Sequence record: OZ346167.1 | Reading direction: 5' to 3' (one strand) | Source: a phage | DNA: 64,000 nucleotides | In this document: positions 1 through 64,000 of the stretch, piece after piece | Layout of the letters: every line of letters begins with the position of its first letter | How positions within the stretch are numbered: position 1 is the first letter of the stretch | Program-made: the position numbers and the translations under genes | Notes under the pieces: generated by a model | Databases searched by the model: none | The model's input: the letters and a program-made list of their open reading frames with translations, nothing else | What the model was told of the DNA's origin: nothing

Positions 1-2213
1 CTTTTAAACTAGAAAGATTTGTCCAGATTGCTGGTAGCAGCATGACGGGTGACTTAGGAATTGTCAAGTTACTTTATGGTGGTAAGGCAGTATTTGACCC
101 TACAGGTTCTTCTGAGATTACTATGGGGGATGTTTTAAAGGCTTTTAAAATCAATGCAAATGGTCTTAAACTAACTATTGCAGATGCTTCAAGGTCTGCA
201 ACTGTTTATCATACTCTTAATAAGCCAAGTCCTAATGAACTTGGGATGAGAACTAATGAAGAGAATGATGCAAGATATGCAAGACTTGCTGTTACAAACT
301 CATTCCAAGCTAAACAGAGTGTCGTAGCAAATGGTGAGCAGTTGACACTGAAGACCCCTGCGGGTGCAAGTGAGGCATACTCTGCTATTGTAGGTCGAAA
401 TGCCAATAATGATAAAACTTGGGCTGTTGGGAATCTAACTCAAGGAAGTCTTGATGTTCATCTCGAAAACAGCAGAGGTTCAAGAATCACTCTAGGTGCA
501 ATTGTGTCTGTTAATAAGGCTCTTGCTATTACTGGACAGGTTCAACCTTCTGACTTCTCTAACTTAGATGCTAGATACTTTACTCAGACAGCAGCTAATC
601 AGAGATTTGCGCAGCTAGTTGGTAATAACACATTCAGTGGTTTAAACACATTCAACCAACTAAGTGTTTTCAAAAAAGATGGTGAAGCAATTAGGCTACA
701 GAATGCCAATGCTGCACAACCATTGTACATTAAGGCGATTGATAGCACAGGTGTCAACAGATGGTACATTGGTAATAGTAACGAAGGTGATAACGTAGCT
801 CTAGAAAACTACAAAACTAGTGGCAAGATTACTGTAGGGACAAGTGTTAATATCAATAAAACACTAACTGTAACTGGTCAAGTTCAACCTTCTGACTGGA
901 CTAACATTGACTCTCGTTATGTTCTTATCGGTTCATACGCAAATCTTGCTAAGAAGAATGAAGCTAACACATTCACTTTACAGCAGAATATTCAATCTGA
1001 TGGTGAAGCATTAAGAATCTACAGCAAGGCTCAGAATAATTCTTCTTACATTGTTGGTAAGAATACTGATAACACAAATAAGTGGTTTATCGGTTGTGGT
1101 ACTAATGGTTCTGGTACGGCATCATTCCATAACTACTTGACTGGTGCAAGACTCGATTTAGCTGACGAAATTCTTCTGTCTAAATCTCTACAGATTACTG
1201 GACAGGTAAAACCTTCTGATTGGTCTAACTTAGATGCTAGATACTTCACTCAGTCAGCAGCTAATCAGAGATTCATGGTTGCAGGTTCTACAGGAGAAGC
1301 TACAGAGCAGAATGCAGATGGTGTGGCATGGAACGCTAAAACAGGCTTATATAATGTAACATCACCAAATGGTGATTACACATCACTTGTATTTCAAATG
1401 TATCAGGGAGTGTCCTCTTCTACTGCCTGTGCGCAACTAAAGTTCCAGTATAAAAATGGTGGGATGTGGTACAGAACATCTGTAGACAGTAAAGGTTTTG
1501 AGGCTAAGTGGTCTAAGGTTTACACAGAGGCTCAGAAACCAACCCCTTCAGAGCTTGGTGCATACACTAAAGCTGAAACTGACCAGAAGATTGCACAGGC
1601 AGTAAGTGACTCTACAGACCTTAACAAAATCTACCCAGTAGGCATTGTAACGTGGTTTAACAGTAATGTTGACCCTAATACAGCACTGCCTGGCCTAACT
1701 TGGACGTATCTGAAGAATGGTGTTGGTAGGACTATTAGAATTGCAGCAGCAAATGGTTCAGATGTTGCTACAACTGGTGGTTCAGATTCTGTAACGTTAG
1801 CTGTTGGGAACTTGCCTTCACACACTCACAGTTTTTCTGCTACCACTTCATCTTTTGACTACGGAACAAAAAACACTAACACGACTGGTGCTCACACTCA
1901 CTCTGTAAGTGGCTCTACTTCATCTGCTGGTAACCACAACCATTCCATTTCGTGGATTGGTCAGAACTCTACACACTACTCTGGTGGTGGTGGTGGTAGT
2001 ATTGGTGTAGGACCGGGTTACACCGATGCTAACGGTGCTCACACCCACTCCGTAAGTGGTACTGCCGCTTCTGCTGGTAACCATGCTCACAGTGTTGGTA
2101 TTGGTGCTCACAGTCATACAGTAAGTGGTAACACTGGTGGTACAGGTTCTGGTTCAGCATTTAGTGTTACTAACCAGTTCTACAAGTTAATGGCTTGGGT
2201 GAGAACTGCTTAA
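1..2213 (+). CDS. Tail fiber protein, distal/receptor-binding type; ORF is open to the window edge so the 5' end may lie upstream
   Basis: 723-aa ORF (42..2213) with repeated ITGQVxPSDxSNLDxRY motifs and C-terminal HxH repeats (GAHTHSVSG, GNHNHS, GNHAHS) as in T4 gp37/gp12 fibers. Confidence 0.75.
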   Translation, partial: FKLERFVQIAGSSMTGDLGIVKLLYGGKAVFDPTGSSEITMGDVLKAFKINANGLKLTIADASRSATVYHTLNKPSPNELGMRTNEENDARYARLAVTNSFQAKQSVVANGEQLTLKTPAGASEAYSAIVGRNANNDKTWAVGNLTQGSLDVHLENSRGSRITLGAIVSVNKALAITGQVQPSDFSNLDARYFTQTAANQRFAQLVGNNTFSGLNTFNQLSVFKKDGEAIRLQNANAAQPLYIKAIDSTGVNRWYIGNSNEGDNVALENYKTSGKITVGTSVNINKTLTVTGQVQPSDWTNIDSRYVLIGSYANLAKKNEANTFTLQQNIQSDGEALRIYSKAQNNSSYIVGKNTDNTNKWFIGCGTNGSGTASFHNYLTGARLDLADEILLSKSLQITGQVKPSDWSNLDARYFTQSAANQRFMVAGSTGEATEQNADGVAWNAKTGLYNVTSPNGDYTSLVFQMYQGVSSSTACAQLKFQYKNGGMWYRTSVDSKGFEAKWSKVYTEAQKPTPSELGAYTKAETDQKIAQAVSDSTDLNKIYPVGIVTWFNSNVDPNTALPGLTWTYLKNGVGRTIRIAAANGSDVATTGGSDSVTLAVGNLPSHTHSFSATTSSFDYGTKNTNTTGAHTHSVSGSTSSAGNHNHSISWIGQNSTHYSGGGGGSIGVGPGYTDANGAHTHSVSGTAASAGNHAHSVGIGAHSHTVSGNTGGTGSGSAFSVTNQFYKLMAWVRTA

Positions 2214-2292
2214 TCCCTTGTTGACTGATTGTTAAGATGGTGTTAATATTCTTTATGGGTATTCTCACCATCTTGGCTGATGAGGTGATTAA

Positions 2293-2487
2293 ATGCCTAC
2301 AATCCTAGCAATTCTTCTAAAAAATCTAGGTAGCTTCTTCTGGAAACTCATTTTATCCCTTCTAAGTGAATACATGATTGAGAAAGTGTTCTTTAAGCTT
2401 GCAAGATACCTTGCGAGTAAGACAGACACACCTATTGATGATGAGTTCGTAGATAACTTAGAAAAAGCTTTTAAGGGGGAGAAATAA
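2293..2487 (+). CDS. Hypothetical small protein, hydrophobic N-terminus
   Basis: 64-aa ORF directly after the tail fiber gene. Confidence 0.4.
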   Translation: MPTILAILLKNLGSFFWKLILSLLSEYMIEKVFFKLARYLASKTDTPIDDEFVDNLEKAFKGEK

Positions 2488-2859
2488 ATGAAGTGGCTAG
2501 AGGAAGCTTTTAAAAATAATATTGGTGCAATTGTAGTTGGTATTTTTAGTGTTATTGGGATGTATACCACTATGCAAGTTTCAAGTGGTAAGCAAGAAGT
2601 GTCTGTCACAACAAAGTTACAGCAGCTAGATAATTATTCCAAAAGTAACTATTCAGCTATTCGTGAATTACAGTCTGACATGAGACTGATTCAGCTAGGG
2701 ATGGAGAACCAGAAAGTTCAGTTAGAGAATGTTAAGGGTGAAAACGCAAAACTTACCAAAACTCTTGATAAATTCTCTGACAGTGTGAATAATCTGGCTC
2801 AATCAGTATCAGCCCTCCAAGCTATTACTGAGAAGAACACAAAGAATACTGAAAAATAA
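2488..2859 (+). CDS. Hypothetical membrane-anchored coiled-coil protein
   Basis: 123-aa ORF, N-terminal hydrophobic segment, followed by terminator. Confidence 0.5.
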   Translation: MKWLEEAFKNNIGAIVVGIFSVIGMYTTMQVSSGKQEVSVTTKLQQLDNYSKSNYSAIRELQSDMRLIQLGMENQKVQLENVKGENAKLTKTLDKFSDSVNNLAQSVSALQAITEKNTKNTEK

Positions 2860-2865
2860 AATTTT

Positions 2866-2899
2866 AAGGCTCCTTTTGACGGGAGCCTTTTTTGTTTTT
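2866..2899. terminator. Rho-independent terminator between convergent genes
   Basis: AAGGCTCC-loop-GGGAGCCTT hairpin followed by T-run. Confidence 0.6.
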
Positions 2900-3797
2900 A
2901 CTTACCTACTGACAAAGGTGCTTCAATCTTTCCTGCATGTTTGTAGTTGTTGATGCCACCAATAAAGTCACTTGCAGTAAGATGTTTTAAGTCACTTAAA
3001 GTGTTAAGTGGTACACCAATCTCAAAAGTAGGTGCATGGAACTCTTCGTTGTTCATCAGTTCATAAACCTGCTTCATATGATTCTGATAAACCTGAGTAT
3101 CCCCAAAGACACCTATCAAGTATCGTGGAGTGTATCCAGTCATCTTACAAAGAACTTCCAGAATAAAACCGTAAGATGCAATATTAAACGGAAGTCCTAA
3201 AAAGGTGTCTACAGAACGCTGATACCATTGCAAATCTACTTCACCTTCGTTAGTGATATAAATCTGAAACAGAACATGACAAGGTGCTAAAGCCATCGAG
3301 TTTGCTGCAATATCTGCTGCATTCCAAGCATTAACAATCATGTAGCGGTCTGTGATATCACCCTTCATCTTCGTTACTAAGGTCTCTAACTGGTCTACAA
3401 CACAACCATTATGACCTTCAAAGTTTCTCCACTGAACCCCGTAGATTCTCCCACCTGCATCTTCTAACCAATCTTGTTCAGAGGAATAGTTAGAGCTTAA
3501 CCAGCGTTTAAAATCATCTGACCAGATAGTCCAGCGTTCTCCATCATTTTCACCCCAAGTACGGTAACGGAGTTCACCAAGTTTATTTTCACCATTCAGG
3601 AACCATAAAGCTTCCCCGATAACTTGCCGTGTAAACACCTGTTTAGATGTTAAGAGTGGGAAACCAGTTCGCATATCAAAACGAAACTGAGGTGGAGCAA
3701 ATGCAGAGATAACATCTCCAGTTCGTGTAGTACGCAGTTCACCAACGGATAAAACATGGTTCAGGATATTTTTGTAACTTGAATCTGCTTGTGACAT
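2898..3797 (-). CDS. thyA: Thymidylate synthase
   Basis: 299-aa ORF with ThyA active-site context MALAPCHVLFQ and conserved blocks. Confidence 0.9.
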   Translation of the reverse strand: MSQADSSYKNILNHVLSVGELRTTRTGDVISAFAPPQFRFDMRTGFPLLTSKQVFTRQVIGEALWFLNGENKLGELRYRTWGENDGERWTIWSDDFKRWLSSNYSSEQDWLEDAGGRIYGVQWRNFEGHNGCVVDQLETLVTKMKGDITDRYMIVNAWNAADIAANSMALAPCHVLFQIYITNEGEVDLQWYQRSVDTFLGLPFNIASYGFILEVLCKMTGYTPRYLIGVFGDTQVYQNHMKQVYELMNNEEFHAPTFEIGVPLNTLSDLKHLTASDFIGGINNYKHAGKIEAPLSVGK

Positions 3798-3798
3798 A

Positions 3799-4344
3799 TC
3801 AAAAGTGTCCTTTTACTTGTGGAACATAAATTTCAAAAGTTGCTTTACCATCCTCTGATGGTTTTGACTGTACCTTTGTAAATACACGGTTATCATACAG
3901 CTTCTCAAAGAAGTTTTCAAAAGGTAAATACACAGTGGCCTCTTCAGTAACTTTATGGAAAACTGTATGGAAAACTACACCAGCATATGGTAAAGCATTG
4001 ACAAGGACACCTGCACCACCAATTACAAAGACATCTTCATCAATAGAGCTATCAAGATACTTCAAAAATGCTCCAAAGGATTCTTTGCTGGCCTTAGCAT
4101 ACATTACATCATCTTTGCCAAAATCTATGCCTAAATATGGTACAGAATTTGTTAAGATTAGGTTTGCACGTTCTGGTAGAGGTTTACTACCCAGAGTCTT
4201 AAAAGTCTCATTACCCATGACTACTAAGTTATTTTTAGTGAGTCTCTTAAACTCTTGCATGTCCTGTTTATGTCGAGGCCACGGCATACCAGTCGGTGTA
4301 CCAAATTCACCGTTTTCACCACTTGCAAATATTAGTTTAATCAT
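3799..4344 (-). CDS. Dihydrofolate reductase
   Basis: 181-aa ORF; N-terminus IKLIFASGENGEFGTPTGMPW..VVMGNETF typical of DHFR; adjacent to thyA. Confidence 0.85.
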   Translation of the reverse strand: MIKLIFASGENGEFGTPTGMPWPRHKQDMQEFKRLTKNNLVVMGNETFKTLGSKPLPERANLILTNSVPYLGIDFGKDDVMYAKASKESFGAFLKYLDSSIDEDVFVIGGAGVLVNALPYAGVVFHTVFHKVTEEATVYLPFENFFEKLYDNRVFTKVQSKPSEDGKATFEIYVPQVKGHF

Positions 4345-4601
4345 TTTGTAAACCCTTTCTTAATGAACCAGTTGATGACACTCTTCACAAATTTACTACG
4401 ATGGTAGATAAAATGTGGAGAGGGTTGGTATGAACCATAAGCCCAGAAAGCGATAATTTCATTACACCCTGTGCATCGGGTACTTTCTTCAGCAATATGA
4501 CCATTGACTATTTCACTTACCTCACCTTGTAAGTCTGTACACCCACAATGTGGACAACGGATAGGTGTTCCATCAGACTCATAGCAGTGTTCAATTTTCA
4601 T
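4341..4601 (-). CDS. Zinc-ribbon protein
   Basis: 86-aa ORF with CPHCGC...CTGC cysteine pairs. Confidence 0.5.
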   Translation of the reverse strand: MKIEHCYESDGTPIRCPHCGCTDLQGEVSEIVNGHIAEESTRCTGCNEIIAFWAYGSYQPSPHFIYHRSKFVKSVINWFIKKGFTK

Positions 4602-5117
4602 CTATTTAACCTCAAAAACTGGCTCAAGAACCAATATAAAGTCTACACAGTCATCTTCTTCATCCAGAATACCATCAAAGTTCTTAGGAACGAAGTCGAA
4701 GAGGCTCATAACAAAACAGTCAGAAGTGACCCTGATAGTTCCTCCCATGTTCTCTACAGTTAACACTGTACGACTTTCTTTTACCTCCCTCAGAAGATTA
4801 CTCACAAAGTCATCTAAGAAGTACTTCATCAATGACTTGAAACCTTTAGGGTAATCTGTACCAGAGTATGTTTCAATCTGTGGTACAAGCTTAACATTTA
4901 TACTAGTCTTTGTTAAGAACGTTTTAGAGAACATACTATCAGGTAACTTACAAATAGTCTTTCCAGTACCTTCATGTTCAATCTCAACAAAACCAGCTTC
5001 ATCGCCACACGTAACTATTTTAAAAGATGCTTCATTTTCATACTGTGAAGCCATAAACTTTTTAAGCATCTCTTTAAGGAAGTCTGCATGAGCATCTTGT
5101 AAGAAGATATCAATCAT
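4602..5117 (-). CDS. Hypothetical protein
   Basis: 171-aa ORF, tightly packed in operon. Confidence 0.55.
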   Translation of the reverse strand: MIDIFLQDAHADFLKEMLKKFMASQYENEASFKIVTCGDEAGFVEIEHEGTGKTICKLPDSMFSKTFLTKTSINVKLVPQIETYSGTDYPKGFKSLMKYFLDDFVSNLLREVKESRTVLTVENMGGTIRVTSDCFVMSLFDFVPKNFDGILDEEDDCVDFILVLEPVFEVK

Positions 5118-5130
5118 AGTTAATCACCTA

Positions 5131-5490
5131 TTATGGGAACAAGCACTTAATGTCGTCGTTTTTGAAAACAAAGCTTGTGTAGTTATGACCGTCAACATCC
5201 AGCCAAACAGCCTGAACATCTACACCATCAAGATTCTGGTAAAGCTCTTTGATGAAGTAGTCTTTCACAATCTGACTGCTAGTTGTTTCCAGCTTAATGT
5301 TCGAGATTGCTGAACCTACAGCCATATAGCCCATGACACGTTTCTTCTCAGTATGCTTAATCTTACCATCTTTGTAAGCCATAATGAGATTGGAAAGAAT
5401 CTTTACACCATAATACTTTTCAAGGTGAGTAGGTACACCATAAAAGCCTAATGCGAAGTTTTCAGAGTGGATAATGTTTTCACGTTTCAT
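5131..5490 (-). CDS. Hypothetical protein
   Basis: 119-aa ORF. Confidence 0.55.
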   Translation of the reverse strand: MKRENIIHSENFALGFYGVPTHLEKYYGVKILSNLIMAYKDGKIKHTEKKRVMGYMAVGSAISNIKLETTSSQIVKDYFIKELYQNLDGVDVQAVWLDVDGHNYTSFVFKNDDIKCLFP

Positions 5491-5491
5491 A

Positions 5492-5791
5492 TTAGTCTGC
5501 CAACCTTAAATTGAAATTAACACCAAATTTTTCACATACTTCCAACATATACTCAAGTGAAACATTCCCAGTGAGGTGGATTATGTTGGATACACGAGCT
5601 TGAGAGATACCACAAATTTTAGCAACTTGCTCTTGAGAAAGACCTCTGGATTTAATCTCTCTCTTAAAACGATGTGCAACGAAGTCTCTCATTTCGTCTA
5701 CATCCATTGGACAAATATAACTCTCCATTTCAGCCTCTCTATCAGCCTCCCAATCATCTTGTGGAGCATAAGGGTCAAAAACCTCATTCAT
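5492..5791 (-). CDS. HTH (XRE-like) DNA-binding protein
   Basis: helix-turn-helix segment LSQEQVAKICGISQARVSNI; start chosen at internal Met to avoid overlap with upstream ORF. Confidence 0.6.
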   Translation of the reverse strand: MNEVFDPYAPQDDWEADREAEMESYICPMDVDEMRDFVAHRFKREIKSRGLSQEQVAKICGISQARVSNIIHLTGNVSLEYMLEVCEKFGVNFNLRLAD

Positions 5792-5996
5792 CTTTCTTCT
5801 TCCGTTTGCGTGAAGTGTCAATCAATGAATCTATGTTTGTAGCCCTAACCTTTTCGCGTTCATCGTTAAAATAATCGTCAAGAGCCTTTTCAATCTGTGA
5901 ATCATCTTGACAGATAACTGTAAAGACTGTAAAGCCGTCTGTATCATCAATTATCTTACCATAGCCGCTTCTGGGATGTAACTTTTTAAGAGCCAT
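5784..5996 (-). CDS. Hypothetical protein
   Basis: 70-aa ORF. Confidence 0.4.
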   Translation of the reverse strand: MALKKLHPRSGYGKIIDDTDGFTVFTVICQDDSQIEKALDDYFNDEREKVRATNIDSLIDTSRKRKKKDE

Positions 5997-5997
5997 A

Positions 5998-6381
5998 TCA
6001 AATACCTGTGCAGCTTCTGTTTTCTAAGAAATACTCAACACCATACATAGCTTTTTGCATCAAATCCTCTTTAAACTGGATACGATGATTTAGCATAGCC
6101 TGTACATCAATATTATCAGGGTGCTTCTCTTTAATGTTTGCAGATTGCAAGAAGTACTCTGCAAGAACACGATACTGATAGTCAGTTACTTTATCAGTCA
6201 TCTCTGTCAAAGACTCTTCAGAGATTGGTTTAAGTAGCTCACCATTAGCTAGAGCAACACCTTTTACAATCTGGCAAGTATCCTCTGGAACACCTGATAA
6301 GTCCACATTTGGAAGTTCTGTTGCATTGACTGGTAAATTCATTGCCATAACCATTGCAGCAGCTAATAAAATCTTTTTCAT
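5998..6381 (-). CDS. Secreted/periplasmic protein with signal peptide
   Basis: N-terminus MKKILLAAAMVMAMNLPVNA is signal-peptide-like. Confidence 0.6.
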   Translation of the reverse strand: MKKILLAAAMVMAMNLPVNATELPNVDLSGVPEDTCQIVKGVALANGELLKPISEESLTEMTDKVTDYQYRVLAEYFLQSANIKEKHPDNIDVQAMLNHRIQFKEDLMQKAMYGVEYFLENRSCTGI

Positions 6382-6479
6382 AATGACCTCAAAGTTATAT
6401 TAAATTTTGTATTACATTGAGTATAAAAATAAGCTATAACACCTGACTTGTCAACAGATTTTATAGCTTATTTGGCAGA

Positions 6480-6910
6480 TTTTTTATAAGGCTACTGCCA
6501 TCCTTCCATACATTACCTTACCTCACCTGACCTGACCCTACCTAACATTACCGTGCCACACCTCACTTAAAAACCCTCTTAAAAGACTCTTAAGTGATGT
6601 AATCGAATTTTAATGTAGCTCCGATTAACTACCCATACCTTGCATTACTTCACCAAACCGTACATTACTTCACCAAACCATACATTACCAGACCATGCCA
6701 CACCTGTCCAAACTCAACCTCATTAAAAGACCCTGTTTAAAGACCTTTTAAAAAGGTAAGTCTCATTTTAATGTAGCTGAGACTAACTACCCATACCATA
6801 CCTTACACCGCCGTACCACACCGAACATCACCAAACCATACCAAGCCAGAGCCTACTGTACCATACCGAACATCACTTAAAAACCCTTTTCAAAGACTCT
6901 TAAGTGATGC
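6480..6910. repeat. About three degenerate tandem copies of a ~155-bp unit (CA-rich tract + inverted-repeat hairpin CATCACTTAA..TTAAGTGATG + TTTTAATGTAGCT..ACTAACTACCCATACC box)
   Basis: hairpin copies near 6561 and 6871 (related copy near 6715); box copies near 6607 and 6765; no ORF. Confidence 0.6.
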
Positions 6911-7123
6911 TGGTGAGTACCCGTTGGTTTATGATGCTCAGTATACTCACCAAATTTTCTATGTCAACAACTTTTATAAAAAAGTTCTGATAGCTATATG
7001 CGTCACGAAACAAAAGATTGTAAACAAGACACCCATTGCAAAAGATGTGTCCAAAAGCTTACTTGCAACGTATGACAATACAAAGACAACCAGTATAAAC
7101 AAAATGACTGTACTGAACATAGT

Positions 7124-8260
7124 TTACTCATAATCCCTAATAACTAGCCCAACAGGGAACTGTAAAGAACCCTTACGAGTCATCTTCTGGAACTGAACCG
7201 TTAAAGGTTTCCCGATAAACTCTTCAGGATGTTCAGCAAGATACTGTTTCTTCTCGTGTGTAGTTTTCCATGAAACATCTACAAAGACGTTAGGAAGAGT
7301 CTCTACAACGAACTTACCATGACCACGTTTATCAGTCTTTACACCAGTCACTTTAAACTCTTCAGTGTGCATCTTCTTGTGCTTAATCAAGAAGTATGAA
7401 CGGTGACAACACTCATAGAAGGAGTCTTCAGAGATTGAGCGGTACATTGCACCTTCAAACTTAGTTTCAACCCACTTATCATGAGCTTCATCAAACTCTT
7501 CCCAAGAATTTACACGGATAGTCTGCACAGGAACAACTCTACAGGTATCCCCAAGCTCAACAATAGGTGAGTTATCAATAACTTCACGACGCTCAGGCCA
7601 AGATTTTGAATTGTCACAGATATCATACCAGTAGAATTTAAGAAGGTGACGGTCTGGATTGTCAGCATTCTTAATCATAGATACAATATCTTCTAAGTCC
7701 CAACCATGAGCATAAATCTCACCATCAAAGTCTTCAACTTGTGGATGTAATTTAAGCAACAAAAGCAAATCTGGGATTAGTTCTGTTGGAACGTTGTAAA
7801 CAGTATTCTCACGAGAATAAGCTGTGAAACTGACTGAATCAGCATCTCTTGAAATTCTACAACGGACACCATCAAGTTTTGGTTGAGCATCAGCAGGGAA
7901 CTTCAGATACTTTGCATGACTAACCTTTGCAGCATCATGAGCAAGCTGTACACCTACCTTCTCAGTATTCTGTGCAGATTCTTTTGTGTAAGCATAACCT
8001 TTACGGTCAACTTGCTTTTTATACTTAGCAGCAACTTCAAAGAGAGCTTGCTGTTCAGCGTTACGCTCATTCTTTTTACCGATGTTTTTAGGTTCTGCTG
8101 TATACTCTTCAAACATCATCTTGCCATTTTCTTTACCATAGGTTGTAATAACTTTGTCACCTACAGCAACGCATGACCAGACGTTGAAAGAGCCATCTTT
8201 ATTTTGTTTGTATAGGATTGTCATTTTATTCCTCTGAGTGATACCAAGTGTTGCAAGCAT
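7124..8260 (-). CDS. ATP-dependent DNA ligase
   Basis: 378-aa ORF with ligase adenylation motif I (KLDGVR). Confidence 0.85.
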   Translation of the reverse strand: MLATLGITQRNKMTILYKQNKDGSFNVWSCVAVGDKVITTYGKENGKMMFEEYTAEPKNIGKKNERNAEQQALFEVAAKYKKQVDRKGYAYTKESAQNTEKVGVQLAHDAAKVSHAKYLKFPADAQPKLDGVRCRISRDADSVSFTAYSRENTVYNVPTELIPDLLLLLKLHPQVEDFDGEIYAHGWDLEDIVSMIKNADNPDRHLLKFYWYDICDNSKSWPERREVIDNSPIVELGDTCRVVPVQTIRVNSWEEFDEAHDKWVETKFEGAMYRSISEDSFYECCHRSYFLIKHKKMHTEEFKVTGVKTDKRGHGKFVVETLPNVFVDVSWKTTHEKKQYLAEHPEEFIGKPLTVQFQKMTRKGSLQFPVGLVIRDYE

Positions 8261-8417
8261 TACATGCGTAAAGCTCTAAGTCATTTTTATCCGGTTTATG
8301 AAAACAGTTTGCTCCGCAGTGGCAACGAAATGGCTTTCCACCAACTGTCAGGACGAAGGACTGAATCTTTCCATCAGGAGTTCGTACAGCATTTTTATGC
8401 TTATCTTCTTTGTTCAT
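8226..8417 (-). CDS. Small zinc-finger protein
   Basis: 63-aa ORF with CHCG..C...CNAC. Confidence 0.45.
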   Translation of the reverse strand: MNKEDKHKNAVRTPDGKIQSFVLTVGGKPFRCHCGANCFHKPDKNDLELYACNACNTWYHSEE

Positions 8418-8719
8418 TTCCTCTTGCCACCAATTTCTACGTCAATAACTTGAACATCACCAGCAACATCAAACTTATGAATGATGCTTTCCACAGTGTA
8501 AGTCCAACCATCAATGCGAACCAACTCACCTTCTCGTGGGACGATTGGATTACGTTGAGCTACCGTTGTAGTGGAGTGAACAACATCATAACAATAGATA
8601 TAGTTTACTAGGACTTCCATCGTGAAAACCTTACTCAATAACCGTAGTGTGTGATTGACCATTTTTGCCATAGCTATAAGATGTTGTTGTTTGGGAGTTT
8701 GGACATCTGACAACAACAA
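8414..8719 (-). CDS. Hypothetical protein (start uncertain; may begin at internal Met near 8620)
   Basis: 101-aa ORF overlapping upstream lipoprotein ORF. Confidence 0.4.
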   Translation of the reverse strand: MLLSDVQTPKQQHLIAMAKMVNHTLRLLSKVFTMEVLVNYIYCYDVVHSTTTVAQRNPIVPREGELVRIDGWTYTVESIIHKFDVAGDVQVIDVEIGGKRK

Positions 8720-8900
8720 TATCTCTGCTTATAGCATCACCATGTAACTTGTATACTCTGCAATCTTGCATCTCTGGTGGGAGGCTGTAAGAAGCATTTT
8801 TATCTTCATAAGAAGGGTTGCAGCCAGATAGAAAAATAACACCAAGCGCAATTACTGATTTCCACATAATACTTCCCCAGAGACTGTACATTTTCTTCAT
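8631..8900 (-). CDS. Lipoprotein
   Basis: signal peptide with lipobox LSGC. Confidence 0.55.
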   Translation of the reverse strand: MKKMYSLWGSIMWKSVIALGVIFLSGCNPSYEDKNASYSLPPEMQDCRVYKLHGDAISRDIVVVRCPNSQTTTSYSYGKNGQSHTTVIE

Positions 8901-9130
8901 AGCAACTCCAGAATATCAATACGCTCACCTTTGAGTACTCCAGTGCGGTCTTTTGCAATCTTACCGTCAACGATAAGGATGTGTGTAGACCTTAAAGCAT
9001 CGTTGTTAAAGGTTTTTACGAACTTGCTAGGCATGACTACAATGGACATCTCCTGAATTAACTCTGGAGTGTAGCAGTTATCATGAAGTTGCTGAATAAC
9101 GTCTGCAAGTGTCATTTTTGGTGTCTCCAA
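8897..9130 (-). CDS. Hypothetical protein
   Basis: 77-aa ORF. Confidence 0.45.
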   Translation of the reverse strand: METPKMTLADVIQQLHDNCYTPELIQEMSIVVMPSKFVKTFNNDALRSTHILIVDGKIAKDRTGVLKGERIDILELL

Positions 9131-9321
9131 TACTCAATATCAATAAGTTCTTGTGCAATACTTTTCAGATTACCTTTCAAGAAAACCTTCTCAGAACCTG
9201 AAAGAGATGAATTGTCAATTAACCTGCTCATTCTCTCAAACAACTTCTGTTTACGGTTCTTGATAGTTTCCTTTGAAGCACCTTTCATCATCGCTGCATG
9301 GGTTCTTCCACGGTGGCTCAT
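9112..9321 (-). CDS. Hypothetical protein
   Basis: 69-aa ORF. Confidence 0.4.
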   Translation of the reverse strand: MSHRGRTHAAMMKGASKETIKNRKQKLFERMSRLIDNSSLSGSEKVFLKGNLKSIAQELIDIEYWRHQK

Positions 9322-9372
9322 AATCCCTCCTATATAAGATATTGTATAAGGTACTCTTCCATGAGCACCTTG

Positions 9373-9939
9373 TCAAGATAGTTTTGCAAACTCTCCGTGG
9401 AGTTTAATAGCAGCTTCACAGTAAGCTTTATGGGCTTCTTCAGGTGTGTCATGGTAACCTAAAAACATCTTCTTACCTTTATAACTTATCTGTGCGACCC
9501 ACTTACCAGACTTCTTCTTCAGGCTTACACCCTTATAGCCTGATTTATTGGTGGATAGTTTGCTTTTATTCCAAGCACTTTGGTAGTCATATGCTTCTCT
9601 TAAGTTTACAATCCTGTTATCAAGGGAGTCTCCATTAATATGGTCAATAACACCTTTCGGCAACCTACCATACATGTACAGCCATGCGAGTCTGTGTGCT
9701 TTATGTGCTTTCTTGTCAAAATAGATAGTAATCTGCTTATGACCAGTTGAGTCAATCTGGATGCTCCCCGCTACCTGTCCTGCGTACTGACTATTAAAAA
9801 CTTTAACAGCCTTTGAGTCGCCCTCTCTACGAAGCCAAGTAAAGACCCCTGTTTCGGGGTCATAGTGTAGTAGTTCCTTTAAACGTTCTTTTGTAATCAT
9901 TTTGTCACCATTAATGCACTTCCAACCACGATTTACCAA
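9373..9939 (-). CDS. HNH homing endonuclease with AP2-like DNA-binding domain
   Basis: LHYDPETGVFTW N-terminal motif, HINGD..N HNH core, GYKGVS..GKW AP2-like tail; paralog of 19771..20262. Confidence 0.8.
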   Translation of the reverse strand: MVNRGWKCINGDKMITKERLKELLHYDPETGVFTWLRREGDSKAVKVFNSQYAGQVAGSIQIDSTGHKQITIYFDKKAHKAHRLAWLYMYGRLPKGVIDHINGDSLDNRIVNLREAYDYQSAWNKSKLSTNKSGYKGVSLKKKSGKWVAQISYKGKKMFLGYHDTPEEAHKAYCEAAIKLHGEFAKLS

Positions 9940-10465
9940 CCTTTGCTGTACCAGTTACAAGTGTTTCTTTCCTCAAACCTAAGTTTTTTGAAGCTTGTCC
10001 ATACATCCAGTCAGCAATTGCTTTCATATCATGTGTCATACCCTCTGGACATTCCCAACTATTTTCATCGTGATATGCCAGAAGTAACCTTGCTCCGATA
10101 GCTGGTTTTCGAGCATTCAGTTTTGTCAGGCCATCTTCACAGGCTTTTCTTGCTGCTAGGTTGATGGCCTCATTCTGAATCTGTGCTTCCGAACTCATCA
10201 GGAGGTAGTTCAGTAGTTTATGTGGAGATTTGCACCATATCCATGCTCCAGCGACCCTGATATAACCACCTTTAGCAATTGAAGAATTCTTCCCAAAAAC
10301 CTCTTCCAGAGCCTTTTTAGACGCCTTAAAATCGGCTTCTAAGCTATCAAGTAACTTCTTAATCTTTGGCAGACGCATATAGTAAGTTTGTTTAGTTAAT
10401 GCACCTTCCTCTGTAGAAGCTGCCTTAATGGTTTTGGCAAACTTCTCATCACCTGCACCGAACAA
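9911..10465 (-). CDS. DNA polymerase (family A), 3' exon: end of motif B and motif C
   Basis: begins (L)FGAGDEK (motif B end; T7 pol has YGAGDEK) and contains LLAYHDE (motif C). Confidence 0.8.
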   Translation of the reverse strand: MFGAGDEKFAKTIKAASTEEGALTKQTYYMRLPKIKKLLDSLEADFKASKKALEEVFGKNSSIAKGGYIRVAGAWIWCKSPHKLLNYLLMSSEAQIQNEAINLAARKACEDGLTKLNARKPAIGARLLLAYHDENSWECPEGMTHDMKAIADWMYGQASKNLGLRKETLVTGTAKVGKSWLEVH

Positions 10466-10736
10466 TACATCTGGTCAATACACTCGCAAGGTGTACCAGT
10501 TCTCTTATGAACTTCTCCGCATTTCTACGGAGTGTCGGACTATATCACGTAGTAGTAATACTACCGTTGCACTTGGGAATGGTCATTGGCTTACCACCCT
10601 ACTCTACTCAGTTCATACGTTAAGTATGCTTTTCGATAGTCTCTGAACGTTCCTCTTAAGAGGCTTCGCTGCTGATTACCATATCTTTACAGACTTAGGC
10701 TTCCAGCAATTCACAACGTTTTACATGCGCCACTGA
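10466..10736 (-). mobile_element. Group I intron (ORF-less, about 270 nt) splitting the DNA polymerase gene inside motif B; boundaries approximate
   Basis: stops in all frames; transcribed strand carries Q/R/S-like core elements AATCAGCAGC, GTTCAGAGACTA, GATATAGTCC. Confidence 0.7.
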
Positions 10737-12908
10737 CGCATAAATGCCATTTTTGGCTTTCTTACGACCTTTTGTAATCTCGTGGAGAAGTTCCTCATCC
10801 TGTGTCTCCCTACAACGAACAATATCTTCTTCCTTGTTCAGACCAAAGTAAATACTGTTCAGTGTATGCGCATCAGTCCCTGTGTAGACTTCATAGAGGT
10901 CGTTCTCAGCATCATAACGAAGATACTTGTCAGTTTCTGGATTAAGGTGCTTATCAAGATGTTTGCAATAATATCTCCCATCTTCTTGCTTGGTAAATTC
11001 TACTGACTCTTTACCTTCAGTTACTGCTTTAGTGAACTCTTTATCACCCATAAAGTTACACAGTAAAACAAGCTGTGCAGAGTTCTGGTCAACAGAAACA
11101 ATGTTAGTCCCCTCTTCACAAATCCACACTGCCCTCATAGGTGCTCCATAGACAGCAGCACCAGACGGTACGTTTACAATACCATATTGTGTCATACGTC
11201 CAGTTGAAGTACCAAACACCATTGCACCAGCACTAAGGCGACCATCAGGACGAATCTGGTTCAACCAACCTTTTTCATCATCCTTTGAGTTCTCAATAGT
11301 TCTGCGTCGGTGCATCAAAGTATAGTACTTAGCAATCTTCTGTCCAAGCTCACCTTCAATCGTATCATAAGATGATTCAGTAAGTTTTGGTGAAGTACGG
11401 ATTAAGCAAGGCTCAAGCAAGTCTGTGTATTTCTTCACAGACCAGTTATGCTCAATGTACTGTACACCTTCATGTTCAACATAACTCAAACCACACCGCT
11501 CAACCATTTCCTGCCACTTAGGATGCTTTGTAATCATCTTTTTATTGTCTTTGAAACGACAAACTTTGACAGGGCGACCATCTGAGTCTTTCTTGTAATT
11601 CCAGTCATCTGGAATCCAACCAACTGATTTCAAGTAGTCTTTAACAACTGCTACCTGAGTCATACGAGAAACTTCAAACTCAATTGGTGTATATGGTGCA
11701 TCAATCAAACCTGTGTAGCGACTTGACTCAAGTTCAAAGTGATTAACAACGTGGCTGTTATAGTACTTCACAGTTTTGACTGTTTTTACTGGCTTCCAGT
11801 CTTTGCATTTCTTACCAATCTTTGCGTTCAACTCATTGCAAATTGCACGAGCATCCTTCATTGCTACAAATCCCTCTTTGTACTCTTCACCAGTTACAGA
11901 GTTGGTTGGTGTATAGCAATTTCTCTTTTCAATGTTAAAAATCTTTGTAGTTGGCTTACCAAATGGCTTGATTTCATATGTCTGCATCTCACCGTTACGT
12001 ACCTGCTGACGATACTTTGTCTTAGGGTACTTGGTAATCCTCTTCAGCCCATCTGCATGACCGAATGCTTCAACATATTCATTCCAAGCTTTTGCAAACT
12101 CTTCTCCAGTAACTTTACCTTTGGTCTTAATAGTTGGAGGAAGATGTGGTTCAACCTCTGAAGCAAGCTCATTAGTCAACTTGTCAAGTTCCTTTACATG
12201 GAACTCCATAAGCTCTTTATCAGCTTTCCAACCATTGATAGCTTGCTGGCTCATCCAGAAAGATGTTTCTTTAGCTCGCATGTAGGTTTCATAAGTGTCT
12301 ATGCCACACTTCTTAAGCTTGAGATACTCGTTATCAAGTGCCCGTTTAGTTTTGGCGTTAATACGGATATCTTCTACGACACGAGTGAAGATTTCTGCAT
12401 TCCACACACCCCAATGCTCAATCTCTGGCTTACGAACACCAACACGAGCACCCCATGCAGCCAAACCATGAGCACCTTTATAACCCTTTGGAGTTGGCCT
12501 ATCCATCCACTGAACACGAGACTGGATAAGAGAATCCTGAAAGAAATTACCCCACGGCTTACATTTTGGATTATCAAAGTTCCATAAATCAGGTGCAATG
12601 TGATTGAAAACCCACCAGTCATAACCGAGACCATTATGGATGCAAAGACGTTTTGCCTTTAACGCAAATTCAACACCTTCACGTAAACCACCTTTGATGT
12701 ACTTAGTGTACTTGTGACCGAGGATAGGCTCATCTGTAAAGACCCATACAGGTGGCTCTTCATCGTCAGATTTATAGTCTGCAAAGGCCATTACGTGAAC
12801 TTTAGTGAACTCAAGGAGTAAACCATCAGTTTCTGTATCACCAACCAAATGTAAGTTTTTAAAATCTACGTTTTCCATTTTTACTCCCTCTAAAATCATT
12901 AACCTCAT
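10695..12908 (-). CDS. DNA polymerase (family A) with 3'-5' exonuclease domain, 5' exon (ORF runs into the intron; true exon probably ends near 10737)
   Basis: exonuclease motif VGDTETDG near N-terminus; ends ...RKKAKNGIYA at start of motif B. Confidence 0.85.
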   Translation of the reverse strand: MRLMILEGVKMENVDFKNLHLVGDTETDGLLLEFTKVHVMAFADYKSDDEEPPVWVFTDEPILGHKYTKYIKGGLREGVEFALKAKRLCIHNGLGYDWWVFNHIAPDLWNFDNPKCKPWGNFFQDSLIQSRVQWMDRPTPKGYKGAHGLAAWGARVGVRKPEIEHWGVWNAEIFTRVVEDIRINAKTKRALDNEYLKLKKCGIDTYETYMRAKETSFWMSQQAINGWKADKELMEFHVKELDKLTNELASEVEPHLPPTIKTKGKVTGEEFAKAWNEYVEAFGHADGLKRITKYPKTKYRQQVRNGEMQTYEIKPFGKPTTKIFNIEKRNCYTPTNSVTGEEYKEGFVAMKDARAICNELNAKIGKKCKDWKPVKTVKTVKYYNSHVVNHFELESSRYTGLIDAPYTPIEFEVSRMTQVAVVKDYLKSVGWIPDDWNYKKDSDGRPVKVCRFKDNKKMITKHPKWQEMVERCGLSYVEHEGVQYIEHNWSVKKYTDLLEPCLIRTSPKLTESSYDTIEGELGQKIAKYYTLMHRRRTIENSKDDEKGWLNQIRPDGRLSAGAMVFGTSTGRMTQYGIVNVPSGAAVYGAPMRAVWICEEGTNIVSVDQNSAQLVLLCNFMGDKEFTKAVTEGKESVEFTKQEDGRYYCKHLDKHLNPETDKYLRYDAENDLYEVYTGTDAHTLNSIYFGLNKEEDIVRCRETQDEELLHEITKGRKKAKNGIYASVAHVKRCELLEA

Positions 12909-12937
12909 ACATTACTGCAAAAAATTATAAAAAGCAA

Positions 12938-12961
12938 GTTGACAATGTACTTGACAAGGTG
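12938..12961 (+). promoter_or_regulatory. Conserved promoter-like motif GTTGACAATGTACTTGACAAGGTG in divergent intergenic region
   Basis: same ACTTGACAAGGTG core recurs at 29434 and 55241. Confidence 0.4.
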
Positions 12962-13135
12962 TTAATCTTTGCGAAGTGGGTTTTTACTTAAAAGGTTACT
13001 TAACAGTTTAACTATACAGATACTTTAAAACTCTTAAAAGATTATTTAATAGCTTTTAAAAAGCTTTAAAGTATAACGTATAGAATACGTTAAGATAAAA
13101 GATTAAAACTTAATAGTTACTTAAAAGAGGCTTAC

Positions 13136-13558
13136 ATGCAGAAAATGTTTGTTCACCCAGACATAGCTGACTTTGTTAGAGCTTTGCAGAAGTTGGAAGA
13201 ACTTGACATTGCTGCTCAACGGGAATATGCTCACCATCACAGGAGAATGGTTGATATACAACATGAAATAGAGTTATCTGAAAACTATGAAGATGACTTA
13301 AAATGCTCTGTATTTGAGCATATGAAAGATGTTGCTACAGCGAGACGTAAAGCTAAAGACACAGTTGCTTTACTAGATTCTCTTAAAAAGAGGTTGCAAA
13401 GTGGTACAGACCTGTGTAATCTAGCGTCACTGATTAACGATGTTGAAACTTCTTGGGATAGGCACTATTATCCACGTTCTGAAAAGACACTTGACTTTTC
13501 TTCATCCGAAAACTTAAAATGTTCTAGAAAGAAACTTAACCAACTGAGAGAGAAATAA
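13136..13558 (+). CDS. Hypothetical protein
   Basis: 140-aa ORF. Confidence 0.55.
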   Translation: MQKMFVHPDIADFVRALQKLEELDIAAQREYAHHHRRMVDIQHEIELSENYEDDLKCSVFEHMKDVATARRKAKDTVALLDSLKKRLQSGTDLCNLASLINDVETSWDRHYYPRSEKTLDFSSSENLKCSRKKLNQLREK

Positions 13559-13559
13559 T

Positions 13560-14360
13560 ATGAATATCGATGTAGAAAAGATGCTTGAAGAAAAAGGTAT
13601 TGACGAAGCATTTTTAATCAATGCCGTAGAAAGCATGGCTATGATTCTTCGTGGGAACAACTACACAGAACAGTTTATGCCTTCAAGCTATAACTTGCCT
13701 GAAGACAAGTCTGATAACGGTGCTTTTGCAGAACAGGTTAACATGATGTTGACAGACACTACACTTGCTTTAGCATCTATAGTCGTAGGTGTTGATGCTC
13801 TTGCAGAGTTCATTTTTAAGGAGATGCAGAAAAATGACTATATCTCCCTTAACTCTGAAGAAAAGGACTTATTACTGTCATTAGGTAATAATGAGTTAAT
13901 TTCCATGATAATTTCATCAACAAGTGCTGTTATGGCTGCTCTTGAGAAGCGAATGGAAGAGAAGCTGTCACGATATGAAAAACTTGATTGGGGGGTAGAA
14001 GAACTAAACCCACGAATCCAAGAAATTATCCAGCAAACTAAAGAGTCTTTGGAAGAAGCTGTTGAAAATGACTCTGTAGCTGATATAGAACCACTTCAGG
14101 TGAAAGTTGCACTGATGATTCCAGCTATCTCTACGATGATGAATATCGTTGCACTAATCCAACTTTCACAGATGATGGGTATGAGTATTGAGTTCATTGA
14201 GGAGATGACTGGTGGTGTCAGTCTGCAAGCAATCAATGATGTTTTGGTGAACATTGGTGCTTCAATCATTGAAGAAAAACTACGCATTAACTTCGGTGAT
14301 GATTTTGTGAAGCAAATCTCAGCTATGGCTGAAAAAGAGTCTGCTGAGCAACTGCACTAA
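13560..14360 (+). CDS. Hypothetical protein
   Basis: 266-aa ORF. Confidence 0.55.
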   Translation: MNIDVEKMLEEKGIDEAFLINAVESMAMILRGNNYTEQFMPSSYNLPEDKSDNGAFAEQVNMMLTDTTLALASIVVGVDALAEFIFKEMQKNDYISLNSEEKDLLLSLGNNELISMIISSTSAVMAALEKRMEEKLSRYEKLDWGVEELNPRIQEIIQQTKESLEEAVENDSVADIEPLQVKVALMIPAISTMMNIVALIQLSQMMGMSIEFIEEMTGGVSLQAINDVLVNIGASIIEEKLRINFGDDFVKQISAMAEKESAEQLH

Positions 14361-14374
14361 ATCTTTATAAATCT

Positions 14375-14402
14375 TAAAAGCCTCCTTAGTTGGGGGCTTT
14401 TT
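14375..14402 (+). terminator. Rho-independent terminator
   Basis: AAAAGCCTCC..GGGGGCTTTTT. Confidence 0.6.
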
Positions 14403-14421
14403 AGTAATTAAGGGAGATAAA

Positions 14422-15165
14422 ATGAGTAATATTATCGCATTTACTGGAAAGGCACGTTCTGGAAAAGACACCTCATGTTCTATTGTGAAGAACATCTTAG
14501 AGGATGAGTATGGCTACAATGTTGCTGTAATGGCCTTTGCAGACAACCTTAAACTATCTGCATCAAAGATATTTGACTTGACTTGGAATGACCTGTACGG
14601 TGAAACTAAAGAGACTCCACAGGTTTTTGACTTATCATACTCTGAACTGATGTTTAAAGTTACGGAAGCTATGGAGTTCACCTTCAGAGATGAACGTTAC
14701 CATATGGACTTCAAGCTTATGTCAGAGTTAACCGGACGATTAATCATGGAGCTTAAGAAGGTTGCTAAACCGACTCTATTGACACGTCTGGGGTTTAGTA
14801 AAAAGTATAAATTCTCATCAAGACAAATTCAACAGGTTTGGGGTACTGAAGTTGTCCGTAAAGTAATGGGCGACAAGTTCTGGTCTAAAGACCTTGAAAA
14901 AAGAATGGTTAGATTCCATGAAATGTGCTCACTTAGAAATCAATATGGTTTTGTATTAATCAGTGATTTAAGATTTGACTCTGAAGCTGAATGGCTGAGT
15001 AGATTTGCACACCAAACTATTGAAGTAAAAAGAGACAATGTGGACAAAGTTTCATCACATGTTTCAGAAAATGGGATTTCTACAAAATATGAGCGTGACA
15101 TTATTCATAATAATGGTACTCTTGCAGACCTTGAGAACAAGCTAAGAGCCATCATTAAAGTTTAA
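14422..15165 (+). CDS. Deoxynucleoside monophosphate kinase (T4 gp1-like)
   Basis: P-loop FTGKARSGKDT matches my recollection of T4 dNMP kinase GVKRSGKDT. Confidence 0.7.
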   Translation: MSNIIAFTGKARSGKDTSCSIVKNILEDEYGYNVAVMAFADNLKLSASKIFDLTWNDLYGETKETPQVFDLSYSELMFKVTEAMEFTFRDERYHMDFKLMSELTGRLIMELKKVAKPTLLTRLGFSKKYKFSSRQIQQVWGTEVVRKVMGDKFWSKDLEKRMVRFHEMCSLRNQYGFVLISDLRFDSEAEWLSRFAHQTIEVKRDNVDKVSSHVSENGISTKYERDIIHNNGTLADLENKLRAIIKV

Positions 15166-15173
15166 AAGAGAGA

Positions 15174-15374
15174 ATGAAGATGAGAGTAAAAGACAATTTT
15201 AAAGTTATTGACCACCGTTTAGTGGAACTCTCATCTCTTTCCAATGAGGTAATGATTGAACGTCTTAAGAGAGTTGAATCACGAAGGAAAGAGATTGCAG
15301 ATGAAATTCATGAACTGGACAAGATTGAAAATGGATTGAAGGCAGAACTACAACGAAGAGGTGCTAATGTCTAA
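15174..15374 (+). CDS. Hypothetical small protein
   Basis: 66-aa ORF. Confidence 0.45.
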   Translation: MKMRVKDNFKVIDHRLVELSSLSNEVMIERLKRVESRRKEIADEIHELDKIENGLKAELQRRGANV

Positions 15375-17352
15375 AGGTCGTAAATTGAAAGAGGCTGGTC
15401 AGTTTGTTGGTCATTGTGCATGTCCACGTTGTGGTTCATCAGATGCTGGTTCAATCTATCATCATGACGATGATTCTTATTCGATGACTTGCTTTAGTTG
15501 TAAGAAAGGTTTCCCAGAGTGGGATTTTGATAAAGGACAAATCGTGAGCACTTATTCTACTGGTTCAGACAATAAAAACCGTACTTTCCGTGGAATGGAT
15601 TTAGACGATGTAAAAGAAAACCTAGAAGCAATGGACTTGAAAGACAGGAAGATTCCTGCAAAAGTTCTTGAGCGTTTGGGTATTAAGGTTGACATTGACA
15701 GTGATGGTGAAATTGACGCACATTTCTACCCAACTTACAAACGTAATGAAGATGGTAAGCTAGAACATGTTGGCTACCGTGTTCGTCACCGTTACCCAGA
15801 AGACCATCCAAAAGAGCACCTACGTGGTAAGCTAAAAGACTTCTCAGGTGGTGTTGGAGACATTAAAGGTGAACTGGCAATGTTCGGTTCATGGATTGCT
15901 CCAGAAGGTGGTAACCGTCTATTCATCTGGGAAGGTGAGATGGAATGTGCGACCGCAATCTATATGACTTCTCTTGCGATTAAGGACAAGTCTCGTCGTA
16001 AGAATTACTGTCACGTATCTGTCCCATCAGGTGCAAACATTAAGTCTATCAAAGACAACTATCAGTACATTACATCATTTGATGAGATTTACTTGTGCTT
16101 TGATAATGATGAAGCAGGTGCTAAAGCTACCAAAGAGGCTGCTGGCATTCTCCCTATCGAGAAGGTTCGTTTATTTCAGTATCCAGAGGGTGTAAAAGAC
16201 CTTAACGAATGGTGGACAAAGTTCTATAAAGAGAAAGACACAGTTCTGGAAGGATTTAAGCAGCGTATCTACAATGCACCTCGTTACTGTCCTGCTGGTA
16301 TCAAGAACTTTGCAGATGGTTTTGAGGCAATGAAGAATCGTGGTCAGATTCCATTGATTCCTTTCCCAGAATCTTTCGGAGATTTGAACAGGCTGACTTA
16401 TGGTGGTTACGGTTTAGGTGAGATTACAACTATTGCAGCACCATCTTCAGTAGGTAAGTCAGCTTACACTCGTGAGATGATTTATTCAGCTTGGAAAGAA
16501 ACTGATTATAATATCGGTGTAATTCCTGTAGAAGATACTTACGAAGAACTTATGGAAATGCTCTGTGCAATCCACCTGAGCAAGCAGATTTCTGAGATTC
16601 CTTATGATGAACGGGATTGGGATGAATTAAAAGGAGCACACGCAGAACTATCTAAAGGCCGTCGTATCCATATCGTTGACCATCAAGGGGCAATTGACCA
16701 AGATAACCTGCTAGAGTTTGTTGACTATCTTGTTAACAGTTTAGACTGTAAGATTATCATTCTTGACCCTATCACGTTGGCTCTGTCACGTTCTGATACG
16801 GATGAAGAGGAAGTATTGTCTGAACTATTGCGTCGTTGCAAACGCTACCAGTATGCACAGGTAAACGTCTGTCACGTTCGTAAGAGTGCAGGTGGTCAGA
16901 AGGCTAACTCTGAAGGTGGGGATATCTCTGAAGAGGATATTAAAGGCTCTGGTGCGTATTTCCAGATTTCTATGAACAACATTCTGTTAATGCGTAACAA
17001 GGTTGACCCAGACCCTGTTAAGAAAAACTTGACAAAAATCAAGCTAACTAAATGTCGTCGTCACGGTAAGTCAACGGGTATTGCTGGTCATACTTGGTAC
17101 AATCCAGATACAGGACGCCTCATTAAAGCATCTGGTTGTGGAGTTGACATTGATGGTGCAGCAGAAAATATTCGCCAACAGTTTGGTATTGGTGAAGCTG
17201 AAGACCATTACGATGATTCTTTGCCACATTATGAGGATGAAGTGTTTGACCGTGAGACTGGTGAAGTCTATACTGAAGAGCAGCGTCAAAGCTCAACGAT
17301 TCCACCTGTATTAAGTGAGGATGCAGATGACTGCCCATTCGAAACTGAGTGA
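15361..17352 (+). CDS. DNA primase-helicase (T7 gp4-like)
   Basis: N-terminal Cys4 zinc finger (CPRCGS...CFSCKKG), central primase region, helicase Walker A APSSVGKS. Confidence 0.85.
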   Translation: MLMSKGRKLKEAGQFVGHCACPRCGSSDAGSIYHHDDDSYSMTCFSCKKGFPEWDFDKGQIVSTYSTGSDNKNRTFRGMDLDDVKENLEAMDLKDRKIPAKVLERLGIKVDIDSDGEIDAHFYPTYKRNEDGKLEHVGYRVRHRYPEDHPKEHLRGKLKDFSGGVGDIKGELAMFGSWIAPEGGNRLFIWEGEMECATAIYMTSLAIKDKSRRKNYCHVSVPSGANIKSIKDNYQYITSFDEIYLCFDNDEAGAKATKEAAGILPIEKVRLFQYPEGVKDLNEWWTKFYKEKDTVLEGFKQRIYNAPRYCPAGIKNFADGFEAMKNRGQIPLIPFPESFGDLNRLTYGGYGLGEITTIAAPSSVGKSAYTREMIYSAWKETDYNIGVIPVEDTYEELMEMLCAIHLSKQISEIPYDERDWDELKGAHAELSKGRRIHIVDHQGAIDQDNLLEFVDYLVNSLDCKIIILDPITLALSRSDTDEEEVLSELLRRCKRYQYAQVNVCHVRKSAGGQKANSEGGDISEEDIKGSGAYFQISMNNILLMRNKVDPDPVKKNLTKIKLTKCRRHGKSTGIAGHTWYNPDTGRLIKASGCGVDIDGAAENIRQQFGIGEAEDHYDDSLPHYEDEVFDRETGEVYTEEQRQSSTIPPVLSEDADDCPFETE

Positions 17353-17608
17353 TAGTTATAAAAGAGAGGGGTTCACACCCTTCTTTGAAGAAAAAAGTTT
17401 AAATAAATTTCAGGAAGAGTGTTTGACAAAGATTGATAGGTTCTATAGAATGCTCTACATGAAATGTGATGGCGGTGTTGAGGTAGAAGAAAAGTTCCAT
17501 CACAGTATTATCACAGTCACTATTACTATACCTGAACATAATATTGGTTGGCTGTTTATAATGAAAGAAAATGTGTTTGAATATCAAGTATATCGGAGAA
17601 TATCATGA
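17315..17608 (+). CDS. Hypothetical protein (start uncertain)
   Basis: 97-aa ORF overlapping primase-helicase 3' end. Confidence 0.3.
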   Translation: MRMQMTAHSKLSDSYKREGFTPFFEEKSLNKFQEECLTKIDRFYRMLYMKCDGGVEVEEKFHHSIITVTITIPEHNIGWLFIMKENVFEYQVYRRIS

Positions 17609-17753
17609 AACACTCTAAAGCATTTGAAAAAGTTTTTGGGGATTCCTTAAAAGCCACTGCTGGAAAACCAGCAAAGTACTATGAAGAGAAACGTGTAAGA
17701 ACTGGAAAAACTGCACGTAAAGCAGCTTCTAAAGATAAGCACAACTTCCAGTA
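17607..17753 (+). CDS. Hypothetical small basic protein (48 aa)
   Basis: short ATG ORF not in supplied track. Confidence 0.3.
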
Positions 17754-17826
17754 ATTAGTATTTGACAATAGAGTATCAACAAATTAGAATTGGTACTCTT
17801 CATAAATTGAGATAGAGGTTTAAATA

Positions 17827-18684
17827 ATGTCTAAAGTTGTTAAAATGAAAGCTCCGGTAGAGAAGTACAACGGTACTGAACGTCAAACTCTGCGTTACCT
17901 ACTGAAAGATGTCTGGTTTTATTACCTGAACACTTCACCACGTCCGGGAAAAGGTAAGTCTATTGATAAGAAATTCCCAGGAAAAGATTGTAACTACAGC
18001 GTATCAATTCTGGCAGAAGACGGTAACAAACTGTTTAAAGAGTTTACTAAGTCTAAGAAAAATCCAGAAGGCTGGGATAAAGTTACTACTGAAGCAGTTG
18101 ATGCAGATGACTTCGAAGAGAAGTTTGGTTGTAAACCACCTTTTGAAGCAGACACTTACTACATCTTGAAAGTAAGTCGTGCAGCAGCTTATAAAGATGG
18201 TGCTGTATGGACAGCTAAACAGTCATTCCCTGTAATGCTGATTGAAGAAGTAAATGGTAAGCGTGTAGCTGTTAAGCAGCCGATGAAGAAAATCAAAGCT
18301 CAAGCATCTGATAAACATGAAGATGACAAGAACTATGATGTAATTCATCCAGATATTGCAGTTGGCAACGGTTCTTTTGGTAGTGTGATTCTTTCTACTC
18401 ACTTCTACACTTTTGAGAACAATGTTCTGACAAAACCTATTCAGGAACAGTTTATCATTGACACTCTTGTACCTTACACTGGTGGTAACGGTGCTAATGG
18501 TGAGCCTGAACTGGATGAAGATGAACTGGCTATGCTTGGTCTTGACGGTGTTGAAGATAACGGTGAAATCACTGAAGAAGACGCAACAGACCATAAATCT
18601 TCGAATGATTCTGATGATGGTGATGATGAAGATTTGCCAGACCCAGATGACGAAGAAGATGAAGACTTCGATACAGAAGATTAA
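17827..18684 (+). CDS. Single-stranded DNA-binding protein (T7 gp2.5-like) with acidic C-terminal tail
   Basis: 285-aa ORF ending in D/E-rich tail ...DDEEDEDFDTED. Confidence 0.7.
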   Translation: MSKVVKMKAPVEKYNGTERQTLRYLLKDVWFYYLNTSPRPGKGKSIDKKFPGKDCNYSVSILAEDGNKLFKEFTKSKKNPEGWDKVTTEAVDADDFEEKFGCKPPFEADTYYILKVSRAAAYKDGAVWTAKQSFPVMLIEEVNGKRVAVKQPMKKIKAQASDKHEDDKNYDVIHPDIAVGNGSFGSVILSTHFYTFENNVLTKPIQEQFIIDTLVPYTGGNGANGEPELDEDELAMLGLDGVEDNGEITEEDATDHKSSNDSDDGDDEDLPDPDDEEDEDFDTED

Positions 18685-18702
18685 TCTCTAAAAGTTACTT
18701 TA

Positions 18703-18730
18703 AAGCCCTGTACTCAGTATGGGGCTTTTT
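18703..18730 (+). terminator. Rho-independent terminator
   Basis: AAGCCC..GGGGCTTTTT. Confidence 0.6.
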
Positions 18731-18746
18731 CATATGGAGAGCCATA

Positions 18747-19793
18747 ATGGAGAAGTACACATTAACAAAACTTCCCGATTCAGTTACACATGTCTTTATT
18801 GACTCTGACAGTATTGCCTATAAAGGTGCTTGTGTAGTTGAGAAAGCAAAGTATAAATATGTCAATAAACTCACAGCAGAAGAGTCTGAGCCATTTGATA
18901 ATGCGAAAGATGCCGCAAGATGGTTAGCAGACCAGAGAATCTTTGTGGAAGAGCTTGGTCTGACATTTGATGAAGATGAATGGGAAAGACAGACTTGGAA
19001 AGAAGCTAAGAGTGAAAAAGAAGCTATCATGGCTACTCAACAGGTTCTTCAGGAATGGCTTAAGTTTGTTGGTAAAGATAGAACTTGGGTGGGTTATTTA
19101 ACAGAGAAAGGTGTGCATAAACATAAAGACATTAAAGGTCTTGAGCACCAATATCAAGGTAACCGCAAAGATGCTGTCACACCAACACACTTAGTTGCTT
19201 GTCGTGAATATCTTTTATCCAGACCAGAGTTCAAACTCTTAAGGGGTGGCTTCGAAGCCGATTCAATCGTAATTGCTAAAGCTGAAAAGATGGGTAAGAA
19301 AGCTGCTCTTATGAGTATTGACAAAGACCTTCGACAAGCTGAAGGTACTTACTGCATTGATATGACCTATGAAAAATCACCTTTAATTTTTATTGCTGAT
19401 AACAACGTTGGTGAAATTTGGGATTGCCCAATAAAATCAACACCGAAAGCTAAGAAGACAGTTGGGGTAGGTTTTAAATTTCTTTGTTATCAAGCTGTGG
19501 CTGGTGATAATGCAGATAACTATTTTGGTTTAAAGGGCGTTGGTAAGGTTGCTGTAATGAAAGCCCTTGAAGGTAAAACTACTTACAAAGAGTGTCTTGA
19601 TGCAATCTATGAACTTTATGCTAAGAAAGAGTCCTACACTTATGTCTCGTGGGATGGTCAAACAATTACCAGAACACCTTTAGAACTAATGCAGCAACAC
19701 TTCTTCTTAGCTTATCAGGAAAGAAATAAGAAAGACGATTTTACTTTTGATAAGTATGGGTGGACACCAAATGTTAACTCAACAAACTCTTAA
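18747..19793 (+). CDS. 5'-3' exonuclease / flap endonuclease (FEN family)
   Basis: acidic nuclease motifs VFIDSDS and H3TH-like LKGVGKVAVMKALEG. Confidence 0.65.
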   Translation: MEKYTLTKLPDSVTHVFIDSDSIAYKGACVVEKAKYKYVNKLTAEESEPFDNAKDAARWLADQRIFVEELGLTFDEDEWERQTWKEAKSEKEAIMATQQVLQEWLKFVGKDRTWVGYLTEKGVHKHKDIKGLEHQYQGNRKDAVTPTHLVACREYLLSRPEFKLLRGGFEADSIVIAKAEKMGKKAALMSIDKDLRQAEGTYCIDMTYEKSPLIFIADNNVGEIWDCPIKSTPKAKKTVGVGFKFLCYQAVAGDNADNYFGLKGVGKVAVMKALEGKTTYKECLDAIYELYAKKESYTYVSWDGQTITRTPLELMQQHFFLAYQERNKKDDFTFDKYGWTPNVNSTNS

Positions 19794-20262
19794 AGAGTAC
19801 CTACATTATGACCCCGAAACAGGGGTCTTTACTTGGATTAAGAAATCTGCTAGACACACAAAAATTGGCTCTGTTGCAGGTACAAACTTAAGAGGGTATA
19901 CCAGAATTTATTTGTTTGGTAAGGGCTATTATGCACATACCCTAGCCGTTCTGTATATGGATGGATACCTACCTGAGTGTGTTGACCATAAAAATCATGT
20001 AACACTAGACAATCGCTGGGTAAATCTTAGGGCATGTACGTTATCAGAGAACCAATGTAATAGGTTGCTCAATAAGAACAATAAATCAGGTGTTAAAGGT
20101 GTGTACTACAAAAAACAGTATGGTAAGTGGTCTACACAGATAACTTTTAAGAAAAGGGTCTACTTCTTCGGCAACTATGACACTATTGATGAAGCAGCAG
20201 AGGTTGTAAATAGGGAACGTCAACGTTTACACAAAGAGTTTGCTAATAAAGGTGATGAATGA
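19771..20262 (+). CDS. HNH homing endonuclease with AP2-like domain (paralog of 9373..9939)
   Basis: LHYDPETGVFTW..VDHKNH..N..GVKGVYY..GKW. Confidence 0.75.
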   Translation: MLTQQTLKEYLHYDPETGVFTWIKKSARHTKIGSVAGTNLRGYTRIYLFGKGYYAHTLAVLYMDGYLPECVDHKNHVTLDNRWVNLRACTLSENQCNRLLNKNNKSGVKGVYYKKQYGKWSTQITFKKRVYFFGNYDTIDEAAEVVNRERQRLHKEFANKGDE

Positions 20263-20759
20263 GAAAAATAAAAGGTTTTGGCAATTGCCCTGAATATGGA
20301 CATTGGGTTTCACTATGTGGTGAAGTTGACCCAGCAAAGCACTTTGGTTTTGTCTACCTAGTGTACTGCAAAAAGACTGGACAGTACTATTTGGGTAAGA
20401 AACAGCTTAACAGTGTGACCAAAAGAAAAGTTGCTGGGAAGACTCGGAAGAAGATAGTCACTAAGGAAAGTGATTGGATGACTTATGAGACTTCTTCTGA
20501 GTATATTAAAAAAGATATTGAGAGTTTTGGAAAAGAATTTTTTGACTTTTACATTATTCAGACCTACTACACAAAAGGTGGCCTAGTCTATGGTGAAGCA
20601 AACCTTCAACATAAATTCGATGTAATGACAAAAAGGATTGACTCTAAGCTCAGACTCTTCTACAATGCCAATATTGCAGCAATTAAGTTTATCACTAAAG
20701 AAACTTATGAAGATGCTGAAAAAAGAATCCATAAGGTAATGAAAGCAAATTATGCTTGA
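20259..20759 (+). CDS. GIY-YIG family endonuclease (seg-like)
   Basis: FVYLVYCKKTGQYYLGK matches GIY...YIG spacing; ATGA overlap with upstream stop. Confidence 0.65.
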   Translation: MRKIKGFGNCPEYGHWVSLCGEVDPAKHFGFVYLVYCKKTGQYYLGKKQLNSVTKRKVAGKTRKKIVTKESDWMTYETSSEYIKKDIESFGKEFFDFYIIQTYYTKGGLVYGEANLQHKFDVMTKRIDSKLRLFYNANIAAIKFITKETYEDAEKRIHKVMKANYA

Positions 20760-20780
20760 TAACTATTGAGAGAGAATAAA

Positions 20781-21029
20781 ATGTTTAACAAAAGTAAAGC
20801 TGTGAGTCATGTAGCAAAAGTTGACAGCAAGATTGAAGAACTTGAGCGCATCCTTGCAAATGCTAGAGAGTCAATAATTAAAGAAGTTGAAGCTGTTGAG
20901 TCTCAAATGCAGCACCTAATGCTTAAACGTCAAGAGCTACGTGAACATCTAGAATATATTGAAACACGAGAGCTAAAGGTTAACAAATATTTTAAGGAGT
21001 CCGAATGTTTAACTCAAGAGAATCAGTAA
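20781..21029 (+). CDS. Hypothetical coiled-coil protein
   Basis: ATG preceded by GAGAGAGA Shine-Dalgarno-like sequence. Confidence 0.5.
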   Translation: MFNKSKAVSHVAKVDSKIEELERILANARESIIKEVEAVESQMQHLMLKRQELREHLEYIETRELKVNKYFKESECLTQENQ

Positions 21030-21760
21030 AAAACTGGAACCTTCGTTGTGGAAACACTCAAAAGCAACCTTACAGTGATGAGTATTGGGAATCTTTAAAA
21101 TCTCAATCTCTGTGTATGCTTGAAGAAGCAAAAGAGCTTGTAAAAGCAATTGAAGAGAAAGACCCCATTGAGACACTGGATGCTCAGGCAGATTTGCAAT
21201 ATGTTCTTGACGGCTTGATTTATCTGTCACAACATGACCATAACGGTGCTATGAAAGCTGTTTGCCGTAATAATGACCTGAAGTACACAGATGACTATGA
21301 AGAAGCTTTAAAACGTCTTGCAGACATTGAAAAGCGTACTGGTCAAGAGTGTATTATCAGAATGTCAGTAGTTGATGGTAAAGAGTGGTATGCGATTGTT
21401 CGTGCAGCCGATGGGAAGATTATGAAGCAATCAAATCTCCCTAAAGTACAGCTTGGTGAATACATTGTAGAACTTGAAAGCCAAGAACTTTTTGTGGTAG
21501 TATCTGAGACATGCGTTATCTGCAAAGGTATTGTAGGTAGCTTAAAGGATTTGGGTGTAGATGGTTTTGTAGAAGTTAATCCAATTACCTCTAAAGCAGA
21601 TAAAGACTTCTGTAAAGAGAATGGACTATGGATTGCAGATATTGTCTATTATGATGGTGAGCAGTTCCATGTAACCTCATACCCGAAACTGAATTATGAT
21701 GCTAATAACCTGAAGTGCTGGTTAAAAGGGGTTGGTTATAATGGATTCACAGAACATTAA
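21005..21760 (+). CDS. Hypothetical protein, N-terminal MazG-like NTP pyrophosphohydrolase fold possible
   Basis: EE..E..E/D acidic helices (LEEAKELVKAIEE, ETLDAQADL). Confidence 0.4.
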   Translation: MFNSRESVKNWNLRCGNTQKQPYSDEYWESLKSQSLCMLEEAKELVKAIEEKDPIETLDAQADLQYVLDGLIYLSQHDHNGAMKAVCRNNDLKYTDDYEEALKRLADIEKRTGQECIIRMSVVDGKEWYAIVRAADGKIMKQSNLPKVQLGEYIVELESQELFVVVSETCVICKGIVGSLKDLGVDGFVEVNPITSKADKDFCKENGLWIADIVYYDGEQFHVTSYPKLNYDANNLKCWLKGVGYNGFTEH

Positions 21761-22064
21761 TAAAGAGGGTGTGGCTCAGAAGAGCCACTTCTCAAACTAC
21801 AACATTTCTATGACGGTGTTTATGAATGACCCGTTACTTGAAAAGTATGGTGAGACTCCAGATACACTTCTGGATAATGAACAAGTTTTAAAAGCAGTCC
21901 TGTACAAATATGGGATTGATATTGAGAAAGAGTATTCCTTTGAAATCTGCCAACACAGGAACACTTTCGGTAAAGTTGTGATGGCTCCACTCTTTATGGG
22001 TGTAGAAAGGACTGACTATGGTTGGTTGTATCTAAAAAGAAACTTGGAGAAATACCGTGTCTAA
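21732..22064 (+). CDS. Hypothetical protein
   Basis: 110-aa ORF. Confidence 0.5.
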   Translation: MVIMDSQNINKEGVAQKSHFSNYNISMTVFMNDPLLEKYGETPDTLLDNEQVLKAVLYKYGIDIEKEYSFEICQHRNTFGKVVMAPLFMGVERTDYGWLYLKRNLEKYRV

Positions 22065-22392
22065 AGCAAAAAAGCTATCTTATGATGACATCATCTCAGG
22101 TGCTAAGTTAGGTGTTGACAGTATCGGACAAGATATCAAGCACGGAGACACAGTTATGTACTGTGATGACCGAAGAGGCAGAAGTGCAATCTTGTTTGGA
22201 AGAATTGTTTGCAAGATGAGAGGTAATTACGTTGTTGCAGACATGGATGTGAACGTTACACAAAAACTTGAAACGATTATGGGTGATAATACACCGTCAT
22301 GGCTCCTGAATTGTATGCACACTTCTTCAGTCACAAAAGTAAGTGATAAGTTTTACGATATGTGGCAGAATGAGCAAATTTTCAAGATTTAA
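22057..22392 (+). CDS. Hypothetical protein
   Basis: 111-aa ORF. Confidence 0.5.
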   Translation: MSKAKKLSYDDIISGAKLGVDSIGQDIKHGDTVMYCDDRRGRSAILFGRIVCKMRGNYVVADMDVNVTQKLETIMGDNTPSWLLNCMHTSSVTKVSDKFYDMWQNEQIFKI

Positions 22393-22397
22393 ACTAT

Positions 22398-22420
22398 GGA
22401 GCCTCTTCGGAGGCTCTTTT
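22398..22420 (+). terminator. Rho-independent terminator
   Basis: GGAGCCTCTTCGGAGGCTC + TTTT. Confidence 0.6.
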
Positions 22421-22438
22421 CATCTGTAGGATTCAAAA

Positions 22439-24673
22439 ATGATTAAGACAATTAAAAAATCAAACGGTACAGTAGTAAGCTTTGACCCAGAAAGACTGAA
22501 CAAGTGGGCATCATGGGCAGATAAGCGTGGAATTATCTGGTCAGAAGTCACTATGGAAGCCATGAAACGTGTCTATGAAGGATGCACTACAAAAGAGATG
22601 CACCAAGCCATGATTGATGTTTGTGTTGATAAACAAACTCAAGAGTACTCAGACATGGCTGGACGGCTACTTTTGGGTATTATCTACAAAGAAGCCTTTG
22701 GAGGCTTTACTAAGGTTCCTACACTGATTACCTTCGTTAAAAATATGGAGAGAGCAGGACTTTGGGAGAAGATGGACTATTCACAGGAAGAGCTTGAATA
22801 CCTGCAAGGTTACATCGTACACTCAAAAGATATCTCTTACGGTTATGCAGTCTTGAAACAGTTCAGAGACAAGTACGGTATCCGTGATATTAAAACTGGA
22901 AGACTTTTTGAGTCACCACAGTTTATGTTTATGGGTATGGCTATGAAAGCCTTTGAGAAGCAACCAAAGCACCGTAGACTGCAAGATGTTATCAAGCTGT
23001 ACACTTACCTGTCTGACCTGAAGATTAATGCTCCTACACCTTATTTAAACGGTTTAAGAGCCACCAAGTCAGGCTATGCGTCATGCTGTTTGATTAAGGC
23101 AAATGATACTGCTGAATCACTTGGTATTGCTGCAAAGGTTGCTTATGATATGACTACAAAGCAAGCTGGTATTGGGATGCTGATGGAGACTCGCACTATT
23201 GGTGATGGTATCCGTCAAAACACGATTGAACACATGGGTAAGCTACCTTATTACAAGCTTGTACGTTCATCTGTAGAGGCAAACAAACAGAAGAGTCGTG
23301 GTGGTTCAGCTAATAACTTCTACACTGCTCTAGACCCGCAGATTGAAGATTTACTGCGTTTGAAGCACCCTACAACGGTTCCTTCGAAACGTATTAATGA
23401 GATGGACTACTCATTTGGTACAAATGATTATTTCTGGCAGTGTGTTCAATATGATACAGACTGGTTGCTATTCTCTTACAAGGATGCGCCAAAACTCTAT
23501 GACATGTTTTACACAGCATCTGCTGATGAGTTTGCTATGGCAGTTGGTCATGCAGTGCATTCAGGTGTTAAGCACAGACGGGTGAAGGCTCGTGAAATTG
23601 CTAAACTATTTATCCAGCAGCGTTATGCAACAGGACGTGTGTATCCATTCTTCACTAACAATGCGAACACACATACACCATTTAAAGAACCATTGAAGAT
23701 GTCAAATCTTTGTATGGAAATTGTGTTGCCAGTGTATGGTTTTGAGAAAGAGACAGACCTTTACAGAGACGATGCTGTGAAAGAGGATGGTGAGGTGGCT
23801 CTTTGCTTCCTAGCTAGTTTGGTTGCAGGGAGAATTTCAGAAGATGAATACGCTGACGTTGCTTATTATGCTCTTGCAATGGTTGACTCCGTTATTGACC
23901 TTATGGATTATCCGTATCCGTCGATGCGTAACCATGTTCAGAAGCGTCGTTCTGTTGGGATTGGCCTTACAAATGTGGCTCATTACCTTGCGAAGAACTA
24001 CGTGAACTACTCTTCACGAGCAGGTAAAACGAAACTTCATGAACTGGCAGAGATGCACTCTTACTATCTGCATGAAGCCTCTCTGAGACTTGCTAAAGAG
24101 CGTGGCGTTCCAGAGTATATGCAGTTCACTAAGTATCCTGAAGGGTGGGTTCCTCCAAAGACAGCTAACAAGAAGATTGATGAGAAGCATGATGCAAAAC
24201 TAAGATATGATTGGGATGACTTAGCACAACGTATCAAAGAAAATGGTGGAATCCGTAACTCTGTATTAGAAGCTTACATGCCTAACGAGAGTTCTTCACT
24301 AGCGACTAATACAACAAATGGCTTGTACCCAATTCGTGACTTTATTTTAACTAAAAAGTCTGCAACTGGTAACGTACTGTTTATTGTTCCAGATTATGAA
24401 GAGTTGAAGTATGTCTATGAAATTGCTTGGGATATTGACACCTTTGATATGATTGATTGTTATGCAATTGTTCAAAAGTTCACTGGTCAAGCTATCTCTT
24501 CAGATTTCTATGTTGACTATGCAAAGTCTAAGAAGGTATCATTGGCTCAAGCTTTGAAGTACATGATTTATGCCAACTCGGTAGGTATGAAAACCATGTA
24601 CTACCTTAACAGTCGCATTGGTGTAGGTAAATCTGCACTGCAAGATGCTTATTGCGAGGGTTGTGGTGTTTAG
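22439..24673 (+). CDS. nrdA: Ribonucleotide reductase class Ia large subunit
   Basis: 744 aa; N-terminal ATP-cone, active-site NLCMEI, C-terminal Cys pair. Confidence 0.9.
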   Translation: MIKTIKKSNGTVVSFDPERLNKWASWADKRGIIWSEVTMEAMKRVYEGCTTKEMHQAMIDVCVDKQTQEYSDMAGRLLLGIIYKEAFGGFTKVPTLITFVKNMERAGLWEKMDYSQEELEYLQGYIVHSKDISYGYAVLKQFRDKYGIRDIKTGRLFESPQFMFMGMAMKAFEKQPKHRRLQDVIKLYTYLSDLKINAPTPYLNGLRATKSGYASCCLIKANDTAESLGIAAKVAYDMTTKQAGIGMLMETRTIGDGIRQNTIEHMGKLPYYKLVRSSVEANKQKSRGGSANNFYTALDPQIEDLLRLKHPTTVPSKRINEMDYSFGTNDYFWQCVQYDTDWLLFSYKDAPKLYDMFYTASADEFAMAVGHAVHSGVKHRRVKAREIAKLFIQQRYATGRVYPFFTNNANTHTPFKEPLKMSNLCMEIVLPVYGFEKETDLYRDDAVKEDGEVALCFLASLVAGRISEDEYADVAYYALAMVDSVIDLMDYPYPSMRNHVQKRRSVGIGLTNVAHYLAKNYVNYSSRAGKTKLHELAEMHSYYLHEASLRLAKERGVPEYMQFTKYPEGWVPPKTANKKIDEKHDAKLRYDWDDLAQRIKENGGIRNSVLEAYMPNESSSLATNTTNGLYPIRDFILTKKSATGNVLFIVPDYEELKYVYEIAWDIDTFDMIDCYAIVQKFTGQAISSDFYVDYAKSKKVSLAQALKYMIYANSVGMKTMYYLNSRIGVGKSALQDAYCEGCGV

Positions 24674-24728
24674 TTTTAACAACTATGAGGGTCGTAAAAG
24701 ACCCTCTAAAAATAACTTTGGAGAGACC

Positions 24729-24986
24729 ATGAAAGACTTAATAGAAAAACATGAGCGGCCTATATACTTGCTCCACAAGCCTCGGAAAACGATGTACTAT
24801 GTGAGTAGCACAGATATGATGATAAAACAAAATGATGACTCATGGGTTGCTGGTATCTCTTACATCTCTACAGCAGATGGTAAAATCTACGCAAGACCTT
24901 ATGAGATGTTTAACAAAGAAAACTGGGAAGTTTTAGACAGAAAACAAGCCCGAGAAATGATAAAGAAAGGAGAAATCACGCTATGA
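24729..24986 (+). CDS. Hypothetical small protein
   Basis: ATG with GGAGAG RBS between nrdA and nrdB. Confidence 0.45.
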   Translation: MKDLIEKHERPIYLLHKPRKTMYYVSSTDMMIKQNDDSWVAGISYISTADGKIYARPYEMFNKENWEVLDRKQAREMIKKGEITL

Positions 24987-26056
24987 TTAACCAGCACCCA
25001 ATCTTTTTAGGTGGTGAGAGAAAAACTTTTGACTCACTTAATAAACACTACCCAAAAATCTTTGAACTTTATAAACAACAAAAAGCACAAGACTGGTCAG
25101 AAGATGAGTTCCCTTTTGAACAATCACGTCTTGATTTTGAGAGTGTCCCAGCATCAATGTCAGGTGTAATGCTTGAGATTCTTAAGTGGCAATGGGAAGC
25201 AGACACTCAAGTTGCTAAGAGCTTGGCATTTGCCTTTGCACCTTTTATCTCTGATGACATCTATGCAACTGCAATTATGAAGCAGTCTGAGATTGAAAAC
25301 CTACATGCTCTTACTTACTCAGAGATTGTAAGGCAATGTATTAAAAACCCTGAAACAATCTTAGATGAGATTAACCAGAATGTTGCTGTGCAAGACCGAT
25401 TAAAAACTGTGAATCGTGTTCTTGAAGAATTACTGGATGAAGGTATAAACTATCGTCTGAGTTATGTTCGTGATTCACTTCTGGACAAAGACCCTTTACA
25501 CTTCCATAAAGTGATTCTGAAAGGGCTGTTTGCAGTGACTGCACTTGAAGGTATATCTTTTATGGCATCATTTGCATGTACTTTTGCACTTGATGCTCAA
25601 GATAAATTTCAGGGTATTGCTCAAGCGGTACAGAAAATTATGCTTGACGAAATCCTTCACACTAAAATTGATATTGAAGTTTTAAAAGAAACTTTAAGAG
25701 ATGATGAGTGGCAGAAAGCTTTTCAACAAATTCTTCCAGAGATTAAAGTAATCTTAGATGAAGTAGTTGAAAGTGAAGAGAAATGGTCGTATTATATCTT
25801 CTCCGAAGGACGTGCTGTAGTTGGCCTAAATACAAAGCTTCTTCATGAGTGGGTTTACTATAATGCTGCCCCATTGTATGATATGTTTGGCATTCCCAGA
25901 GATTTTGTAGCTCCTAAAGAACCACCTTTGAAGTATATGATTAAGAAGATGGAAATTGATAAAGAGCAGAATGCTAATCAGGAGCAACAGAACGGTGCGT
26001 ACCTATTGAATACTGTTGTAGATGATTTGAATAGTGGATTTTTAGAGGTTCCTTAA
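24983..26056 (+). CDS. nrdB: Ribonucleotide reductase class Ia small subunit
   Basis: 357-aa ORF immediately after nrdA. Confidence 0.85.
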   Translation: MINQHPIFLGGERKTFDSLNKHYPKIFELYKQQKAQDWSEDEFPFEQSRLDFESVPASMSGVMLEILKWQWEADTQVAKSLAFAFAPFISDDIYATAIMKQSEIENLHALTYSEIVRQCIKNPETILDEINQNVAVQDRLKTVNRVLEELLDEGINYRLSYVRDSLLDKDPLHFHKVILKGLFAVTALEGISFMASFACTFALDAQDKFQGIAQAVQKIMLDEILHTKIDIEVLKETLRDDEWQKAFQQILPEIKVILDEVVESEEKWSYYIFSEGRAVVGLNTKLLHEWVYYNAAPLYDMFGIPRDFVAPKEPPLKYMIKKMEIDKEQNANQEQQNGAYLLNTVVDDLNSGFLEVP

Positions 26057-26298
26057 TGACTTATGTAATTTACTCCAAAACTGGATGCCCTCAGTGTGAG
26101 ACTGCAAAGAATTTTGCAAAAGCTCGTGGTATTGACCACGTTGTGAGAATGTTAGGGCAGGATTATGAGCTATCAGACCTGATGGATATTGCACAGATGC
26201 CAGTTCGTCAGATGCCATTCATCATGAAAACTGATGGACAAAACCTAAAACCTGTTGGTACGCTACAGAATTTTATGGCAGAGGTGAATAATGCTTAA
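26056..26298 (+). CDS. Glutaredoxin/NrdH-like redoxin
   Basis: 80 aa with CPQC redox motif near N-terminus. Confidence 0.7.
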   Translation: MTYVIYSKTGCPQCETAKNFAKARGIDHVVRMLGQDYELSDLMDIAQMPVRQMPFIMKTDGQNLKPVGTLQNFMAEVNNA

Positions 26299-26497
26299 AC
26301 GCCTTTGGGAAGGTTTGGTTGTTGATGCACCAGCTATTGTGATTGGTATGCTTATTGTTAACCTATTTACTGACTTTGAACAAGGTTCATTGTTTGGAGC
26401 TATGTTACTATGGGTTATCTTTGAAATATTAGAGATACAGTTAGGTATAACTGAAAAACTAAGAGAACTCTTTTCGAAGTTTTCTAAAAAGATTTAA
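26291..26497 (+). CDS. Small membrane protein
   Basis: 68-aa hydrophobic ORF. Confidence 0.45.
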   Translation: MLKRLWEGLVVDAPAIVIGMLIVNLFTDFEQGSLFGAMLLWVIFEILEIQLGITEKLRELFSKFSKKI

Positions 26498-26545
26498 AAT
26501 GAAAGGGTCTCTTCGGAGACCTTTTTAGCATGTAAAGGGGCAATA

Positions 26546-27745
26546 ATGAACAAAGTACAGATTATTAAAAAGAACGGCTCACTTGAAGAACCTGATATCA
26601 AAAAAGTTTTAGCAGCAGTCACAAAGTCAGCTAATAGGGTTGGGTATAAAGAACTCCCACCAGATGTTACCCAAGCTCTTGAGTCAGCATTTATGAGGAT
26701 TCTGGTAAAATCCACTAAGCAGAATAATTTACTCATTTCAGTAAATGATATTCACAGTATTGTTGAGGGTGCTTTGGCAGAAGTCAATCACGAGATTTAT
26801 GAGTCTTACTCAACATATAGAAATTACCGTAAAGAAGTTGCTCAAAATTGGGATGAACTCTACCAGAAGACCAAAGATACACTCTTCTTAGGTGACAGAG
26901 AGAATGCTAACTTTGACAGCAGTTTAATTTCTACAAAAGGTTCAATTATTCGTGGTTATCTGACTAAAGAAATCTTTAAACAGTACCATTTAACACCAGA
27001 GGAACTTGAAGCCATTGAAAAAGGGTTTATCTATATCCATGATTTAAGAGACCTAATTTTTGGTGGTATCAACTGTTGCCTGTTTGACATTGGTAAAGTC
27101 CTGAAAGGCGGCTTTGAAATGTCTGGCATCGAATATTGTGAACCAAAGTCTGTACTGTCGGCCTTACAGGTTATTGGTGACGTAGTTCTTTCAGCAACTG
27201 CACAGCAATTTGGTGGTTTTACTTTAGCAGAGATTGATAAGGTACTTGTACCGTATGCTAAGAAGTCTCTACGCTATCATGCTGAGAAAGCAGCATCTTA
27301 TGGTATTCCTAAAGAACATTACCACAATTATGTCATGGAGCAGCTACAGATTGAACTGACTCAAGGTTTCCAGTCACTTGAAATGAAGCTAAATACTGTA
27401 CCTTGTAGTCGTGGGGATTTTGCATTCACAACTTTGACATTCGGGTTACTTGACTCAGATATGTCCAATGAAGATAACCGACTGCAATATATGATTGCAA
27501 GTACTCTCCTAGATGTTCGTATGAATGGACAAGGTAAGAGCAAGAAGCCTGTTGTATTCCCTAAACTGGTTTATATCTATGACCAGAAGAGACACGATGA
27601 GAATATCTGTCAAGGACACCTGTACAGTAAAGCCATTGAGTGTTGCTCTAAAGCAATGTATCCAGATTTCTTAAGTGTATCTGGTCATGGTGCTGTAGCA
27701 GAAGCTTTTGAGCGTTCTGGCAAGGTAATTTCGCCGATGGGTTAA
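26546..27745 (+). CDS. nrdD: Anaerobic ribonucleotide reductase, 5' exon
   Basis: ATP-cone N-terminus; reading frame broken by intron after ...VISPMG. Confidence 0.85.
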   Translation: MNKVQIIKKNGSLEEPDIKKVLAAVTKSANRVGYKELPPDVTQALESAFMRILVKSTKQNNLLISVNDIHSIVEGALAEVNHEIYESYSTYRNYRKEVAQNWDELYQKTKDTLFLGDRENANFDSSLISTKGSIIRGYLTKEIFKQYHLTPEELEAIEKGFIYIHDLRDLIFGGINCCLFDIGKVLKGGFEMSGIEYCEPKSVLSALQVIGDVVLSATAQQFGGFTLAEIDKVLVPYAKKSLRYHAEKAASYGIPKEHYHNYVMEQLQIELTQGFQSLEMKLNTVPCSRGDFAFTTLTFGLLDSDMSNEDNRLQYMIASTLLDVRMNGQGKSKKPVVFPKLVYIYDQKRHDENICQGHLYSKAIECCSKAMYPDFLSVSGHGAVAEAFERSGKVISPMG

Positions 27746-28490
27746 CAGGCTCTATAGCTCATCTAAAACGTGCCTAAACAGGGAAACTCTACAGGTGTAG
27801 ACAATCCTGTGCTAAATGATGTACGATGTAAGAAACTATACAATATAGGAGTCTTACATGCCAAACTATCACGTCACTGAAGATGGAAAAGTCTTTAGGG
27901 AAAATGGTGTAGAGCTTACGCAGTGGAAATCCAACACTGGGTATATGAAAGTGAGGTTTTACGGTAAGAAGAATCGTGACATGTATGTCCACAGGTTAGT
28001 TGCTGAGAAATATGTACCTAACCCGAATAATCTTCCAATTGTAAAACATAAGGACGATAACAAACTAAATAACCACGCATCTAACTTAGAATGGGGTACT
28101 CATTCTGAGAATGCTAAAGAGGGTTATGAGAACGGATGTTACAAGTTCCACAAGCGTTCATATGCCGTGAAAGCCACACACAAAGTGACAAAGGAAGTTA
28201 TTGTTACTAAGTCAATACGAGAGTTGTCCAATATACTTGGACACAATCGCAAGACCATCTCTTCAATATTGAAGGGTGTAAAAGAGCATAATAACTTCGA
28301 ATATGAGTTTGAATACATCTAAATGCCGAACGACTAACCGTGATGAATGTAGCGGTGTAGGGTCAAGCGACTCGAAATGGTACGCTACTTAGAAATAAGT
28401 AGAAGATATAGTCTGGACTTACTGGCGACAGTAAGCAGCTTGAATAAAGCGGGGTAAGCTTAGCGAACTTACCTGAACAACAAGTGTAGA
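27746..28490 (+). mobile_element. Group I intron in nrdD carrying an HNH homing endonuclease ORF; boundaries approximate
   Basis: CTAAACAGGGAAACTCTACAGGTGTAGACAATCCTGTGCTAAAT resembles my recollection of the T4 td intron core; S-like AGATATAGTC in 3' part. Confidence 0.75.
27858..28322 (+). CDS. Intron-encoded HNH homing endonuclease
   Basis: HRLVAEKYVPNP...HKDDNKLNNHASNLEW HNH core. Confidence 0.75.
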   Translation: MPNYHVTEDGKVFRENGVELTQWKSNTGYMKVRFYGKKNRDMYVHRLVAEKYVPNPNNLPIVKHKDDNKLNNHASNLEWGTHSENAKEGYENGCYKFHKRSYAVKATHKVTKEVIVTKSIRELSNILGHNRKTISSILKGVKEHNNFEYEFEYI

Positions 28491-29432
28491 GCGTTTTTAT
28501 CACCATACCATAACGAATATGGTGAAGAGTTTTATGTAGGTCGTGCTAACATTGGTGCTGTATCTTTGAACTTACCAATGATTTACCAGTATTCTAAAGA
28601 GAATGGCTTAGATTTCTGGAAAGAGCTTGATAAGTACCTAGAAATGATTCGCAGCTTCCACAAGAAACGTTACGAAATGATTGCTAATATGCCAGCAAGT
28701 TCTAACCCTCTTGCATTCACACAGGGTGGTCTGTACAAAGGGAATAAGAAACCTACTGACAAGGTTGGCTGGGATATCGTGAAGTCCTTCACAGCTTCTT
28801 TTGGGGTTACTGCGCTTGATGAGCTATCTGTTCTTGCTGAAGGTAAACGACTTCATGAAGTTGGAAGCTGTAGTTTTGCATATGATGTTCTGGAATATAT
28901 CAACATGAAGACTGAAGAGTTTAAAAATGAAGATGGCTTCTTATATGCAGTCTATGGCACTCCAGCAGAATCACTTTGTGGAACTCAGCTAAAACAGTTC
29001 AGAGATATGTTTGGCGTTATCAAAGGCGTTTCTGACAAGGAATACTTTACAAACAGTTTCCATATGAATGTTGCAGCAGATATTACACCATTTGAGAAGC
29101 AGGACTTAGAAGAACCCTTCTTCCATATCTGTAGAGGCGGCAGAATCCAGTATGTAAGAGTGGCTAACCCAGAAAACTTATCAGCACTTAAGAGTTGTAT
29201 TACAAGAGGGATGTTGAAAGGTTTCTATCAGGGACTTAACTTTGACTTAGCAATCTGTGAACATTGTGGTAACAGACCAAAGGCTGATGTTGAAGAATGT
29301 GAGGTTTGTCATTCACACGATATCTCTGTGATTAACAGGGTGTGCGGATATTTGGGATGGACTAAGATTAAAGGTGAATCCCGAATGAATGATGCAAAAA
29401 TCGCTGAGATTCGTGACAGAATTTCTATGTAA
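28491..29432 (+). CDS. nrdD: Anaerobic ribonucleotide reductase, 3' exon (glycyl-radical domain)
   Basis: frame opens at 28491; GRANIGAVSLNLP block; C-terminal Zn site CEHCG..CEVCH and glycyl radical motif RVCGYLG. Confidence 0.85.
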   Translation, partial: AFLSPYHNEYGEEFYVGRANIGAVSLNLPMIYQYSKENGLDFWKELDKYLEMIRSFHKKRYEMIANMPASSNPLAFTQGGLYKGNKKPTDKVGWDIVKSFTASFGVTALDELSVLAEGKRLHEVGSCSFAYDVLEYINMKTEEFKNEDGFLYAVYGTPAESLCGTQLKQFRDMFGVIKGVSDKEYFTNSFHMNVAADITPFEKQDLEEPFFHICRGGRIQYVRVANPENLSALKSCITRGMLKGFYQGLNFDLAICEHCGNRPKADVEECEVCHSHDISVINRVCGYLGWTKIKGESRMNDAKIAEIRDRISM

Positions 29433-29433
29433 A

Positions 29434-29480
29434 ACTTGACAAGGTGATGTGGGTCTTGATAGGCTTACATCACCTTTTTA
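29434..29480 (+). terminator. Terminator hairpin overlapping conserved ACTTGACAAGGTG motif
   Basis: AGGTGATGTG..CATCACCT stem + TTTTTATTT. Confidence 0.55.
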
Positions 29481-29830
29481 TTTGGAGTTACATTATGGAC
29501 TTGTGGCTTTATGTAGCAGTTTGTGGGATTGTATGTCTGATAATCTTATTTATTCTTGGAATAATGCGATTTAGAGACATCATACAGTCAGATTTTTTGC
29601 CTGAGTTTACCATGATGGTTGGAGTTATTGCACTTTGTGTCTTGGCGGTGTTCTATTCATACAAAACTGTGATATGGATGAAGGCAAACAATTGTGTAAA
29701 AACTCATCAACATCGTGAGGTTACTTATTTTGTGAGTGTACTTAGTGGGAATACCACTGTACTTGTCCCACAAACTTCTGTAGAGTATCTTTACACATGT
29801 GATAATGGTAAAACTATATGGTGGAATTAA
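29444..29830 (+). CDS. Membrane protein
   Basis: 128 aa with multiple hydrophobic segments. Confidence 0.5.
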   Translation: MMWVLIGLHHLFIWSYIMDLWLYVAVCGIVCLIILFILGIMRFRDIIQSDFLPEFTMMVGVIALCVLAVFYSYKTVIWMKANNCVKTHQHREVTYFVSVLSGNTTVLVPQTSVEYLYTCDNGKTIWWN

Positions 29831-30033
29831 CAATGACAACAATCTTAAAGGTATTGACACCCATACTACACATAGTAATCTTCTTCTTTGGTGTTAGTGT
29901 TATGGTATGGGGTTTTTCAGACCCACAATGGAATTTCTCATATCATGGTAAGATGGATTTATGGTCATGCTTCAAACCATTTTTAGGGTTAGCTATAGCA
30001 TTCAGTGCATTACCAACTAAGGTGAGTTTATGA
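29818..30033 (+). CDS. Small membrane protein
   Basis: 71-aa hydrophobic ORF. Confidence 0.45.
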   Translation: MVELTMTTILKVLTPILHIVIFFFGVSVMVWGFSDPQWNFSYHGKMDLWSCFKPFLGLAIAFSALPTKVSL

Positions 30034-30425
30034 TTAAGTTGAACCAAAAACAGTTAGAGTGGATTAAAGATTACGCCTCAGAGTGTGGCTCTTGCGAAAA
30101 GAATCACGTAAGATACTCAACATTCCATACAACCTTCACATTGTATATTGGTGACAATGTTCTAAGTGATTCTGTAGAAGATGGTGTAGTATTGCCTAAT
30201 GAATTACTTGATAAACTAGCTGTAGTCTCTGGAACTTGGTCTGAAGAAGATGGTCACGAGCTGTCTGATGATGTTGTCTTCTACACCCTTGAAAACATCA
30301 TGAACCCAGAGTACATTATGCTAATGACTTGCGCACAAGATTGTGTACCATTACAAAACTTCATTAAAGAGCACTGTGAAGAATTTATTACTAAACAGGT
30401 TCCTTGTCAGGTGGTATTTGAATGA
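30030..30425 (+). CDS. Hypothetical protein
   Basis: 131-aa ORF. Confidence 0.5.
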   Translation: MIKLNQKQLEWIKDYASECGSCEKNHVRYSTFHTTFTLYIGDNVLSDSVEDGVVLPNELLDKLAVVSGTWSEEDGHELSDDVVFYTLENIMNPEYIMLMTCAQDCVPLQNFIKEHCEEFITKQVPCQVVFE

Positions 30426-30721
30426 GTAAAACAATTCGAAGAAAAGGTTTAAAGAACGTTCATGGACTTTATGAGTGGAGAAATGAGGTACGTAACAGAG
30501 AAAATGCTTCAGAGGTCTACTACCACTCTGATATGATGTCTAGAAAAGGTGGCTCTTACGACTTCACAAGCCAGCCTTGTAGAGAGATTAAGAAGGCTAC
30601 TAAACGTCTTACAAGAACACAAATAAGGCAGCTTTCTAAGACATCCTACTTAGATGAAGACTTTGACATTGATAGCAAGTCTCCAAAGAAAGCTGCTCAG
30701 AGCACTTATATGTATTGGTGA
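30422..30721 (+). CDS. Hypothetical protein
   Basis: 99-aa ORF. Confidence 0.5.
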   Translation: MSKTIRRKGLKNVHGLYEWRNEVRNRENASEVYYHSDMMSRKGGSYDFTSQPCREIKKATKRLTRTQIRQLSKTSYLDEDFDIDSKSPKKAAQSTYMYW

Positions 30722-30730
30722 GGTAACTAG

Positions 30731-31216
30731 ATGAATTACATGGAGATTCGACCATTTGATACAGCTAATGGTGAAGGGGTTCGTGTAAGCCTCTTCGTAG
30801 CTGGCTGTAAACATCACTGTGAAGGCTGCTTTAACAGGGAGTCTTGGAAGTTTAATGCTGGTAAAGTGTTCACTTATGCAAACCTCTGCGGCATCATTAA
30901 GTTAATGGATGATGAGGCCATCGGTGGGTTGTCGATACTTGGTGGAGAACCTCTGGATGATAGAAATATTCAAGAGGTTACCAATATATGTAAACGTATT
31001 AAAACTGTTTACCCAGAGAAGTCTATCTGGCTCTGGACAGGTTTTCAGTTACACGAAAAAATTCACCTAGATGTGATGAAATATGTTGACGTGGTGATTG
31101 ATGGTAAGTATGATTCATCTAAACCAACAGTTAAGCCATATCGTGGTTCTGATAACCAAAACCTATGGAGAAAAGAGTATGGGTGGCAAGGTGATTGTCA
31201 GTGGAGAGCCGAGTAA
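30731..31216 (+). CDS. nrdG: Anaerobic ribonucleotide reductase activating protein (radical SAM)
   Basis: radical-SAM CxxxCxxC motif in FVAGCKHHCEGCFN. Confidence 0.85.
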   Translation: MNYMEIRPFDTANGEGVRVSLFVAGCKHHCEGCFNRESWKFNAGKVFTYANLCGIIKLMDDEAIGGLSILGGEPLDDRNIQEVTNICKRIKTVYPEKSIWLWTGFQLHEKIHLDVMKYVDVVIDGKYDSSKPTVKPYRGSDNQNLWRKEYGWQGDCQWRAE

Positions 31217-31253
31217 GTCTCGTCGTAAAGTGGGTTACGGAAAAGGTGAAATA

Positions 31254-31556
31254 ATGGTTCTTTCTTTTAACAGTGCTTTATTAGGTACTTACAAAGTTAA
31301 GACCGAACTCCTTGATGAATGGAGAAAGTATACAAACTCACTTTTCGGTAATGTTGGAATGGAAGCCTTAGCAGAGATTGAGAAGGCTGGAACATTTGAA
31401 GTTGTCGGTAAAGGTAACTACACAATGTTCTACAAAACAAATTTAAACGTTGGCGACAGTCTTGTTGGTGTCACTGAAGAAGAACTTAAAACATTTTGTG
31501 AAAAGATTGAGAGAGATACGAAATGGGAATCTGGAACAGTTTTAAATCAAAAGTAA
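31254..31556 (+). CDS. Hypothetical protein
   Basis: internal ATG with AAAAGGTGA RBS; longer track ORF overlaps nrdG. Confidence 0.5.
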   Translation: MVLSFNSALLGTYKVKTELLDEWRKYTNSLFGNVGMEALAEIEKAGTFEVVGKGNYTMFYKTNLNVGDSLVGVTEEELKTFCEKIERDTKWESGTVLNQK

Positions 31557-31780
31557 AAGCAGCACTAGCCTCATTAGGTATGCTCACTGGGGTTGATGTG
31601 ACTCATCTTATGCAGAACTTCAAGATGGATGAGAAGCTGGCTAATGAGATTATGAAAAGTATCTATGTAGGCCGTGGTAAAGGCGGTAAGAAACAAGCCC
31701 ACCGTCCGTCTGGTGCAGCAGCTATTAAACGAGCAGCTAAGAAAGCTCGTAACCGTAAACGTAATAAGAAGGCTAAATAA
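31523..31780 (+). CDS. Small basic protein (K/R-rich C-terminus)
   Basis: 85-aa ORF. Confidence 0.5.
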   Translation: MGIWNSFKSKVKAALASLGMLTGVDVTHLMQNFKMDEKLANEIMKSIYVGRGKGGKKQAHRPSGAAAIKRAAKKARNRKRNKKAK

Positions 31781-31782
31781 TC

Positions 31783-32103
31783 ATGAGCAAAGTTTATAAC
31801 ACTCGCAAATTACAGATTTTCGTACTGTGCCAGTTTATGGCTAAAGAATACAACTTCTACTATTGTGGCACAGGTTTTATTAGCGATGATGATGGTTCAT
31901 ACCTACCATTTAAAGAGGCTGTGAAGCTCTTTAATGAAGAGAAAAACTCTAAGAAAGATATTGAAAAGGTCAAGCTAACCTACAGCAAGAAAGATAAGAA
32001 GATTATCTGCCTAGATAACTTTGTAAAAGTTACAGGAGAAGCAAAAGAGTTTATGGATGAGAGTGAGATTTCATTCACAAGTATCTTGAAAGTAGCTCAG
32101 TAA
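31783..32103 (+). CDS. Hypothetical protein
   Basis: 106-aa ORF followed by terminator. Confidence 0.5.
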   Translation: MSKVYNTRKLQIFVLCQFMAKEYNFYYCGTGFISDDDGSYLPFKEAVKLFNEEKNSKKDIEKVKLTYSKKDKKIICLDNFVKVTGEAKEFMDESEISFTSILKVAQ

Positions 32104-32116
32104 ACAGATACTATAA

Positions 32117-32145
32117 GGGAACTGTAAAGGTTCCCTTTTTATTTT
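32117..32145 (+). terminator. Rho-independent terminator
   Basis: GGGAAC..GTTCCC + TTTTTATTTT. Confidence 0.6.
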
Positions 32146-32154
32146 GGAGATGAT

Positions 32155-32670
32155 ATGTATCTATCAAACCTAAAACGTTCGGCTGCAATGTCAGTTCTAA
32201 GACTCAGCTTTGAGGAACGTCAAGAGTTCATTGATTCCCACCAATACGACCCTTCTAACTCCAATCACATGATTCTCTGGAATCGTGAGAGTTCCCGTGA
32301 AAGAGCATTATTCCGGTATTACCCACACTACACCGTAGATAACCTGTATGAATGTTTTGTTGTGAAGAACACCATTACAATACTCAATAAACTTTGCAGA
32401 TACACAGGTAGTCAATCCTTCACATTAGGACACCACAAACCTGTTACAAAGGGTGGTGAGCATCACTGTGCAAACTGGTTTATCCAGACTAAACTTGATA
32501 ACCAGAAGCAAGGGGATAGTCTTTTAATTACCCCTAAGATGACCTACGAAGAGCAAGAGAAATATATCAAAAATAATATGCCAGATGTGCTTGACAACAA
32601 CTATACAGATTTGGCAATATCTCTCCTGTTGAAGTTCGAGACAGTTTATAGGGCAACTTATAATGGCTAA
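32155..32670 (+). CDS. Hypothetical protein
   Basis: 171-aa ORF. Confidence 0.5.
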   Translation: MYLSNLKRSAAMSVLRLSFEERQEFIDSHQYDPSNSNHMILWNRESSRERALFRYYPHYTVDNLYECFVVKNTITILNKLCRYTGSQSFTLGHHKPVTKGGEHHCANWFIQTKLDNQKQGDSLLITPKMTYEEQEKYIKNNMPDVLDNNYTDLAISLLLKFETVYRATYNG

Positions 32671-32941
32671 AGAAAAGTGGGAGATTTTACCATTAGTCAG
32701 TGAAGGCGGCAATGGTTGTGAAATGTACATGATACGTGGTCATATTCCAGAGCCAATTGCACTTGAGATGGTAAATAATTATACAGATGGTTCCTGCAAA
32801 GACTTAGGAGAACCAACTGTCAAGCAGCAATGGGTAAAGCCTGTGCCAGACAGCACAGGTAACTGTAGTGTACTTTATCACGTTGTAGACCCTGTAAAAT
32901 GCAAATCTGCAATGGCAGTAACAAACGTAACTTTTGATTGA
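32663..32941 (+). CDS. Hypothetical protein
   Basis: 92-aa ORF. Confidence 0.5.
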   Translation: MAKEKWEILPLVSEGGNGCEMYMIRGHIPEPIALEMVNNYTDGSCKDLGEPTVKQQWVKPVPDSTGNCSVLYHVVDPVKCKSAMAVTNVTFD

Positions 32942-32952
32942 GAGAGAAAACT

Positions 32953-33834
32953 ATGAAAACATCTATCCGTGTTACAATTCATTCACCAACTAAAGGAACT
33001 CATGAAGAAGAGTTTAACATCATTCAATTCCCTTCTGGTGAGATTGGTGGACACTTTTCACAAGAGCTAGTTGATTTTACTGCTTATGCAGCATCCTCCA
33101 TTAACAATGTGGTTATGATTGTAAAAGGCTACGACAAGGACACATTGTTTGCTGTGGCACTTGCTAAAGAAGCAATTGATGATTTGATTCCTCATGATTA
33201 TGCCTTAAAGACTGTCATCTTTTACTACTTACCAAATGCACGATATGACCGTCACATGTTTAAAGGTGATGCAGCAGCTTTGAAGGTTTTTGCTAAACAG
33301 GTTAATGCAATGGGGTTTGGTGCAGTCTGTGCAGTTGACCCTCACAGCTATGTACCAGATAACCTGTTTAACTGCTTCCAGAGTATTCCTCAAAAGGAGA
33401 TTGCAGTCCACTATGCAAATGACCCACTGGTTGATTACTTAGTAGCCCCAGATGCAGGTGCTGCTAAGAAGGTTGCAGAGACCGCTAAAGAGGTGGATAA
33501 ACCATATATCACAATGTCTAAGGTGCGTAACCTTAAGACTGGTGAAATTACTGGTATGCGAATCCTTGATGATGTTGATTTGACAGATAAAACCGTCATG
33601 ATTCTGGATGATATCTGTGATGGTGGTCGAACCTTCATAGAAGCAGCTAAGCATCTTCGTGAAGCAGGTGCAAAACGTGTGGAACTTTATGTAACACATG
33701 GTATCTTCTCTAAAGATGTTGAAAACCTTCTTGACAATGGTATCGACCATATTTACACTACAAACTCTTTAGGCGAAGCTAAAGACCGTGGCTTAACACA
33801 TTATGGTCAAGTTACTGTAGCAAACCTTGATTGA
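32953..33834 (+). CDS. Ribose-phosphate pyrophosphokinase (Prs) homolog; candidate ADP-ribose pyrophosphokinase of a NARP1-type NAD+ reconstitution pathway
   Basis: phosphoribosyltransferase-type binding loop VMILDDICDGGRT; immediately upstream of NAMPT homolog. Confidence 0.7.
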   Translation: MKTSIRVTIHSPTKGTHEEEFNIIQFPSGEIGGHFSQELVDFTAYAASSINNVVMIVKGYDKDTLFAVALAKEAIDDLIPHDYALKTVIFYYLPNARYDRHMFKGDAAALKVFAKQVNAMGFGAVCAVDPHSYVPDNLFNCFQSIPQKEIAVHYANDPLVDYLVAPDAGAAKKVAETAKEVDKPYITMSKVRNLKTGEITGMRILDDVDLTDKTVMILDDICDGGRTFIEAAKHLREAGAKRVELYVTHGIFSKDVENLLDNGIDHIYTTNSLGEAKDRGLTHYGQVTVANLD

Positions 33835-33938
33835 AAGTTTATAGGGGCTTGAAAGCCCCATTTTGAGAGAGATTAAAAGATGACTAAATCACTTTATGCA
33901 GTACCAGCAGGTTTAAACGCAGATGCTTACAATATCTT

Positions 33939-35291
33939 ATGTTGAACCTGACACCACGTAGTGACAAATGGTTTAACAGCCCTTTGGCAATTGACGGTGT
34001 AGTGGCTTTTGGTATTCAACGTTTCGTTAAAGATTACTTGATAGACCATTGGAACGCCACTTTCTTTGAACGTGACAAAAAAGAAGCAATTGACGAAATC
34101 TTAGAAGTCATGAACGGCGTTATGGGTAAAGATGCTATTGGTCGAGAGCATTGGGAAGCACTTCACGACTTAGGTTATCTACCAGTTGAAGTATACGCTG
34201 TAGAAGAAGGCACAGTTGTCCCGATGCGTGTCCCAATGATTGTCTTCCAGAACACTGTTTCAGGTTTCCATTGGGTAGCAGGTTATCTGGAAGATGCTTT
34301 CTCTGCTGAGATTTGGAAGGCTTGCACCATTGCAACTATTGCATTGCATTATAAACGCATCTGTAAGAAGTGGGCTGACCTTACTTGTGACAACGACTTA
34401 CATTTACCTTATCAGTGTCATGACTTTGCTATGCGTGGTATGTCAGGCTTTACTGATGACGCATTTAACGCTGTAGGTCACTTAACCAGCTTTAAAGGAA
34501 CTGATAGCTTCCCTACTGTGTATACGGCTAAACGAATCTATGGACAGTCCTACCCAATCTCTGATATTGGTAGCTCTGTACCAGCCACTGAACACTCTGT
34601 AATGTGTGCAAACATTGCTTGGGAAGGTGGTAATGAATTGATTGAAGAAGAAAGACGCTTTAAAGGTGAGTTACAAACCTTCCGTCGCTTCTTAACAGAA
34701 ACTTACCCAACTGGTATTGCAAGTATTGTTTCAGATACTTATAACTTCTGGAGAACTGTGTCAGAAATCTTACCAGCACTCCGTAAAGAGATTATGGAAC
34801 GTGATGGCAAACTGGTAATTCGGCCTGACTCTGGAGACCCTGTACATATTGTCACAGGATATAAAGCAATCCACTTAGAGTGTGCTAAGAAGGCTTATTA
34901 CGAACACTTAAGCAAGCTTGAAGCCAGCGACACAATGTTGAATGCTGTTCTGAACATGAAGCTTGAAAACATCAATTATGGTATTGCTGGATGGCTACTG
35001 TCAGAAGGCTACGAAATGGTTGTTGACAGAGAAGACTTTGAAGTTGCTGATACAGTGCTGTTGAAAAACGCTTATATGGTTGGTTCTGCAAACGTTGTAA
35101 CACGTCCTGTAGCTGAGATTGATGGAGCTATTAAGACACTGTACAACATCTTTGGGGCTTTGTATCTCACCTTGATGTTGAAATTGATGAAGAAGGTTAC
35201 ATCATTGGTTGGAAGAAAGTATCTACTCGTGAAGGCAAGCTGGTTGACTCCCACACCTACAGAGTACCTAATGATTTGGGTAACATTGTAG
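33939..35291 (+). CDS. Nicotinamide phosphoribosyltransferase (NAMPT/NadV) homolog; candidate NARP1 Namat; both ends uncertain
   Basis: NAMPT blocks HDFAMRGMSGF, HLTSFKGTDS, SVPATEHS, VSDTYN, IRPDSGDP; C-terminal 45 aa look non-native. Confidence 0.7.
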   Translation: MLNLTPRSDKWFNSPLAIDGVVAFGIQRFVKDYLIDHWNATFFERDKKEAIDEILEVMNGVMGKDAIGREHWEALHDLGYLPVEVYAVEEGTVVPMRVPMIVFQNTVSGFHWVAGYLEDAFSAEIWKACTIATIALHYKRICKKWADLTCDNDLHLPYQCHDFAMRGMSGFTDDAFNAVGHLTSFKGTDSFPTVYTAKRIYGQSYPISDIGSSVPATEHSVMCANIAWEGGNELIEEERRFKGELQTFRRFLTETYPTGIASIVSDTYNFWRTVSEILPALRKEIMERDGKLVIRPDSGDPVHIVTGYKAIHLECAKKAYYEHLSKLEASDTMLNAVLNMKLENINYGIAGWLLSEGYEMVVDREDFEVADTVLLKNAYMVGSANVVTRPVAEIDGAIKTLYNIFGALYLTLMLKLMKKVTSLVGRKYLLVKASWLTPTPTEYLMIWVTL

Positions 35292-35602
35292 AAATGCCAC
35301 GTTGGATGGTTGATAATAACCGTAACGTGACTTGCTCTCAAGGTCTTCATGTTGGTGCTTGGGATTATGTTCGTTGCTTCTCAGGTGATACAATTCTGAA
35401 GGTTCGTGTCCATCCACGAGACGTTGTATCCGTACCAACTGATTACAACGATATGAAGATGCGCTCGTCTCGTTATGAAGTTGCAGCAATCGTTGATAAT
35501 CAACGTAAAGTGCTGAAAGCATGGGATGGCAAGACTGAAGCTTTGCATGTCATCGTTGGCACTGCTGGGGAACTCATCTCTCAGCGTAAACGTGAAATCT
35601 AA
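35276..35602 (+). CDS. Hypothetical protein, or C-terminal continuation of the NAMPT homolog in an alternate frame (frame opens at 35135 without ATG)
   Basis: 108-aa ORF overlapping NAMPT 3' end; protein-like sequence precedes its first ATG. Confidence 0.4.
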   Translation: MGNIVEMPRWMVDNNRNVTCSQGLHVGAWDYVRCFSGDTILKVRVHPRDVVSVPTDYNDMKMRSSRYEVAAIVDNQRKVLKAWDGKTEALHVIVGTAGELISQRKREI

Positions 35603-35616
35603 TAAGTAATTTCTTA

Positions 35617-35646
35617 AAAGGCTGCTTCGGCGGCCTTTTTTATTTG
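35617..35646 (+). terminator. Rho-independent terminator
   Basis: GGCTGCTTCGGCGGCC + TTTTTTATTT. Confidence 0.6.
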
Positions 35647-35702
35647 TATTTTGTGCAGAGTACTGTATAATTGTTGTCACGATAAACTAAACAGGAGAAC
35701 CA

Positions 35703-36251
35703 ATGAAGAAATTGATTCTAGGTTTGTGCTTAATGTTTACAGCACACTTAGCTTATGCAGTTGACTGCCCAGAGCTATCAATTAGCCAAAAAGTAAACAT
35801 GTTAAAAGCTTACCAGTATGGTGAGAATAACATGGGTAAAGGTTGGGGTATCACTCTAGCTGCTATAGCCTTACAAGAGTCAGAGTTAGGTCTGAAGGTA
35901 GAGAATAAAAAGACACACGATTATGGTATTTTCCAGAATCACTTGAAGACTGTTGTAAAGCGTAACAAAATTAGTCCTAATGTGGCTAAAAAGAAACTCT
36001 TAAAAGACTTTGACTATGCTGCAAAGGAAACGCACAAAGAACTTGAGTTTTGGACAAAGGTGCATGGTCAGCCAAAGTCAAAGAAGACTTTACAAAAAGT
36101 TTTAGCATCATATAATGCTGGGTATTCGTACAGAATCCCTAAAGCTAAGAAGTATTCTCAAGATGTCTATAACAACATGAAAGTTATTGCCCAATGTGAA
36201 TTTGCAACAAACATTTCTAAGGTAAACCATGAAAAAATTAAGAAAGTCTGA
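35703..36251 (+). CDS. Secreted lytic transglycosylase-like protein
   Basis: signal peptide MKKLILGLCLMFTAHLAYA; catalytic-region-like ALQESELG...YGIFQ. Confidence 0.5.
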   Translation: MKKLILGLCLMFTAHLAYAVDCPELSISQKVNMLKAYQYGENNMGKGWGITLAAIALQESELGLKVENKKTHDYGIFQNHLKTVVKRNKISPNVAKKKLLKDFDYAAKETHKELEFWTKVHGQPKSKKTLQKVLASYNAGYSYRIPKAKKYSQDVYNNMKVIAQCEFATNISKVNHEKIKKV

Positions 36252-36924
36252 TGAAGTCCTGTGCCATGCTTATGACTTGCATCCTCATGAGTTAGGTCTT
36301 GATTCCTGTGTATGGACTCCAGAACAGTATAGGGATTTTGAAGACACTGCAAGAGAAGTTGTATGTTCACTTGAAGAGTTCCACACATCAGAACCAATCG
36401 TGAACGTTGTGGACAAAGAGACTGGACAGACTGTAGGGGTAAGACGTGATAGCTTAGTCATAGTCAATAGAGACCTTGTAGAAAAAGGGAACCTCATCTT
36501 AGCAGATATTGATGGTGTTCTTACAAATTTTAATCCAGAAGATTACTCAACGGAATTGACTGATGGTTCATTTTCACAGTACACTAATCTCCTTGACTCT
36601 GTAAGAGCAAAACCAACGTATGTTTTCAATATCATTGATGCAATTGCTAATCATGCTGCCGTTGGACTCTTGACAGCGAGAGGCGAATCTCAGAGAATAC
36701 CTACTGAGATGTTTTTAAGGCATAACACAGAGCATGACTACATGCTTTTTATGCGTGGTTTTGGGACTAACTCTATAAGTGCAGAAAGTTTGAAAGTGAG
36801 GATGATTCAGTCTTGCATTCTGCCTTACTTTAATATAGTATGTTTTATAGAAGACACAGAGAAGAATGTGCAGAAGGTGAACAGAATCCTTCCACACATT
36901 AAAACCATGTTAGTTAAACATTGA
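36229..36924 (+). CDS. Hypothetical protein
   Basis: 231-aa ORF. Confidence 0.5.
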   Translation: MKKLRKSDEVLCHAYDLHPHELGLDSCVWTPEQYRDFEDTAREVVCSLEEFHTSEPIVNVVDKETGQTVGVRRDSLVIVNRDLVEKGNLILADIDGVLTNFNPEDYSTELTDGSFSQYTNLLDSVRAKPTYVFNIIDAIANHAAVGLLTARGESQRIPTEMFLRHNTEHDYMLFMRGFGTNSISAESLKVRMIQSCILPYFNIVCFIEDTEKNVQKVNRILPHIKTMLVKH

Positions 36925-36934
36925 GAGAAAACTT

Positions 36935-37399
36935 ATGAACAATATCATTACGGTAGCACTGGACGTTACGGCAAACAAATCTGAAGTAGTTCGTAACATT
37001 ATCAAGAGCAACTTTGAGGGTAAAATCTTCCGTGCTGTCAATGTAAAAGCAGACGGCAACATCCGAGAGTATCGTGCTCTTTTGAATGTTAAGAAACACG
37101 TCAAAGGTTCTGGTTCAACGACTGCACACAAAGAAAACCTGATGACCATCTATGATATGGGGATGGCCTCAGAATTAGGTGCTGAAGGTATCGTTAAAGA
37201 AGGTGCTCCGTATCGCTCTTTCAATCTGGAAACTGCTCTCATGCTTTCCTTTACAAGTGGTTCTAAAACAACTACTTATCTCTTTACTGATGCTGCAACG
37301 GTATCTGCTATCAAGGATAGCACTGTCAAAGCTGGGGTAGCTGCTGCTGCAAAAGCTTCTTCGATGGCTGCAAATGTCCTTGCTAAAGTCCTCGGTTAA
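36935..37399 (+). CDS. Hypothetical protein
   Basis: 154-aa ORF followed by terminator. Confidence 0.5.
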   Translation: MNNIITVALDVTANKSEVVRNIIKSNFEGKIFRAVNVKADGNIREYRALLNVKKHVKGSGSTTAHKENLMTIYDMGMASELGAEGIVKEGAPYRSFNLETALMLSFTSGSKTTTYLFTDAATVSAIKDSTVKAGVAAAAKASSMAANVLAKVLG

Positions 37400-37410
37400 G
37401 GTTAAGATAC

Positions 37411-37433
37411 AGGCTCCTTCGGGAGCCTTTTTC
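37411..37433 (+). terminator. Rho-independent terminator
   Basis: AGGCTCCTTCGGGAGCCT + TTTTC. Confidence 0.6.
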
Positions 37434-37451
37434 ATTTCAGGAGATTGTTAA

Positions 37452-37799
37452 ATGACATTTAAAGAGTTCTGTCAAGCTACTTTCATAATTGTTTTCTTAG
37501 TTGGGGCAGGTGTCTGGGGAGGATACTCTTACAGAGACTATCAAGTTGCTGAAACTGAGCTAAACAATCAAAAGCTCATAAGTGTTGCTAAAGATGCTTA
37601 TCAGGAAGGATTAGTCACACTGAGCACCAATTACAAAAATGATTTGAAAGATGTGCTTGCTAAGAATAAGCATACAAAAGAGGTACTAACATATGAAAAA
37701 ACTAAGCCAGAGTTTTATAATGTTTGTGTTACTGATAACTATGTCAGGGTGTTCAACGAACAAAGTGAACAGTACATTCAAAAACTTCCAAGTAAGTGA
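37452..37799 (+). CDS. Inner-membrane spanin-like protein (N-terminal TMD + coiled coil)
   Basis: FIIVFLVGAGVWGGY TMD then helical periplasmic region; overlaps lipoprotein gene. Confidence 0.5.
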   Translation: MTFKEFCQATFIIVFLVGAGVWGGYSYRDYQVAETELNNQKLISVAKDAYQEGLVTLSTNYKNDLKDVLAKNKHTKEVLTYEKTKPEFYNVCVTDNYVRVFNEQSEQYIQKLPSK

Positions 37800-37962
37800 G
37801 AGTGATAAGTACACTCAAGAAGAATCACGTTATATCATCAAAGGCAACACAGGCAGTGATGTAGCAGCAGCCCTTGAGTTCTATCGTGACGGCTTTTACC
37901 AGTGTACAATCAAAGCTAATAACCTTATTGACATGATTTTATTAGGGAATAAGCAGCAATGA
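37693..37962 (+). CDS. Outer-membrane spanin-like lipoprotein, overlapping the i-spanin-like gene out of frame
   Basis: lipobox LITMSGC after signal peptide; start inside 37452..37799. Confidence 0.5.
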   Translation: MKKLSQSFIMFVLLITMSGCSTNKVNSTFKNFQVSESDKYTQEESRYIIKGNTGSDVAAALEFYRDGFYQCTIKANNLIDMILLGNKQQ

Positions 37963-38228
37963 CAGAGAATCAAGAGACTTTCTATGTAGAAGGTTACTTA
38001 CTGTTACCACGACCAAAAGAAACTTATATGCGAATTGATTTCTCACCAACCATCATGGATAATGTGATGTGCCATATCTTTATGCAAGGTATCACAGCAC
38101 AACTTAAGCATGTTGGCAAAGAGTGCAAAATAAAGGTTGACACTCATCCAGAAATCAAAGAAAATCACTACACATGGTTCTTACCAGACTCTAAAGAAAT
38201 CTTAGCAGTTCTTAAAACGAGGAAATGA
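37959..38228 (+). CDS. Hypothetical protein
   Basis: 89-aa ORF. Confidence 0.45.
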   Translation: MTENQETFYVEGYLLLPRPKETYMRIDFSPTIMDNVMCHIFMQGITAQLKHVGKECKIKVDTHPEIKENHYTWFLPDSKEILAVLKTRK

Positions 38229-38539
38229 TTATGCAATTCCAGCCAACAAATCGTGGATTTTCTTATGCAGAATTTAAAGATGCTAAAGGGGAAATTTGTA
38301 CTTTACAAGAGAGTTCATCATACGAACCATGTATCTGGTTAGGTGCTAAAGAGGTCTCTGTTCAGTACCTAGACAATGGCTGGAAAACACTTGATATCCC
38401 AGCATTAGTGGGCAAAGATTTTGTAGGTAACCAAAGAATGAAGCTCAATCAAGAACAGGTAAAAGAGTTGTTGCCGTACCTCCAATACTTTGCTGAAAAT
38501 GGTGAATTACCAACAGAGGAACTTACAAATGCAGATTAA
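38225..38539 (+). CDS. Hypothetical protein
   Basis: 104-aa ORF. Confidence 0.45.
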   Translation: MIMQFQPTNRGFSYAEFKDAKGEICTLQESSSYEPCIWLGAKEVSVQYLDNGWKTLDIPALVGKDFVGNQRMKLNQEQVKELLPYLQYFAENGELPTEELTNAD

Positions 38540-38855
38540 TGGAAGAGACTTTGTAGCCGTTTACTACGAGAAAGGTAAAGAGGTTGGTGTAGCACAAGTA
38601 ACTTATGGCAACGGTAAGTGGCTATATGGAACAATCGCAGTAGTAGGAACAAGAAGTGACACAAAAACTTTTAAAGATTGTGTTGACCTTCTTGAAGAAT
38701 CCATCCAGAATCATTGGTGTCTGATATGGATGACTGATAACGAAGTGATGGAGCGTTTCAAAAAGATTGATATCAACATTGACAGTATTGAGCATGTTGA
38801 TTTATATGAGCTAACTGAGAAGGTAAACTATGAAAGTAATACTAGCCAGAGATAA
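38529..38855 (+). CDS. Hypothetical protein
   Basis: ATG at 38529 with GAGGA RBS. Confidence 0.45.
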   Translation: MQINGRDFVAVYYEKGKEVGVAQVTYGNGKWLYGTIAVVGTRSDTKTFKDCVDLLEESIQNHWCLIWMTDNEVMERFKKIDINIDSIEHVDLYELTEKVNYESNTSQR

Positions 38856-39057
38856 AAAGACACGAAAACTTATCAGGTCAGCAGTGTTCATTGGACGAAA
38901 TGAGGTCATCCCATTTACAGCAAATGATGTGATAGCTTACAGGAAGAACTTAGTATTCACTGACTGCTTACGTGGCTTCATCTCTGAACCATTGGAAGAC
39001 TTTAAAAGTCGTTGTGGTAAAGGTATCATCATTCAAGAGGCAATTATTCATGGCTGA
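38830..39057 (+). CDS. Hypothetical protein
   Basis: 75-aa ORF. Confidence 0.45.
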   Translation: MKVILARDKKTRKLIRSAVFIGRNEVIPFTANDVIAYRKNLVFTDCLRGFISEPLEDFKSRCGKGIIIQEAIIHG

Positions 39058-39250
39058 CTTCTGTAAAGACTGTTCTATCGAAATGTTCGGACGTGATACA
39101 GGTGACTTAAAAGGTCTTATCACTGAAGAGGACTTTAAAGCTGGCTATGCAATGCCAGTAATCTGTGAAGGATGTGGATGTATCTGGGTAGACCATGAAG
39201 GGCAACGTGTAAAACCTTCAGAAGATAAAGAATCTTGGGAGAGATGTTAA
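39050..39250 (+). CDS. Small zinc-binding protein
   Basis: CKDC...CEGCGC cysteine pairs; internal ATG chosen. Confidence 0.45.
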   Translation: MADFCKDCSIEMFGRDTGDLKGLITEEDFKAGYAMPVICEGCGCIWVDHEGQRVKPSEDKESWERC

Positions 39251-40030
39251 ATGGGTATTGTAAAAGTTGTAAAAGGTAACTTACTGGCTGCCTTCAAAAA
39301 CACAGATATTGAGTTAATTGCTCATGGTTGCAACTGTCGTAACCTCATGGGTGCTGGAATCGCTCAAAAAATTGCTAAGATTTTCCCAAAAGCTGAAGAA
39401 GCTGACCGGAAATTCCATAAAAAGTTTGGCTACAGTGCTCATGATATCGGATACCAGATGGTGGGTGAGGTGTCACATGCTCGAACGGAGTACGGTTACA
39501 TTTTTAACCTGTATACACAGTTGGATGTTGGGAAGTGTGCATCATACCGATACTTAGTGGAGTCACTAGAAAAACTCCGTAAGTTTTGCTGGCTGCACAA
39601 CATTCGTAAGATTGGTTTACCCATGATTGGTGCAGGTATCGGTGGTTTAGATGCACAAGCTGTGAAAAGCCTCATTAATAGTGTTATGTACAACGTTGAT
39701 GTGTACCTATATGTCTATGATGAAGCAATGGCAAGTGTAGTTACCCCTAAGTATGCTACCTCAGCACCACAATTCTATGATGGTGTCGTGCTCAGTGATG
39801 GTAAGTCTAACCATGTTACCCTCTATCAGCTTGTTGATGGTGAAGTTGAGGTTAGTTACCCTCTGGTTAGTGAGATGGGTATGTGCAATAGTGAAATGTT
39901 CCCAGTTGACCCGTTTGGAAGATATGAAGGTGTATTCTTTGATAACTACCCAGCAGCGTACATCTACACAACAAATCAGGATGAAGTTCACTACTTGCTG
40001 TATTCTAAAAAGTTCAAATTCATAAGCTGA
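39251..40030 (+). CDS. Macro domain protein (ADP-ribose binding/processing)
   Basis: macro-domain hallmark AHGCNCRNLMGAGIA and second glycine-rich loop GLPMIGAGIGG. Confidence 0.7.
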   Translation: MGIVKVVKGNLLAAFKNTDIELIAHGCNCRNLMGAGIAQKIAKIFPKAEEADRKFHKKFGYSAHDIGYQMVGEVSHARTEYGYIFNLYTQLDVGKCASYRYLVESLEKLRKFCWLHNIRKIGLPMIGAGIGGLDAQAVKSLINSVMYNVDVYLYVYDEAMASVVTPKYATSAPQFYDGVVLSDGKSNHVTLYQLVDGEVEVSYPLVSEMGMCNSEMFPVDPFGRYEGVFFDNYPAAYIYTTNQDEVHYLLYSKKFKFIS

Positions 40031-40059
40031 TTAGTACTTCATAGTATCTACAAATCATC

Positions 40060-40105
40060 TAAGAAGGCTGCCTAACCCATTGAAAAATTTAAGGTAAGGC
40101 GGCCT
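40060..40105 (+). terminator. Terminator-like hairpin
   Basis: AAGGCTGCC..GGCGGCCTT + TTTTC. Confidence 0.5.
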
Positions 40106-40420
40106 TTTTCATTTTCAATTTGTGCAGGTATCTGTAGGGGTCTGTACAGATATCCCAAAAAATCTCATCGCCGGATAGAAAAATCATTCTCAAAACGTGC
40201 AGACCCCGCTCAGGTCGGGCAAGAAAAATCATTTTAGAATTGTGCAGGTAGGTTTTTATAGAGAGCCAGCCCAGCCCCTCTCCCCCTCTTACTCCCCCTC
40301 TCCCCAAAAGTCAAGAGAAAAATTTGTAGCGGATTGAAAAATAATTCTTGATTTGCGTTCTGTTTTGTGGTAGTCGTGCGCACCCGTTTCATTACAGTTT
40401 TGCCAAAAATATTTTTAAAA
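40105..40420. repeat. Iteron-like direct repeats (AAAAATCATTnnnAnnnTGTGCAGG, about 4 copies) with a C-rich tract CCCCTCTCCCCCTCTTACTCCCCCTCTCCCC
   Basis: repeat copies near 40105, 40185, 40222, 40322; no ORF with RBS. Confidence 0.55.
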
Positions 40421-40426
40421 TTTTTA

Positions 40427-40518
40427 TTGACTCTTTGAACGTGGTTACCTAATATTTACATCAACGGGGAGGGAATGACCTTCCCCACTAAATAAAATCC
40501 TAAACTGGAGATTCAAAA
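40427..40518 (+). promoter_or_regulatory. Early-type promoter (TTGACT-N17-TAATAT) + leader hairpin GGGGAGGGAATGACCTTCCCC + conserved RBS leader
   Basis: type-2 reiterated element, also at 43068, 43934, 45178, 45745, 46339. Confidence 0.6.
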
Positions 40519-40707
40519 ATGGCATCAAGAAAAATTAAAGTTGGCGATGAGGTTAACATCAAGCACGAACACTCTTACAAAATGCTAACTATACGCTCTT
40601 ATAAGGTTTATCAGGTGGAAGCTATCCACAAAGATAACACTTTTTCCTTAAAAGGTTATAGCGAACGTTTCCCTGCTGAACTCTTTGAGAAATGGAGCGC
40701 GAAATAA
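40519..40707 (+). CDS. Early small protein
   Basis: 62-aa ORF behind type-2 element. Confidence 0.55.
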   Translation: MASRKIKVGDEVNIKHEHSYKMLTIRSYKVYQVEAIHKDNTFSLKGYSERFPAELFEKWSAK

Positions 40708-40913
40708 TGCTTTACAGTCGTGAATTGATGGTTACAACTAACGTTAACACAAAGGTAAAACGTTTTTACATGCAAATTTGTGGCGTATGGTCTAGAATAT
40801 CAGAGGCTGACTATTGCAACTATGTAGAAACAGCTATAAACTCTAATTGCTATCTTACAAGAAATACAAGAAAGTACATAAGACAGACAGCAATTTACTA
40901 CTACGATAAATAA
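40707..40913 (+). CDS. Early small protein
   Basis: ATG overlapping upstream stop (TAATG). Confidence 0.5.
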   Translation: MLYSRELMVTTNVNTKVKRFYMQICGVWSRISEADYCNYVETAINSNCYLTRNTRKYIRQTAIYYYDK

Positions 40914-40999
40914 AGTACTTTACAAGGGGCTTATAGTTCGATAAAGTAAGCCCCAGATAAAGAGCTTTACCACTAAATCCTAAACTGGAGAACTTAAAA
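40914..40999 (+). promoter_or_regulatory. Type-1 intergenic element: hairpin GGGGCTTA..TAAGCCCC + conserved leader AGATAAAGAGCTTTACCACTAAATCCTAAACTGGAGA
   Basis: reiterated at 41384, 41762, 42362, 43435, 44226; stem shows compensatory changes. Confidence 0.6.
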
Positions 41000-41380
41000 A
41001 TGGCATACCGCGCACCGAAATTCATCAATAAAGAAAATTTTCGTAATGTATTAGAGAAGGCGCTTGATGAAAAATTTAACGGCAAAATAATTGTTGTTCA
41101 CTCGTTCAATTTCAAGTATGATATCAACGGGAATAAAATCAACCATTACACGGCAACCATGTTAGATGGCAATCTTTCAAGTGAAAAAGCCGTACTGAAT
41201 GCACTTGCTGGACGTGGAAAAAATCTGATAAGATGTGATAAGAGACGTTATCAGGGCGGCGCATATGGTTATGATGATGCTATCTATCATCTTGAAAATA
41301 TGGGCTATCAAGTAGAAAAAGCTGGAGTATCACAAATCATCGGGAGCGATGGTTATGTAACAATCTTCAAAATTAACTGA
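41000..41380 (+). CDS. Early small protein
   Basis: 126-aa ORF behind type-1 element. Confidence 0.55.
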   Translation: MAYRAPKFINKENFRNVLEKALDEKFNGKIIVVHSFNFKYDINGNKINHYTATMLDGNLSSEKAVLNALAGRGKNLIRCDKRRYQGGAYGYDDAIYHLENMGYQVEKAGVSQIIGSDGYVTIFKIN

Positions 41381-41383
41381 TAA

Positions 41384-41469
41384 AGTACTTTACAAGGGGC
41401 TTATAGTTCGATAAAGTAAGCCCCAGATAAAGAGCTTTAACACTAAAATCCTAAATTGGAGATTCTAAA
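41384..41469 (+). promoter_or_regulatory. Type-1 intergenic hairpin/leader element
   Basis: same sequence family as 40914..40999. Confidence 0.6.
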
Positions 41470-41763
41470 ATGGCTATTATCAGAAACGTTGTAATTACTG
41501 CAAAGACTCGTGATGACGCTCGCGCTATGGCTAAAAAGTTATGCGGGAAAGTGGTTGACAACGGAAAACAATCTGCTGTAAGATGGGGCGTAAAGGTTGA
41601 TAAACATTTGAAGTTAAAAAATTCACCGATAAACCTTTTTACATGTGTAAACACTATCGGGAAGACAAATGTATACACGAAAAAGGCATATATTAGACGC
41701 GTAGCATTAACATCCCCCATTCGTACAATGAGAAGTTATGCAAAGCTAAAAATTAACAAATAA
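41470..41763 (+). CDS. Early small basic protein
   Basis: 97-aa ORF. Confidence 0.55.
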   Translation: MAIIRNVVITAKTRDDARAMAKKLCGKVVDNGKQSAVRWGVKVDKHLKLKNSPINLFTCVNTIGKTNVYTKKAYIRRVALTSPIRTMRSYAKLKINK

Positions 41764-41848
41764 AGTACTTTACAAGGGGCTTAAAAGCTGGTATCTTAAG
41801 CCCCAGATAAAGAGCTTTACCACTAAATCCTAAACTGGAGATTCCAAA
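41762..41848 (+). promoter_or_regulatory. Type-1 intergenic hairpin/leader element (loop variant)
   Basis: GGGGCTTAAAAGCTGGTATCTTAAGCCCC. Confidence 0.6.
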
Positions 41849-42361
41849 ATGAAAACTGTAGACGCTACCTTTGAAGTTGTAAAAGAAAAATTCACCATTA
41901 TTTATGAAGCTGTTAATTGCTACGAAGCAAGCCATAATCTTGATAATTGGAAGTTTACAGATGACCATCAAGGCGGCGTGACTATTAAAAACCCTAACTG
42001 TCAGCGTAACGATTTTAAATATGCAATCCCTTTAAATTATAGCCTTAAACAGCTTTCTAGTGACTATGCAAAACAAGGCCGGGAAAACCCATCAAAAGAG
42101 GCTTACACCAGCTTACAGAAAGAACTAGAAAGAGATTTAGAGGCTTCAGAATACAACCTTGCCGCGAAAGTTATCGATGCAAATGGCAACACGGTTTTAG
42201 AGAGTTTTTATCTAGGATATGCCTTTGATTGGTGCTATAGTGACGGCGATGATTTAGATGACAGACTAAAAGAGGAAGTGAACAATTCAGACGCAGAATC
42301 TGAAGTATTAGAACGTCTGGAATCATTAAAAGACTCAGTGATGAATATCTTTAAGAACTAA
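41849..42361 (+). CDS. Early protein
   Basis: 170-aa ORF. Confidence 0.55.
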   Translation: MKTVDATFEVVKEKFTIIYEAVNCYEASHNLDNWKFTDDHQGGVTIKNPNCQRNDFKYAIPLNYSLKQLSSDYAKQGRENPSKEAYTSLQKELERDLEASEYNLAAKVIDANGNTVLESFYLGYAFDWCYSDGDDLDDRLKEEVNNSDAESEVLERLESLKDSVMNIFKN

Positions 42362-42448
42362 GTAGATTTCTTTACACGGGGCTATCAAGCTGATAAGATA
42401 GCCCCAGATAAAGAGCTTTACCACTAAATCCTAAACTGGAGATTCAAA
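42362..42448 (+). promoter_or_regulatory. Type-1 intergenic hairpin/leader element (compensatory stem variant GGGGCTAT..ATAGCCCC)
   Basis: covarying stem with conserved flanks. Confidence 0.6.
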
Positions 42449-42745
42449 ATGAAATTATCAAATAAAGTCCGTGAAAATCTAAGCAAGTTACTCAACAAAA
42501 TTGATTTTATCGAGACATCAAGGAATAGCCACGATGTTATGGAATGGTTACACGGAAAAATTAAAGGCCGTCGTGTAGTGATTTGCTTATGGAATAGTTG
42601 CAGGGAGTATAAAAAACCTGTATTGCAAGTCAATATTTATGATGATACTTTTAAAAGTCCAGTAAAGTCTAAAAGTGATTTATTAGAATCCTATGAGATA
42701 GCTGTAAGTGGCAAAGTATCACGTAAAGAGGAATCACCATGCTAA
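42449..42745 (+). CDS. Early small protein
   Basis: 98-aa ORF. Confidence 0.55.
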   Translation: MKLSNKVRENLSKLLNKIDFIETSRNSHDVMEWLHGKIKGRRVVICLWNSCREYKKPVLQVNIYDDTFKSPVKSKSDLLESYEIAVSGKVSRKEESPC

Positions 42746-43071
42746 TGACTGGCATCACTGCAATTATAGCCATTTTCGCGCTCTATAAGGCATATAAAGC
42801 CTATAATCTAGCAAATAAGGCAATCACACAGCAGGTTAGCAACAGCCTTGTAGAGAGCTTTCTAGAGCGTTTGAGTGATGAACAATTAAAACGGTTAGAA
42901 ATGAGCTTCAGATTTCAATCAAAAACTTATCAAATCAGCGACATTTTCAAAGATGATTTTCAGCTAGTCGATGATTATAATGCTCTGATAAATGCTTTAA
43001 ATATCAGTGACTTAAAAGACTATTACGCTGTAATTGTTCAAGAATTAAGCAAACGAAAACAAAACTGTTGA
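42739..43071 (+). CDS. Early small membrane protein
   Basis: N-terminal TMD ITAIIAIFALY. Confidence 0.5.
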   Translation: MLMTGITAIIAIFALYKAYKAYNLANKAITQQVSNSLVESFLERLSDEQLKRLEMSFRFQSKTYQISDIFKDDFQLVDDYNALINALNISDLKDYYAVIVQELSKRKQNC

Positions 43072-43161
43072 CACTGATTTCTAGATAGATTAAATTACAC
43101 ATCAACGGCGAGGGAATGAACTTCCCCACTAAGTAAAGTCCTTAAACTAGGAGATTCAAAA
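43068..43161 (+). promoter_or_regulatory. Type-2 element: TTGACA-N17-TAAATT promoter + leader hairpin
   Basis: -35 overlaps upstream stop codon. Confidence 0.6.
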
Positions 43162-43434
43162 ATGTATACTACTAACAACGGTCGCACTTTGAACGTAACC
43201 CTGCACCACTATGTGAACGGTGTAATGCACTTCGAGGATTTACAAGCCGAACAACATATCTTAGATTGGCAACTTGCAGGACTCCAAAAAACTGCTACCG
43301 GATACGGGAAAAAGATTCCAACTAGCTGGAAAGTATACTACGAAGGACGTTTGCGCAGAATTTATCAGGATGTATATAGCAATAGCACAACAAGTTACAT
43401 CATGGTAAAAGGTAAAAAATTACACTTAGTATAA
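43162..43434 (+). CDS. Early small protein
   Basis: 90-aa ORF. Confidence 0.55.
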   Translation: MYTTNNGRTLNVTLHHYVNGVMHFEDLQAEQHILDWQLAGLQKTATGYGKKIPTSWKVYYEGRLRRIYQDVYSNSTTSYIMVKGKKLHLV

Positions 43435-43519
43435 AGTACTTTACAAGGGGCTTATAGTTCGATAAAGTAAGCCCCAGATAAAGAGCTTTATCACTCAATC
43501 CTAAATTGGAGATTCTAAA
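43435..43519 (+). promoter_or_regulatory. Type-1 intergenic hairpin/leader element
   Basis: same family. Confidence 0.6.
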
Positions 43520-43924
43520 ATGGCTATTAATAATCGTGAGTTATCAATCTTAAAAGCACGTTTGACCGTTAACCGGATTAATGTTATTACGTCATCAGCG
43601 CCTGATGAAACATTGCACAACATTATCGGAAAGATTCAAAGCGTTATCTTAGACGTTGAAAACGTAAAAAGTTCATTGGCTGACGTTGCAGCAGGTATCA
43701 CGCTAGACGGTGCGCAATATGAAATGGCTGACATGTTAGGCAAATCGAAGGTAATGAATAAAGAGCTTGATTTAAAAATGTTTCGATTTGCCGTGAAAGT
43801 ATGGTTATCTGTCGAGTATGACGCTAATTTTGCAATCGCTGATTTCTTTGCCACTTGGTTACAACGTAATTTGACAAATCATGATTTTCGTGGTGTCTGT
43901 GATGCAATTTATGCAGAACTCTAA
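43520..43924 (+). CDS. Early protein
   Basis: 134-aa ORF. Confidence 0.55.
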   Translation: MAINNRELSILKARLTVNRINVITSSAPDETLHNIIGKIQSVILDVENVKSSLADVAAGITLDGAQYEMADMLGKSKVMNKELDLKMFRFAVKVWLSVEYDANFAIADFFATWLQRNLTNHDFRGVCDAIYAEL

Positions 43925-43933
43925 AAAATTTTG

Positions 43934-44024
43934 TTGACACTGGTTTTTAGATAGATTAAATTACACATCAACGGGAGGGAATGACCTTCCCCACTAAATA
44001 AAATCCTAAACTGGAGATTCTAAA
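43934..44024 (+). promoter_or_regulatory. Type-2 element: TTGACA-N17-TAAATT promoter + leader hairpin
   Basis: near-identical to 43068 element. Confidence 0.6.
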
Positions 44025-44228
44025 ATGGCTATTATTAACGGCTTACACATTGAAACAACTCACATCAAAGATATTAAAGTTGGTGATGTAGTCCTTTCCC
44101 ACGGCGTAGAAAAAACTGTCACTGCAAAGGATATCAAAGAGGATTCTTTCATGGGTAGGACTCTCTTCGGTGATTCTTATTGCTTAGGGTATCTTGCAGT
44201 CTTAAAAGTTGTCAAAAATAACAAATAA
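44025..44228 (+). CDS. Early small protein
   Basis: 67-aa ORF. Confidence 0.5.
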   Translation: MAIINGLHIETTHIKDIKVGDVVLSHGVEKTVTAKDIKEDSFMGRTLFGDSYCLGYLAVLKVVKNNK

Positions 44229-44316
44229 AGTACTTTACAAGGGGCTTATAGTTCGATAAAGTAAGCCCCAGATAAAGAGCTTTACCACTAAATCCTTAAA
44301 CTAGGAGATTCAAAAA
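44226..44316 (+). promoter_or_regulatory. Type-1 intergenic hairpin/leader element
   Basis: same family. Confidence 0.6.
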
Positions 44317-44883
44317 ATGAAATGCTATCACGGCACTACTCTGAAAAACTTTGTAAACCTGCTTAAAGGTGGCAACAAGCCGGAAGGTATCTGGAACTGC
44401 TCTTACATGGATGATTGTTTTTACGTTTACCCGATGGATAAGATTATCAAGACGGAATGTCTGGAAGATGAAGAAGCTTCTTACATCCGTGAACGCTGCA
44501 TTCAAAACGCTTTAGAGTCGGGGCTTATTACGGCAGCTTTCCAAATGGAAACGCAGGAAGTGATTGTAATTGAGATGGATATCCCAGAGGAAGAACTTGA
44601 GGACGATTATTCTTGTGACAACATGAGCGAAATCGCCAGCTTTACCGGTTACTTTGATAAAGATTGGATTATTGGTATTCACTCAACGAAATTTAGTGCA
44701 ATGTATGCGCCATTCTTTGTACCTGATACAACTAACCGCAATTTGGGCTATATTGACGATGATTTGTTGAGTATTGCAAAAATTGTACAGGATAGCGGTG
44801 ATACTTCTTCTGTGTTTTGTGACCTGCTGGATAAAATTACCGAGAATCTCACAGAGCGCAATCTAAGCGACTTTTTAGACTAA
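44317..44883 (+). CDS. Early acidic protein
   Basis: 188-aa ORF. Confidence 0.55.
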   Translation: MKCYHGTTLKNFVNLLKGGNKPEGIWNCSYMDDCFYVYPMDKIIKTECLEDEEASYIRERCIQNALESGLITAAFQMETQEVIVIEMDIPEEELEDDYSCDNMSEIASFTGYFDKDWIIGIHSTKFSAMYAPFFVPDTTNRNLGYIDDDLLSIAKIVQDSGDTSSVFCDLLDKITENLTERNLSDFLD

Positions 44884-44946
44884 GCAGTACAAAGACACTA
44901 ATTTCCAACTTAAGGCCCATACAGGGCCATTTAAAGGGCTTAAATC

Positions 44947-45180
44947 ATGCTTACAACCGTTTACCTCATCCTTTCCATCTGTAATGGTCATTCATGCGAT
45001 TTTAAAGGGCTTGAAGAGTTTACAGGAAGTAAAGAAAATGCTATTCAAGTTTGCCAGATAGCACGGCAAGACTATCCCGCAAGTGATGATATACAATGCT
45101 ACTTTAAGACAGAAGATGAAGACGGCATCTATTTTGACAGCGTTGACGGTCAATATGAAATTATCATTGAAAAAGACTAG
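44947..45180 (+). CDS. Early small protein
   Basis: 77-aa ORF preceded by GGCCC..GGGCC hairpin. Confidence 0.5.
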   Translation: MLTTVYLILSICNGHSCDFKGLEEFTGSKENAIQVCQIARQDYPASDDIQCYFKTEDEDGIYFDSVDGQYEIIIEKD

Positions 45181-45271
45181 ACAAGCCTGATAAAAGTCTG
45201 TAAATTGTCAATCAACGGGGAGGGAATGACCTTCCCCACTAAATAAAGTCCTTAAACTAGGAGATTCTAAA
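45178..45271 (+). promoter_or_regulatory. Type-2 element: TAGACA-N17-TAAATT promoter + leader hairpin
   Basis: same family. Confidence 0.55.
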
Positions 45272-45613
45272 ATGGCTTATGTAACTGTAATTACCGATAA
45301 AGAAGATTCATCTTGGTCAACTCAAGTAAGTGATAAGATGTCACCTATGCAGTGCCTAAAATACTTTGAGCAGTGGAACAAAGGCGAGGATGTCAGCCCC
45401 TTTCAAGTGATGCAGATTATTCATGTAGACAATGAAGGGAAGAAAACGACTCTGAACAGTGAGTACTATGCGAGCCGCTTCGAAACGAGAAGTAAAACAA
45501 TGAAGCTTCTACGTGAATCCGGTTATTCTCATATTGCCGCGCTAATCTGGGATGACCTGCTAAAAAACCAACGTATCAGCTACGTAAAACCTGAAAAAAT
45601 ATTCATCAGTTAA
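45272..45613 (+). CDS. Early protein
   Basis: 113-aa ORF. Confidence 0.55.
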   Translation: MAYVTVITDKEDSSWSTQVSDKMSPMQCLKYFEQWNKGEDVSPFQVMQIIHVDNEGKKTTLNSEYYASRFETRSKTMKLLRESGYSHIAALIWDDLLKNQRISYVKPEKIFIS

Positions 45614-45645
45614 TCAATAACTTACAAAAAACTTTTTAAAAAGTA

Positions 45646-45833
45646 TTGACAATACCCCTTGACATTGGTAAATTTGTTCGAGGGGGTTTATCTAAAAGGG
45701 ATTCACTTAAAAGATTCTTTATAGATAAGCTTAAAAAATTGCTTGCAATCAGCTATCAAAACAAGTAAATTACTAATCAACGGGGAGGCAATAACATCCC
45801 CACTAAATAAAATCCTAAACTGGAGATTCTAAA
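45646..45833 (+). promoter_or_regulatory. Tandem early promoters (TTGACA-N17-TAAATT; TTGCAA-N17-TAAATT) + leader hairpin GGGGAGGCAATAACATCCCC
   Basis: same family; hairpin stem variant. Confidence 0.55.
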
Positions 45834-46364
45834 ATGAACAAATTTCAAGCTATCAACCACATTCGTTCAAATAGTGTCATGTCTAAGCCTGTAAAAGACA
45901 CATACGAATTTCGCTGCAATGGTGTACACTTTGCAACCATCACCAAATCAGAAAACGGGGCTTATTATATCCATCGCCGTAATGTTTCGACCGTTGTAGT
46001 CTCTCACTTTATGCAAGCTGTAGCGGAATTATTGCCGTTATTCTTAGAGATTTATCTAGATGAGTGTAAAAACGTTCACAACCACGTTAAAAACCTTTTA
46101 AACGGTTATAAAATGGCTTATGAACGTTCTATCAAGTCGCTAAACAAGTTCTATAAAGCCCCTGAAAATACTGTATCAATAGCTTATGATGTAAGCGGTG
46201 AAATGGTCAACCTCTCCAATGTAGAACAAATTGGCCTTTATGACTCACGTCCTAGCGGTTACTCTAAGACACTGGGAGAAGGATTATCTTTCAATATCAA
46301 GAACTTAGAAAAAACTTTAAAAGATATTGAAAAAGACATTGACGAGACAATCAAAAATCTGTAA
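45834..46364 (+). CDS. Early protein
   Basis: 176-aa ORF. Confidence 0.55.
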   Translation: MNKFQAINHIRSNSVMSKPVKDTYEFRCNGVHFATITKSENGAYYIHRRNVSTVVVSHFMQAVAELLPLFLEIYLDECKNVHNHVKNLLNGYKMAYERSIKSLNKFYKAPENTVSIAYDVSGEMVNLSNVEQIGLYDSRPSGYSKTLGEGLSFNIKNLEKTLKDIEKDIDETIKNL

Positions 46365-46432
46365 ATTGTCAATCAACGGGGAGGGAATGACCCTCCCCAC
46401 TAAATAAAGTCCTTAAACTAGGAGATTCAAAA
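46339..46432 (+). promoter_or_regulatory. Type-2 element: TTGACG-N17-TAAATT promoter + leader hairpin
   Basis: same family. Confidence 0.55.
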
Positions 46433-46681
46433 ATGGCTACTATCCGCGCAACTGTTAACGAATTTGGCTTCTACTCTCTGGACGTTAAATTTGACCTTGT
46501 AGGTACTGATAACGCCTTTGAAATGGTGAAAGGCCTTATCAGCCAGACCATCAGTGACTACAACCCCTCTGATGAATTCTGGAAAGAAACAAAACAAGAA
46601 GCCCTTAAAGATGGTTACACTTATCACTATTGGGGCGAAAAAATTGTCTCCCTGTACTACGACAAAGAAGGCACTAACTAA
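46433..46681 (+). CDS. Early small protein
   Basis: 82-aa ORF; last gene of cassette. Confidence 0.55.
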   Translation: MATIRATVNEFGFYSLDVKFDLVGTDNAFEMVKGLISQTISDYNPSDEFWKETKQEALKDGYTYHYWGEKIVSLYYDKEGTN

Positions 46682-46718
46682 ACGCCGCAACGGGGCTAAA
46701 TAGCCCAGATACCTTTAC

Positions 46719-46744
46719 AGCCCCTTTATATGGGGCTTTTTTAC
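46719..46744 (+). terminator. Rho-independent terminator ending the early cassette
   Basis: AGCCCC..GGGGCT + TTTTTT. Confidence 0.65.
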
Positions 46745-47040
46745 GTCCTATCAAATCCCTTATACAACCCTTTTCCTTTCCTTTCCAGAATCTTACCAGA
46801 CCTTAAAAGCAATAACTTTACAGCCTTTTACTAAGTCAATTAATTGGCCTTATTAATAAGTCCTTAAACATAAGCCAATAACCCCAGAAAGGGGCAACCC
46901 GTTTAAACGCTCTATAAAGCTCTATAACAGCCTTATCAACCTAACTTAAGGGATTGCATTAACTCACCCTAAAAAGCCCTTTATAAAGCTTCCCAGAGAC
47001 TTAAAAGAATCTTATAAAGGTGTAAGCTTTATTCATCCGT

Positions 47041-47244
47041 TTATAAAATAGGACTGTCAAGTTATTTTTTAGGGTCTTTGAAGGAACTCAAAAATATCTG
47101 TAGAAGATGTATATCTGCTTGGTAGCCCTTAACAATCCCTTACAAGTACTTTGCAAAATTTTAAAATATCCTTAACAATCTCTTAACAGTTCTCACATCT
47201 TCTTAACAACTCTTCAAAGGTCTTAACAGATTCTTAACAAACCC
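47041..47244. repeat. Left arm of ~204-bp inverted repeat
   Basis: reverse complement of 47677..47880 with about 2 differences. Confidence 0.8.
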
Positions 47245-47676
47245 TACATAGTTATGCTTGTTAGCCCCTTGTTAAATCTCTGTTAAGACCATGTAAAAGC
47301 CTTGTAAGAGCCTTTGACATAGCCTTAAAAGCTCCTGTAAAGCCCTATAAAGAGCTTTCTGTATAGTTGGGGTGTAACTACTAGGAAGAGACTTAAAAGA
47401 GCTTATAAAGAGCTATAGAGAGCTTTTAAGAGGTATGTTTAAAGAATCACTAAGAGGGAAAGGGAACTATAGACCAAGAGATAGTGACCATGTTAATAGC
47501 TTGTTAAAAAGATTAAACACTTGTTAGGAATTTGTTAATTATCTTAATTGGTATTGTTACCAATCCCTACAAAATAATCCTTTAAAATTAACTTGTTAGC
47601 TCTTGTTAGCAATCTGTTAAGATTCTGTAAAGTCTATGTAGCACTTGTTAGAGATTTGTTACACCCTTGTTAGTTC

Positions 47677-47880
47677 TGTTAAGAATCTGTTAAGACCTTT
47701 GAAGAGTTGTTAAGAAGATGTGAGAACTGTTAAGAGATTGTTAAGGATATTTTAAAATTTTGCAAAGTACTTGTAAGGGAGTTGTTAAGGGCTACCAAGC
47801 AGATATACATCTTCTACAGATATTTTTGAGTTCCTTCAAAGACCCTAAAAAATGACTTGACAGTCCTATTTTATAAAAAT
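47677..47880. repeat. Right arm of ~204-bp inverted repeat
   Basis: reverse complement of 47041..47244. Confidence 0.8.
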
Positions 47881-48408
47881 TTTAAGATTCTGAATAATTA
47901 ACTATACAGCCTTTTAAAAATACAGGTAATAACAGGCTTATAAGATACCTTGTTAGTACCGTGTTAGACCTTGTGAGATAAGGTCTGTAAAGATATCCCT
48001 GTTAAGTTTGTTAAAACAGTCTATATAGAGGCTTAGTAATACCTAGTGAACACCTATAGAGAGTGTCATAGCTGACATAGAGATTAAGAGGTGTATAGGG
48101 GCTTCTAAGAGGGTATAGAGAGACGGTTAAGGTGATTGTATAGGTTGTTAAGAAGGCTTGTTAGAAGAGTGTTTAGAAGGCTTGTTAGAGGGCTTGTTAG
48201 AAGGGTTATACAGAGGGGCTATTAAGACCACTAGATAGTTACTAAGATACTATATAGTACTATATAACTATATAGAGAGTAAGATTAAGAAGGTTGTTAA
48301 GAAGGGTAGATATTTTATTCACATATAATGGTGACCCAGAGGTTGGGACAACCGATAAAATTTTATAAAAATTAAAAAGCCCCCAATTAAGGAGGCTCTT
48401 AAGATATT

Positions 48409-48960
48409 TTAAATCAGGCTTTCTAAAACTGTCTTCAAGGATGACTTAGTTGTCTGGTAAAAATGAGTGAACCCATTATTGTTATCGAATATCTGCATCA
48501 TGATATCATCTCCCTTGATTGGGTACACTCGGATATCATAGTGAAACCCATTAAGGACAGCAGAACCATTACAGAACACACTAAAATCACTTGCTGAGAT
48601 GTACTCTTCATGACCTGTGATTTTTATACAGACACCCTTACTTGGTCTCTTAGGGTTGATATCTTCCATCACAGACATACTCTGTCCACCAAGAGATACC
48701 ATAGTGACCACTTTACGGTTCTTCTGTTTAAAGTACATTTTAACTTTCTGTAAAGTGTCTTCATAGAACGGATAAGACCTCTCTACAAAGATTCCTTCAA
48801 GTGGCTCTTTACCATTTTCAACTTCTCTGTTATGCCGTACTGCAAAGATAATTTGTTCGAACCAGTCAAGATTTTCTTCGGAGAGTGCTTCTCGAACATC
48901 ACTCCAGTCAAGGACTAGATAGTTACCTTCAACCTCTTTTGCATCTTTAAAAACTTGCAT
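48409..48960 (-). CDS. Hypothetical protein
   Basis: 183-aa ORF. Confidence 0.55.
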   Translation of the reverse strand: MQVFKDAKEVEGNYLVLDWSDVREALSEENLDWFEQIIFAVRHNREVENGKEPLEGIFVERSYPFYEDTLQKVKMYFKQKNRKVVTMVSLGGQSMSVMEDINPKRPSKGVCIKITGHEEYISASDFSVFCNGSAVLNGFHYDIRVYPIKGDDIMMQIFDNNNGFTHFYQTTKSSLKTVLESLI

Positions 48961-49013
48961 ATTCGCTACCTTCTAAGTTTCTACAAAGGGGCTATCAAGT
49001 AACCCCTAAGTTA

Positions 49014-49238
49014 CTACTCAGACTTTTCAGTCTTCTTATCGGATTTCTTACTAGTCTTCTTCTCAGCTTTCTGTTCAGGTTCCTTCTCAGAAGTTGCCTT
49101 GATAACCATATCAAGAAGCTCTGATAAATCACTCTTCAGCAAAGTAACAGGCTGCTCGTTGTAGAAGTTTTTGTCAAGATAAACTTTAAACTCTTCTATA
49201 GAAGGAAATCCAAAAATTGGTACAGGTGTTTTAATCAT
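49014..49238 (-). CDS. Hypothetical protein with lysine-rich C-terminus
   Basis: 74-aa ORF. Confidence 0.45.
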   Translation of the reverse strand: MIKTPVPIFGFPSIEEFKVYLDKNFYNEQPVTLLKSDLSELLDMVIKATSEKEPEQKAEKKTSKKSDKKTEKSE

Positions 49239-49314
49239 TACTTAGTCTCTCCATAGGCATCTTTTAAGATTGCCTTGTTAATCATTTCAGCGATTGCAAA
49301 ACGAACACATACAG

Positions 49315-49818
49315 CTATAATTGTAGGTTGCATTCTTTACTTACCTCTTCAAGTTTAACCTCAGAATCCTTAAGTCGTTTCTTATGAACTCTGAACCTTA
49401 TTAGTGAGATGATAATACCAGCTAAAGGGACAGCATACAAGTACCAGATATCGTGTATCTTTGCAGTAATCTGTGTAATGGTCAAATCTTGAGCTATGCA
49501 GCTAATTGCTGATACTGCCAGTAACATTGCTAAGAAGAACGCCAGTACCATAACAATACTTAGGCAACCTCTGGCATGGTGTTCATGCTTAATACACTTA
49601 TTCTTTTCGTCAACAACTCTGTTGTAGTCATTTGCAAAGTCTCTGTAGAAAGCTTTCAGGTATTCTTGAGTGTAGCCTTCAAAGCAACCTGTACCATACC
49701 AATAATCACCACCAAAATGTGCTATGATACCCGTATCTCCATTTGGTTTGGTTACTCTTAAAGAAGTATGATGGCGAGTATCCTGAAAATCTATCTTGTA
49801 TCTTTCTTCGTAAATCAT
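49315..49818 (-). CDS. Membrane protein
   Basis: hydrophobic segment LSIVMVLAFFLAMLLAV; internal ATG with GAGAGGGG RBS chosen. Confidence 0.5.
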   Translation of the reverse strand: MIYEERYKIDFQDTRHHTSLRVTKPNGDTGIIAHFGGDYWYGTGCFEGYTQEYLKAFYRDFANDYNRVVDEKNKCIKHEHHARGCLSIVMVLAFFLAMLLAVSAISCIAQDLTITQITAKIHDIWYLYAVPLAGIIISLIRFRVHKKRLKDSEVKLEEVSKECNLQL

Positions 49819-50033
49819 TTTCCAACCCCTCTCAATCGTTTGTTCCACTCAAGGTCAACAAGTCTTTGCAGGACTTTCCCTCTAGGTGTTACGCCTTTTA
49901 AATCTGCATCATAGCAACGGTAAAAGTCACCTTCAGCGTGTTTACCATAGCATTTTCTGATATTCTGGCTTCTACGATACTGTTCTAACAGGGATAGTTT
50001 GTAGTAATCTTCAACTGTAGTTAGTTTTTTCAT
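49815..50033 (-). CDS. Hypothetical protein
   Basis: 72-aa ORF. Confidence 0.45.
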   Translation of the reverse strand: MKKLTTVEDYYKLSLLEQYRRSQNIRKCYGKHAEGDFYRCYDADLKGVTPRGKVLQRLVDLEWNKRLRGVGK

Positions 50034-50116
50034 TCTTTCACCGTAGTGTTTCTCTAAAAACTAAAAAGGGAACTACCTCTCGATAGCTCCCATCATAATA
50101 AATATTGTATACTCGG

Positions 50117-50698
50117 TCAAGAGTATTTTTTAGGCAGTAATGCACTGCGCTTGTTGCTCTCTTCACTCAATAGTGCGATAAAATCATCACTTTTACCTTT
50201 CCACGGGCTGAATGAAGGGATATGTTCACGGATAGCCTCGATAACCGTCTTAAGTGCTGTGTTCTTCATCCACCAATCAGGGTCTGCTGATGCTACCACG
50301 TAGTACCCACCGTCATCAGTTAAAATCGGCTCTGAAATACATGGTGAAATCAAAGTGGTGATGATTGAGCCATTGTTCATGTAATATGTACGCTTAATAA
50401 CCTTTTCAAGAAGCTTGTGGAGGTCACCAAACAGTGTTACAAGTTCTTTATGGTCAATATCTTTTTCAAGACTAGCTCGATACTTCAAAAGTGCAGCATC
50501 AACTTCTCTGTCATTAAACTTGAAGTACTGGACTTCATCAACAAGGCAGACACTAATGTTATTAACATTCATAGTCAACTTGCAAACTTTTGCAGGGGAA
50601 TTGATACTTGGTTGAAAAAGTGCAACACACCCTTCAATGTTTCCAAAATGTTGAACTAGTGTTACTTGTGGAATGATATCCTGTTGCTCTTCGGACAT
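50117..50698 (-). CDS. Hypothetical protein
   Basis: 193-aa ORF. Confidence 0.55.
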   Translation of the reverse strand: MSEEQQDIIPQVTLVQHFGNIEGCVALFQPSINSPAKVCKLTMNVNNISVCLVDEVQYFKFNDREVDAALLKYRASLEKDIDHKELVTLFGDLHKLLEKVIKRTYYMNNGSIITTLISPCISEPILTDDGGYYVVASADPDWWMKNTALKTVIEAIREHIPSFSPWKGKSDDFIALLSEESNKRSALLPKKYS

Positions 50699-51042
50699 TA
50701 TAGTTTCCTCATTAAATACTTTTTAAGTTGTGTGTTAGGTTTCTCAAAAACTTCTATAGAAGATATCTTGACAGATTCACCACGCATACCTGTGTGTTTG
50801 AATATATAGTACTCTAACATCCCTATATACTTTGCTGGTAAGTCATGTTTGACATACACCGTTACAGAATCTTCAAATTCAACAACCTTTGTACCATCTT
50901 TGTAGTTAAACTCTTTAGGATGGTTGTAGTTGTCGATGTCGTACATTAAAAAGAGTCTTTTCCGTTGCATATCAAGCTTATTGGTTAAAGACTCTTTGAT
51001 GTCTGAGAAGTTTTTATACACTATGACGTGGAGCTTACTCAT
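50698..51042 (-). CDS. Hypothetical protein
   Basis: 114-aa ORF. Confidence 0.5.
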   Translation of the reverse strand: MSKLHVIVYKNFSDIKESLTNKLDMQRKRLFLMYDIDNYNHPKEFNYKDGTKVVEFEDSVTVYVKHDLPAKYIGMLEYYIFKHTGMRGESVKISSIEVFEKPNTQLKKYLMRKL

Positions 51043-51328
51043 CGTTAAACTCTCTGACGAAGAAGTAGTTGACTTTATTATTACCTACCATAAGGTCAAA
51101 GCAGGTATTCTCAAAAGGTTTGTTGTAGGCATCATATGAAGTATACGTATCAGCTACTTGTTTAGTGTTGAGCTTTTTACTTGATGGATTTAAGAGGCCA
51201 CCATACAGTTTCTTGATAGCCTCTTCTACAACAGACCAGATGATTTCGTCAGTAATTTCTTCGTACAGGTCAAGTTCACGCTCTAGTGAGAAGTCACAAA
51301 TAGGGAAAACAACCTGTACTTTACTCAT
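51035..51328 (-). CDS. Hypothetical protein
   Basis: 97-aa ORF. Confidence 0.5.
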   Translation of the reverse strand: MSKVQVVFPICDFSLERELDLYEEITDEIIWSVVEEAIKKLYGGLLNPSSKKLNTKQVADTYTSYDAYNKPFENTCFDLMVGNNKVNYFFVREFNDE

Positions 51329-51726
51329 TAACGAATAACCTGTGAGACTTGAATTGCTTCAGTTACTGACAAATCACCCACTTTCTCTTCTTTGATAAAA
51401 GTGAAGGTGAGTTCAACAGGCTCTTGCTCTTCTTGCTCAACTGGAACACCGTTAAGCTCATCAAAGATTGATTGAGTTGTCCAGTCTTCTCCACCATCTG
51501 GATAGTGGATTGCGTAAAGAGGGAACTCTAAATCAAACCAACCAAATACAGGACAACCGTCTTCATCATCTCGTACTCGATGAAGTGTGCTTCCAGACCC
51601 TGTAAACTGAAGGAATAAATCTCCGTTGCACTTGTATATTACTGCGTCGGCAAAACCAATGTCTTCTCGACCATCATGACCAAATGTGTCCACCTTTACT
51701 TGGATATCTCTAACATCTTTATTCAT
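51328..51726 (-). CDS. Hypothetical protein
   Basis: 132-aa ORF. Confidence 0.5.
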   Translation of the reverse strand: MNKDVRDIQVKVDTFGHDGREDIGFADAVIYKCNGDLFLQFTGSGSTLHRVRDDEDGCPVFGWFDLEFPLYAIHYPDGGEDWTTQSIFDELNGVPVEQEEQEPVELTFTFIKEEKVGDLSVTEAIQVSQVIR

Positions 51727-52117
51727 AAAAACCTCTCTCTGCTTGTTCGATTTTTGCTTTTAGAACTTCACACCGTTCAATGTGATATCTGGCTTCATGC
51801 TCATGTGTCGCCAAAGTTCTTTCAAGAACAGTTTTATAGTAACCTGCAAGTTGCTCTTTTGTCAATGGGTGCTCTGAAATAATATCAAGTCCACTTTCAC
51901 CAAGAGGATTGAATTGTCCATGCTCATTGACATTGTAAGTCTCAAACTTGAACATACCATTGTTCACAGACTCAATAGGTGACAGTTCAACAAGCTCTAC
52001 AGTAAACCGTGTATACACCTTGTCGCCTCTTGAAACTACATTGTTTCCAATGATGCGTACAAGCGAACCATTACGAGTGTATTTAAAAGTTCCAAAGTCA
52101 CTAGCCCAAAGTTTCAT
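51719..52117 (-). CDS. Hypothetical protein
   Basis: 132-aa ORF. Confidence 0.5.
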   Translation of the reverse strand: MKLWASDFGTFKYTRNGSLVRIIGNNVVSRGDKVYTRFTVELVELSPIESVNNGMFKFETYNVNEHGQFNPLGESGLDIISEHPLTKEQLAGYYKTVLERTLATHEHEARYHIERCEVLKAKIEQAERGFYE

Positions 52118-52126
52118 AGTTTTCTC

Positions 52127-52160
52127 CTTAGAAAATAAAAAAGGCTCCCGAAGGAGCCTA
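52127..52160 (-). terminator. Rho-independent terminator (minus strand)
   Basis: GGCTCCTTCGGGAGCC hairpin followed by T-run on minus strand. Confidence 0.6.
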
Positions 52161-52168
52161 TGAAGATA

Positions 52169-52633
52169 TTACTTTGGGTATACACTGTCAAGATAAATGT
52201 CAGCTTCCATTCTACGTCTGTTTTTCAGTCCGTTTGAAGTGACCTTCTTACCTTTGACTGTAACCTTGTTCCACCACTGCATAGCTTCTGCACAACCTCC
52301 CTTATTACCAGCGTTGTGGCGCTTGATAAATGTTGAGTCCTGCATAGCTGTGATACCGATGTTGTATGTTTCACTTACAAGTGCATCGAACTCATTCTGA
52401 GTAGTTGGAACCTTGATAGCTTTGTTCACTGCTGCAACAAACTTTTCAACATCTGCGAGAAGATACTGTTCAGCTTGTTCAGCGGTAATCTTCATACCCA
52501 TCTTAACAGGTTTTCCGTCAATACGGATTGTCCCATACCCGATTGTTGGGATTCCGGCAGAATCTTCGTAAGCCTCTAACTCCAGACCTTCGAAGAACTT
52601 AATAGCATCTAAACCTTTTCTTGAGAGTTGCAT
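52169..52633 (-). CDS. Endolysin, T4 lysozyme-like (GH24)
   Basis: EGLELEAYEDSAGIPTIGYG catalytic block typical of phage lysozyme. Confidence 0.8.
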   Translation of the reverse strand: MQLSRKGLDAIKFFEGLELEAYEDSAGIPTIGYGTIRIDGKPVKMGMKITAEQAEQYLLADVEKFVAAVNKAIKVPTTQNEFDALVSETYNIGITAMQDSTFIKRHNAGNKGGCAEAMQWWNKVTVKGKKVTSNGLKNRRRMEADIYLDSVYPK

Positions 52634-53766
52634 TATGCCTCCCCTGCTGGATTAACTGTAACTGTTGCTGCGTTAGATGTTACAGAGCCACCTGCACCTG
52701 TTACAACGCAAGTGTATGAACCTGCATCTGCTGGCAGAGCACCAGACTTGCTATAGGTGGCATCTGTAGCCGAAGGAATGTCAGAGCCATCTTTCTTCCA
52801 CTGATAACCTGTTGCACCTGTTGCAGTCACTTCCAAGTTGATGTTTCCACCCTCATTGATAGTCTGGCTAGAAGGTTGTTGTGTAATCACAGGTAGTGCG
52901 TTCACAGTTACTACAGCAGCATTAGATTCCACTGCACCACCTGCACCTGTTACAACGCAAGTGTATGAACCTGCATCTGCTGGCAGAGCACCAGACTTGC
53001 TATAGGTGGCATCTGTAGCCGAAGGAATGTCAGAGCCATCTTTCTTCCACTGATAACCTGTTGCACCTGTTGCAGTCACTTCCAAGTTGATGTTTCCACC
53101 CTCATTGATAGTCTGGCTAGAAGGTTGTTGTGTAATCACAGGTAGTGCGTTCACAGTTACTGTTGCTGCATCTGAGGTAACACTTGTTCCACCCTCTCCA
53201 GATACAACACAAGTATAAGAACCAGCATCAGAAGGTGCTACAGACTGTTTTGTGTAGGTTGCAGATGTGGCGCTAGTGATATCCTCACCATCCTTTTTCC
53301 ATTGATATCCAGTGGCGTTAGTTGCTAGAATGCTTAGAGTAAGTGTGCCACCCTCATTGACTGTTTGACCTGTTGGTTGCTGAGTAATTGCTGGTGGCTT
53401 AATAGCATCCTTCAACTTAGCATTCAACATTGAGAACGGCTTAACTCTTGCCAACCATTCACAGTAAATTGTGTCAACATCTTTACCATTGATGATTGCA
53501 TACTGCAAATCCATGAAGAAATCAGCAGTTCTCATCTGTGCACCAACACTGTAAAGCAATTCATCACTAAATGGAACTTTGTAGTCTGGTTTGTAGTCAA
53601 ACTTCTCAACTTCTGCAATATCAGCTTCAGGCCAATATGAACTATAGGTAAGTGGTAAAATAGCCTCTTGATATGTTCTAAAATCATATCTCTTACCAGC
53701 CTTTACATTTGCAATGAAACCCTTCACAAACTCTTTGAAGTCTGGGTAAGTCTTTGCTTTAATCAT
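52633..53766 (-). CDS. Virion-associated protein with three tandem Ig-like repeats
   Basis: three repeats of ~80 aa (TQQP..GYQWKKDG..DAGSYTCVV); N-domain paralogous to 53763..54134. Confidence 0.6.
   Translation of the reverse strand: MIKAKTYPDFKEFVKGFIANVKAGKRYDFRTYQEAILPLTYSSYWPEADIAEVEKFDYKPDYKVPFSDELLYSVGAQMRTADFFMDLQYAIINGKDVDTIYCEWLARVKPFSMLNAKLKDAIKPPAITQQPTGQTVNEGGTLTLSILATNATGYQWKKDGEDITSATSATYTKQSVAPSDAGSYTCVVSGEGGTSVTSDAATVTVNALPVITQQPSSQTINEGGNINLEVTATGATGYQWKKDGSDIPSATDATYSKSGALPADAGSYTCVVTGAGGAVESNAAVVTVNALPVITQQPSSQTINEGGNINLEVTATGATGYQWKKDGSDIPSATDATYSKSGALPADAGSYTCVVTGAGGSVTSNAATVTVNPAGEA
52653..53150. repeat. Near-identical ~249-bp tandem duplication inside the Ig-like repeat gene
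   Basis: two adjacent copies encoding Ig repeats 2 and 3. Confidence 0.7.
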
Positions 53767-54134
53767 TTCTTTTTAGCCTCTAAATGTGCGTTTAGTCTAA
53801 AATAACCTTTGTGATGCGGAGATACATCACCAACAACAATACCTTTAACCTTATAGCCTTTACCAATTACATACTGGATATCCATAAGGAATCTTCCAAG
53901 ACCAACAATATGGAACATTGGATATAATAGATTCTCAGAATCTGGAATATTGATTTCAGGTTTGTAGGTGCGTTGTTCGCTTGTTGGTGTAATATCTTCT
54001 TCAGGCCATTTACTGAGTCTCCATGTCAAAGGTGTTGGGATAACATCATTAAGGTTGTACCTTTCACCATTTTGCACGGAATTGATATAGGATTGTAGGA
54101 AGCAATAAAAGTCTTTTGCACTCTTAGCTTTCAT
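53763..54134 (-). CDS. Hypothetical protein, paralog of the N-domain of 52633..53766
   Basis: shared motifs (AKxxxDF..FxxxYIxxVxxGxRY, FxMDxQYxI). Confidence 0.55.
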   Translation of the reverse strand: MKAKSAKDFYCFLQSYINSVQNGERYNLNDVIPTPLTWRLSKWPEEDITPTSEQRTYKPEINIPDSENLLYPMFHIVGLGRFLMDIQYVIGKGYKVKGIVVGDVSPHHKGYFRLNAHLEAKKK

Positions 54135-54181
54135 TAAATATCCTTATAAATAGTTAAAGGGGCATCAGCCCCTATTCACAC

Positions 54182-54772
54182 TTAAGCTTTGGTCTTAAGT
54201 AGGTTCTTAAGTTTTTTAAGATTCATACTCTCATCAAACTTAAAACCAAATCCATTGACATAATCAATGAACTCGGATTTCTTACTGAGTGACAATGCGT
54301 AACTCATATCAAAGTTCTTACTTGTTTCTGCGTCTGGACTAGAGTTCACATCAAATGAAATTTCTGTAGGCTCTTGCTTACTTTTCCTCATATTATCAAC
54401 CAACAAACATGTATAGTTTGCTGGATAGAAGTTTACACTACCATCAACGTAGCTGTACTTATTATTATGGATAAGGTTGGAAAATACCTTAAGAAATGTT
54501 TCTGAGTCGTGGCAAACAAGTTTGAATTGGCTGCTCTCTCCAAGCGCAACTAATGAGTACGGACTTTCACTATCAAAGTCATAATTTGGATTCGATGCCG
54601 TCACTGTTACACGCATCAAGTTATTAGCAATAGTCTTCTGTTTAAAAGAATTTTGAACATAGTGAAGACCTCTATCACACTGATTGACTAGCTCTTTAAG
54701 TAGGTCATTTGCATATGGTGAATTAATTGATACAGAGCCATCACTATTGTAATTAAAACTTACTGTTAACAT
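54182..54772 (-). CDS. Hypothetical protein
   Basis: 196-aa ORF. Confidence 0.5.
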   Translation of the reverse strand: MLTVSFNYNSDGSVSINSPYANDLLKELVNQCDRGLHYVQNSFKQKTIANNLMRVTVTASNPNYDFDSESPYSLVALGESSQFKLVCHDSETFLKVFSNLIHNNKYSYVDGSVNFYPANYTCLLVDNMRKSKQEPTEISFDVNSSPDAETSKNFDMSYALSLSKKSEFIDYVNGFGFKFDESMNLKKLKNLLKTKA

Positions 54773-54999
54773 TTTTCAGTTCTCCTGCGATTTATAATTT
54801 TGCTGCAATAGAGAAACGAAGTAAACTCACTGGAAGAAACCATTAAGTGTTGTTCACTAGATTGAGCCATTGCCCTGAAATACATTCCAGTCAAAGCATC
54901 ATAGTGACTATTCTTTCCAATTGAGGTTATATAGCCATGACTCTTTGCAGTTTGATATAAATCTATAATATCTGCGATTTCTAATTGGGAACTACACAT
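54766..54999 (-). CDS. Hypothetical protein
   Basis: 77-aa ORF. Confidence 0.45.
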   Translation of the reverse strand: MCSSQLEIADIIDLYQTAKSHGYITSIGKNSHYDALTGMYFRAMAQSSEQHLMVSSSEFTSFLYCSKIINRRRTEKC

Positions 55000-55163
55000 A
55001 GATAATCCTCTTGTCTTCTGTAATTTTGAAAGAACAGGTACAGACCAATTTCAGAGGATGAATAGTAGATTAACTCTACCCTTTTTGATTCCTTACAGTG
55101 ATTGGTATTCTTACCTTTCTTCGGTTTATTTGATTTTCTCATTAAGTCTCCTTTGTAGAACAA
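54981..55163 (-). CDS. Hypothetical small basic protein
   Basis: 60-aa ORF. Confidence 0.4.
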   Translation of the reverse strand: MFYKGDLMRKSNKPKKGKNTNHCKESKRVELIYYSSSEIGLYLFFQNYRRQEDYLCVVPN

Positions 55164-55240
55164 GGCAGACCTACAGCTTTAAGTAAGATGGTACAGTAAT
55201 CCATACAACAAGTCAAGAACTATTGCAAGTTAAAAAAGTT

Positions 55241-55264
55241 GTTGACAAAGTACTTGACAAGGTG
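55241..55264 (+). promoter_or_regulatory. Conserved motif GTTGACAAAGTACTTGACAAGGTG in divergent intergenic region
   Basis: near-identical to 12938..12961. Confidence 0.4.
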
Positions 55265-55391
55265 TAGGCTTATAAATACTTAGAAGATAACTTAAAAGGT
55301 TCCTCTAAAAAGGCTATTTAAACAGATATCTTTCTGGATATCTATCTTTTATCTTAAAAGCCTTTTAAGAGGTCTTATAAGAGGCATACCA

Positions 55392-55763
55392 ATGAAAAAC
55401 AGAACAAACAAAGGCCAGTTTAAAAAAGGCCAGTCTGGAAACCCATCTGGAAGACCAAAAGGCTCTCGTAACAAAAGCTCACTTGTAAAAGCTCAACTGA
55501 CCATTGATAATTCTGCTGAGTTTGCTGCAAAGTTGTTTGAAGCGATTGTTACAAGGGACGCTGCTAAGCTTGCAGAGTTCGGGTTAAACACAGATGACGT
55601 AACCATCAAGAGTATGATTGAGGTCGGTAAAACTATCTTTACTCACTCAGCAGGTGAGATGAAAGCACTTGCAGCAGACACTAAGAAGACTCCTGATAAT
55701 GGTGGTCAACAGCAGACAGATAACAAACCAACGTTTTCTGCTGTAGCGACTCTCAAAAAATAA
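55392..55763 (+). CDS. Hypothetical protein with N-terminal GNPSGRPKG basic motif
   Basis: 123-aa ORF. Confidence 0.5.
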   Translation: MKNRTNKGQFKKGQSGNPSGRPKGSRNKSSLVKAQLTIDNSAEFAAKLFEAIVTRDAAKLAEFGLNTDDVTIKSMIEVGKTIFTHSAGEMKALAADTKKTPDNGGQQQTDNKPTFSAVATLKK

Positions 55764-55774
55764 TTTTAAAAGGT

Positions 55775-55804
55775 GTTGACAGACTCTACAAAGTTGTTCT
55801 AAAG
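55775..55804 (+). promoter_or_regulatory. Sigma70-like promoter (TTGACA-N18-TAAAGT)
   Basis: hexamers with 18-bp spacer upstream of 55844 gene. Confidence 0.45.
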
Positions 55805-55843
55805 TCTGTCACATCAAACAACAATGAGAGAAGAGAGTAAAAT

Positions 55844-63591: not shown

Positions 63592-63651
63592 GCCCTGCTA
63601 TAAGTATTCTTCCTTTCGCTACCGAAGAGTATTTTTAGACAGGGCTTTTTT
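63592..63651 (+). terminator. Rho-independent terminator after the tRNA array
   Basis: GCCCTG..CAGGGC + TTTTTTTT. Confidence 0.6.
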
Positions 63652-63717
63652 TTACAGAGTTATACTTTATAGGAAGACTTATACAGTATGTCTCTGACGT
63701 ACATTGTGGTTTCTCCT

Positions 63718-63746
63718 TGACGGTCTCTGTGCCGTCTTTTTTAAGG
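63718..63746 (+). terminator. Rho-independent terminator
   Basis: GACGGTCTCTGTGCCGTC + TTTTTT. Confidence 0.55.
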
Positions 63747-63778
63747 GGAAACATGGTTAATTATTTGGAGAAAACATA

Positions 63779-63979
63779 ATGAGTGAGACCGTTTACAAAG
63801 AACTTTATGAAGCTAATAAAAAGCTAGAATTTATGCAGAACACTATCATGGCAATTGCAGATAGATTATCTGTAGCAACAGGTATTGATATTAAAGAAGC
63901 ATCTATGGATGCACTTCTTGATGCTGTTGATGAAAAGTTCGAAGTTAAAAAAGAAGAGACTGCTACAGACTCTGAATAA
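63779..63979 (+). CDS. Hypothetical small acidic protein
   Basis: 66-aa ORF with RBS-like GGAGAAAACATAATG. Confidence 0.5.
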   Translation: MSETVYKELYEANKKLEFMQNTIMAIADRLSVATGIDIKEASMDALLDAVDEKFEVKKEETATDSE

Positions 63980-64000
63980 TTCTATTTGCGGAGGCGCTTA

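Follow-up and report, generated by a model that had tools for sequence, protein, structure and literature searches.

In large phages, macrodomain genes rank with the most frequent accessory genes, but roles have been assigned to them only since late 2025. In T4, HIDEN-SEQ identified tk.4 as the single gene that is conditionally essential against DarTG2, which was confirmed with a clean knockout, and the gene product was named AdfM (10.1101/2025.11.20.689424). The function of this single-domain protein (155 aa) is known from genetics, and its mechanism has been deduced from genetics alone. The name AdfM is also applied to gp104 of the chimallivirus PhiKZ (PMC13309987) and is now in use for two different macrodomain types.

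A second role is linked to NARP1, the Adps/Namat pathway that was discovered in a Felixounavirus, Bas63. The defence system aRES cleaves NAD+ into nicotinamide and ADPR-1''-phosphate and thereby defeats NARP1 (Osterman et al., 10.64898/2026.01.28.702374). In 15% of NARP1 operons, however, a macro protein resembling Poa1p is encoded. This protein, Adpp, removes the phosphate from ADPR-1''-phosphate and loses its function upon the exchanges H24A and N27A. The underlying survey considered macro genes within two genes of NARP1, and its Table S1 contains no Felix, Salmonella or Escherichia phage (10.64898/2026.01.28.702374). Among cellular proteins, SCO6735 has been proven to remove ADP-ribose from thymidine in DNA in a Lys-independent manner (PMC9411070).

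Here we analysed a macro gene within a 64,000-nucleotide stretch of phage DNA (OZ346167.1), to which we refer as the window.

Results

The window belongs to a Felixounavirus (FelixO1-like), and the region has matches in about 250 phage records, with DNA identities of 80–99%. Its macro gene is a member of a 99% identical cluster (P0001), and the start codon directly adjoins the stop codon of a 66-aa ORF upstream (TAA-ATG). This Cys-rich ORF was considered as a conserved partner and rejected, since it is not conserved in more distant contigs. The features of the locus are compiled in Table 1. Three of them were absent from a preliminary description of this DNA: the second domain of the macro protein (residues ~165–259), the intact state of the Prs-like ORF and the truncation of the NAMPT-like remnant.

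Table 1. Features of the macro gene and its NARP1 neighbourhood (positions within the window)
Feature	Position	Strand	Remarks
Adps (Prs-like ADPR pyrophosphate synthetase of NARP1)	32953..33834 (ORF 32938..33834)	+	intact
Namat (NAMPT-like) pseudogene	33880..35155 (truncated ORF 33939..35291)	+	
rIIB 3' end remnant	35133..35602	+	downstream of the 4.13-kb deletion junction
PNK (polynucleotide kinase)	36229..36924		macro gene ~2.3 kb downstream
Macro gene ORF	39251..40030	+	259 aa plus stop, complete, ATG start
N-terminal macrodomain (residues 1–157)	39251..39721	+	ALC1/TARG1/DarG/Poa1p class, Gln-type subgroup
Motif H25-G-C-N28 ... M33-G-A-G-I-A38	39323..39364	+	includes first glycine-rich ADP-ribose-binding loop
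Mosaic cassette	39394..40183	+	diverged from the common Felixounavirus allele (VpaE1_ev108)
Motif N86-L-Y-T-Q90	39506..39520	+	a short loop of 8 residues comes next, matching T4 Tk.4
Motif G122-L-P-M-I-G-A-G-I-G-G132	39614..39646	+	second glycine-rich (phosphate-binding) loop
C-terminal domain (residues ~165–259)	39743..40027	+	six or seven beta-strands and one helix; model pLDDT >90

The macro-domain signature on which the preliminary description was built is confirmed. Both quoted motifs are present (AHGCNCRNLMGAGIA, residues 24–38; GLPMIGAGIGG, residues 122–132), and database comparisons agree with them: Pfam (PF01661, 28.9 bits at a gathering cutoff of 22, E = 1.2e-6, residues 25–140), PHROG (PHROG 335, E = 5.9e-85, full length of the protein), PADLOC (DarG profile, 3e-16, residues 4–163, covering profile positions 2–150 of 329) and phmmer searches of the PDB (TARG1, 5e-8; Thermus aquaticus DarG macrodomain, 6e-7). 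A single-sequence AlphaFold2 model was unusable (pLDDT 36.5) and was replaced with one based on a 32-sequence alignment (pLDDT 92.8, pTM 0.88). This model displays the three-layer alpha/beta/alpha macro fold and matches DarG (5m31) in Foldseek (E = 8e-11). The macro assignment is thus well past chance: residues 1–157 are a macrodomain of the ALC1/TARG1/DarG/Poa1p class. In O-acetyl-ADP-ribose deacetylases of the MacroD/Af1521 type, the first GG loop is followed by a catalytic Asp, and the second loop is aromatic (G-x-[YF]-G); the window protein has neither. Two potential markers of function turned out to be non-discriminating, as PHROG 335 lumps Adpp, Tk.4 and PhiKZ AdfM together and the fold matches DarG, TARG1, Poa1p and BT1257 about equally.

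Compared with the closest characterised relatives, the putative catalytic residues H25, N28 and Q90 and both glycine-rich loops are intact. H25 and N28 match H24/N27 of the Adpp of Vibrio phage Gary and H23/N26 of Poa1p, the Q90 column holds K80 in DarG and K84 in TARG1, and in the alignment the stretches MGAGIA (33–38) and GAGIGG (127–132) fall on the corresponding loops in TARG1, DarG and Adpp. Among 32 relatives, H25, G26, N28, N86, L87 and Q90 are invariant, and Y88 and T89 are conserved in at least 90%. Similarity to yeast Poa1p (PDB 6lfq) is limited to residues 4–61 (E = 9e-5), and Poa1p presumably lacks a Gln at the position equivalent to Q90.

The macrodomain subgroup was addressed with a reference alignment, which was done twice, and a neighbour-joining (NJ) tree with 200 bootstraps, comprising the window protein, its relatives, DarG, PhiKZ gp104, TARG1, Tk.4 and Adpp. 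Proteins with the catalytic Lys as signature (DarG of two species, PhiKZ gp104 and TARG1) split off in 180 of the 200 bootstraps. The window protein, all its relatives, T4 Tk.4 and every NARP1-adjacent Adpp carry Gln in the Q90 column plus H25 and N28. Judged by these aligned positions, the window protein is a member of the His/Asn/Gln subgroup, with Gln in place of the catalytic Lys of DarG and TARG1. It shares the conserved Asn of DarG2 and PhiKZ gp104 (DarG N22, here N28), but differs from both in the catalytic position (DarG K80 and PhiKZ K78 versus Q90). Against the DarG profile, PhiKZ gp104 scored 133 bits, the window protein 58, Adpp 45–52 and Tk.4 36. With the NCBIfam model for full-length DarG (NF048014), the window protein reached 56.7 bits, below the cutoff of 250, and only profile positions 2–152 were matched.

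The argument that a protein devoid of the catalytic Lys is no DNA ADP-ribosylglycohydrolase was dropped, since SCO6735 uses Gln and the Q-type Tk.4 protects against DarTG2. His24, Asn27 and Gln85 of SCO6735 correspond to H25, N28 and Q90 of the window protein; however, SCO6735 and BT1257, both ALC1-like macrodomains of the Gln type from bacteria, are cellular, single-domain proteins with a longer mobile loop that bears DNA-binding lysines (PMC9411070). The SCO6735 structure (5e3b) is matched weakly by the window protein (phmmer, E = 8e-4). Given this longer loop, loop length is no simple guide to the substrate.

A single sequence subgroup includes enzymes shown to remove the phosphate of ADPR-1''P or the thymine-linked ADP-ribose mark, and one Gln-type hydrolase might do both, cleaving C1''-phosphate as well as C1''-thymine and countering aRES and DarTG2 alike. 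In either reaction, a group at C1'' of the distal ribose is substituted, and macrodomains are often promiscuous on ADPR-1''P (10.64898/2026.01.28.702374). We nevertheless consider such a dual enzyme quite improbable.

Within the subgroup, the window protein and its two-domain relatives formed a clade in 199 of the 200 NJ bootstraps. This clade paired with Tk.4-like proteins in 99 of 200 and with Adpp alone in none of 200, and the Adpp proteins themselves were monophyletic in 2 of 200. T4 Tk.4 and the window protein have identical HGCNC and NLYTQ motifs, whereas Gary Adpp has HQCNC and NVYGQ. The loop that follows the Gln is 12–15 residues long in ten out of ten sampled NARP1-adjacent Adpp. In the window protein, each of the 11 two-domain relatives, T4 Tk.4, DarG and TARG1, it comprises 8 residues. 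Overall identity to the window protein is 38% for an untested Pseudomonas-phage Adpp, 33% for T4 Tk.4 and 29% for Gary Adpp. Together, the motifs, the loop length and a weakly supported tree (~50%) would place the window protein with Tk.4 and not with the NARP1-adjacent Adpp. Like T4 Tk.4, it is encoded by an orphan macro gene unlinked to NARP1; Tk.4, however, has no C-terminal domain.

This second domain was modelled with strands at residues 178–182, 189–195, 198–202, 214–218, 226–230 and 236–240 and a helix at 243–250. About 20 homologues with the same two-domain layout and 35–47% identity were found in a collection of 5.8 billion proteins. The domain had no match in Pfam and none in a profile search of the PDB (best E = 0.24), and a profile search of 1.84 billion representatives returned only family members, two gene fragments and WD40/PQQ beta-propellers. 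The propeller matches were dismissed as spurious, because a short blade-like motif was matched over many repeats. Fold searches with the full model were saturated by macrodomain matches and did not assign a fold to the C-terminal domain. Further two-domain macro proteins were detected in BFVD, among them 'tk.4' of Acinetobacter phage 133, gp101 of Erwinia phage MM7 and proteins of the Vibrio phages YC and VP-1; kinship with the extension that phage 133 Tk.4 has at its C-terminus was rejected (hhalign probability 0.8%). Thus, residues ~165–259 are a separate, confidently modelled, fast-evolving and predicted beta-rich domain that is confined to this gene family.

Across 136 sequence pairs, mean identity was 54% for the macrodomain and 26% for the C-terminal domain, which diverges twice as fast. 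At the DNA level, the flanks of the locus are 88–94% identical to VpaE1_ev108 (93.8% until codon 48, 88.5% after position 40183). In between, the sequence is diverged except for a 74% patch at 39612–39720 that covers the GLPMIGAGIGG loop. Because identity collapses within these limits and is high on either side, we regard the macro gene as a mosaic cassette. Among ~257 phage matches of full length, 13 carry the window-type allele in intact form; some of these 13 are Escherichia phages and the others Salmonella phages, and tblastn with the C-terminal domain alone retrieved no phage record beyond those with this allele. The hypervariability of the C-terminal domain and the exchange of cassettes are easier to reconcile with a surface that contacts another protein than with an enzyme of metabolism alone. 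They suggest a contact surface that may be under conflict, and arms-race selection might be acting on the domain as a module for specificity or binding.

In its overall layout, with a second domain behind the macrodomain, the protein resembles DarG. It could be imagined as a DarG-like 'orphan antitoxin': a bifunctional macrodomain would act on DarT2 marks and ADPR-1''P, the hypervariable C-terminal domain would bind and block a defence protein of the host directly, for instance DarT2 or aRES, and cassette alleles swapped between Felixounaviruses would track host variants. We see this bipartite model as a long shot. The C-terminal domain is unrelated to the DarT-binding domain of DarG (no similarity in the PADLOC DarG profile or the PDB profile search), and no DarT toxin gene was found beside the macro gene in the window or in the relatives examined. 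DNA mimicry was considered as well and is unsupported: the domain is acidic in the window allele (pI 4.6), but its charge is not consistently so among relatives (pI 4.6–9.4).

The 'Prs/NAMPT pair' of the preliminary description is NARP1 (Adps/Namat). Adps is 94% identical to its EcoM2 counterpart across 293 aa without gaps. Namat, in contrast, is disrupted twice. A 37-nt frameshifting deletion near position 33932 leaves the start codon at 33880 with 21 codons to a stop. In addition, a 4.13-kb deletion at a microhomology of ~20 bp has removed the 3' part of Namat, two small genes, rIIA and the N-terminal ~220 residues of rIIB; Namat ends at the junction (35133–35155), and residues beyond ~456 of 593 are lost. 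Structures of phage Namat have been solved, and residues 5–343 and 427–585 of the full-length protein align with them. Because of the two lesions, the window Namat lacks the N-terminal DAYKSGH segment and the C-terminal YGD, GVGS and RDT motifs. Both lesions are absent from every other matching phage record and hence private. Since Namat is disrupted twice, NARP1 of the window genome is almost certainly non-functional; related genomes, but not the window, combine functional Adps and Namat. The proposed coordination of the macro gene with NAD+ reconstitution is therefore ruled out for this genome.

The arrangement Adps - Namat - (small genes) - rIIA - rIIB - ... - SLT-like - PNK - small ORFs - macro is shared by EcoM2 and three Ounavirinae-like contigs that are more distant. 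Every gene from Adps to macro points the same way, and the macro gene lies 8–10 kb past Namat. In the window, the distance is ~4 kb with at least 11 ORFs in between, which is outside the within-two-genes definition of Adpp. The proximity noted in the preliminary description is thus real for the window, but a by-product of the private 4.13-kb deletion. Likewise, the coordinated NAD+/ADP-ribose set derived from it holds in part: a macro gene with a Prs-like/NAMPT-like set has been published as NARP1-AP, but the macro gene described here is located outside the NARP1 operon, and its coordination with NARP1 is further weakened by motifs and a loop length that match T4 Tk.4, which works without NARP1, and not Adpp.

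A dispersed NARP1-AP would nevertheless be conceivable, in which the macrodomain acts as an ADPR-1''-phosphate phosphatase of the Adpp type and turns the product of aRES, which are RES-domain NAD+ phosphorylases, into ADPR, to be used for NAD+ synthesis by Adps/Namat. Gary Adpp (KNV71_gp137) belongs to the same His/Asn/Gln subgroup and to PHROG 335, both phages carry Adps/Namat genes, and H25 and N28 preserve the two positions at which mutation inactivates Adpp. NARP1 was first found in a Felixounavirus, Namat and the macro gene share one co-directional early block in every Ounavirinae-like contig examined, and aRES is present in E. coli, Klebsiella, Enterobacter and Salmonella. Moreover, the NARP1-adjacent macro proteins are paraphyletic, so that phosphatase activity may be subgroup-wide. 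However, Gary Adpp is a single-domain protein encoded inside the NARP1 operon, whereas the macro gene is 8–10 kb and at least 11 genes away from NARP1 in relatives and missing from the Adpp survey. The window protein also lacks the insertion of 4–7 residues that lengthens the post-Gln loop of Adpp, its exact motifs are those of Tk.4 from a phage without NARP1, and a hypervariable extra domain has no obvious reason in a metabolic phosphatase. With the Namat pseudogene, finally, the pathway cannot run in the window genome. We regard an Adpp-type role as rather unlikely.

Two further alternatives are minor and have little support. PNK is encoded in the same block in all relatives examined, and KptA/2H RNA repair yields ADPR-1''P as a by-product; the macro protein might thus have a housekeeping task unrelated to defence, either the clean-up of this compound or the reversal of marks set by a phage ADP-ribosyltransferase. 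Yet the annotation of the close relative EcoM2 contains neither KptA/Tpt1 nor a 2H phosphoesterase or an ADP-ribosyltransferase, and none was seen among the window ORFs scanned; to our knowledge the T4-type PNK pathway leaves no 2'-phosphate, and hypervariability points to a role in conflict. Such a task is very unlikely. An ADP-ribosyltransferase or NAD-dependent ligase as partner was likewise rejected (none annotated in EcoM2; the window ligase is of the ATP type). Hardly probable at all is a non-catalytic ADP-ribose reader or sponge that sequesters, for example, ADPR-derived immune signals, even though some macrodomains act as binders and, in a metagenomic phage, a related single-domain macro gene lies one gene away from the gene for a Tad2-like sponge.

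Discussion

We conclude that the window protein is probably a catalytically competent Gln-type hydrolase that acts at C1'' of ADP-ribose and serves counter-defence. A counter-defence role had been proposed in the preliminary description, and for homologues it is now documented by T4 Tk.4 against DarTG2 (10.1101/2025.11.20.689424) and Gary Adpp against aRES (10.64898/2026.01.28.702374). The hydrolysis of ADP-ribose-derived signalling nucleotides, which had been named as another option, found no support.

Our favoured reading, tentatively put at a probability of roughly 0.4, is that the protein removes ADP-ribose from DNA against DarT2, equivalent to T4 Tk.4; we favour it over an Adpp-type phosphatase. 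The ORF would then encode an early two-domain counter-defence enzyme. The ADP-ribose moiety would be bound between the two glycine-rich loops of the macrodomain, N28 would orient Q90 toward the distal ribose, following the description of SCO6735, and water-mediated attack at C1'' would release free ADP-ribose. The likeliest substrate would be the ADP-ribosyl-thymidine that toxins of the DarT2 type create on single-stranded phage DNA during replication. A phosphatase side activity may persist, since the leaving-group geometry at C1'' does not differ in ADPR-1''-phosphate.

The location of the macro gene outside the NARP1 operon in all relatives examined speaks for the anti-DarT2 reading. Several observations speak against it. 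The grouping with Tk.4 appeared in only ~50% of the trees, and identity is slightly higher to the Pseudomonas-phage Adpp. NARP1 and the macro gene are both core genes of the same early Ounavirinae block, which fits an Adpp role too, and the C-terminal domain is neither consistently acidic nor similar to the DarT-binding domain of DarG. We found no link between DarTG2 and Felixounaviruses in the literature.

The macro family and both candidate functions were already published between 2022 and 2026. New are the two-domain Ounavirinae variant, its allelic mosaicism, the suggested placement with Tk.4 and not with Adpp, and the recognition that the two assigned functions fall into one subgroup: the anti-DarTG2 role of T4 Tk.4 and the ADPR-1''P phosphatase role of Adpp are united in a single His/Asn/Gln subgroup, together with the DarT antitoxin-like SCO6735. 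What is at stake is whether counter-defence against NAD+ depletion and against DNA ADP-ribosylation are connected through a single enzyme. Felixounavirus provides a natural test case, with NARP1 elsewhere in the genome, Tk.4-type motifs and a fast-evolving cassette domain. For the window genome itself, annotation as NARP1-competent would be wrong. Felixounaviruses are widely used in therapy and biocontrol of E. coli and Salmonella, and allele-dependent counter-defence would affect their host range.

The NARP1 locus and its lesions

At the sequence level, NARP1, the Adps (Prs-like) and Namat (NAMPT-like) gene pair for NAD+ rebuilding, is broken in this genome (33880-35602). Namat is frameshifted by a 37-nt deletion near 33932, and a second lesion, a microhomology-mediated 4.13-kb deletion with its junction at 35133-35155, removed rIIA, most of rIIB and two small genes. 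Both lesions were absent from about 250 related phage records.

Introns, repeats and tRNA genes

At its 3' end, a 737-aa ORF (10695..12908) overlaps a group I intron match whose 64.2 bits exceed the gathering score (50), and ORFs 9373..9939 and 9911..10465 follow immediately downstream. The gene at this site is probably split by an intron. The anaerobic ribonucleotide reductase gene nrdD (26546-29432) is present as two ORFs (26546..27745 and 28566..29432), divided by an insert that carries an HNH endonuclease ORF (27858..28322); in the close relative EcoM2 it is one unsplit gene of 2145 nt. Rfam called no intron in the nrdD insert at the gathering threshold. Separately, a back-to-back pair of homing-endonuclease-type ORFs was observed at 19747-20759.

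The early region holds a family of intergenic repeats of about 65-95 nt each, with 80-98% identity to many intergenic sites in EcoM2 and the Felixounavirus VpaE1_ev108; they probably represent promoter/terminator modules of the early genes, present in multiple copies. The tRNA cluster differs from that of EcoM2 in having tRNA-Trp and in that no tRNA-Arg(acg) was called.

Features located in the window
Feature	Position	Strand	Remark
Group I catalytic intron	10515-10798	-	Rfam RF00028
HNH_3 homing-endonuclease-type ORF	19747..20262		
SegE-like GIY-YIG homing-endonuclease-type ORF	20259..20759		
Intergenic repeat family	40458-40523, 40908-41000, 41370-41482, 41749-41854, 42370-42500		early region
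tRNA gene cluster (25)	57425-63554	+	

The macro gene, its surroundings and its relatives

The start of the macro gene is adjoined (TAA-ATG) by a 66-aa Cys-rich ORF (CxxC ... CxxCxC; 39050-39250), which is kept across Felixounavirus (98% in VpaE1_ev108) and showed no conservation in more distant contigs with two-domain macro genes. On the 3' side, the allele-variable spacer contains an unusual C-rich tract (40268-40305, cccagcccctctccccctcttactccccctctcccc; minus strand G-rich) in a genome of otherwise 39% GC.

A single-domain macro protein of the same subgroup, P0027, is encoded in a 102-kb metagenomic phage (L008). Its gene lies in the replication module, separated by a DnaB-like gene from a Tad2-like gene of the anti-Thoeris sponge family (region 10001-12073).

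The name AdfM has been applied to PhiKZ gp104, a Lys-type macrodomain (PMC13309987), and also to the Gln-type T4 Tk.4 (10.1101/2025.11.20.689424). One name covers two different macrodomain types, and PHROG 335, labelled 'phosphatase', groups both together with the NARP1-adjacent macro protein Adpp.

Follow-up and report, generated by a model that had tools for sequence, protein, structure and literature searches.

A direct-repeat array conserved at one intergenic site in Felix O1-like phages, a probable protein-binding element

The sequence record OZ346167.1 comes from a Felixounavirus, i.e., a Felix O1-like myophage, and the 64,000 nucleotides of it that were analysed (hereafter, the window) include a non-coding stretch of ~450 bases that bears an array of direct repeats. 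The array is found at the syntenic site in Felixounavirus, Mooglevirus (including phiSUSP1), and Kolesnikvirus, which are all three named genera of the Ounavirinae, and likewise in an uncultured lineage, L054, and this distribution argues that the repeats are a selected cis element. On such comparative grounds, the element is functional DNA and not a product of chance. The conservation of sites of ~26 bp in turn implies binding sites for a sequence-specific factor, and we put the probability that the array is a protein-binding element at about 75 to 80%. As regards its job, replication origin and transcription boundary are near-equal readings, each of them tentative.

Felix O1-like phages are widely used for the typing of Salmonella and E. 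coli, in biocontrol, and in therapy, and one of them, Bas63, is an emerging genetic model. The paper describing the Felix O1 genome states that the mechanism of its transcription timing is not known, and the searchable literature yielded no account of the array and no Ounavirinae replication origin. Identifying what binds the array would be a concrete way into the replication origin or the transcription timing of these phages, and for genome engineers the element represents 350 bp to leave alone or to use as a landmark.

The features of the locus are the following (window coordinates).

39251–40030, + strand: macro-domain ("phosphatase") gene, an ORF named after the annotation of its relatives as macro domain or phosphatase
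40061–40109, + strand: intrinsic terminator, a long hairpin in the MFE fold
40105–40130, + strand: repeat R1, TTTTTCATTTTCAATTTGTGCAGGTA, with profile matches at E = 2e-6 and E = 8e-4
40178–40204, + strand: repeat R2, GAAAAATCATTCTCAAAACGTGCAGAC, the ancestral third copy, with profile matches
40223–40250, + strand: repeat R3, GAAAAATCATTTTAGAATTGTGCAGGTA, the ancestral fourth copy, with profile matches
40266–40305, + strand: C-rich tract, i-motif or rut-like on this strand, with a G-quadruplex motif on the minus strand (40275–40305)
40306–40351, + strand: conserved block AAAAGTCAAGAGAAAAATTTGTAGCGGATTGAAAAATAATTCTTGA, nearly invariant in 13 Felixouna- and Moogleviruses
40398–40427, no strand assigned: AT-rich tract, 27/30 A/T, a joint maximum among the 30-mers of the window
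40427–40455, + strand: sigma-70-type promoter TTGACT-17-TAATAT, found by promoter scan and annotated as a promoter in ASO1A
40466–40521, + strand: 5' leader hairpin GGGGAGGGAATGACCTTCCCC, ribosome-binding module AAATCCTAAACTGGAGA, and ATG (40519) of the first cassette gene

The macro-domain gene is the final gene of the upstream rII/lysis operon and serves as the synteny anchor for the array, even though the allele in the window shares only ~41% identity with the one found in most Felixounaviruses. It is followed by the terminator, whose counterpart in ASO1A, KhF2, and wV8 is annotated as rho-independent, and whose T-run (40105–40116) doubles as the 5' half of R1. The repeats are thus framed by the terminator of this operon on one side and, on the other, by the sigma-70 promoter that is the first in a cassette of small genes. 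This promoter (40427–40455) is kept in all aligned relatives and is followed by ~6.7 kb of small + strand genes, in agreement with the preliminary description, made from the sequence alone, which had placed the element at the head of an early cassette. The ribosome-binding module is also conserved, belongs to a repeat family (D8), and is annotated as DR_6 in wV8.

The same description had reported about four copies of a direct repeat flanking a C-rich tract, and the repeats are indeed there, every copy on the + strand, although the details need revision. The copies number three, R1 to R3, all of them on the 5' side of the tract. The remaining candidate, GAAAAATAATTCTTGATTTGCG at 40336, is missed by both repeat profiles and is part of the separate conserved block at 40306–40351. 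Nor does the repeat always begin with A5, as R1 begins with T5, its T-run being common to the upstream terminator. The consensus that had been called for could be built, and its core is WWWWW-TCATTTT-N6-GTGCA, within a unit of ~26 bp. Strong support for the repeats came from a profile built solely from those of two distant lineages, phiEa21-4 and the metagenomic L054. When the 64 kb were scanned with this profile, the top matches were exactly R1 to R3 (E = 8e-4, 1.6e-3, and 0.017), with the next-best site at E = 0.6, so that the repeats are beyond chance. Neither profile nor pattern scans found any further copy of the motif in the 64 kb, the other cassette promoters included. Start-to-start spacing is 75 nt from R1 to R2 and 45 nt from R2 to R3; this irregularity, together with the finding of no host repeat like the unit, led us to reject a CRISPR-like array or solitary repeat unit.

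The conservation of these sites is uneven with that of their surroundings. The flanking macro-domain proteins are only 31–42% identical across the lineages that bear the array, and L054, which has no match among GenBank phages by blastn, encodes a macro-domain protein whose best matches are those of T4-like Acinetobacter phages (~50%). When the phiEa21-4 spacer was compared with Felixounaviruses by blastn, the repeats were the only matching part. R1 shares 23 consecutive bases with the R1 of phiEa21-4, and the left flank of R3, GGTCGGGCAAGAAAAATCATTTT, is nearly identical to that of copy 3 in the same phage. The array is the most strongly conserved non-coding sequence observed in the region, far exceeding the surrounding genes in conservation. 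Relatives carry four to five copies, all on the + strand and spaced by 73/39/45, 75/41/45, or 37/37/39 nt. Copy number is variable, and order and orientation are constant in every lineage; the array is shown to be ancestrally of four copies, three of which are present in the window, whose clade lost one through a 33-nt indel. Absence of the repeats from close relatives had been named beforehand as grounds for abandoning the proposal, and what was found is their presence in all three genera and in the uncultured lineage. Beyond this group, a two-copy pattern found no relatives in IMG/VR outside Ounavirinae-like contigs, none in bacterial genomes (15 matches, all in unrelated MAGs), and was absent from plasmids, and a search of E. 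coli genomes with a single copy found nothing conserved; mimicry of a host chromosomal site was rejected on these results.

One could also see the array as devoid of a function of its own, having arisen as the segment near the terminator was serially duplicated and surviving only as a patch for recombination between mosaic modules. The overlap of R1 with the terminator T-run would suit this, as would the variable copy number with its 33-nt indel and the position of a mosaic joint with other Felixounaviruses at 40184, inside R2, where the BLAST matches of most relatives begin. Neutral duplicates, however, would have decayed, and the near-identity of the cores next to proteins of 31–42% identity, as well as the retention of copy order and orientation in every lineage, make this explanation very improbable.

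Between the repeats and the promoter, the sequence has a composition of its own. The C-rich tract CCCCTCTCCCCCTCTTACTCCCCCTCTCCCC was confirmed at 40275–40305, and the C skew that had been noted is real, as the most C-rich 40-mer of the window is located here (27 C/40 versus 19 for the runner-up). Its minus strand reads GGGGAGAGGGGGAGTAAGAGGGGGAGAGGGG, which is the sole canonical G-quadruplex motif on either strand of the 64 kb, as a sequence motif only, when defined as (G≥3 N1–7)×4, i.e., four runs of at least three G with loops of 1–7 nt. The tract is present in 24 of 41 relatives; the other 17, which include the Bas63 clade, have in its place an equally long segment that lacks the C richness (19–25% C), and phiEa21-4 has a weaker homologous core, TCCCCTCT(T)AC. 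Compared with a rut site, for which a conserved, C-rich, G-poor, and unstructured stretch of ~60–80 nt in the nascent RNA is expected, the tract covers only ~40 nt, has 27 C/40, and is not kept throughout. The conserved block that follows holds a minus-strand TTGACT (40309–40314), a possible −35 element of a leftward promoter judging from its sequence. At the corresponding place, phiEa21-4 has a leftward promoter match, TTGACG-18-TATACT (10/12); nothing leftward passes the scan filter in the window, where the −10 element would be the weak TAAGAG. Promoter matches of sigma-70 type within the repeats occur in phiEa21-4 and VSe11 only and are not conserved. Further on, the AT-rich tract at 40398–40427 is among the top 0.02% of sequence windows for A/T and could serve as the UP element of the promoter or, alternatively, in DNA unwinding.

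The locus had been said to hold no credible ORF, and our analysis supports this. Frames are open on both strands, but they differ between genera, and the three spacing patterns of the relatives place the repeat units in different frames. ORFs have nevertheless been annotated at the locus in relatives (bas63_0096/0097, Mordin_126, Sf14_gp118, and BPS17L1 gp012), and the minus-strand ORF at 40234–40392 (52 aa) is annotated in some relatives. A gene product of the locus, whether a non-coding RNA transcribed leftward across the repeats or the small proteins annotated on the minus strand of some relatives, might be suggested by these annotations, by the 52-codon frame, which is open in 22/22 distinct Felixounavirus sequences and in both alleles of the C-tract segment, and by the conserved TTGACT and the good leftward promoter match of phiEa21-4. 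We regard it as decidedly unlikely. The ORF is not kept in Mooglevirus or Kolesnikvirus, and no Shine–Dalgarno sequence precedes its ATG, whereas the genes of this phage have a strong CTGGAGA module. No third-position excess was found (variable sites at codon positions 1/2/3 are 7/4/6 and 6/13/5 in the two allele groups), and amino-acid-changing codons are as dominant as in two control frames. With regard to RNA, the minus strand folds no better than shuffled sequences (z = −0.33), the + strand value (z = −2.2) is mostly due to the terminator hairpin, and no Rfam family was matched, the best match (21 bits versus a 50-bit cut-off) being to ctRNA, over the terminator.

Our leading guess for the function, a tentative one drawn from sequence features, is that the array is a transcription-coupled, origin-like initiation site. 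Once bound, the repeats would organise the DNA, and the flanking promoters, a strong rightward one at 40427 and possibly a leftward one with its −35 at 40309–40314, would drive transcription that would open the 27/30 A/T tract. The leftward transcript over the C-rich template would be a G-rich RNA prone to persistent RNA–DNA hybrids, which a T7-like primase-helicase and a family A polymerase could then use as primer. The phage has a replisome of this kind, consisting of a Toprim + DnaB_C primase-helicase (T7 gp4-like domains) and a family A polymerase, and T7-type replisomes start from transcripts, with no need of a Rep protein. Other elements that favour an origin are the common orientation of the repeats, the top-ranked AT-rich 30-mer 150 bp away, the strand asymmetry of the C tract with its sole G-quadruplex motif, and the flanking promoter or promoters; additionally, the array of L054 adjoins a second array, AT-rich and 120 bp long, in which TTAACA units are spaced by 11/20 bp. 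In the window and in phiEa21-4, clusters of TTAACA type were found in the terminal-repeat region only.

Transcript-primed origins are well represented by the primary origin of T7, oriF/oriG of T4, RNA II of ColE1, and the ori of lactococcal phage c2. The locus shares with them an intergenic promoter beside an AT-rich tract, no need of a dedicated initiator, a T7-like primase-helicase and polymerase, and a C-rich template whose G-rich transcript could form a stable hybrid. It differs in that these origins have no conserved direct-repeat array, in that the leftward promoter of the window is weak, and in that the C tract is missing in 17/41 relatives, and the last two points also count against the origin reading. 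A different candidate origin exists at 12.9–13.1 kb, in a very AT-rich divergent region that separates the polymerase module from the primase module. PhageMaP found the region of ~46–66 kb in Bas63, which includes the annotated ORFs 96/97 overlying the element, to be uniformly non-essential; this counts only weakly against an origin, because the data come from single insertions.

The preliminary description had put forward an iteron-type origin, and this was supported only in part, the repeats being a selected cis element. Iteron origins (lambda ori, P1 oriR, and those of pSC101/RK2 type) have several non-palindromic sites of ~20–26 bp, genome-unique and in one orientation, with an AT-rich tract and promoters nearby. 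The array resembles them in all of this, with three copies of one conserved site in the same orientation here, and the 3' half of its unit is near a DnaA box in some relatives. However, the spacing is irregular (37–75 bp) in the window as in the other lineages, in place of a helically phased ~22 bp, and the repeat is near-invariant across genera, while iterons usually diverge with their Rep. In addition, no Rep/O-type initiator gene adjoins the array or could be recognised in the window. The ten genes that follow downstream contain no Pfam domain above cut-off and belong to PHROG families that are all of unknown function, and the upstream neighbour encodes a macro-domain protein. T7-type origins have no iterons, so the T7-like replisome argues against this part of the proposal as well. 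An unwinding element, if present, would be the tract at 40398–40427, which is 30 bp only, lies ~150 bp past the last repeat, and occupies the position of a promoter UP element.

The suggested comparison with host-factor sites gave little for the window itself, where the units are three mismatches from the DnaA consensus TTWTNCACA (ACCTGCACA or GTCTGCACG, minus strand). Most copies in phiEa21-4 and L054 differ from it by one or two mismatches (one in the phiEa21-4 units, range in L054, 1–3). By eye, the consensus sites of IHF, CRP, Fis, NtrC, marbox, Tus/Ter, and Chi are not close to the unit, nor are the promoters of sigma-54, sigma-32, and sigma-E; the DnaA box alone comes close, and in phiEa21-4 and L054 only. 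The sequence GAAAAT-C-ATTTTC of two units resembles a Fur 7-1-7 site, which the other units do not have.

Nearly as likely as the origin-like site is a transcription boundary or regulatory array, in which a protein on the repeats would shield the early cassette against transcripts reading through from the upstream operon and/or control the first early promoter and a divergent leftward promoter remotely. Rho loading on a nascent RNA rich in C, or a G4 in the template strand, would add to the barrier. In every lineage, the array keeps its place after the terminator and ahead of the first sigma-70 promoter, which speaks for this reading, as do the T-run that R1 and the terminator have in common in each of the three named genera, the location of the C-rich, G-poor tract (+ strand) past the terminator, and the non-essential phenotype, which suits a regulator more than a sole origin. 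An XRE-type HTH protein encoded in the window (5492–5818, minus strand) could be the binder; XRE dimers, however, normally bind inverted repeats, and the units are direct. More generally, several points speak against the operator array that had been offered as the alternative to iterons, since operators are expected to overlap or adjoin their promoter and to recur at co-regulated ones. Here, 177 bp separate the end of the last repeat from the −35 element (in phiEa21-4, 203 bp; in L054, ~221 bp), the spacer is not conserved, and the motif has no copy at the other cassette promoters or elsewhere in the window. The operator arrays of P2 Cox and 186 Apl, in which phased sites of ~10 bp overlap their promoters, are alike in that several sites of one orientation, close to divergent promoters, give rise to a bent nucleoprotein complex; the units considered here are longer (~26 bp), unphased, and at least 177 bp from the promoter. 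Phage regulators and their operators normally co-diverge, and near-identity of the motif across genera would be unusual for such a pair. The replacement of the C tract in 17/41 relatives tells against this reading as it does against the origin.

A third role would be that of a boundary for DNA entry or anchoring, similar to the injection-stop signal (iss) of T5, at which incoming DNA is held or paused via a host protein such as DnaA. If true, T5 would be joined by a second known case of staged genome delivery, but we consider this role unlikely. In T5, conserved non-coding repeats with DnaA-type boxes bound the pre-early genes, and they lie within a ~10-kb terminal repeat as inverted repeats, palindromes, and paired DnaA boxes (Davison, bioRxiv 10.1101/866236). 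The array is similar in consisting of non-coding repeats that exceed the adjacent ORFs in conservation and lie at the inner border of an early terminal block of roughly 8% of the genome (~8.5% for the segment that it would bound), and in having DnaA-box-like units in part of the family, since the 3' half of the phiEa21-4 and L054 unit (CTATGCACA and similar) is mostly one or two mismatches from TTWTNCACA. It is 7.4–7.7 kb from the right physical end with the small-gene cassette alone in between, and in L054 it is accompanied by a TTAACA array such as occurs at the terminus. Conversely, the element is outside the terminal repeat, which is here only ~580 bp long and 7 kb away, and its units are direct repeats, so that the T5 arrangement of paired DnaA boxes in inverted repeats inside a long terminal repeat was not found. 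The window units are three mismatches from a DnaA box, and their best-conserved half, TCATTTT, falls outside any such box. Moreover, the literature that we met, without a targeted search, reports neither staged, two-step transfer nor a first-entering end for Felix O1-like phages. In a more specific form, which we hold to be quite unlikely, the array would be the inner boundary of a "first-in" segment, with the ~7-kb early cassette delivered or exposed first. A conserved host or virion factor on the array would hold the DNA, acting as a T5-like signal that is built differently, and the TTAACA arrays at the terminal repeat would be the other boundary.

The physical end itself is located elsewhere, and this rules out the array as the genome terminus or a packaging recognition (pac) site, a reading to which we assign next to no probability. 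The direct terminal repeat (~580 bp) maps to 47221–47796 in the window, ~7 kb to the right of the array. The evidence consists of the PhageTerm-defined terminal repeat of Pr103Blw, 581 bp and identical at both ends of its record, and of UAB_Phi87, whose terminal repeat is experimentally 608 bp long (PMC4837284), in agreement with a homologous segment of 614 bp. Three assemblies do break at the array, namely that of Andreotti, which starts here, that of TH10, whose ends overlap at 40283–40355, and that of FSL SP-107, which has a contig end; these breaks are probably better explained by the repeats or by the hard-to-sequence C/G tract.

The window belongs to a Felixounavirus, in the subfamily Ounavirinae of the family Andersonviridae. 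By BLAST, the region matched about 230–260 phage records, nearly all from Felix O1-like myophages of Escherichia, Salmonella, Shigella, and Citrobacter, and the window carries 25 tRNA genes along with replication genes for a family A polymerase and for a primase-helicase with Toprim and DnaB_C domains. Stretches 82–97% identical to this region also occur in GU169904.1 (Staphylococcus phage SA1) and MG065664.1 (Campylobacter phage A132); these appear to reflect chimerism or contamination of the assemblies, not a true host range. The polymerase gene is apparently divided between two ORFs (10695-12908 and 9911-10465, minus strand), and an ORF for an HNH and AP2-domain homing endonuclease (9373-9936, minus strand) overlaps the end of the latter ORF.

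An array of three direct repeats of a ∼26-base motif, R1 to R3, occupies the spacer between a macro-domain gene and the small-gene early cassette, in the following order:

up to 40030, macro-domain ("phosphatase") gene
40061-40109, long terminator hairpin, with a terminator annotation in ASO1A, KhF2, and wV8
40105-40130, plus strand, repeat R1
40178-40204, plus strand, repeat R2
40223-40250, plus strand, repeat R3
40266-40305, C-rich tract
40306-40351, conserved block (block B), AAAAGTCAAGAGAAAAATTTGTAGCGGATTGAAAAATAATTCTTGA
40398-40427, A/T tract (27 of 30 positions A or T)
40427-40455, promoter, TTGACT-17-TAATAT
40519, ATG, preceded by a leader hairpin and then a ribosome-binding module
downstream of the ATG region, plus strand, small-gene cassette of ∼6.7 kb

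For all ten cassette genes tested, the PHROG family has no known function. A repeated module precedes most cassette genes (e.g., 40911-40969 and 41389-41417, and onward through the cassette); in it, a TTTACA-17-TAAAGT promoter match lies inside a GGGGCTTA...TAAGCCCC hairpin, and the AAATCCTAAACTGGAGA ribosome-binding module comes after the hairpin. The wV8 annotation and the Felix O1 repeat list include these modules as "DR" repeats; they are promoter/leader modules distinct from the array units. The array itself is undescribed in the literature searched, including the genome papers of Felix O1, wV8, and UAB_Phi87, the comparative Felixounavirus paper, and PhageMaP. With its predicted sites, it resembles a known kind of element, the iteron-like binding-site array, and its role is readily testable.

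The preliminary description reported about four such repeats flanking the C-rich tract. The repeats are real, but two profile searches count three, all to the left of the tract. A 21-unit profile from five phages matches only 40102-40130, 40177-40203, and 40222-40252 (E = 2e-6, 7e-4, and 2e-6), and a profile from phiEa21-4 and the uncultured lineage L054 only, built without window units and hence independent of the window, ranks the same three sites on top (E = 8e-4, 1.6e-3, and 0.017), with the next-best match at E = 0.6. Neither profile picks up the proposed fourth copy at 40336.

An alignment of 13 Felixounaviruses and Moogleviruses shows near-invariant repeats, block B, and promoter, separated by spacers that vary. 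The ancestral array has four copies, one of which was lost through a 33-nt indel in the window's clade (with BPS17L1, finno, and Si3). The Mooglevirus, by current placement, phiSUSP1 also has the array. The layout recurs in the Erwinia phage phiEa21-4 (Kolesnikvirus), with macro-domain gene, ∼460-bp spacer, and small-gene cassette; the spacer contains four GGnnnnnTTTTTCATTTTCAATTTGTGCATAG copies at spacings of 37, 37, and 39 nt; a C-rich patch follows, and after it come an AT-rich tract and a TTGACT promoter. These repeats are the sole part of the phiEa21-4 spacer that blastn aligns to Felixounaviruses, and the R1 copies of the window and of phiEa21-4 share 23 identical consecutive bases. Through a pattern search of IMG/VR, one more lineage was added, the fourth, made up of L054 (with L074) and L072/L073. 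It lacks any blastn match among GenBank phages, keeps the synteny of macro-domain gene, array, and cassette, and has five more degenerate copies of AAAATTCATTTTAAAAACGTGCATAGG; its members are uncultured phages of ∼85–88 kb from one metagenome. The adjacent macro-domain proteins are merely 31–42% identical between array-bearing lineages. A two-copy pattern found nothing related in bacterial genomes (15 matches, all in unrelated MAGs) or in plasmids, and one copy searched against 5,426 E. coli genomes gave no conserved counterpart. In the window, the macro-domain gene and left spacer (39251-40184) form a different allele from that of most Felixounaviruses (∼41% protein identity), and the mosaic joint lies inside R2, at 40184, which suggests that the repeats act as crossover patches.

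The C-rich tract, exactly as first quoted, is the one canonical G-quadruplex motif in the 64 kb, both strands considered, and lies within the most C-rich 40-mer (27 C versus 19 in the runner-up). It is kept in 24 of 41 relatives; the other 17 (VSe11, VpaE1, and Bas63 among them) have a same-length replacement, GTGGGTGCAGGTGGGGATGTCGCCATTTCTCACAAGGCTACCACATCTGGAAAT, with 19–25% C, and the homologous core in phiEa21-4, CCCTCCCCTCTACC, is weaker. Given these alleles and this core, the C-rich form is probably ancestral, but it is dispensable.

The spacer is non-coding, as the initial view that it holds no credible ORF had it. Open frames occur in every relative, on both strands and in several frames, and none is shared across genera; the repeat spacings (73/39/45, 75/41/45, and 37/37/39 nt) put the units in different frames, while the nucleotides stay constant. 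The single ORF open throughout Felixounavirus has 52 codons (40234-40392, minus strand; annotated as bas63_0097, Phi87_49, and Pr103Blw_00144). It is preceded by no Shine-Dalgarno sequence and shows no third-position excess (variable sites at codon positions 1/2/3 number 7/4/6 and 6/13/5), and variation in its codons is mostly amino-acid-changing, as it is in the two control frames.

The array is a cis element, unique and non-coding, that is under strong selection and composed of asymmetric sites in the same orientation; these properties point to a bound factor. Since the site is near-invariant across genera, the factor is suggested to be very conserved, either a protein of the host or one of the core proteins of the phage. 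A candidate binder is a 108-aa XRE/Cro-C1-type helix-turn-helix protein (5492-5818, minus strand; Pfam HTH_3, E = 6e-10), the sole one with such a regulator domain among 25 window proteins scanned with Pfam.

Our main reading, tentative at a probability of about 0.3, is that the array may be an origin-like site. The repeats are joined by the top-ranked AT-rich 30-mer and by a strand-asymmetric C tract that would give G-rich RNA if transcribed leftward; promoters flank the array, including a leftward match in phiEa21-4 (10/12, TTGACG-18-TATACT), whose −35 counterpart, TTGACT, is invariant in the 13-phage alignment and whose −10 is poor in the window. The replisome of the phage is T7-like and does not require a Rep protein, and in L054 the repeats adjoin an AT-rich array of TTAACA, spaced at 11/20 bp. 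However, no initiator gene was recognized among the ten cassette genes tested, the repeat spacing is irregular, the units in this phage are not DnaA boxes, the C tract can be dispensed with, and a rival region exists at 12.9–13.1 kb. The latter, the very AT-rich divergent intergenic region between the polymerase (minus strand) and the primase/helicase module (plus strand) at 12908-13136, holds two of the window's top AT-rich windows and is an alternative candidate replication origin. PhageMaP, moreover, calls ∼46–66 kb of Bas63 uniformly non-essential, including ORFs 96/97 over the element.

This non-essentiality fits a transcription boundary or regulatory array, a reading almost as probable, which also accounts for why the array always sits between the terminator and the first promoter, but it leaves unexplained the uniqueness of the motif, its 177–221 bp distance to the promoter, and the absence of co-divergence with a regulator. 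By analogy with T5, a DNA-entry boundary would suit the geometry and the DnaA-like halves seen in two lineages, and is unlikely. An RNA or peptide product is improbable, and the lack of any function is highly improbable; the remaining probability goes to other roles.

That the array marks a genome terminus, the reading to which we give almost no credence, was rejected on the position of the known ends. Felixounavirus genomes end in short direct terminal repeats, of 581 bp in Pr103Blw by PhageTerm (PMC8303462) and of 608 bp in UAB_Phi87 by Bal31 digestion and run-off sequencing (PMC4837284). The Pr103Blw repeat, annotated and identical at both record ends, has counterparts at 47221-47796 in the window and in a 614-bp segment of UAB_Phi87; the array therefore lies 7.4–7.7 kb short of the right physical end, separated from it by the small-gene cassette alone. 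In three public assemblies, the record breaks within the spacer: MN850610.1 (Andreotti) starts there, MT446388.1 (TH10) has both of its ends there, and KC139638.1 (FSL SP-107) ends there. The TH10 ends overlap by 73 bp at 40283-40355, in and just past the C tract; this suggests interference with sequencing or assembly by the repeats or the C/G tract. The window counterpart of the Pr103Blw repeat is bracketed by a TTAACA array (47129-47281, mostly plus strand) and a TGTTAA array (47677-47783, minus strand), with units spaced 11/20/20/11 nt, which form a ∼200-bp inverted repeat (47040-47239 versus ∼47680-47880) and may be packaging or end-processing sites. Such clusters occur nowhere else in the window, and similar ones lie at 17111-17420 in phiEa21-4. 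In L054 (reverse complement, 5350-5760), with L074, and in L072, a terminus-type TTAACA array directly adjoins the repeat array, and this lineage has more TTAACA clusters at the far end of the cassette.

Follow-up and report, generated by a model that had tools for sequence, protein, structure and literature searches.

Among known systems, the PeSL (promoter-early stem-loop) of T4-like phages comes closest to the repeats described here and is defined by the same feature set. In RB49, a PeSL stem-loop lowers downstream lacZ as much as rrnB T1. PeSL has not been described in the literature for Felix O1-like phages. RT-PCR of Felix O1 showed that cassette ORFs 16, 20, 21, and 22 peak 5 min after infection; the designation of the present genes as early in a preliminary description fits these data for some cassette genes, but not for 14, 17, 19, and 23, which peak at 25 min and not at 5 min. 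We analyzed a 64-kb window (the whole stretch of DNA under study) of a Felixounavirus carrying reiterated elements that are found subfamily-wide in Ounavirinae, and the region concerned is probably an array of PeSL-like regulatory cassettes.

Organization of the cassette region

The region 40427–46744 contains 15 ORFs of 62–188 aa, all on the + strand, and 12 reiterated elements (six of type 1 and six of type 2) that occur nowhere else in the 64 kb. Type 1 hairpins (GGGGCT..AGCCCC) are located at 40926, 41396, 41776, 42378, 43447, and 44241, and type 2 hairpins (GGG(G)AGG..CC(T)TCCCC-type) at 40466, 43107, 43973, 45217, 45782, and 46378. The short ORFs and the two conserved element families were as the preliminary description had presented them, and so was the leader common to both families: CCT(T)AAAYT(A)GGAGA was found in 12 copies spread over types 1 and 2 (40499–46425, + strand only; 0 elsewhere in the 64 kb), and a pattern related to it gave 4 matches versus 0.17 expected. 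The reiterated elements are thus confirmed as real, and the interpretation first attached to them is, as a whole, partly supported. One element precedes each of 12 of the 15 small genes, and the intergenic space from stop codon to next ATG is filled by one module of approximately 90 nt, consisting of a host-type promoter, an RNA hairpin, and a ribosome-binding leader. Three ORFs have no element: those at 40707 and 42739 are translationally coupled, and the one at 44947, upstream of which no promoter match was found, has a different upstream hairpin.

All features listed below are on the + strand. The upstream unit ends, after a Macro-domain gene, in an intrinsic terminator (40061..40116; −24.7 kcal/mol, z −4.45) with UUUUUCAUUUU behind a long G+C stem; a terminator is also annotated at the same place in AYO145A, and Felix O1 t13 is its counterpart. 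Element E1 (type 2, 40427..40518) has −35 TTGACT at 40427, −10 TAATAT at 40450–40455, a hairpin at 40466–40486, and a leader with the SD GGAG at 40507 before the ATG at 40519 (5′UTR −17.9 kcal/mol, z −3.0); an A/T-rich UP-like tract lies upstream. ORF 1 (40519..40707, 62 aa, phrog_15633) is coupled through TAATG to ORF 2 (40707..40913, phrog_5293), for which the start at ATG 40707 was preferred, giving 68 aa and matching the homologs. In E2 (type 1, 40911..40999), the long hairpin at 40911–40970 consists of an outer helix and an inner helix (40926–40954), with the promoter inside it (−35 TTTACA at 40919, −10 TAAAGT at 40942–40947) and a leader with SD at 40987 following; the fold has −20.7 kcal/mol (z −3.26), and the covariance model scored 84.8 bits. 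After ORF 3 (41000..41380, 126 aa, phrog_4495) come E3 (type 1, 41381..41469; −35 at 41389, −10 ending at 41417, inner hairpin 41396–41424; z −3.11, 83.7 bits) and ORF 4 (41470..41763, 97 aa, phrog_5089). The next two elements are type 1 variants: E4 (41761..41848; stem GGGGCTTAA..TTAAGCCCC, −10 TATCTT; 85.1 bits) precedes ORF 5 (41849..42361, 170 aa), and E5 (42363..42448; stem GGGGCTATC..GATAGCCCC, −10 TAAGAT, upstream arm of the ‘variant B’ type; −23.6 kcal/mol, z −4.06, 71.9 bits) precedes ORF 6 (42449..42745, 98 aa, phrog_4401). ORF 7 (42739..43071, 110 aa, phrog_4375), coupled to ORF 6 by a 7-nt overlap, has an N-terminal hydrophobic segment.

E6 (type 2, 43068..43161) has −35 TTGACA overlapping the ORF 7 stop, −10 TAAATT at 43091, and a weakened hairpin (43107–43127) that is the weakest copy and no better than shuffles (z −0.38). 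It is followed by ORF 8 (43162..43434, 90 aa, phrog_3436), E7 (type 1, 43432..43519; z −2.74, 84.5 bits), and ORF 9 (43520..43924, 134 aa, phrog_4327). E8 (type 2, 43934..44024; −35 TTGACA, −10 TAAATT at 43957, hairpin 43973–43991; z −1.9), at the site of which a promoter is annotated in AYO145A, precedes ORF 10 (44025..44228, 67 aa, phrog_3623), and E9 (type 1, 44226..44316; z −2.79, 84.8 bits) precedes ORF 11 (44317..44883, 188 aa). ORF 12 (44947..45180, 77 aa), which lacks an element, is preceded by a small hairpin, GGCCC..GGGCC. E10 (type 2, 45178..45271; −35 TAGACA overlapping the ORF 12 stop, hairpin 45217–45237; z −2.59) and ORF 13 (45272..45613, 113 aa, phrog_4318) are followed by an orphan promoter, TTGACA-N17-TAAATT with TG (45646..45674), within a structured gene-less stretch of 130 nt (z −4.0); it is probably what remains of a lost cassette. 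At this site, a small gene is found in relatives (Michonne gp114, nataliec_25). E11 (type 2, 45743..45833; −35 TTGCAA, −10 TAAATT at 45766, hairpin 45782–45801; z −2.03) precedes ORF 14 (45834..46364, 176 aa, phrog_4725). E12 (type 2, 46339..46432; hairpin 46378–46398; −21.5 kcal/mol, z −3.36) has −35 TTGACG inside ORF 14, whose stop codon lies within the −10 TAAATT, and precedes ORF 15 (46433..46681, 82 aa, phrog_4559). The cassette ends at 46693..46743 with a degraded type-1-like hairpin (GGGGCTAAATAGCCC-AGATA) and an intrinsic terminator (AGCCCC..GGGGCT + TTTTTT), the counterpart of Felix O1 t23.

The identity of the ORFs to ten relatives was 74% at codon position 3, far below positions 1 (90%) and 2 (93%), indicating that the cassette ORFs behave as real genes. 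As previously described, they have no domain recognizable in sequence-based searches; ORF 11 has an ADP-ribosyltransferase fold (N-terminal CYHGTT; conserved Y36/Y38 and E86), and the other 14 of the 15 are without assigned function. A search for structural relatives of ORF 5 found none. The reading of the cassette as a host-takeover or anti-defence array is unproven, and not one of the defence counters validated in the relative Bas63 falls within the cassette.

Structure of the two element types

The results showed that all 12 elements fit TTGACA/TTTACA-N17-TAnnnT in a fixed register. The −10 hexamers match the consensus at only 4 of 6 positions, and a simple promoter scan of the whole region gave no enrichment (31 found versus 21.7 ± 5.0 in shuffles); it is their register and their conservation that speak for promoters. 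Identity to relatives is 88% in the elements, as compared with 74% at codon position 3. Since no mapped transcript 5′ or 3′ ends were found in the literature for any Felix O1-like phage, we infer promoter use, start sites, and processing.

In type 1, a sigma70-type promoter, TTTACA-N17-TAnnnT, has the hairpin in its spacer and −10, an arrangement (with N17/18) observed in 6 of 6 window copies and in 66 of 67 copies from 12 genomes. T1, A2, and T6 of the −10 are kept and the three middle bases vary (TAAAGT, TATCTT, TAAGAT, TAGTAT, TATGAT, TACCAT, and others). GCTTTA pairs with the −35 region and forms the 3′ strand of an additional, outer helix, which explains the block better than a Mot box does. 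The outer helix contains the −35, the loop and 3′ arm of the inner helix contain the −10, and the read-through RNA has an interrupted hairpin of approximately 60 nt and 21 bp. The folds have −20 to −24 kcal/mol (z −1.6 to −4.1), and the covariance model gave 72–85 bits for the six copies versus 17 bits for the next best match in the window. The preliminary description had argued from compensatory changes that the type 1 stem is conserved as a structure, and the covariance analysis bears this out: 97.8% of cells were paired in the inner helix, with both sides changed in 4 of 9 pairs, and 90% in the outer helix, versus 27–54% in slid controls, although many of the sequences are orthologous copies and the counted cells are not independent events. 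An analysis of 80 distinct sequences, drawn from 38 sources, gave the same pairing. The stem variant at 42378 (GGGGCTAT..ATAGCCCC) is real and is one among many compensated variants in relatives. Among distinct sequences, outer helix pair 5–46 is G-C in 30 cases and U-A in 11, pair 6–45 is U.G in 42 of 45, and pair 20–31 is U.G in 23 and C-G in 20. On the opposite strand, these U.G pairs would become C.A mismatches; together with the covariation, they show that the hairpin works as + sense RNA.

Type 2 consists, as first described, of a sigma70-like promoter and then a hairpin, and type-2-like elements retain −35/N17/TAAATT; two of these carry a promoter annotation in AYO145A. The hairpin varies in sequence (25 distinct sequences) but is fixed 10 nt past the −10, with the first paired base 11 nt past it in 22 of 28 variants, and would thus lie 2–4 nt from the predicted mRNA 5′ end. 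Folds of ≤ −8 kcal/mol were found in 82% of cases versus 2.5% of control windows.

Alternative readings of the hairpins

It is possible but unlikely that the hairpins are terminators or attenuators, as claimed for PeSL, with upstream transcription being ended and then restarted and the genes forming insulated monocistronic units. The effect of the RB49 stem-loop on lacZ, the type 1 hairpin directly abutting the upstream stop codon, and the annotation of a type 2 copy as a terminator in the relative KhF2 agree with this; however, neither hairpin is followed by a U-tract (AGATAAAG or ACTAAATA; of the 8 nt that follow, 1–2 are T), as a canonical terminator would be. A terminator scan flagged 0 of 12 elements but recovered the true cassette terminator at 46719, and an efficient type 2 terminator, being downstream of its own promoter, would abort its own transcript at about +30. 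That the hairpins are nascent-RNA protein sites (boxB/N-like antitermination, a translational repressor, or an RNA chaperone) rather than nuclease or stability elements is quite unlikely: the type 2 hairpin has a fixed distance from the start and small purine-rich loops (GAUAA, GAAA, AAUGA), and the downstream leader is conserved beyond SD needs, but loop sequences and stem lengths (4–9 bp) vary to an extent unusual for a specific protein site, the ORF searches yielded no candidate N-like or RegA-like protein, and an Rfam search of the elements gave no match. We regard it as very unlikely that the inverted repeats are palindromic dsDNA operators, at which a dimeric phage or host protein, bound across the promoter in type 1 and immediately downstream of it in type 2, would shut off early transcription. 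They do occupy classical operator positions (between −35 and −10 or at +4 to +25), the sequence of the AGATAAAGAG block hardly varies, and some shut-off of early genes is required. Yet the stems differ widely within one genome (GGGGCTTA, GGGGCTAT, GGGGAGGG, GGGC, GGTGAGG, and others) with pairing kept, and pairing persists with loops of 4 to 13 nt. Moreover, T.G, at stem position 5 in about half of the variants and in the outer helix in 42 of 45, is a mismatch in a DNA palindrome but a wobble pair in + strand RNA.

The model first proposed for type 1, a hairpin plus a T4-style MotA-dependent middle promoter (GCTTTA approximately 11 bp upstream of TAAACT) defining a second temporal class, is extremely unlikely and already largely refuted; the promoter is instead the sigma70-type one described above. 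GCTTTA/GATTTA does lie 10–14 nt upstream of TAAAYT in most of 68 copies (11–13 nt in 42), the T4-like phage nt-1 has PmSL elements with Mot boxes, and a peak at 25 min is seen for some of the Felix O1 cassette genes. On the other hand, searches of the 64-kb window and 11 related loci for homologs of MotA and AsiA were negative even at E ≤ 10, the approximately 1150 phage records with MotA/AsiA genes all look T4-like (genomes of about 167 kb), and Whichard et al. likewise did not find RNA polymerase modifiers in Felix O1. The GCTTTA spacing spans 1 to 17 nt, the block covaries with the −35 block as a helix strand, and the TAAACT-GGAG leader is also present in type 2, without any GCTTTA. Since TAAACT is about 1–3 nt from the SD GGAG, a start 7 nt past TAAACT would strip the mRNA of its ribosome-binding site. 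Finally, within-genome copies are very similar, as would be expected if one ancestral intergenic region had been duplicated serially and the repeats were its functionless residue, but this is scarcely credible: conservation of the elements extends over four genera and about 290 genomes and is much higher than at synonymous sites, promoter-critical bases and base pairing are kept through compensatory change, and the genes on either side show no relationship to one another.

Gain, loss, and probable function of the modules

Type 1 was found in 289 phage records at 1466 places, including Mooglevirus, Suspvirus, and Erwinia Kolesnikvirus, and in IMG/VR only on Felix O1-sized contigs. Presence or absence varies cassette by cassette. 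ORF 5 was found in 12 of 12 genomes compared, and ORF 1 only in the window, BPS17W1, and, at another position, Michonne. In most relatives ORF 2 has its own promoter-hairpin element. ORF 3 is missing in tootiki and Felix O1 and split in BPS17W1; ORF 4 has alleles of 97 and 85 aa and is duplicated in Michonne; in Michonne and SUSP2, the place of ORF 10 is taken by an unrelated 82-aa gene. Michonne has one duplication and one translocation, and the cassette order is shuffled in the Erwinia phage; as the enterobacterial genera have for the most part kept the gene order, gains and losses make up most of the shuffling. Boundaries of independent large indels were ≤8 nt from an element in 10 of 11 cases, the tootiki deletion of 470 nt is exactly one repeat period, and E12 is the site of a 327–329-nt cassette insertion in AYO145A and mio. 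Whole-gene indels would end in elements even without element-mediated recombination, since the intergenic space is almost all element. Copies are homogenized within genomes: all 10 Michonne copies have T/T, and for 9 of the 10 the nearest neighbour is a paralog. These comparisons support the idea that recombination between modules may shuffle the units and homogenize the copies.

In the PeSL-like array, each module has a host sigma70-type promoter, recognized at the sequence and comparative level and with predicted start sites, so that each small gene could be transcribed alone by unmodified host RNA polymerase right after infection. The hairpin encoded by every module acts as + sense RNA, as the covariation and strand-specific wobble pairs show. 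The type 1 hairpin is expected only in read-through transcripts from upstream, directly past the upstream stop codon, as transcripts from the embedded promoter would begin at its 3′ foot; the long hairpin may separate and protect cistrons in read-through RNA as a target of RNase III-type processing, as a 3′ barrier or attenuator, or both. The type 2 hairpin would be a 5′-terminal stabilizer. A common unstructured A/U-rich leader ends every module, with the SD GGAG 7–9 nt before the ATG, and would standardize translation initiation. Being long, similar direct repeats flanking genes, the modules would also allow homologous recombination to delete, insert, duplicate, and move promoter-plus-gene units and to homogenize copies. 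Overall, the modules look like the means by which accessory genes of the Felix O1-like family are turned on, processed, and exchanged.

Setting and gene content of the cassette

The 6.3-kb region at window 40427-46744 belongs to the Felix O1-like myoviruses (genus Felixounavirus, subfamily Ounavirinae). It matched 255 phage records, the best match being Escherichia phage bumzen (93.5% identity over 93% of the query). The cassette forms the end of a long + strand unit that also contains rIIA/B, polynucleotide kinase, spanins and a Macro-domain "phosphatase", and it is bounded by intrinsic terminators at approximately 40061-40116 on one side and at 46719-46743 on the other. On its 3' side there is a non-coding stretch of about 1.7 kb (window 46750-48400), followed by genes on the - strand. 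This stretch is rich in short motifs, e.g. CTTTACAG, CCCTTATA(C)AA and CTTTATAAAG, and is annotated as 'repeat_region' in relatives; it could be an origin, a packaging or terminal region, or a divergent promoter zone. The non-coding DNA before the first element (window 40117-40426) carries a TTGTGCAGGTA-like motif three times (at 40120, 40190 and 40240) and a C-rich run, cccctctccccctcttactccccctctcccc, at 40275-40305; in the counterpart of this DNA in Bas63, two tiny - strand ORFs are annotated.

The features that a preliminary description had reported at 40427-46744 were all present in the sequence, and the analysis confirmed and strengthened that observation. The + strand has 15 ORFs (62-188 aa), and a reiterated element stands ahead of 12 of them. 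Within the 64-kb window the leader shared by the elements occurs in 12 copies, on the + strand every time and confined to 40499-46425, and all 12 elements are in register when aligned on the ATG. Six elements are of type 1, with GGGGCT..AGCCCC hairpins, and six are of type 2, with GGG(G)AGG..CCTTCCCC-like hairpins. With a type-1 covariance model, the six copies scored 72-85 bits, against 17 bits for the next match in the 64 kb; all 12 elements lie within the 6.3 kb and none in the rest of the 64 kb. Every element has a sigma70-like -35/-10 pair with a spacer of about 17 nt and an SD sequence, GGAG, 7-9 nt ahead of the ATG, and ends in the leader ACTAAAT..CCT(T)AAACT(A)GGAGATTCAAAATG, which was essentially unstructured by fold prediction. 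A/T-rich tracts such as AAAATATTTTTAAAATTTTTA are found upstream of the -35. Searching Rfam gave no family for the elements; one sub-threshold Phe-leader match lay outside the region.

When the ORFs were compared with ten relatives, identity was 90% at codon position 1, 93% at position 2 and 74% at position 3. Since identity at position 3 was far under that at positions 1 and 2, the ORFs behave as genes. The elements were 88% identical to those of the relatives, i.e. close to codon positions 1-2 and well over position 3.

No Pfam domain was found in any of the 15 ORFs, and the PHROGs to which they belong are all of unknown function. ORF 11 (44317-44883) has an ART fold with the NAD-binding split beta-sheet core, in which H5 (in CYHGTT), Y36/Y38 and E86 are conserved and are candidate catalytic residues. 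Its homolog in Bas63, gp107, is more important on one host, and a resemblance to Tpt1 has already been noted for it. Just upstream of the cassette, at window 39251-40030, lies the gene for a Macro-domain protein of 259 aa (PF01661, E 1.2e-6), called a 'phosphatase' in relatives. The presence of ORF 11 and the Macro-domain protein in one early unit suggests an ADP-ribosylation writer/eraser pair, and ORF 11, with a Macro-domain gene next to it, provides a lead for host-takeover chemistry. ORF 5 (41849-42361), which is present in all 12 genomes compared, gave a confident model (pLDDT 89) and no convincing relative in a structure search. The preliminary description had regarded the cassette as a host-takeover or anti-defence array, which is a reasonable guess. 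The Bas63 anti-defence genes validated by PhageMaP (g77, g79, g80, g84, g85 and g130) are all located outside the cassette, and the assignment therefore stays a guess.

Promoters and hairpins of the two element types

A consensus scan located TTTACA-N17-TAnnnT in every type-1 copy, starting at 40919, 41389, 41769, 42371, 43440 and 44234. The hairpin sits within this promoter: its 5' arm begins one base past the -35, and the -10 lies in the hairpin loop and extends one base into the 3' arm. A census of 12 genomes gave 67 type-1 copies, 66 of them with TTTACA as the -35, and in addition two Erwinia variants whose stems are GGTG. In the -10, at a spacing of 17-18 nt, T1, A2 and T6 were always kept and the three middle bases varied freely, as expected of a working sigma70 -10 element. 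Between the -10 and the start, the type-1 promoters (window 40926-44269) have a G+C-rich discriminator, AAGCCCC, and the type-2 promoters an A/T-rich one, ACTAATC. Promoters that are sensitive to ppGpp/DksA and to supercoiling typically have discriminators rich in G+C, and because of this difference the two types might differ in their response to host physiology.

Folding of the whole intergenic RNA revealed an outer helix in addition to the inner, GGGGCT..AGCCCC one. In the outer helix, TAAAGTACTTTAC, comprising the upstream stop codon (the first three bases of the helix) and the -35, pairs with the nearly invariant ATAAAGAGCTTTA after the hairpin. The predicted type-1 structure is an interrupted hairpin of about 21 bp and 60 nt located between cistrons (about 12 bp, a 3x3 internal loop, 9 bp and a terminal loop of 10-13 nt), with a folding energy of -20 to -24 kcal/mol and z of -1.6 to -4.1.

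For pair counting, a MAFFT alignment of type 1 (A1) was set aside because of a 1-nt gap inside the 3' arm, and two others took its place, A2 with arms of equal length and the model-fitted A5. Among 45 distinct sequences, the inner helix was 97.8% paired, with double-sided changes in four of its nine pairs; the outer helix was 90% paired, and its pair 5-46 was G-C in 30 sequences and U-A in 11. In the control, where the 3' partners were slid by 1-3 columns, 27-54% were paired. The model-fitted alignment of 80 distinct sequences from 38 sources gave 93.1% paired versus 30-55% in the control. U.G or G.U pairs were predominant or frequent at pairs 6-45 (42 of 45 sequences), 20-31 (23 of 45) and 3-48 (10 of 45). 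As such wobble pairs would be C.A mismatches on the complementary strand, they and the covariation together argue that the structure is selected in a + sense single strand, which would most simply be RNA. Two other pairings were rejected. A small 5'-terminal hairpin in AGAUAAAGAGCUUUAC (helix 2) was 85% paired, with one pair mostly mismatched and no double-sided change, and was dropped for the outer helix, which takes the same bases; a pseudoknot-like ACTTTA/TAAAGT pairing was lost in copies with other -10 hexamers.

Type 1 is predicted to start 7-8 nt past the -10, at CCCC-A on the 3' foot of the inner helix, and thus transcripts from the embedded promoter cannot form the hairpin. With this start, the hairpin would be carried only by read-through RNA from upstream, right behind the upstream stop codon.

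The type-2 element consists of a TTGACA-like -35, N17, TAAATT, 10 nt (ACTAATCAAC), the hairpin and the leader. In the 12 genomes, all well-formed copies keep the sigma70-like -35/-10 with a spacer of about 17 nt. Since the lengths of the G-runs and C-runs vary among copies, anchored pair counting was abandoned in favor of statistics on position and energy. The first paired base lies 11 nt past the -10 in 22 of 28 distinct variants (range 8-12), even with 25 different hairpin sequences among the 28; the stems include GGGGAGGG/CCTTCCCC, GGGAGG/CCTCCC, GGGC/GCCC, GGGGC/GCCCC, GGTGAGG/CCTCAC and GGGGAAG/CTTCCCC. Hairpins of -8 kcal/mol or below were found in 82% of the variants versus 2.5% of control windows. 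Type 2 conserves structure and position, not sequence. With a start 7 nt past the -10, the hairpin would be located 2-4 nt from the mRNA 5' end.

The preliminary description had interpreted type 1 as a hairpin followed by a MotA-box middle promoter, with GCTTTA about 11 bp upstream of TAAACT. The reiterated promoter/hairpin/leader units and the conserved RNA structure of that interpretation stand, but type 1 had been misread and is a sigma70-type promoter with the hairpin inside. Like T4 MotA/AsiA middle promoters and the nt-1 PmSLs, type 1 has a GCTTTA motif 10-14 nt upstream of a TAnnnT-like hexamer. A T4 Mot box (TGCTTtA) stands 11-13 bp ahead of the -10 (TAnnnT). In 42 of 68 copies the distance of GCTTTA or GATTTA from TAAAYT is 11-13 nt, the full range being 1-17, so that the spacing in these 42 is compatible with a Mot box and spacing alone gives no refutation. 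However, tblastn gave no match to MotA or AsiA at E <= 10 in the window, which covers all but about 23 kb of the genome, or in 11 related loci, and in the phage collection the two proteins occurred only in records that look T4-like. For Felix O1, Whichard et al. likewise identified no protein that modifies RNA polymerase. Moreover, TAAACT is located directly before the SD GGAG, and a start about 7 nt downstream would fall past it, leaving a transcript without a ribosome-binding site. The same hexamer is also found in type 2, without GCTTTA. Given that GCTTTA forms one strand of the covarying outer helix, it is better explained as a helix strand than as a Mot box, and the MotA interpretation was abandoned.

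Distribution and exchange of cassettes

Type 1 was found at 1466 places in 289 phage records, which represent Felixounavirus, Mooglevirus, Suspvirus and 29 Erwinia (Kolesnikvirus) phages, and type 2 in 251 records from enterobacterial genera. In IMG/VR, the type-1 pattern was confined to 27 contigs, which are 54-94 kb long.

Mapping the gene families of 12 genomes showed that the order of the genes is mostly kept and that changes hit whole cassettes. ORF 3 is absent from tootiki and Felix O1, and ORFs 10-12 from Felix O1; Michonne and SUSP2 have an unrelated gene in place of ORF 10; AYO145A, Michonne and mio contain an extra 87-aa cassette. In Michonne, ORF 1 stands elsewhere in the order and ORF 4 is tandemly duplicated, and in an Erwinia phage the cassette order is shuffled. 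Ten of 11 independent boundaries of indels of at least 40 nt fell within 8 nt of an element, compared with a random expectation of 20%, a figure to be read with the caveat that the elements occupy nearly all intergenic DNA and little else is available. The tootiki deletion of 470 nt equals exactly the spacing between E2 and E3, the type-1 elements ahead of ORF 3 and ORF 4, and one hybrid element is left.

The copies within a genome have also been homogenized. Michonne has T/T at two diagnostic sites in all ten copies, while five of the six copies in the window have A/C. The nearest neighbor of a copy was a paralog from the same genome for nine of ten copies in Michonne and four of four in Erwinia phage MM7, and this was usual in divergent genomes. 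Both the uniformity in Michonne and the same-genome neighbors are predicted by recombination between repeats.

In the locus of Citrobacter phage Michonne (L004), positions 4824-5598 contain a tandem duplication of a 258-nt gene and its element with a period of 430 nt, which looks like a fresh cassette rearrangement; at 5168-5254 there is an 'empty' leader, with the ATG fused straight to the -35 of the next element. Window 45614-45745 is a gene-less stretch of 130 nt with a strong orphan promoter (TTGACA-N17-TAAATT, extended TG) at 45646-45674, enclosed by an ACCCC..GGGGT inverted repeat, and with a second long hairpin (z -4.0). Relatives have a small gene at this place, and the stretch is probably a remnant of a cassette still kept in Michonne and nataliec; alternatively, it could encode a small RNA. 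A degraded type-1-like hairpin is located just before the final cassette terminator.

Relation to known systems and possible roles of the hairpins

The PeSLs (promoter-early stem-loops) of T4-like phages are intergenic modules of about 100 bp (Arbiol et al. 2010, PMC2839356; Comeau et al. 2014, PMC4122927). Each contains an A/T-rich upstream tract, an early promoter of the sigma70 type (TTTACW-N17-TAYWAT in the T4/PST consensus), a stem-loop of the form Gn-loop-Cn, which in most cases is located between the -35 and -10 or over the -10, and a 3' end with the SD and the ATG. The modules are repeated in tandem before small ORFans in variable or hyperplastic regions, and the indels and replacements that distinguish close relatives have their ends within them. 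The Felix O1-like elements have the same defining set of features, and the T4/PST consensus resembles type 1. The GGGG..CCCC stem of type 1 spans the spacer and the -10, and the stem-loop of type 2 is 10 nt past the -10; the elements are clustered in a region of variable gene content with small ORFs in PHROGs of unknown function. The orphan promoter at 45646-45674 and the degraded hairpin are similar to the "half PeSLs" of Comeau et al. (PMC4122927).

The two systems also differ. The seven papers found to mention PeSLs all deal with T4-like phages, and the window is from a Felixounavirus; the Ounavirinae, with genomes of about 87 kb, are another subfamily without detectable sequence similarity to T4-like phages. 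The resemblance is thus one of kind and not of common descent. Three features have not been described for PeSLs: the outer helix of type 1, which joins the -35 block to the conserved downstream block in an interrupted hairpin of about 21 bp; a second class (type 2) with the hairpin in the 5' UTR; and a uniform leader. The elements here also have no U-tract. Whereas promoter activity, attenuation by the stem-loop and mini-circles have been assayed for PeSLs with lacZ/GFP fusions and inverse PCR (Arbiol et al., PMC2839356), the present elements are known from sequence. In the Felix O1 genome paper (Whichard et al.), type 1 (57 bp) and type 2 (39 bp) were listed only as direct repeats, and other sequences were given as candidate promoters.

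Like integron cassettes, the units form arrays in which each small gene, mostly of unknown function, is accompanied by a structured repeat and is gained or lost as a unit with it. Integron cassettes, however, are promoterless and integrase-dependent, and their attC sites fold as single-stranded DNA, whereas every unit here has its own promoter and no recombinase gene is associated. Exchange of the units resembles ordinary homologous recombination from one repeat to another. The array is a PeSL-like system present throughout the lineage and new for Felix O1-like phages, and a promoter inside a processing-type hairpin with clean covariation is likewise new, the general principle being already known. 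We consider the general model, PeSL-like promoter/hairpin/leader cassettes, to be probable. Sequence and comparison show the constraint on the promoter-like hexamers and on the + strand RNA-type pairing, the fixed geometry and the cassette-wise indels, while the start sites and the roles of the hairpins are inferred.

Following the hairpins, there are only 1-2 T in the next 8 nt in each of the 12 elements, and a terminator scan flagged none of the 12, whereas it flagged 46719-46737. Lacking U-tracts, the hairpins are no canonical terminators. Type 1, and only type 1, provides about two helical turns of dsRNA between cistrons, as expected of an RNase III site, where an internal loop often interrupts the helix. 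The T7 R1.1 site, which separates genes 1.0 and 1.1 in the early polycistronic transcript, is a hairpin of 60 nt that contains an internal loop (PMC6121014). The predicted type-1 hairpin is likewise intercistronic and about 60 nt long (12 bp, 3x3 loop, 9 bp), but its internal loop is symmetric (3/3) versus 4/5 in R1.1. Its DNA also has an embedded promoter, which to our knowledge is no feature of T7 RNase III sites. By this analogy, we tentatively suggest that the type-1 hairpin may be an RNase III-type processing site, with a probability somewhat below even. A stem-loop about 2-4 nt from the 5' end has the geometry that blocks 5'-end-dependent attack by RNase E/RppH, and 5'-terminal stem-loop stabilizers of the E. 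coli ompA 5' UTR type were reportedly described by Emory, Bouvet and Belasco in 1992. The type-2 hairpin, 10-11 nt past the -10 and about 2-4 nt from a 5' end that is here a predicted one, has a similar position, and it might act as a 5'-terminal mRNA stabilizer, a possibility that we hold about as tentatively as the processing role of type 1.

A combined mechanism can be formulated for type 1. The predicted start (A of CCCC-AGAUAAAG) is at the 3' side of the internal loop. After a cut in this loop, the upstream mRNA would retain a protective hairpin at its 3' end, and the downstream mRNA would begin where transcripts initiated at the embedded promoter do, so that fresh initiation and processing of read-through RNA would yield mRNAs with identical 5' ends and leaders. 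The 60-nt palindrome would also serve as a recombination handle that moves genes between phages. That type 1 is such a dual-route 5'-end generator, in which one sequence is promoter, processing site, stabilizer and recombination handle, is a speculative proposal that we regard as unlikely in its entirety.

Felix O1-like phages are in wide use for the typing of Salmonella and E. coli, for biocontrol and for therapy. In the 12 leaders (e.g. window 40487-40518), a ribosome-binding region of about 30 nt is almost the same from gene to gene, and antisense or dCas13 guides against one of them would therefore probably cross-hit several genes; a CRISPRi-ART screen with dCas13 guides against ribosome-binding sites has been performed on the relative SUSP1. 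For phage engineering, the elements offer compact expression parts that are insulated by nature, as well as natural sites for insertions.

Whichard et al. reported little on how transcription of Felix O1 starts or is timed, and our literature search found no transcriptome or TSS map for Felix O1-like phages. Recognition of the module provides a concrete, testable transcription map of the accessory early region in about 290 sequenced phages. The PeSL principle, in which regulatory repeats act as recombination handles for accessory genes, is thereby extended to a second, unrelated lineage, suggesting convergent evolution of a general solution.

Follow-up and report, generated by a model that had tools for sequence, protein, structure and literature searches.

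The ORF-free field at positions 46745 to 48400 of the 64-kb stretch of phage DNA analyzed here (the window) is very probably the chromosome terminal region of a Felixounavirus, in the form of the concatemer junction found when the genome is replicating or circular, and the large palindrome that it encloses is, with the same confidence, a rearrangement belonging to this one phage. The window derives from a Felixounavirus (Felix O1-like myophage), and matches to the interval were retrieved from 255 records of Felixounavirus and other Ounavirinae. In this reading, the 1.6-kb field consists of three layers, namely a short exact direct terminal repeat (DTR), bounded in relatives by GCTA/GCCCCCTTAACA and TGTTAAGGGCTACC/AAGCAGATATACA (the slash marks the boundary), unique non-coding flanks on both sides of it, and convergent terminators which would keep the transcription of two end-directed gene blocks out. 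An earlier note on this DNA had left four functions side by side. Among them, a packaging or terminus-proximal element is supported by homology to DTRs and by published terminus mapping (PMC4837284, PMC6454146), and a protein-binding array is supported indirectly by phased, invariant heptamers, while a replication origin gained no specific support and the structured RNA was not supported. The features on which the following analysis relies are listed here.

46719..46737, plus strand: intrinsic terminator, stem-loop AGCCCCTTTATATGGGGCT followed by a T run, closing the plus-strand small-gene block
46745..47039, no strand: unique non-coding flank by the right-end repeat copy, with phased 10- to 11-bp units of the CTTWAAAG / CTATAAAG type
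47040..47240, no strand: left arm, lineage-specific inverted copy of 47677-47878
47108..47135, minus strand: inverted right-boundary cut-site context, consisting of the reverse complement of AAGCAGATATACA (47108-47120) and then GGTAGCCCTTAACAA (47121-47135)
47121/47125..47796, no strand: predicted DTR of ~672-676 bp, whose part 47221-47796 is homologous to the relatives' 569- to 651-bp DTR
47128..47239, minus strand: six TGTTAAG heptamers (three at this edge in relatives)
47241..47676, no strand: spacer between the arms, corresponding to the terminal-repeat interior, with collinear conservation in 255 records
47677..47789, plus strand: TGTTAAG array, with starts at 47677, 47688, 47708, 47728, 47739, and 47783
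47677..47878, no strand: right arm, the ancestral copy, which crosses the right DTR boundary (120 bp within the repeat, 82 bp beyond it)
47746..47767, plus strand: conserved box GATATTTTAAAATTTTGCAAAG, within the TGTTAAG array 47677..47789
47790..47809, plus strand: right DTR boundary, ...GGCTACC (ending at 47796) and then AAGCAGATATACA (47797-47809)
47879..48370, no strand: unique non-coding flank by the left-end repeat copy, with ten more plus-strand TGTTA[AG] motifs at 47951-48295, spaced 11-13 bp
48375..48400, minus strand: intrinsic terminator closing the minus-strand gene block

The field occupies the gap between the FelixO1p049-like and FelixO1p050-like genes, framed by convergent terminators and at the same position as in relatives; its counterpart in Felix O1 is 12306 to 13927, between ORF23 and ORF24. 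The earlier description of 1.7 kb without an ORF of at least 60 aa holds, the longest ORFs within 46745 to 48400 being 30 to 34 aa, and the interval is non-coding in Felix O1 and in the other relatives as well, as had been expected. In phage Barry, a terminator is annotated at the site homologous to 46719..46737, and the sub-threshold Rfam match to Phe_leader at 48375..48400 (25 bits versus a gathering score of 55) reflects the hairpin of the opposite terminator. The plus-strand small-gene block is the right end of the virion chromosome and the minus-strand block is its left end. Both flanks are conserved, with majority identity of 85 to 95% in 14 phages for blocks at 46900-47017 and conservation of 93 to 99% for the blocks 47935-48053 and 48082-48140. 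The ORFs flanking the field gave PHROGs matches that were all of unknown function and no Pfam family above threshold. The window carries a T7-like replication module (primase-helicase, DNA polymerase, exonuclease, and ligase), as would fit a linear, DTR-based life cycle in the style of T7, and no terminase gene was detected among its ORFs of at least 330 aa, the structural and packaging module lying outside the 64 kb. The gap is not described in the Felix O1 genome paper or in a Felixounavirus comparative paper, our literature search found no transcriptome paper for the genus Felixounavirus, and it returned no mention of the boundary sequences in a phage context.

The assignment to the chromosome terminus is based on relatives whose records retain the repeat at both ends. 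Four of them, E9 (PP886229), NBEco005, CRP22, and ZX4221, carry 100% identical copies of 580, 651, 579, and 591 bp, respectively, at both record ends, with the qualification that DTR boundaries in GenBank rest partly on software calls. All four DTRs begin with GCCCCCTTAACAT and end with GTTAAGGGCTACC, and they map to positions 47221 to 47796 of the window. When the DTR interior alone was used as the query, it was found at 288 places in the 255 records, about 33 of which hold two copies, and it lies at a record end in REP10, ECOH1, MET-P1-301, SLAM_phiST56, and Z31. Published work agrees in size. The DTR of UAB_Phi87 was determined to be 608 bp by Bal31 digestion and run-off sequencing (PMC4837284), that of Ro111lw (vB_EcoM-Ro111lw) was placed at 613 bp by PhageTerm (PMC6454146), PhageTerm also calls a DTR in four further Felixounavirus genomes (PMC11737134), and the terminases of Felix O1-type phages cluster with those of DTR phages (PMC4837284). 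Since the available version of the UAB_Phi87 record starts in the tRNA cluster, the published DTR can be checked indirectly, through the distance between the boundaries; in that record, 614 bp separate the two boundary motifs, 6 bp off the experimentally mapped 608 bp, and the boundary-to-boundary distance is 569 to 614 bp in ten collapsed records. Because the DTRs of the four relatives map here and the published sizes agree, we consider the field to be the concatemer junction and virion-terminus region. Two other terminal repetitions were rejected as DTRs: the 99-bp terminal overlap of OP924282 is an assembly overlap in a repeated early-region cassette, and the 127-bp "repeat_region" of PC79-13 belongs to a circular record and is an assembly overlap as well.

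In relatives, the DTR starts at GCTA/GCCCCCTTAACA and ends with TGTTAAGGGCTACC, and after its left-end copy comes AAGCAGATATACA. The ending ...TGTTAAGGGCTACC is shared by all four DTR-bearing records, AAGCAGATATACA comes next in every collapsed record, and both boundary contexts are kept in the collapsed records of allfine, Felix O1, sp7, LNA6, and Bas63 as well as in Michonne, SUSP1, and Sf13. The box AAGCAGATATACA is invariant across four genera, Erwinia phage Omen included. Owing to the few inverted heptamer copies at the left edge, the two DTR boundaries mirror each other over a short stretch (TAGCCC..TTAACA); this symmetry covers about 12 of 14 nt, with the reported 5' ends offset by 4 nt from it, and the GCAAAG and AAGCAGATATACA boxes are found in relatives at the right boundary only. 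These boundaries, GCTA/GCCCCCTTAACA and TGTTAAGGGCTACC/AAGCAGATATACA, could be used to annotate the termini in some 250 related records, which mostly lack them, and the region accounts for the circular assemblies of Felix O1-like genomes, with their long "empty" gap, and shows at which point to open them. The group is widely used in Salmonella and E. coli diagnostics, biocontrol, and engineering (e.g., Bas63).

The phage under study resembles the DTR regions of UAB_Phi87, Ro111lw, E9, NBEco005, CRP22, and ZX4221 in homology, position, right boundary, arrays, and convergent terminators, and its right boundary, TGTTAAGGGCTACC/AAGCAGATATACA, is matched exactly. It differs from them in that the left boundary, together with some 120 to 140 bp, has been replaced and in that the palindrome is unseen in the 255 related records. 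The normal left boundary, ...ACGTAAATGCTA/GCCCCCTTAACA (that is, GCTA/GCCCCCTTAACA), is absent from the window, whose sole GCCC..TTAACA match, GGTA/GCCCTTAACAA at 47121-47135, is located within the inverted copy. As the left boundary is missing at the collinear position, the region is deemed a variant, rather than a typical member, at that boundary.

The inverted repeat itself is as real as the earlier note had claimed. Global alignment of 47036-47256 with the reverse complement of 47660-47885 placed the arms at 47040-47240 and 47677-47878, within 1 to 4 nt of the coordinates given before, and the count of about two differences was borne out, since the arms (~201/202 nt) are reverse complements that differ by one mismatch and one 1-nt indel. 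The spacer between them is 436 nt, and a repeat search splits the structure into two abutting pairs (96 nt at 99% and 113 nt at 96%). Folding, which had been suggested as a check, gave -264.9 kcal/mol for the interval as single-stranded DNA versus -75.7 +/- 5.2 for shuffles (z = -36.7), and the inverted repeat is therefore far beyond chance. A hairpin telomere was discarded, the palindrome being imperfect with its 436-bp spacer and no protelomerase being found nearby.

What did not hold up, by the very test that the earlier note had set, is the palindrome as the core element of the region. It is not conserved: all relatives examined carry the right arm only, with block conservation of 92 to 98% over 47785-47873, and the large palindrome occurs in this phage alone. 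A 401-bp query across the left arm, run against 50,697 phage records, matched 286, and none had the left arm in place; scans of IMG/VR and JGI metagenomes for exact 28-mers and 22-mers of the left-arm junction gave 0 hits. Likewise, a repeat search of allfine, Felix O1, Barry, and sp7 found no inverted repeat of at least 40 nt with high complementarity. BLAST against six loci of relatives matched the left-arm segment only in reverse, to the single right-arm copy, at 91 to 97% identity, and collinear alignment revealed that the left arm stands in place of the ~120 to 140 bp in which relatives have their normal left DTR boundary. Of the two junctions of the rearrangement, one falls inside the inverted heptamer arrays and a short microhomology marks the other. 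Judged from these alignments, the palindrome arose recently through an inverted duplication that placed a copy of the right DTR boundary region over the left boundary. It is a lineage-specific rearrangement and not a new class of element, the terminal region itself being of an already-known kind. A transposon or MITE origin was rejected, given that all relatives have the spacer and the right arm as native, collinear sequence and that only the left arm is extra, replacing resident sequence; no transposase was found nearby.

The same observations bear on two other accounts of the palindrome. The first is that the inverted repeat is absent from the phage and arose as an assembly or library artefact at the genome ends, e.g., as a fold-back chimera. 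The left-arm junction indeed occurs in no other sequence searched, and the rearrangement sits exactly at the chromosome terminus, the commonest place for library artefacts. However, one substitution and one indel distinguish the arms; for an artefact, two separate junctions, both consistent, would be needed, along with the loss of the ~120 to 140 bp of native sequence; the copied segment crosses the DTR/unique junction and so is not a simple end-to-end ligation product; and the inner junction falls within homologous inverted heptamer arrays, where real recombination would be expected to place it. We regard an artefact as unlikely. The second account, in which the field would encode a large structured non-coding RNA or act through a cruciform arising from the palindrome, is extremely improbable. 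Although the arms would give a 200-bp stem in single-stranded nucleic acid, no Rfam family matches the field beyond the sub-threshold terminator hit, the terminators face inward on both sides, and a consensus scan found promoter-like sites at chance level (11 versus 8.4 +/- 3.0 expected); upon inspection, no acceptable -10 hexamer lies 16 to 18 bp from the TTGACA at 47859. Moreover, the palindromic structure is not conserved, as none of the aligned relatives has the left arm.

Returning to an inverted duplication at the chromosome terminus, we propose that gene conversion or a template switch copied the right boundary, inverted, over the normal left boundary. The copied region would span 120 bp of the DTR and 82 bp beyond it, and would take in the GCAAAG and AAGCAGATATACA boxes as well as the cut-site context. 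The predicted outcome is a DTR of ~672-676 bp, longer than those of the relatives, whose two boundaries would be exact mirror images. The new left terminus is predicted at 47121 under strict mirror symmetry or at 47125 by analogy with GCTA/GCCCCC; as the normal left cut site is missing, this prediction rests on symmetry, and we infer that the inverted copy would serve as the left cut site. In the presumed pathway, the heptamer arrays and boundary boxes would be assembly or recognition sites for terminase or its DNA-recognition subunit, the packaging machinery would make cuts on opposite strands of the concatemer, one at each DTR boundary, and strand-displacement synthesis would then duplicate the repeat, as proposed for T7-type phages. 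Should the phage be viable and its DNA be cut at 47121 to 47125, the ends could be generated with twofold symmetry, one complex on the outward-facing TGTTAAG arrays nicking opposite strands, a model we offer tentatively, as possible rather than probable. If true, the boxes of the right boundary (GATAT..GCAAAG and AAGCAGATATACA) would be sufficient cis signals in either orientation, and a directly testable model for duplicating short exact terminal repeats would be at hand. The phage may represent a natural swap experiment, in which the left DTR boundary, with all the sequence beyond the cut that every relative conserves, was exchanged for the mirror of the right one.

T7 and T3 provide a precedent for such a process. 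Their 160-bp terminal repeat, as reportedly described by Dunn and Studier in 1983 and by Chung, Nardone, and Hinkle in 1990, has arrays of short repeats on its flanks and is duplicated when terminase processes the junction, and in T7 an inverted sequence at the concatemer junction has been proposed to matter for processing. The region studied here is like the T7/T3 junction in having a short exact non-permuted repeat, motif arrays in and beside that repeat, and T7-like replication genes; it is unlike it in belonging to a myophage family, with a repeat 4 times longer, arrays of 1.6 kb, and a different, strictly phased heptamer. To our knowledge, the mechanism by which short exact terminal repeats are duplicated in packaging has been partly worked out, and for T7 only. 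The mirror boundaries, the phased arrays shared by four genera, and the natural replacement of a boundary are concrete cis elements to test.

The saturation with short motifs that had been noticed in the field is real. TGTTA[AG] occurs 33 times in it compared with about 1.5 per kb elsewhere, an approximately 20-fold enrichment of the heptamer; TTGTTA occurs 25 times versus 1.2 expected and CTTGTTAG 10 times versus 0.03 expected, and 17 of the 37 exact TGTTAAG matches of the 64-kb window fall in the field, the heptamer cluster being unique in the window. The motifs had been described as lying in both orientations, which is correct insofar as both strands are used, but they are not mixed: all those at 47129-47234 are on the minus strand and all those at 47259-48295 on the plus strand, with one switch point near 47250. 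Heptamers are spaced by 11, 20, or 12 to 13 bp. Base autocorrelation of the whole field against the rest of the window peaks at lags 10 and 11 (z = 7.8 and 9.9), with harmonics at lags 21-22 and 31-32, which corresponds to a phasing of ~10.7 bp. In a four-genus alignment (Felixounavirus, Mooglevirus, Suspvirus, and Erwinia Kolesnikvirus), the TGTTAA cores, most of the GATAT..GCAAAG box, and AAGCAGATATACA are invariant, whereas the spacers between heptamers vary across these Ounavirinae genera. Invariant heptamer positions and boundary boxes with variable spacers point to protein binding sites, and we therefore regard the heptamers as putative binding sites, most likely for the packaging machinery.

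Since the arrays extend ~500 bp past the DTR on either side, which is more than a cut-site signal obviously needs, a second function is conceivable, and an origin, end protection, or control of ejection or entry are possible candidates. That the field is, or also contains, a replication origin, with the heptamers as initiator iterons and the AT-rich stretch as unwinding element, is suggested by the 33 phased, directly repeated heptamers (a feature also seen outside origins and thus not specific to them), by the lowest GC content of the window (0.32 at 47-48 kb versus ~0.39), by a non-transcribed zone between terminators, and by arrays reaching well past the DTR, and no origin has been identified for Felix O1-like phages in the Felix O1 genome paper or the Felixounavirus comparative paper. 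The likeness to iteron-type origins, such as lambda ori, P1 oriR, and P4 ori/crr, lies in the directly repeated, phased short sites in an AT-rich non-coding tract. Unlike at those origins, no adjacent initiator-like gene was recognized among the flanking ORFs with PHROGs and Pfam, and the arrays stop exactly at the mapped chromosome ends and are mirrored across them, which a packaging role explains directly. DnaA and IHF consensus sequences are not enriched either, with one DnaA-box match (48315) and no IHF consensus in the field, and GC skew tracks gene orientation, with no independent switch in the field, and is thus uninformative on an origin. On balance, we deem an origin rather unlikely.

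Control of DNA entry, by an element analogous to the injection-stop signal of T5, whose repeat-rich non-coding tract in the terminal repeat pauses genome transfer, is highly improbable. In one report (10.1101/866236), the T5 iss is given as a cis-acting site in the terminal repeat, and the field does form a repeat-rich, ORF-free tract at a chromosome end with direct and inverted repeats. Yet two-step transfer is not reported for Felix O1-like myophages in the literature examined, and neither terminal gene block is transcribed away from an end in the manner of a first-step-transfer segment. The comparison is one of analogy, with no similarity in sequence to be expected.

For the heptamers as sites of the packaging machinery, comparison can also be made with terminase recognition arrays of other phages. 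The R sites of lambda cosB bind gpNu1, and the phased boxes of SPP1 pacL/pacR bind the small terminase. As in these systems, helix-phased short boxes flank the cut site, with asymmetric elements to one side of it; unlike them, where cohesive ends or headful packaging result instead of exact terminal repeats, the field holds more than 30 boxes, far more than in either. If the proposed role is correct, this 1.6-kb phased field would be among the largest loading arrays described for a terminase or end-binding protein.

According to our analysis, 255 Felixounavirus and other Ounavirinae records (Felix O1-like myophages) contain a match to the tract at 46745-48400 (the field), at 80-93% identity; in Felix O1 its counterpart is the gap at 12306-13927, which separates ORF23 (+) from ORF24 (-). 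In allfine, Barry and Bas63 the homologous gap is unannotated or carries just "repeat_region" or terminator features, and neither the Felix O1 genome paper nor a later comparative paper discusses it. The phage-collection matches include one record with an organism name beginning "Staphylococcus", probably a mislabelled or contaminated entry. The field is free of ORFs, as an earlier note had claimed, the longest being 34 aa, and a terminator scan places one terminator at each margin:

46719-46737, + strand, terminator closing the field on the left
48400-48375, - strand, terminator closing the field on the right

Transcription of the gene blocks on either side runs toward the ends and is halted by terminators.

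Several GenBank records begin within the field, 60-80 bp left of window position 47257, and carry two copies of it. Both ends of four such records were fetched and compared, and each record has an exact direct terminal repeat (DTR):

E9, 580 bp
NBEco005, 651 bp
CRP22, 579 bp
ZX4221, 591 bp

All four repeats start with GCCCCCTTAACAT and end with GTTAAGGGCTACC, and they map to window 47221-47796. Circle-assembled records keep both boundaries, ...ACGTAAATGCTA|GCCCCCTTAACA on the left (| marks the cut; GCTA|ACCCCC in Barry) and TGTTAAGGGCTACC|AAGCAGATATACA on the right, at a distance of 569-602 bp in allfine, Felix O1, Barry, sp7, LNA6 and Bas63 and of 570 bp in the Mooglevirus and Suspvirus phages Michonne, Sf13 and SUSP1. 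A query restricted to the DTR interior was found at 288 places across 255 records, in several at the record end; of the roughly 255 related records, most have an arbitrary opening point and no DTR. The terminal overlaps of OP924282.1 (99 bp, inside a repeated early-region cassette) and OR687644.2 (127 bp, a "repeat_region" in a record marked circular) were rejected as true terminal repeats and are regarded as assembly overlaps.

DTRs of about 600 bp in Felixounavirus have already been published (PMC4837284, PMC6454146). That of UAB_Phi87 was determined as 608 bp by Bal31 digestion and run-off sequencing, with repeats of similar size in Felix O1 and FO1a according to its authors (PMC4837284), and in its record the boundary motifs lie 614 bp apart; PhageTerm called a 613-bp DTR in Ro111lw (PMC6454146) and DTRs in four more Felixounavirus genomes (PMC11737134). 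From the relatives' terminal repeats, the conserved boundaries and this literature, we infer that the field is the chromosome-end and concatemer-junction region, consisting of a DTR with about 300-500 bp of unique non-coding flank per side. The region is not a new class of element; our literature search turned up no account of the exact boundary sequences, their mirror symmetry, the phased heptamer field or the inverted duplication, and the region is useful for annotation and as a testable lead on DTR processing.

The field is saturated with the heptamer TGTTAAG and its variants, which bears out the earlier claim of motif saturation. TGTTA[AG] occurs in 33 copies (about 1.5 per kb outside the field), TTGTTA in 25 (1.2 expected) and CTTGTTAG in 10 (0.03 expected), while the field holds 17 of the window's 37 exact TGTTAAG matches. 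Both strands are used, as had been noted, but in one block each rather than mixed: TGTTA[AG] lies on the - strand throughout 47129-47234 and on the + strand throughout 47259-48295. Copies are spaced 11, 20 or 12-13 bp apart, and over the whole field base autocorrelation peaks at lags of 10-11 (z = 7.8 and 9.9), followed by harmonics at 21-22 and 31-32; the units are therefore in phase with the DNA helix. A replication origin would also be compatible with the iteron-like arrays and the low GC but is unlikely. No adjacent initiator was found among the flanking genes, DnaA and IHF sites are not enriched in the field and there is no independent skew signal.

In the relatives, three - heptamers at 11-bp spacing lie just inside the left cut, and + heptamers occupy the remaining DTR and the flank past the right boundary. 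Over a short length the two DTR boundaries mirror each other, reading TA|GCCCCCTTAACA on the top strand at the left and GGTAGCCCTTAACA on the bottom strand at the right, and at either one the outermost heptamer faces outward. The right DTR boundary is laid out as follows in the window:

upstream of 47746, + strand, heptamer array with spacings of 11, 20, 20 and 11
47746-47767, conserved box GATATTTTAAAATTTTGCAAAG, following this array
between this box and the right cut, two further heptamer-like units
after 47796, right cut
47797-47809, box AAGCAGATATACA, directly after the right cut

An alignment across Felixounavirus (the window and Felix O1), Mooglevirus, Suspvirus and the Erwinia Kolesnikvirus phage Omen leaves invariant the heptamer cores (TGTTAA), most of the GATAT..GCAAAG box and AAGCAGATATACA, with variable positions between them; among 14 phages, conservation peaks at 92-99% per 30-column block in 47785-47873, 47935-48053 and 48082-48140. 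Because the sites are kept, the spacers drift and the phasing is helical, this is the footprint expected of a sequence-specific protein bound along one DNA face. To the left of its heptamer field, at 1700-2060, Omen (PP278848) has a distinct phased array whose units are TCTTCTAA(A/G) (for example GTCTTCTAAACAGCATTCTAAGCCG...CCCTTCTAAGTCTCTTCTAAGAGCATTCTACG); the flank arrays are thus genus-specific in sequence and similar in design.

The inverted repeat described in the earlier note is real: 47040-47240 (left arm) and 47677-47878 (right arm), separated by 436 nt (47241-47676), align as reverse complements that differ by one substitution and a 1-nt indel, and a repeat search reported them as two abutting pairs. 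By the refuting condition that the earlier note itself set, the palindrome fails as a conserved element, since comparison with relatives found no left arm in place, whereas the non-coding motif field survives the same comparison. Folded as single-stranded DNA, the interval would give a roughly 200-bp stem (z = -36.7 vs shuffles), but a structured RNA or cruciform, the former proposed earlier, is extremely improbable, given that no comparable inverted repeat or conserved structure was found in allfine, Felix O1, Barry or sp7 and that neither an Rfam match nor a promoter signal was detected. In every relative aligned, 47040-47239 matches only in reverse orientation, to the single right-arm copy (91-97%), and the collinear alignment places a different segment of about 120-140 bp where the left arm sits. 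Across 50,697 phage records, no collinear match to a 401-bp query over the left arm and both junctions exceeded 73% identity, and exact oligomers across the outer junction were absent from IMG/VR and JGI metagenomes. Transposon/MITE and hairpin-telomere readings were rejected on BLAST against relatives and the collinear alignment.

The normal left boundary, made up of the conserved flank ...ACGTAAATGCTA outside the cut and roughly 15 bp at the start of the DTR, is absent from the window, and an inverted copy of 47677-47878 occupies its place. The inner junction falls within TCTTAACA..TTCTTAACAA, where the resident - heptamers are homologous to the reverse complement of the right-hand + array, and the outer junction has just a few bases (CGTT/TT) in common with the relatives' sequence, a pattern in keeping with gene conversion, or with template switching during replication, between the inverted arrays. 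The left arm is 99% identical to the phage's own right arm and 97% or less to any relative's; the two arm differences were either acquired since the duplication or retained. That the inverted repeat alone is an assembly artefact is possible but unlikely, as it would take a pair of consistent junctions, native sequence would have to be lost and the arms would have to differ twice; the copied segment also runs across a DTR/unique junction instead of stopping at a physical terminus. The inverted copy holds the full right-boundary set:

six heptamers
about 47147-47170, reverse complement, GCAAAG box
47121-47135, cut-site context GGTAGCCCTTAACAA
47108-47120, reverse complement, AAGCAGATATACA

From this set we predict a left chromosome end at 47121-47125 and a DTR of about 672-676 bp. 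Homology, context and the right boundary agree with the Felixounavirus DTR region and the left-boundary feature is missing, for which reason the window region is a variant rather than a typical member. Homologous recombination between the flanking 200-bp arms could flip the 436-bp spacer, which could yield two terminal-repeat isomers within one population.

The comparisons show that the region contains the DTR, with conserved, mirror-symmetric boundaries and conserved, phased arrays. In the scheme proposed for T7-type phages, the concatemer junction has a single repeat copy, the terminase cuts both boundaries on opposite strands, and both 3' ends are then extended by strand-displacement synthesis, so that neither daughter end lacks a repeat copy. 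By analogy, the terminase would here cut opposite strands at both DTR boundaries, and strand displacement would then duplicate the repeat for the daughter ends. The outward heptamer and TAGCCC at each boundary fit an enzyme complex that acts at both sites in mirrored orientation. As for the asymmetric right-boundary boxes, they could be the recognition site recruiting the packaging machinery, in which case they would be comparable to lambda cosB and SPP1 pacL/pacR. Provided that the phage is viable and its sequence correctly assembled, replacement of the left boundary by a mirrored right one suggests that the two are functionally interchangeable. Because the arrays reach far past the cuts, an extra role as origin, in end protection or in ejection control is possible; a T5-like injection-stop element, suggested by analogy, is very improbable.

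The window encodes a T7-like set of replication genes (primase-helicase, DNA polymerase, exonuclease and ligase), ribonucleotide reductases, NAMPT and 25 tRNA genes. It has no GATC site, against 185 +/- 12 expected from dinucleotide-preserving shuffles, a total avoidance of the Dam/MboI/DpnII/Sau3AI site; the Felix O1 paper put a general resistance to Salmonella restriction enzymes down to low G+C. At 40415-46438, a + strand block of small ORFs is interspersed with two families of repeated intergenic cassettes:

starts 40888, 41358, 41738, 43409 and 44203, about 98 nt, hairpin GGGGCTTA...TAAGCCCC
starts 40415/40441, 43055/43082, 43921, 45192, 45730 and 46353, about 86-107 nt, hairpin GGGGAGGGAATGACCTTCCCC

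Each cassette ends in a conserved leader ...CCTAAACTGGAGATTCnAAAATG. In part they coincide with the direct repeats in the list of Whichard et al. 2010, and they resemble terminator, leader and RBS modules in repeated copies. A 471-aa ORF (55844-57259) matching PHROG 850 "RNA-binding protein" lies immediately upstream of the 25 clustered tRNA genes (57425-63554) and appears to be the counterpart of Bas63 g130, which the PhageMaP preprint describes as Ro60-like, suggesting some "tRNAs" as possible Y-RNA-like partners.
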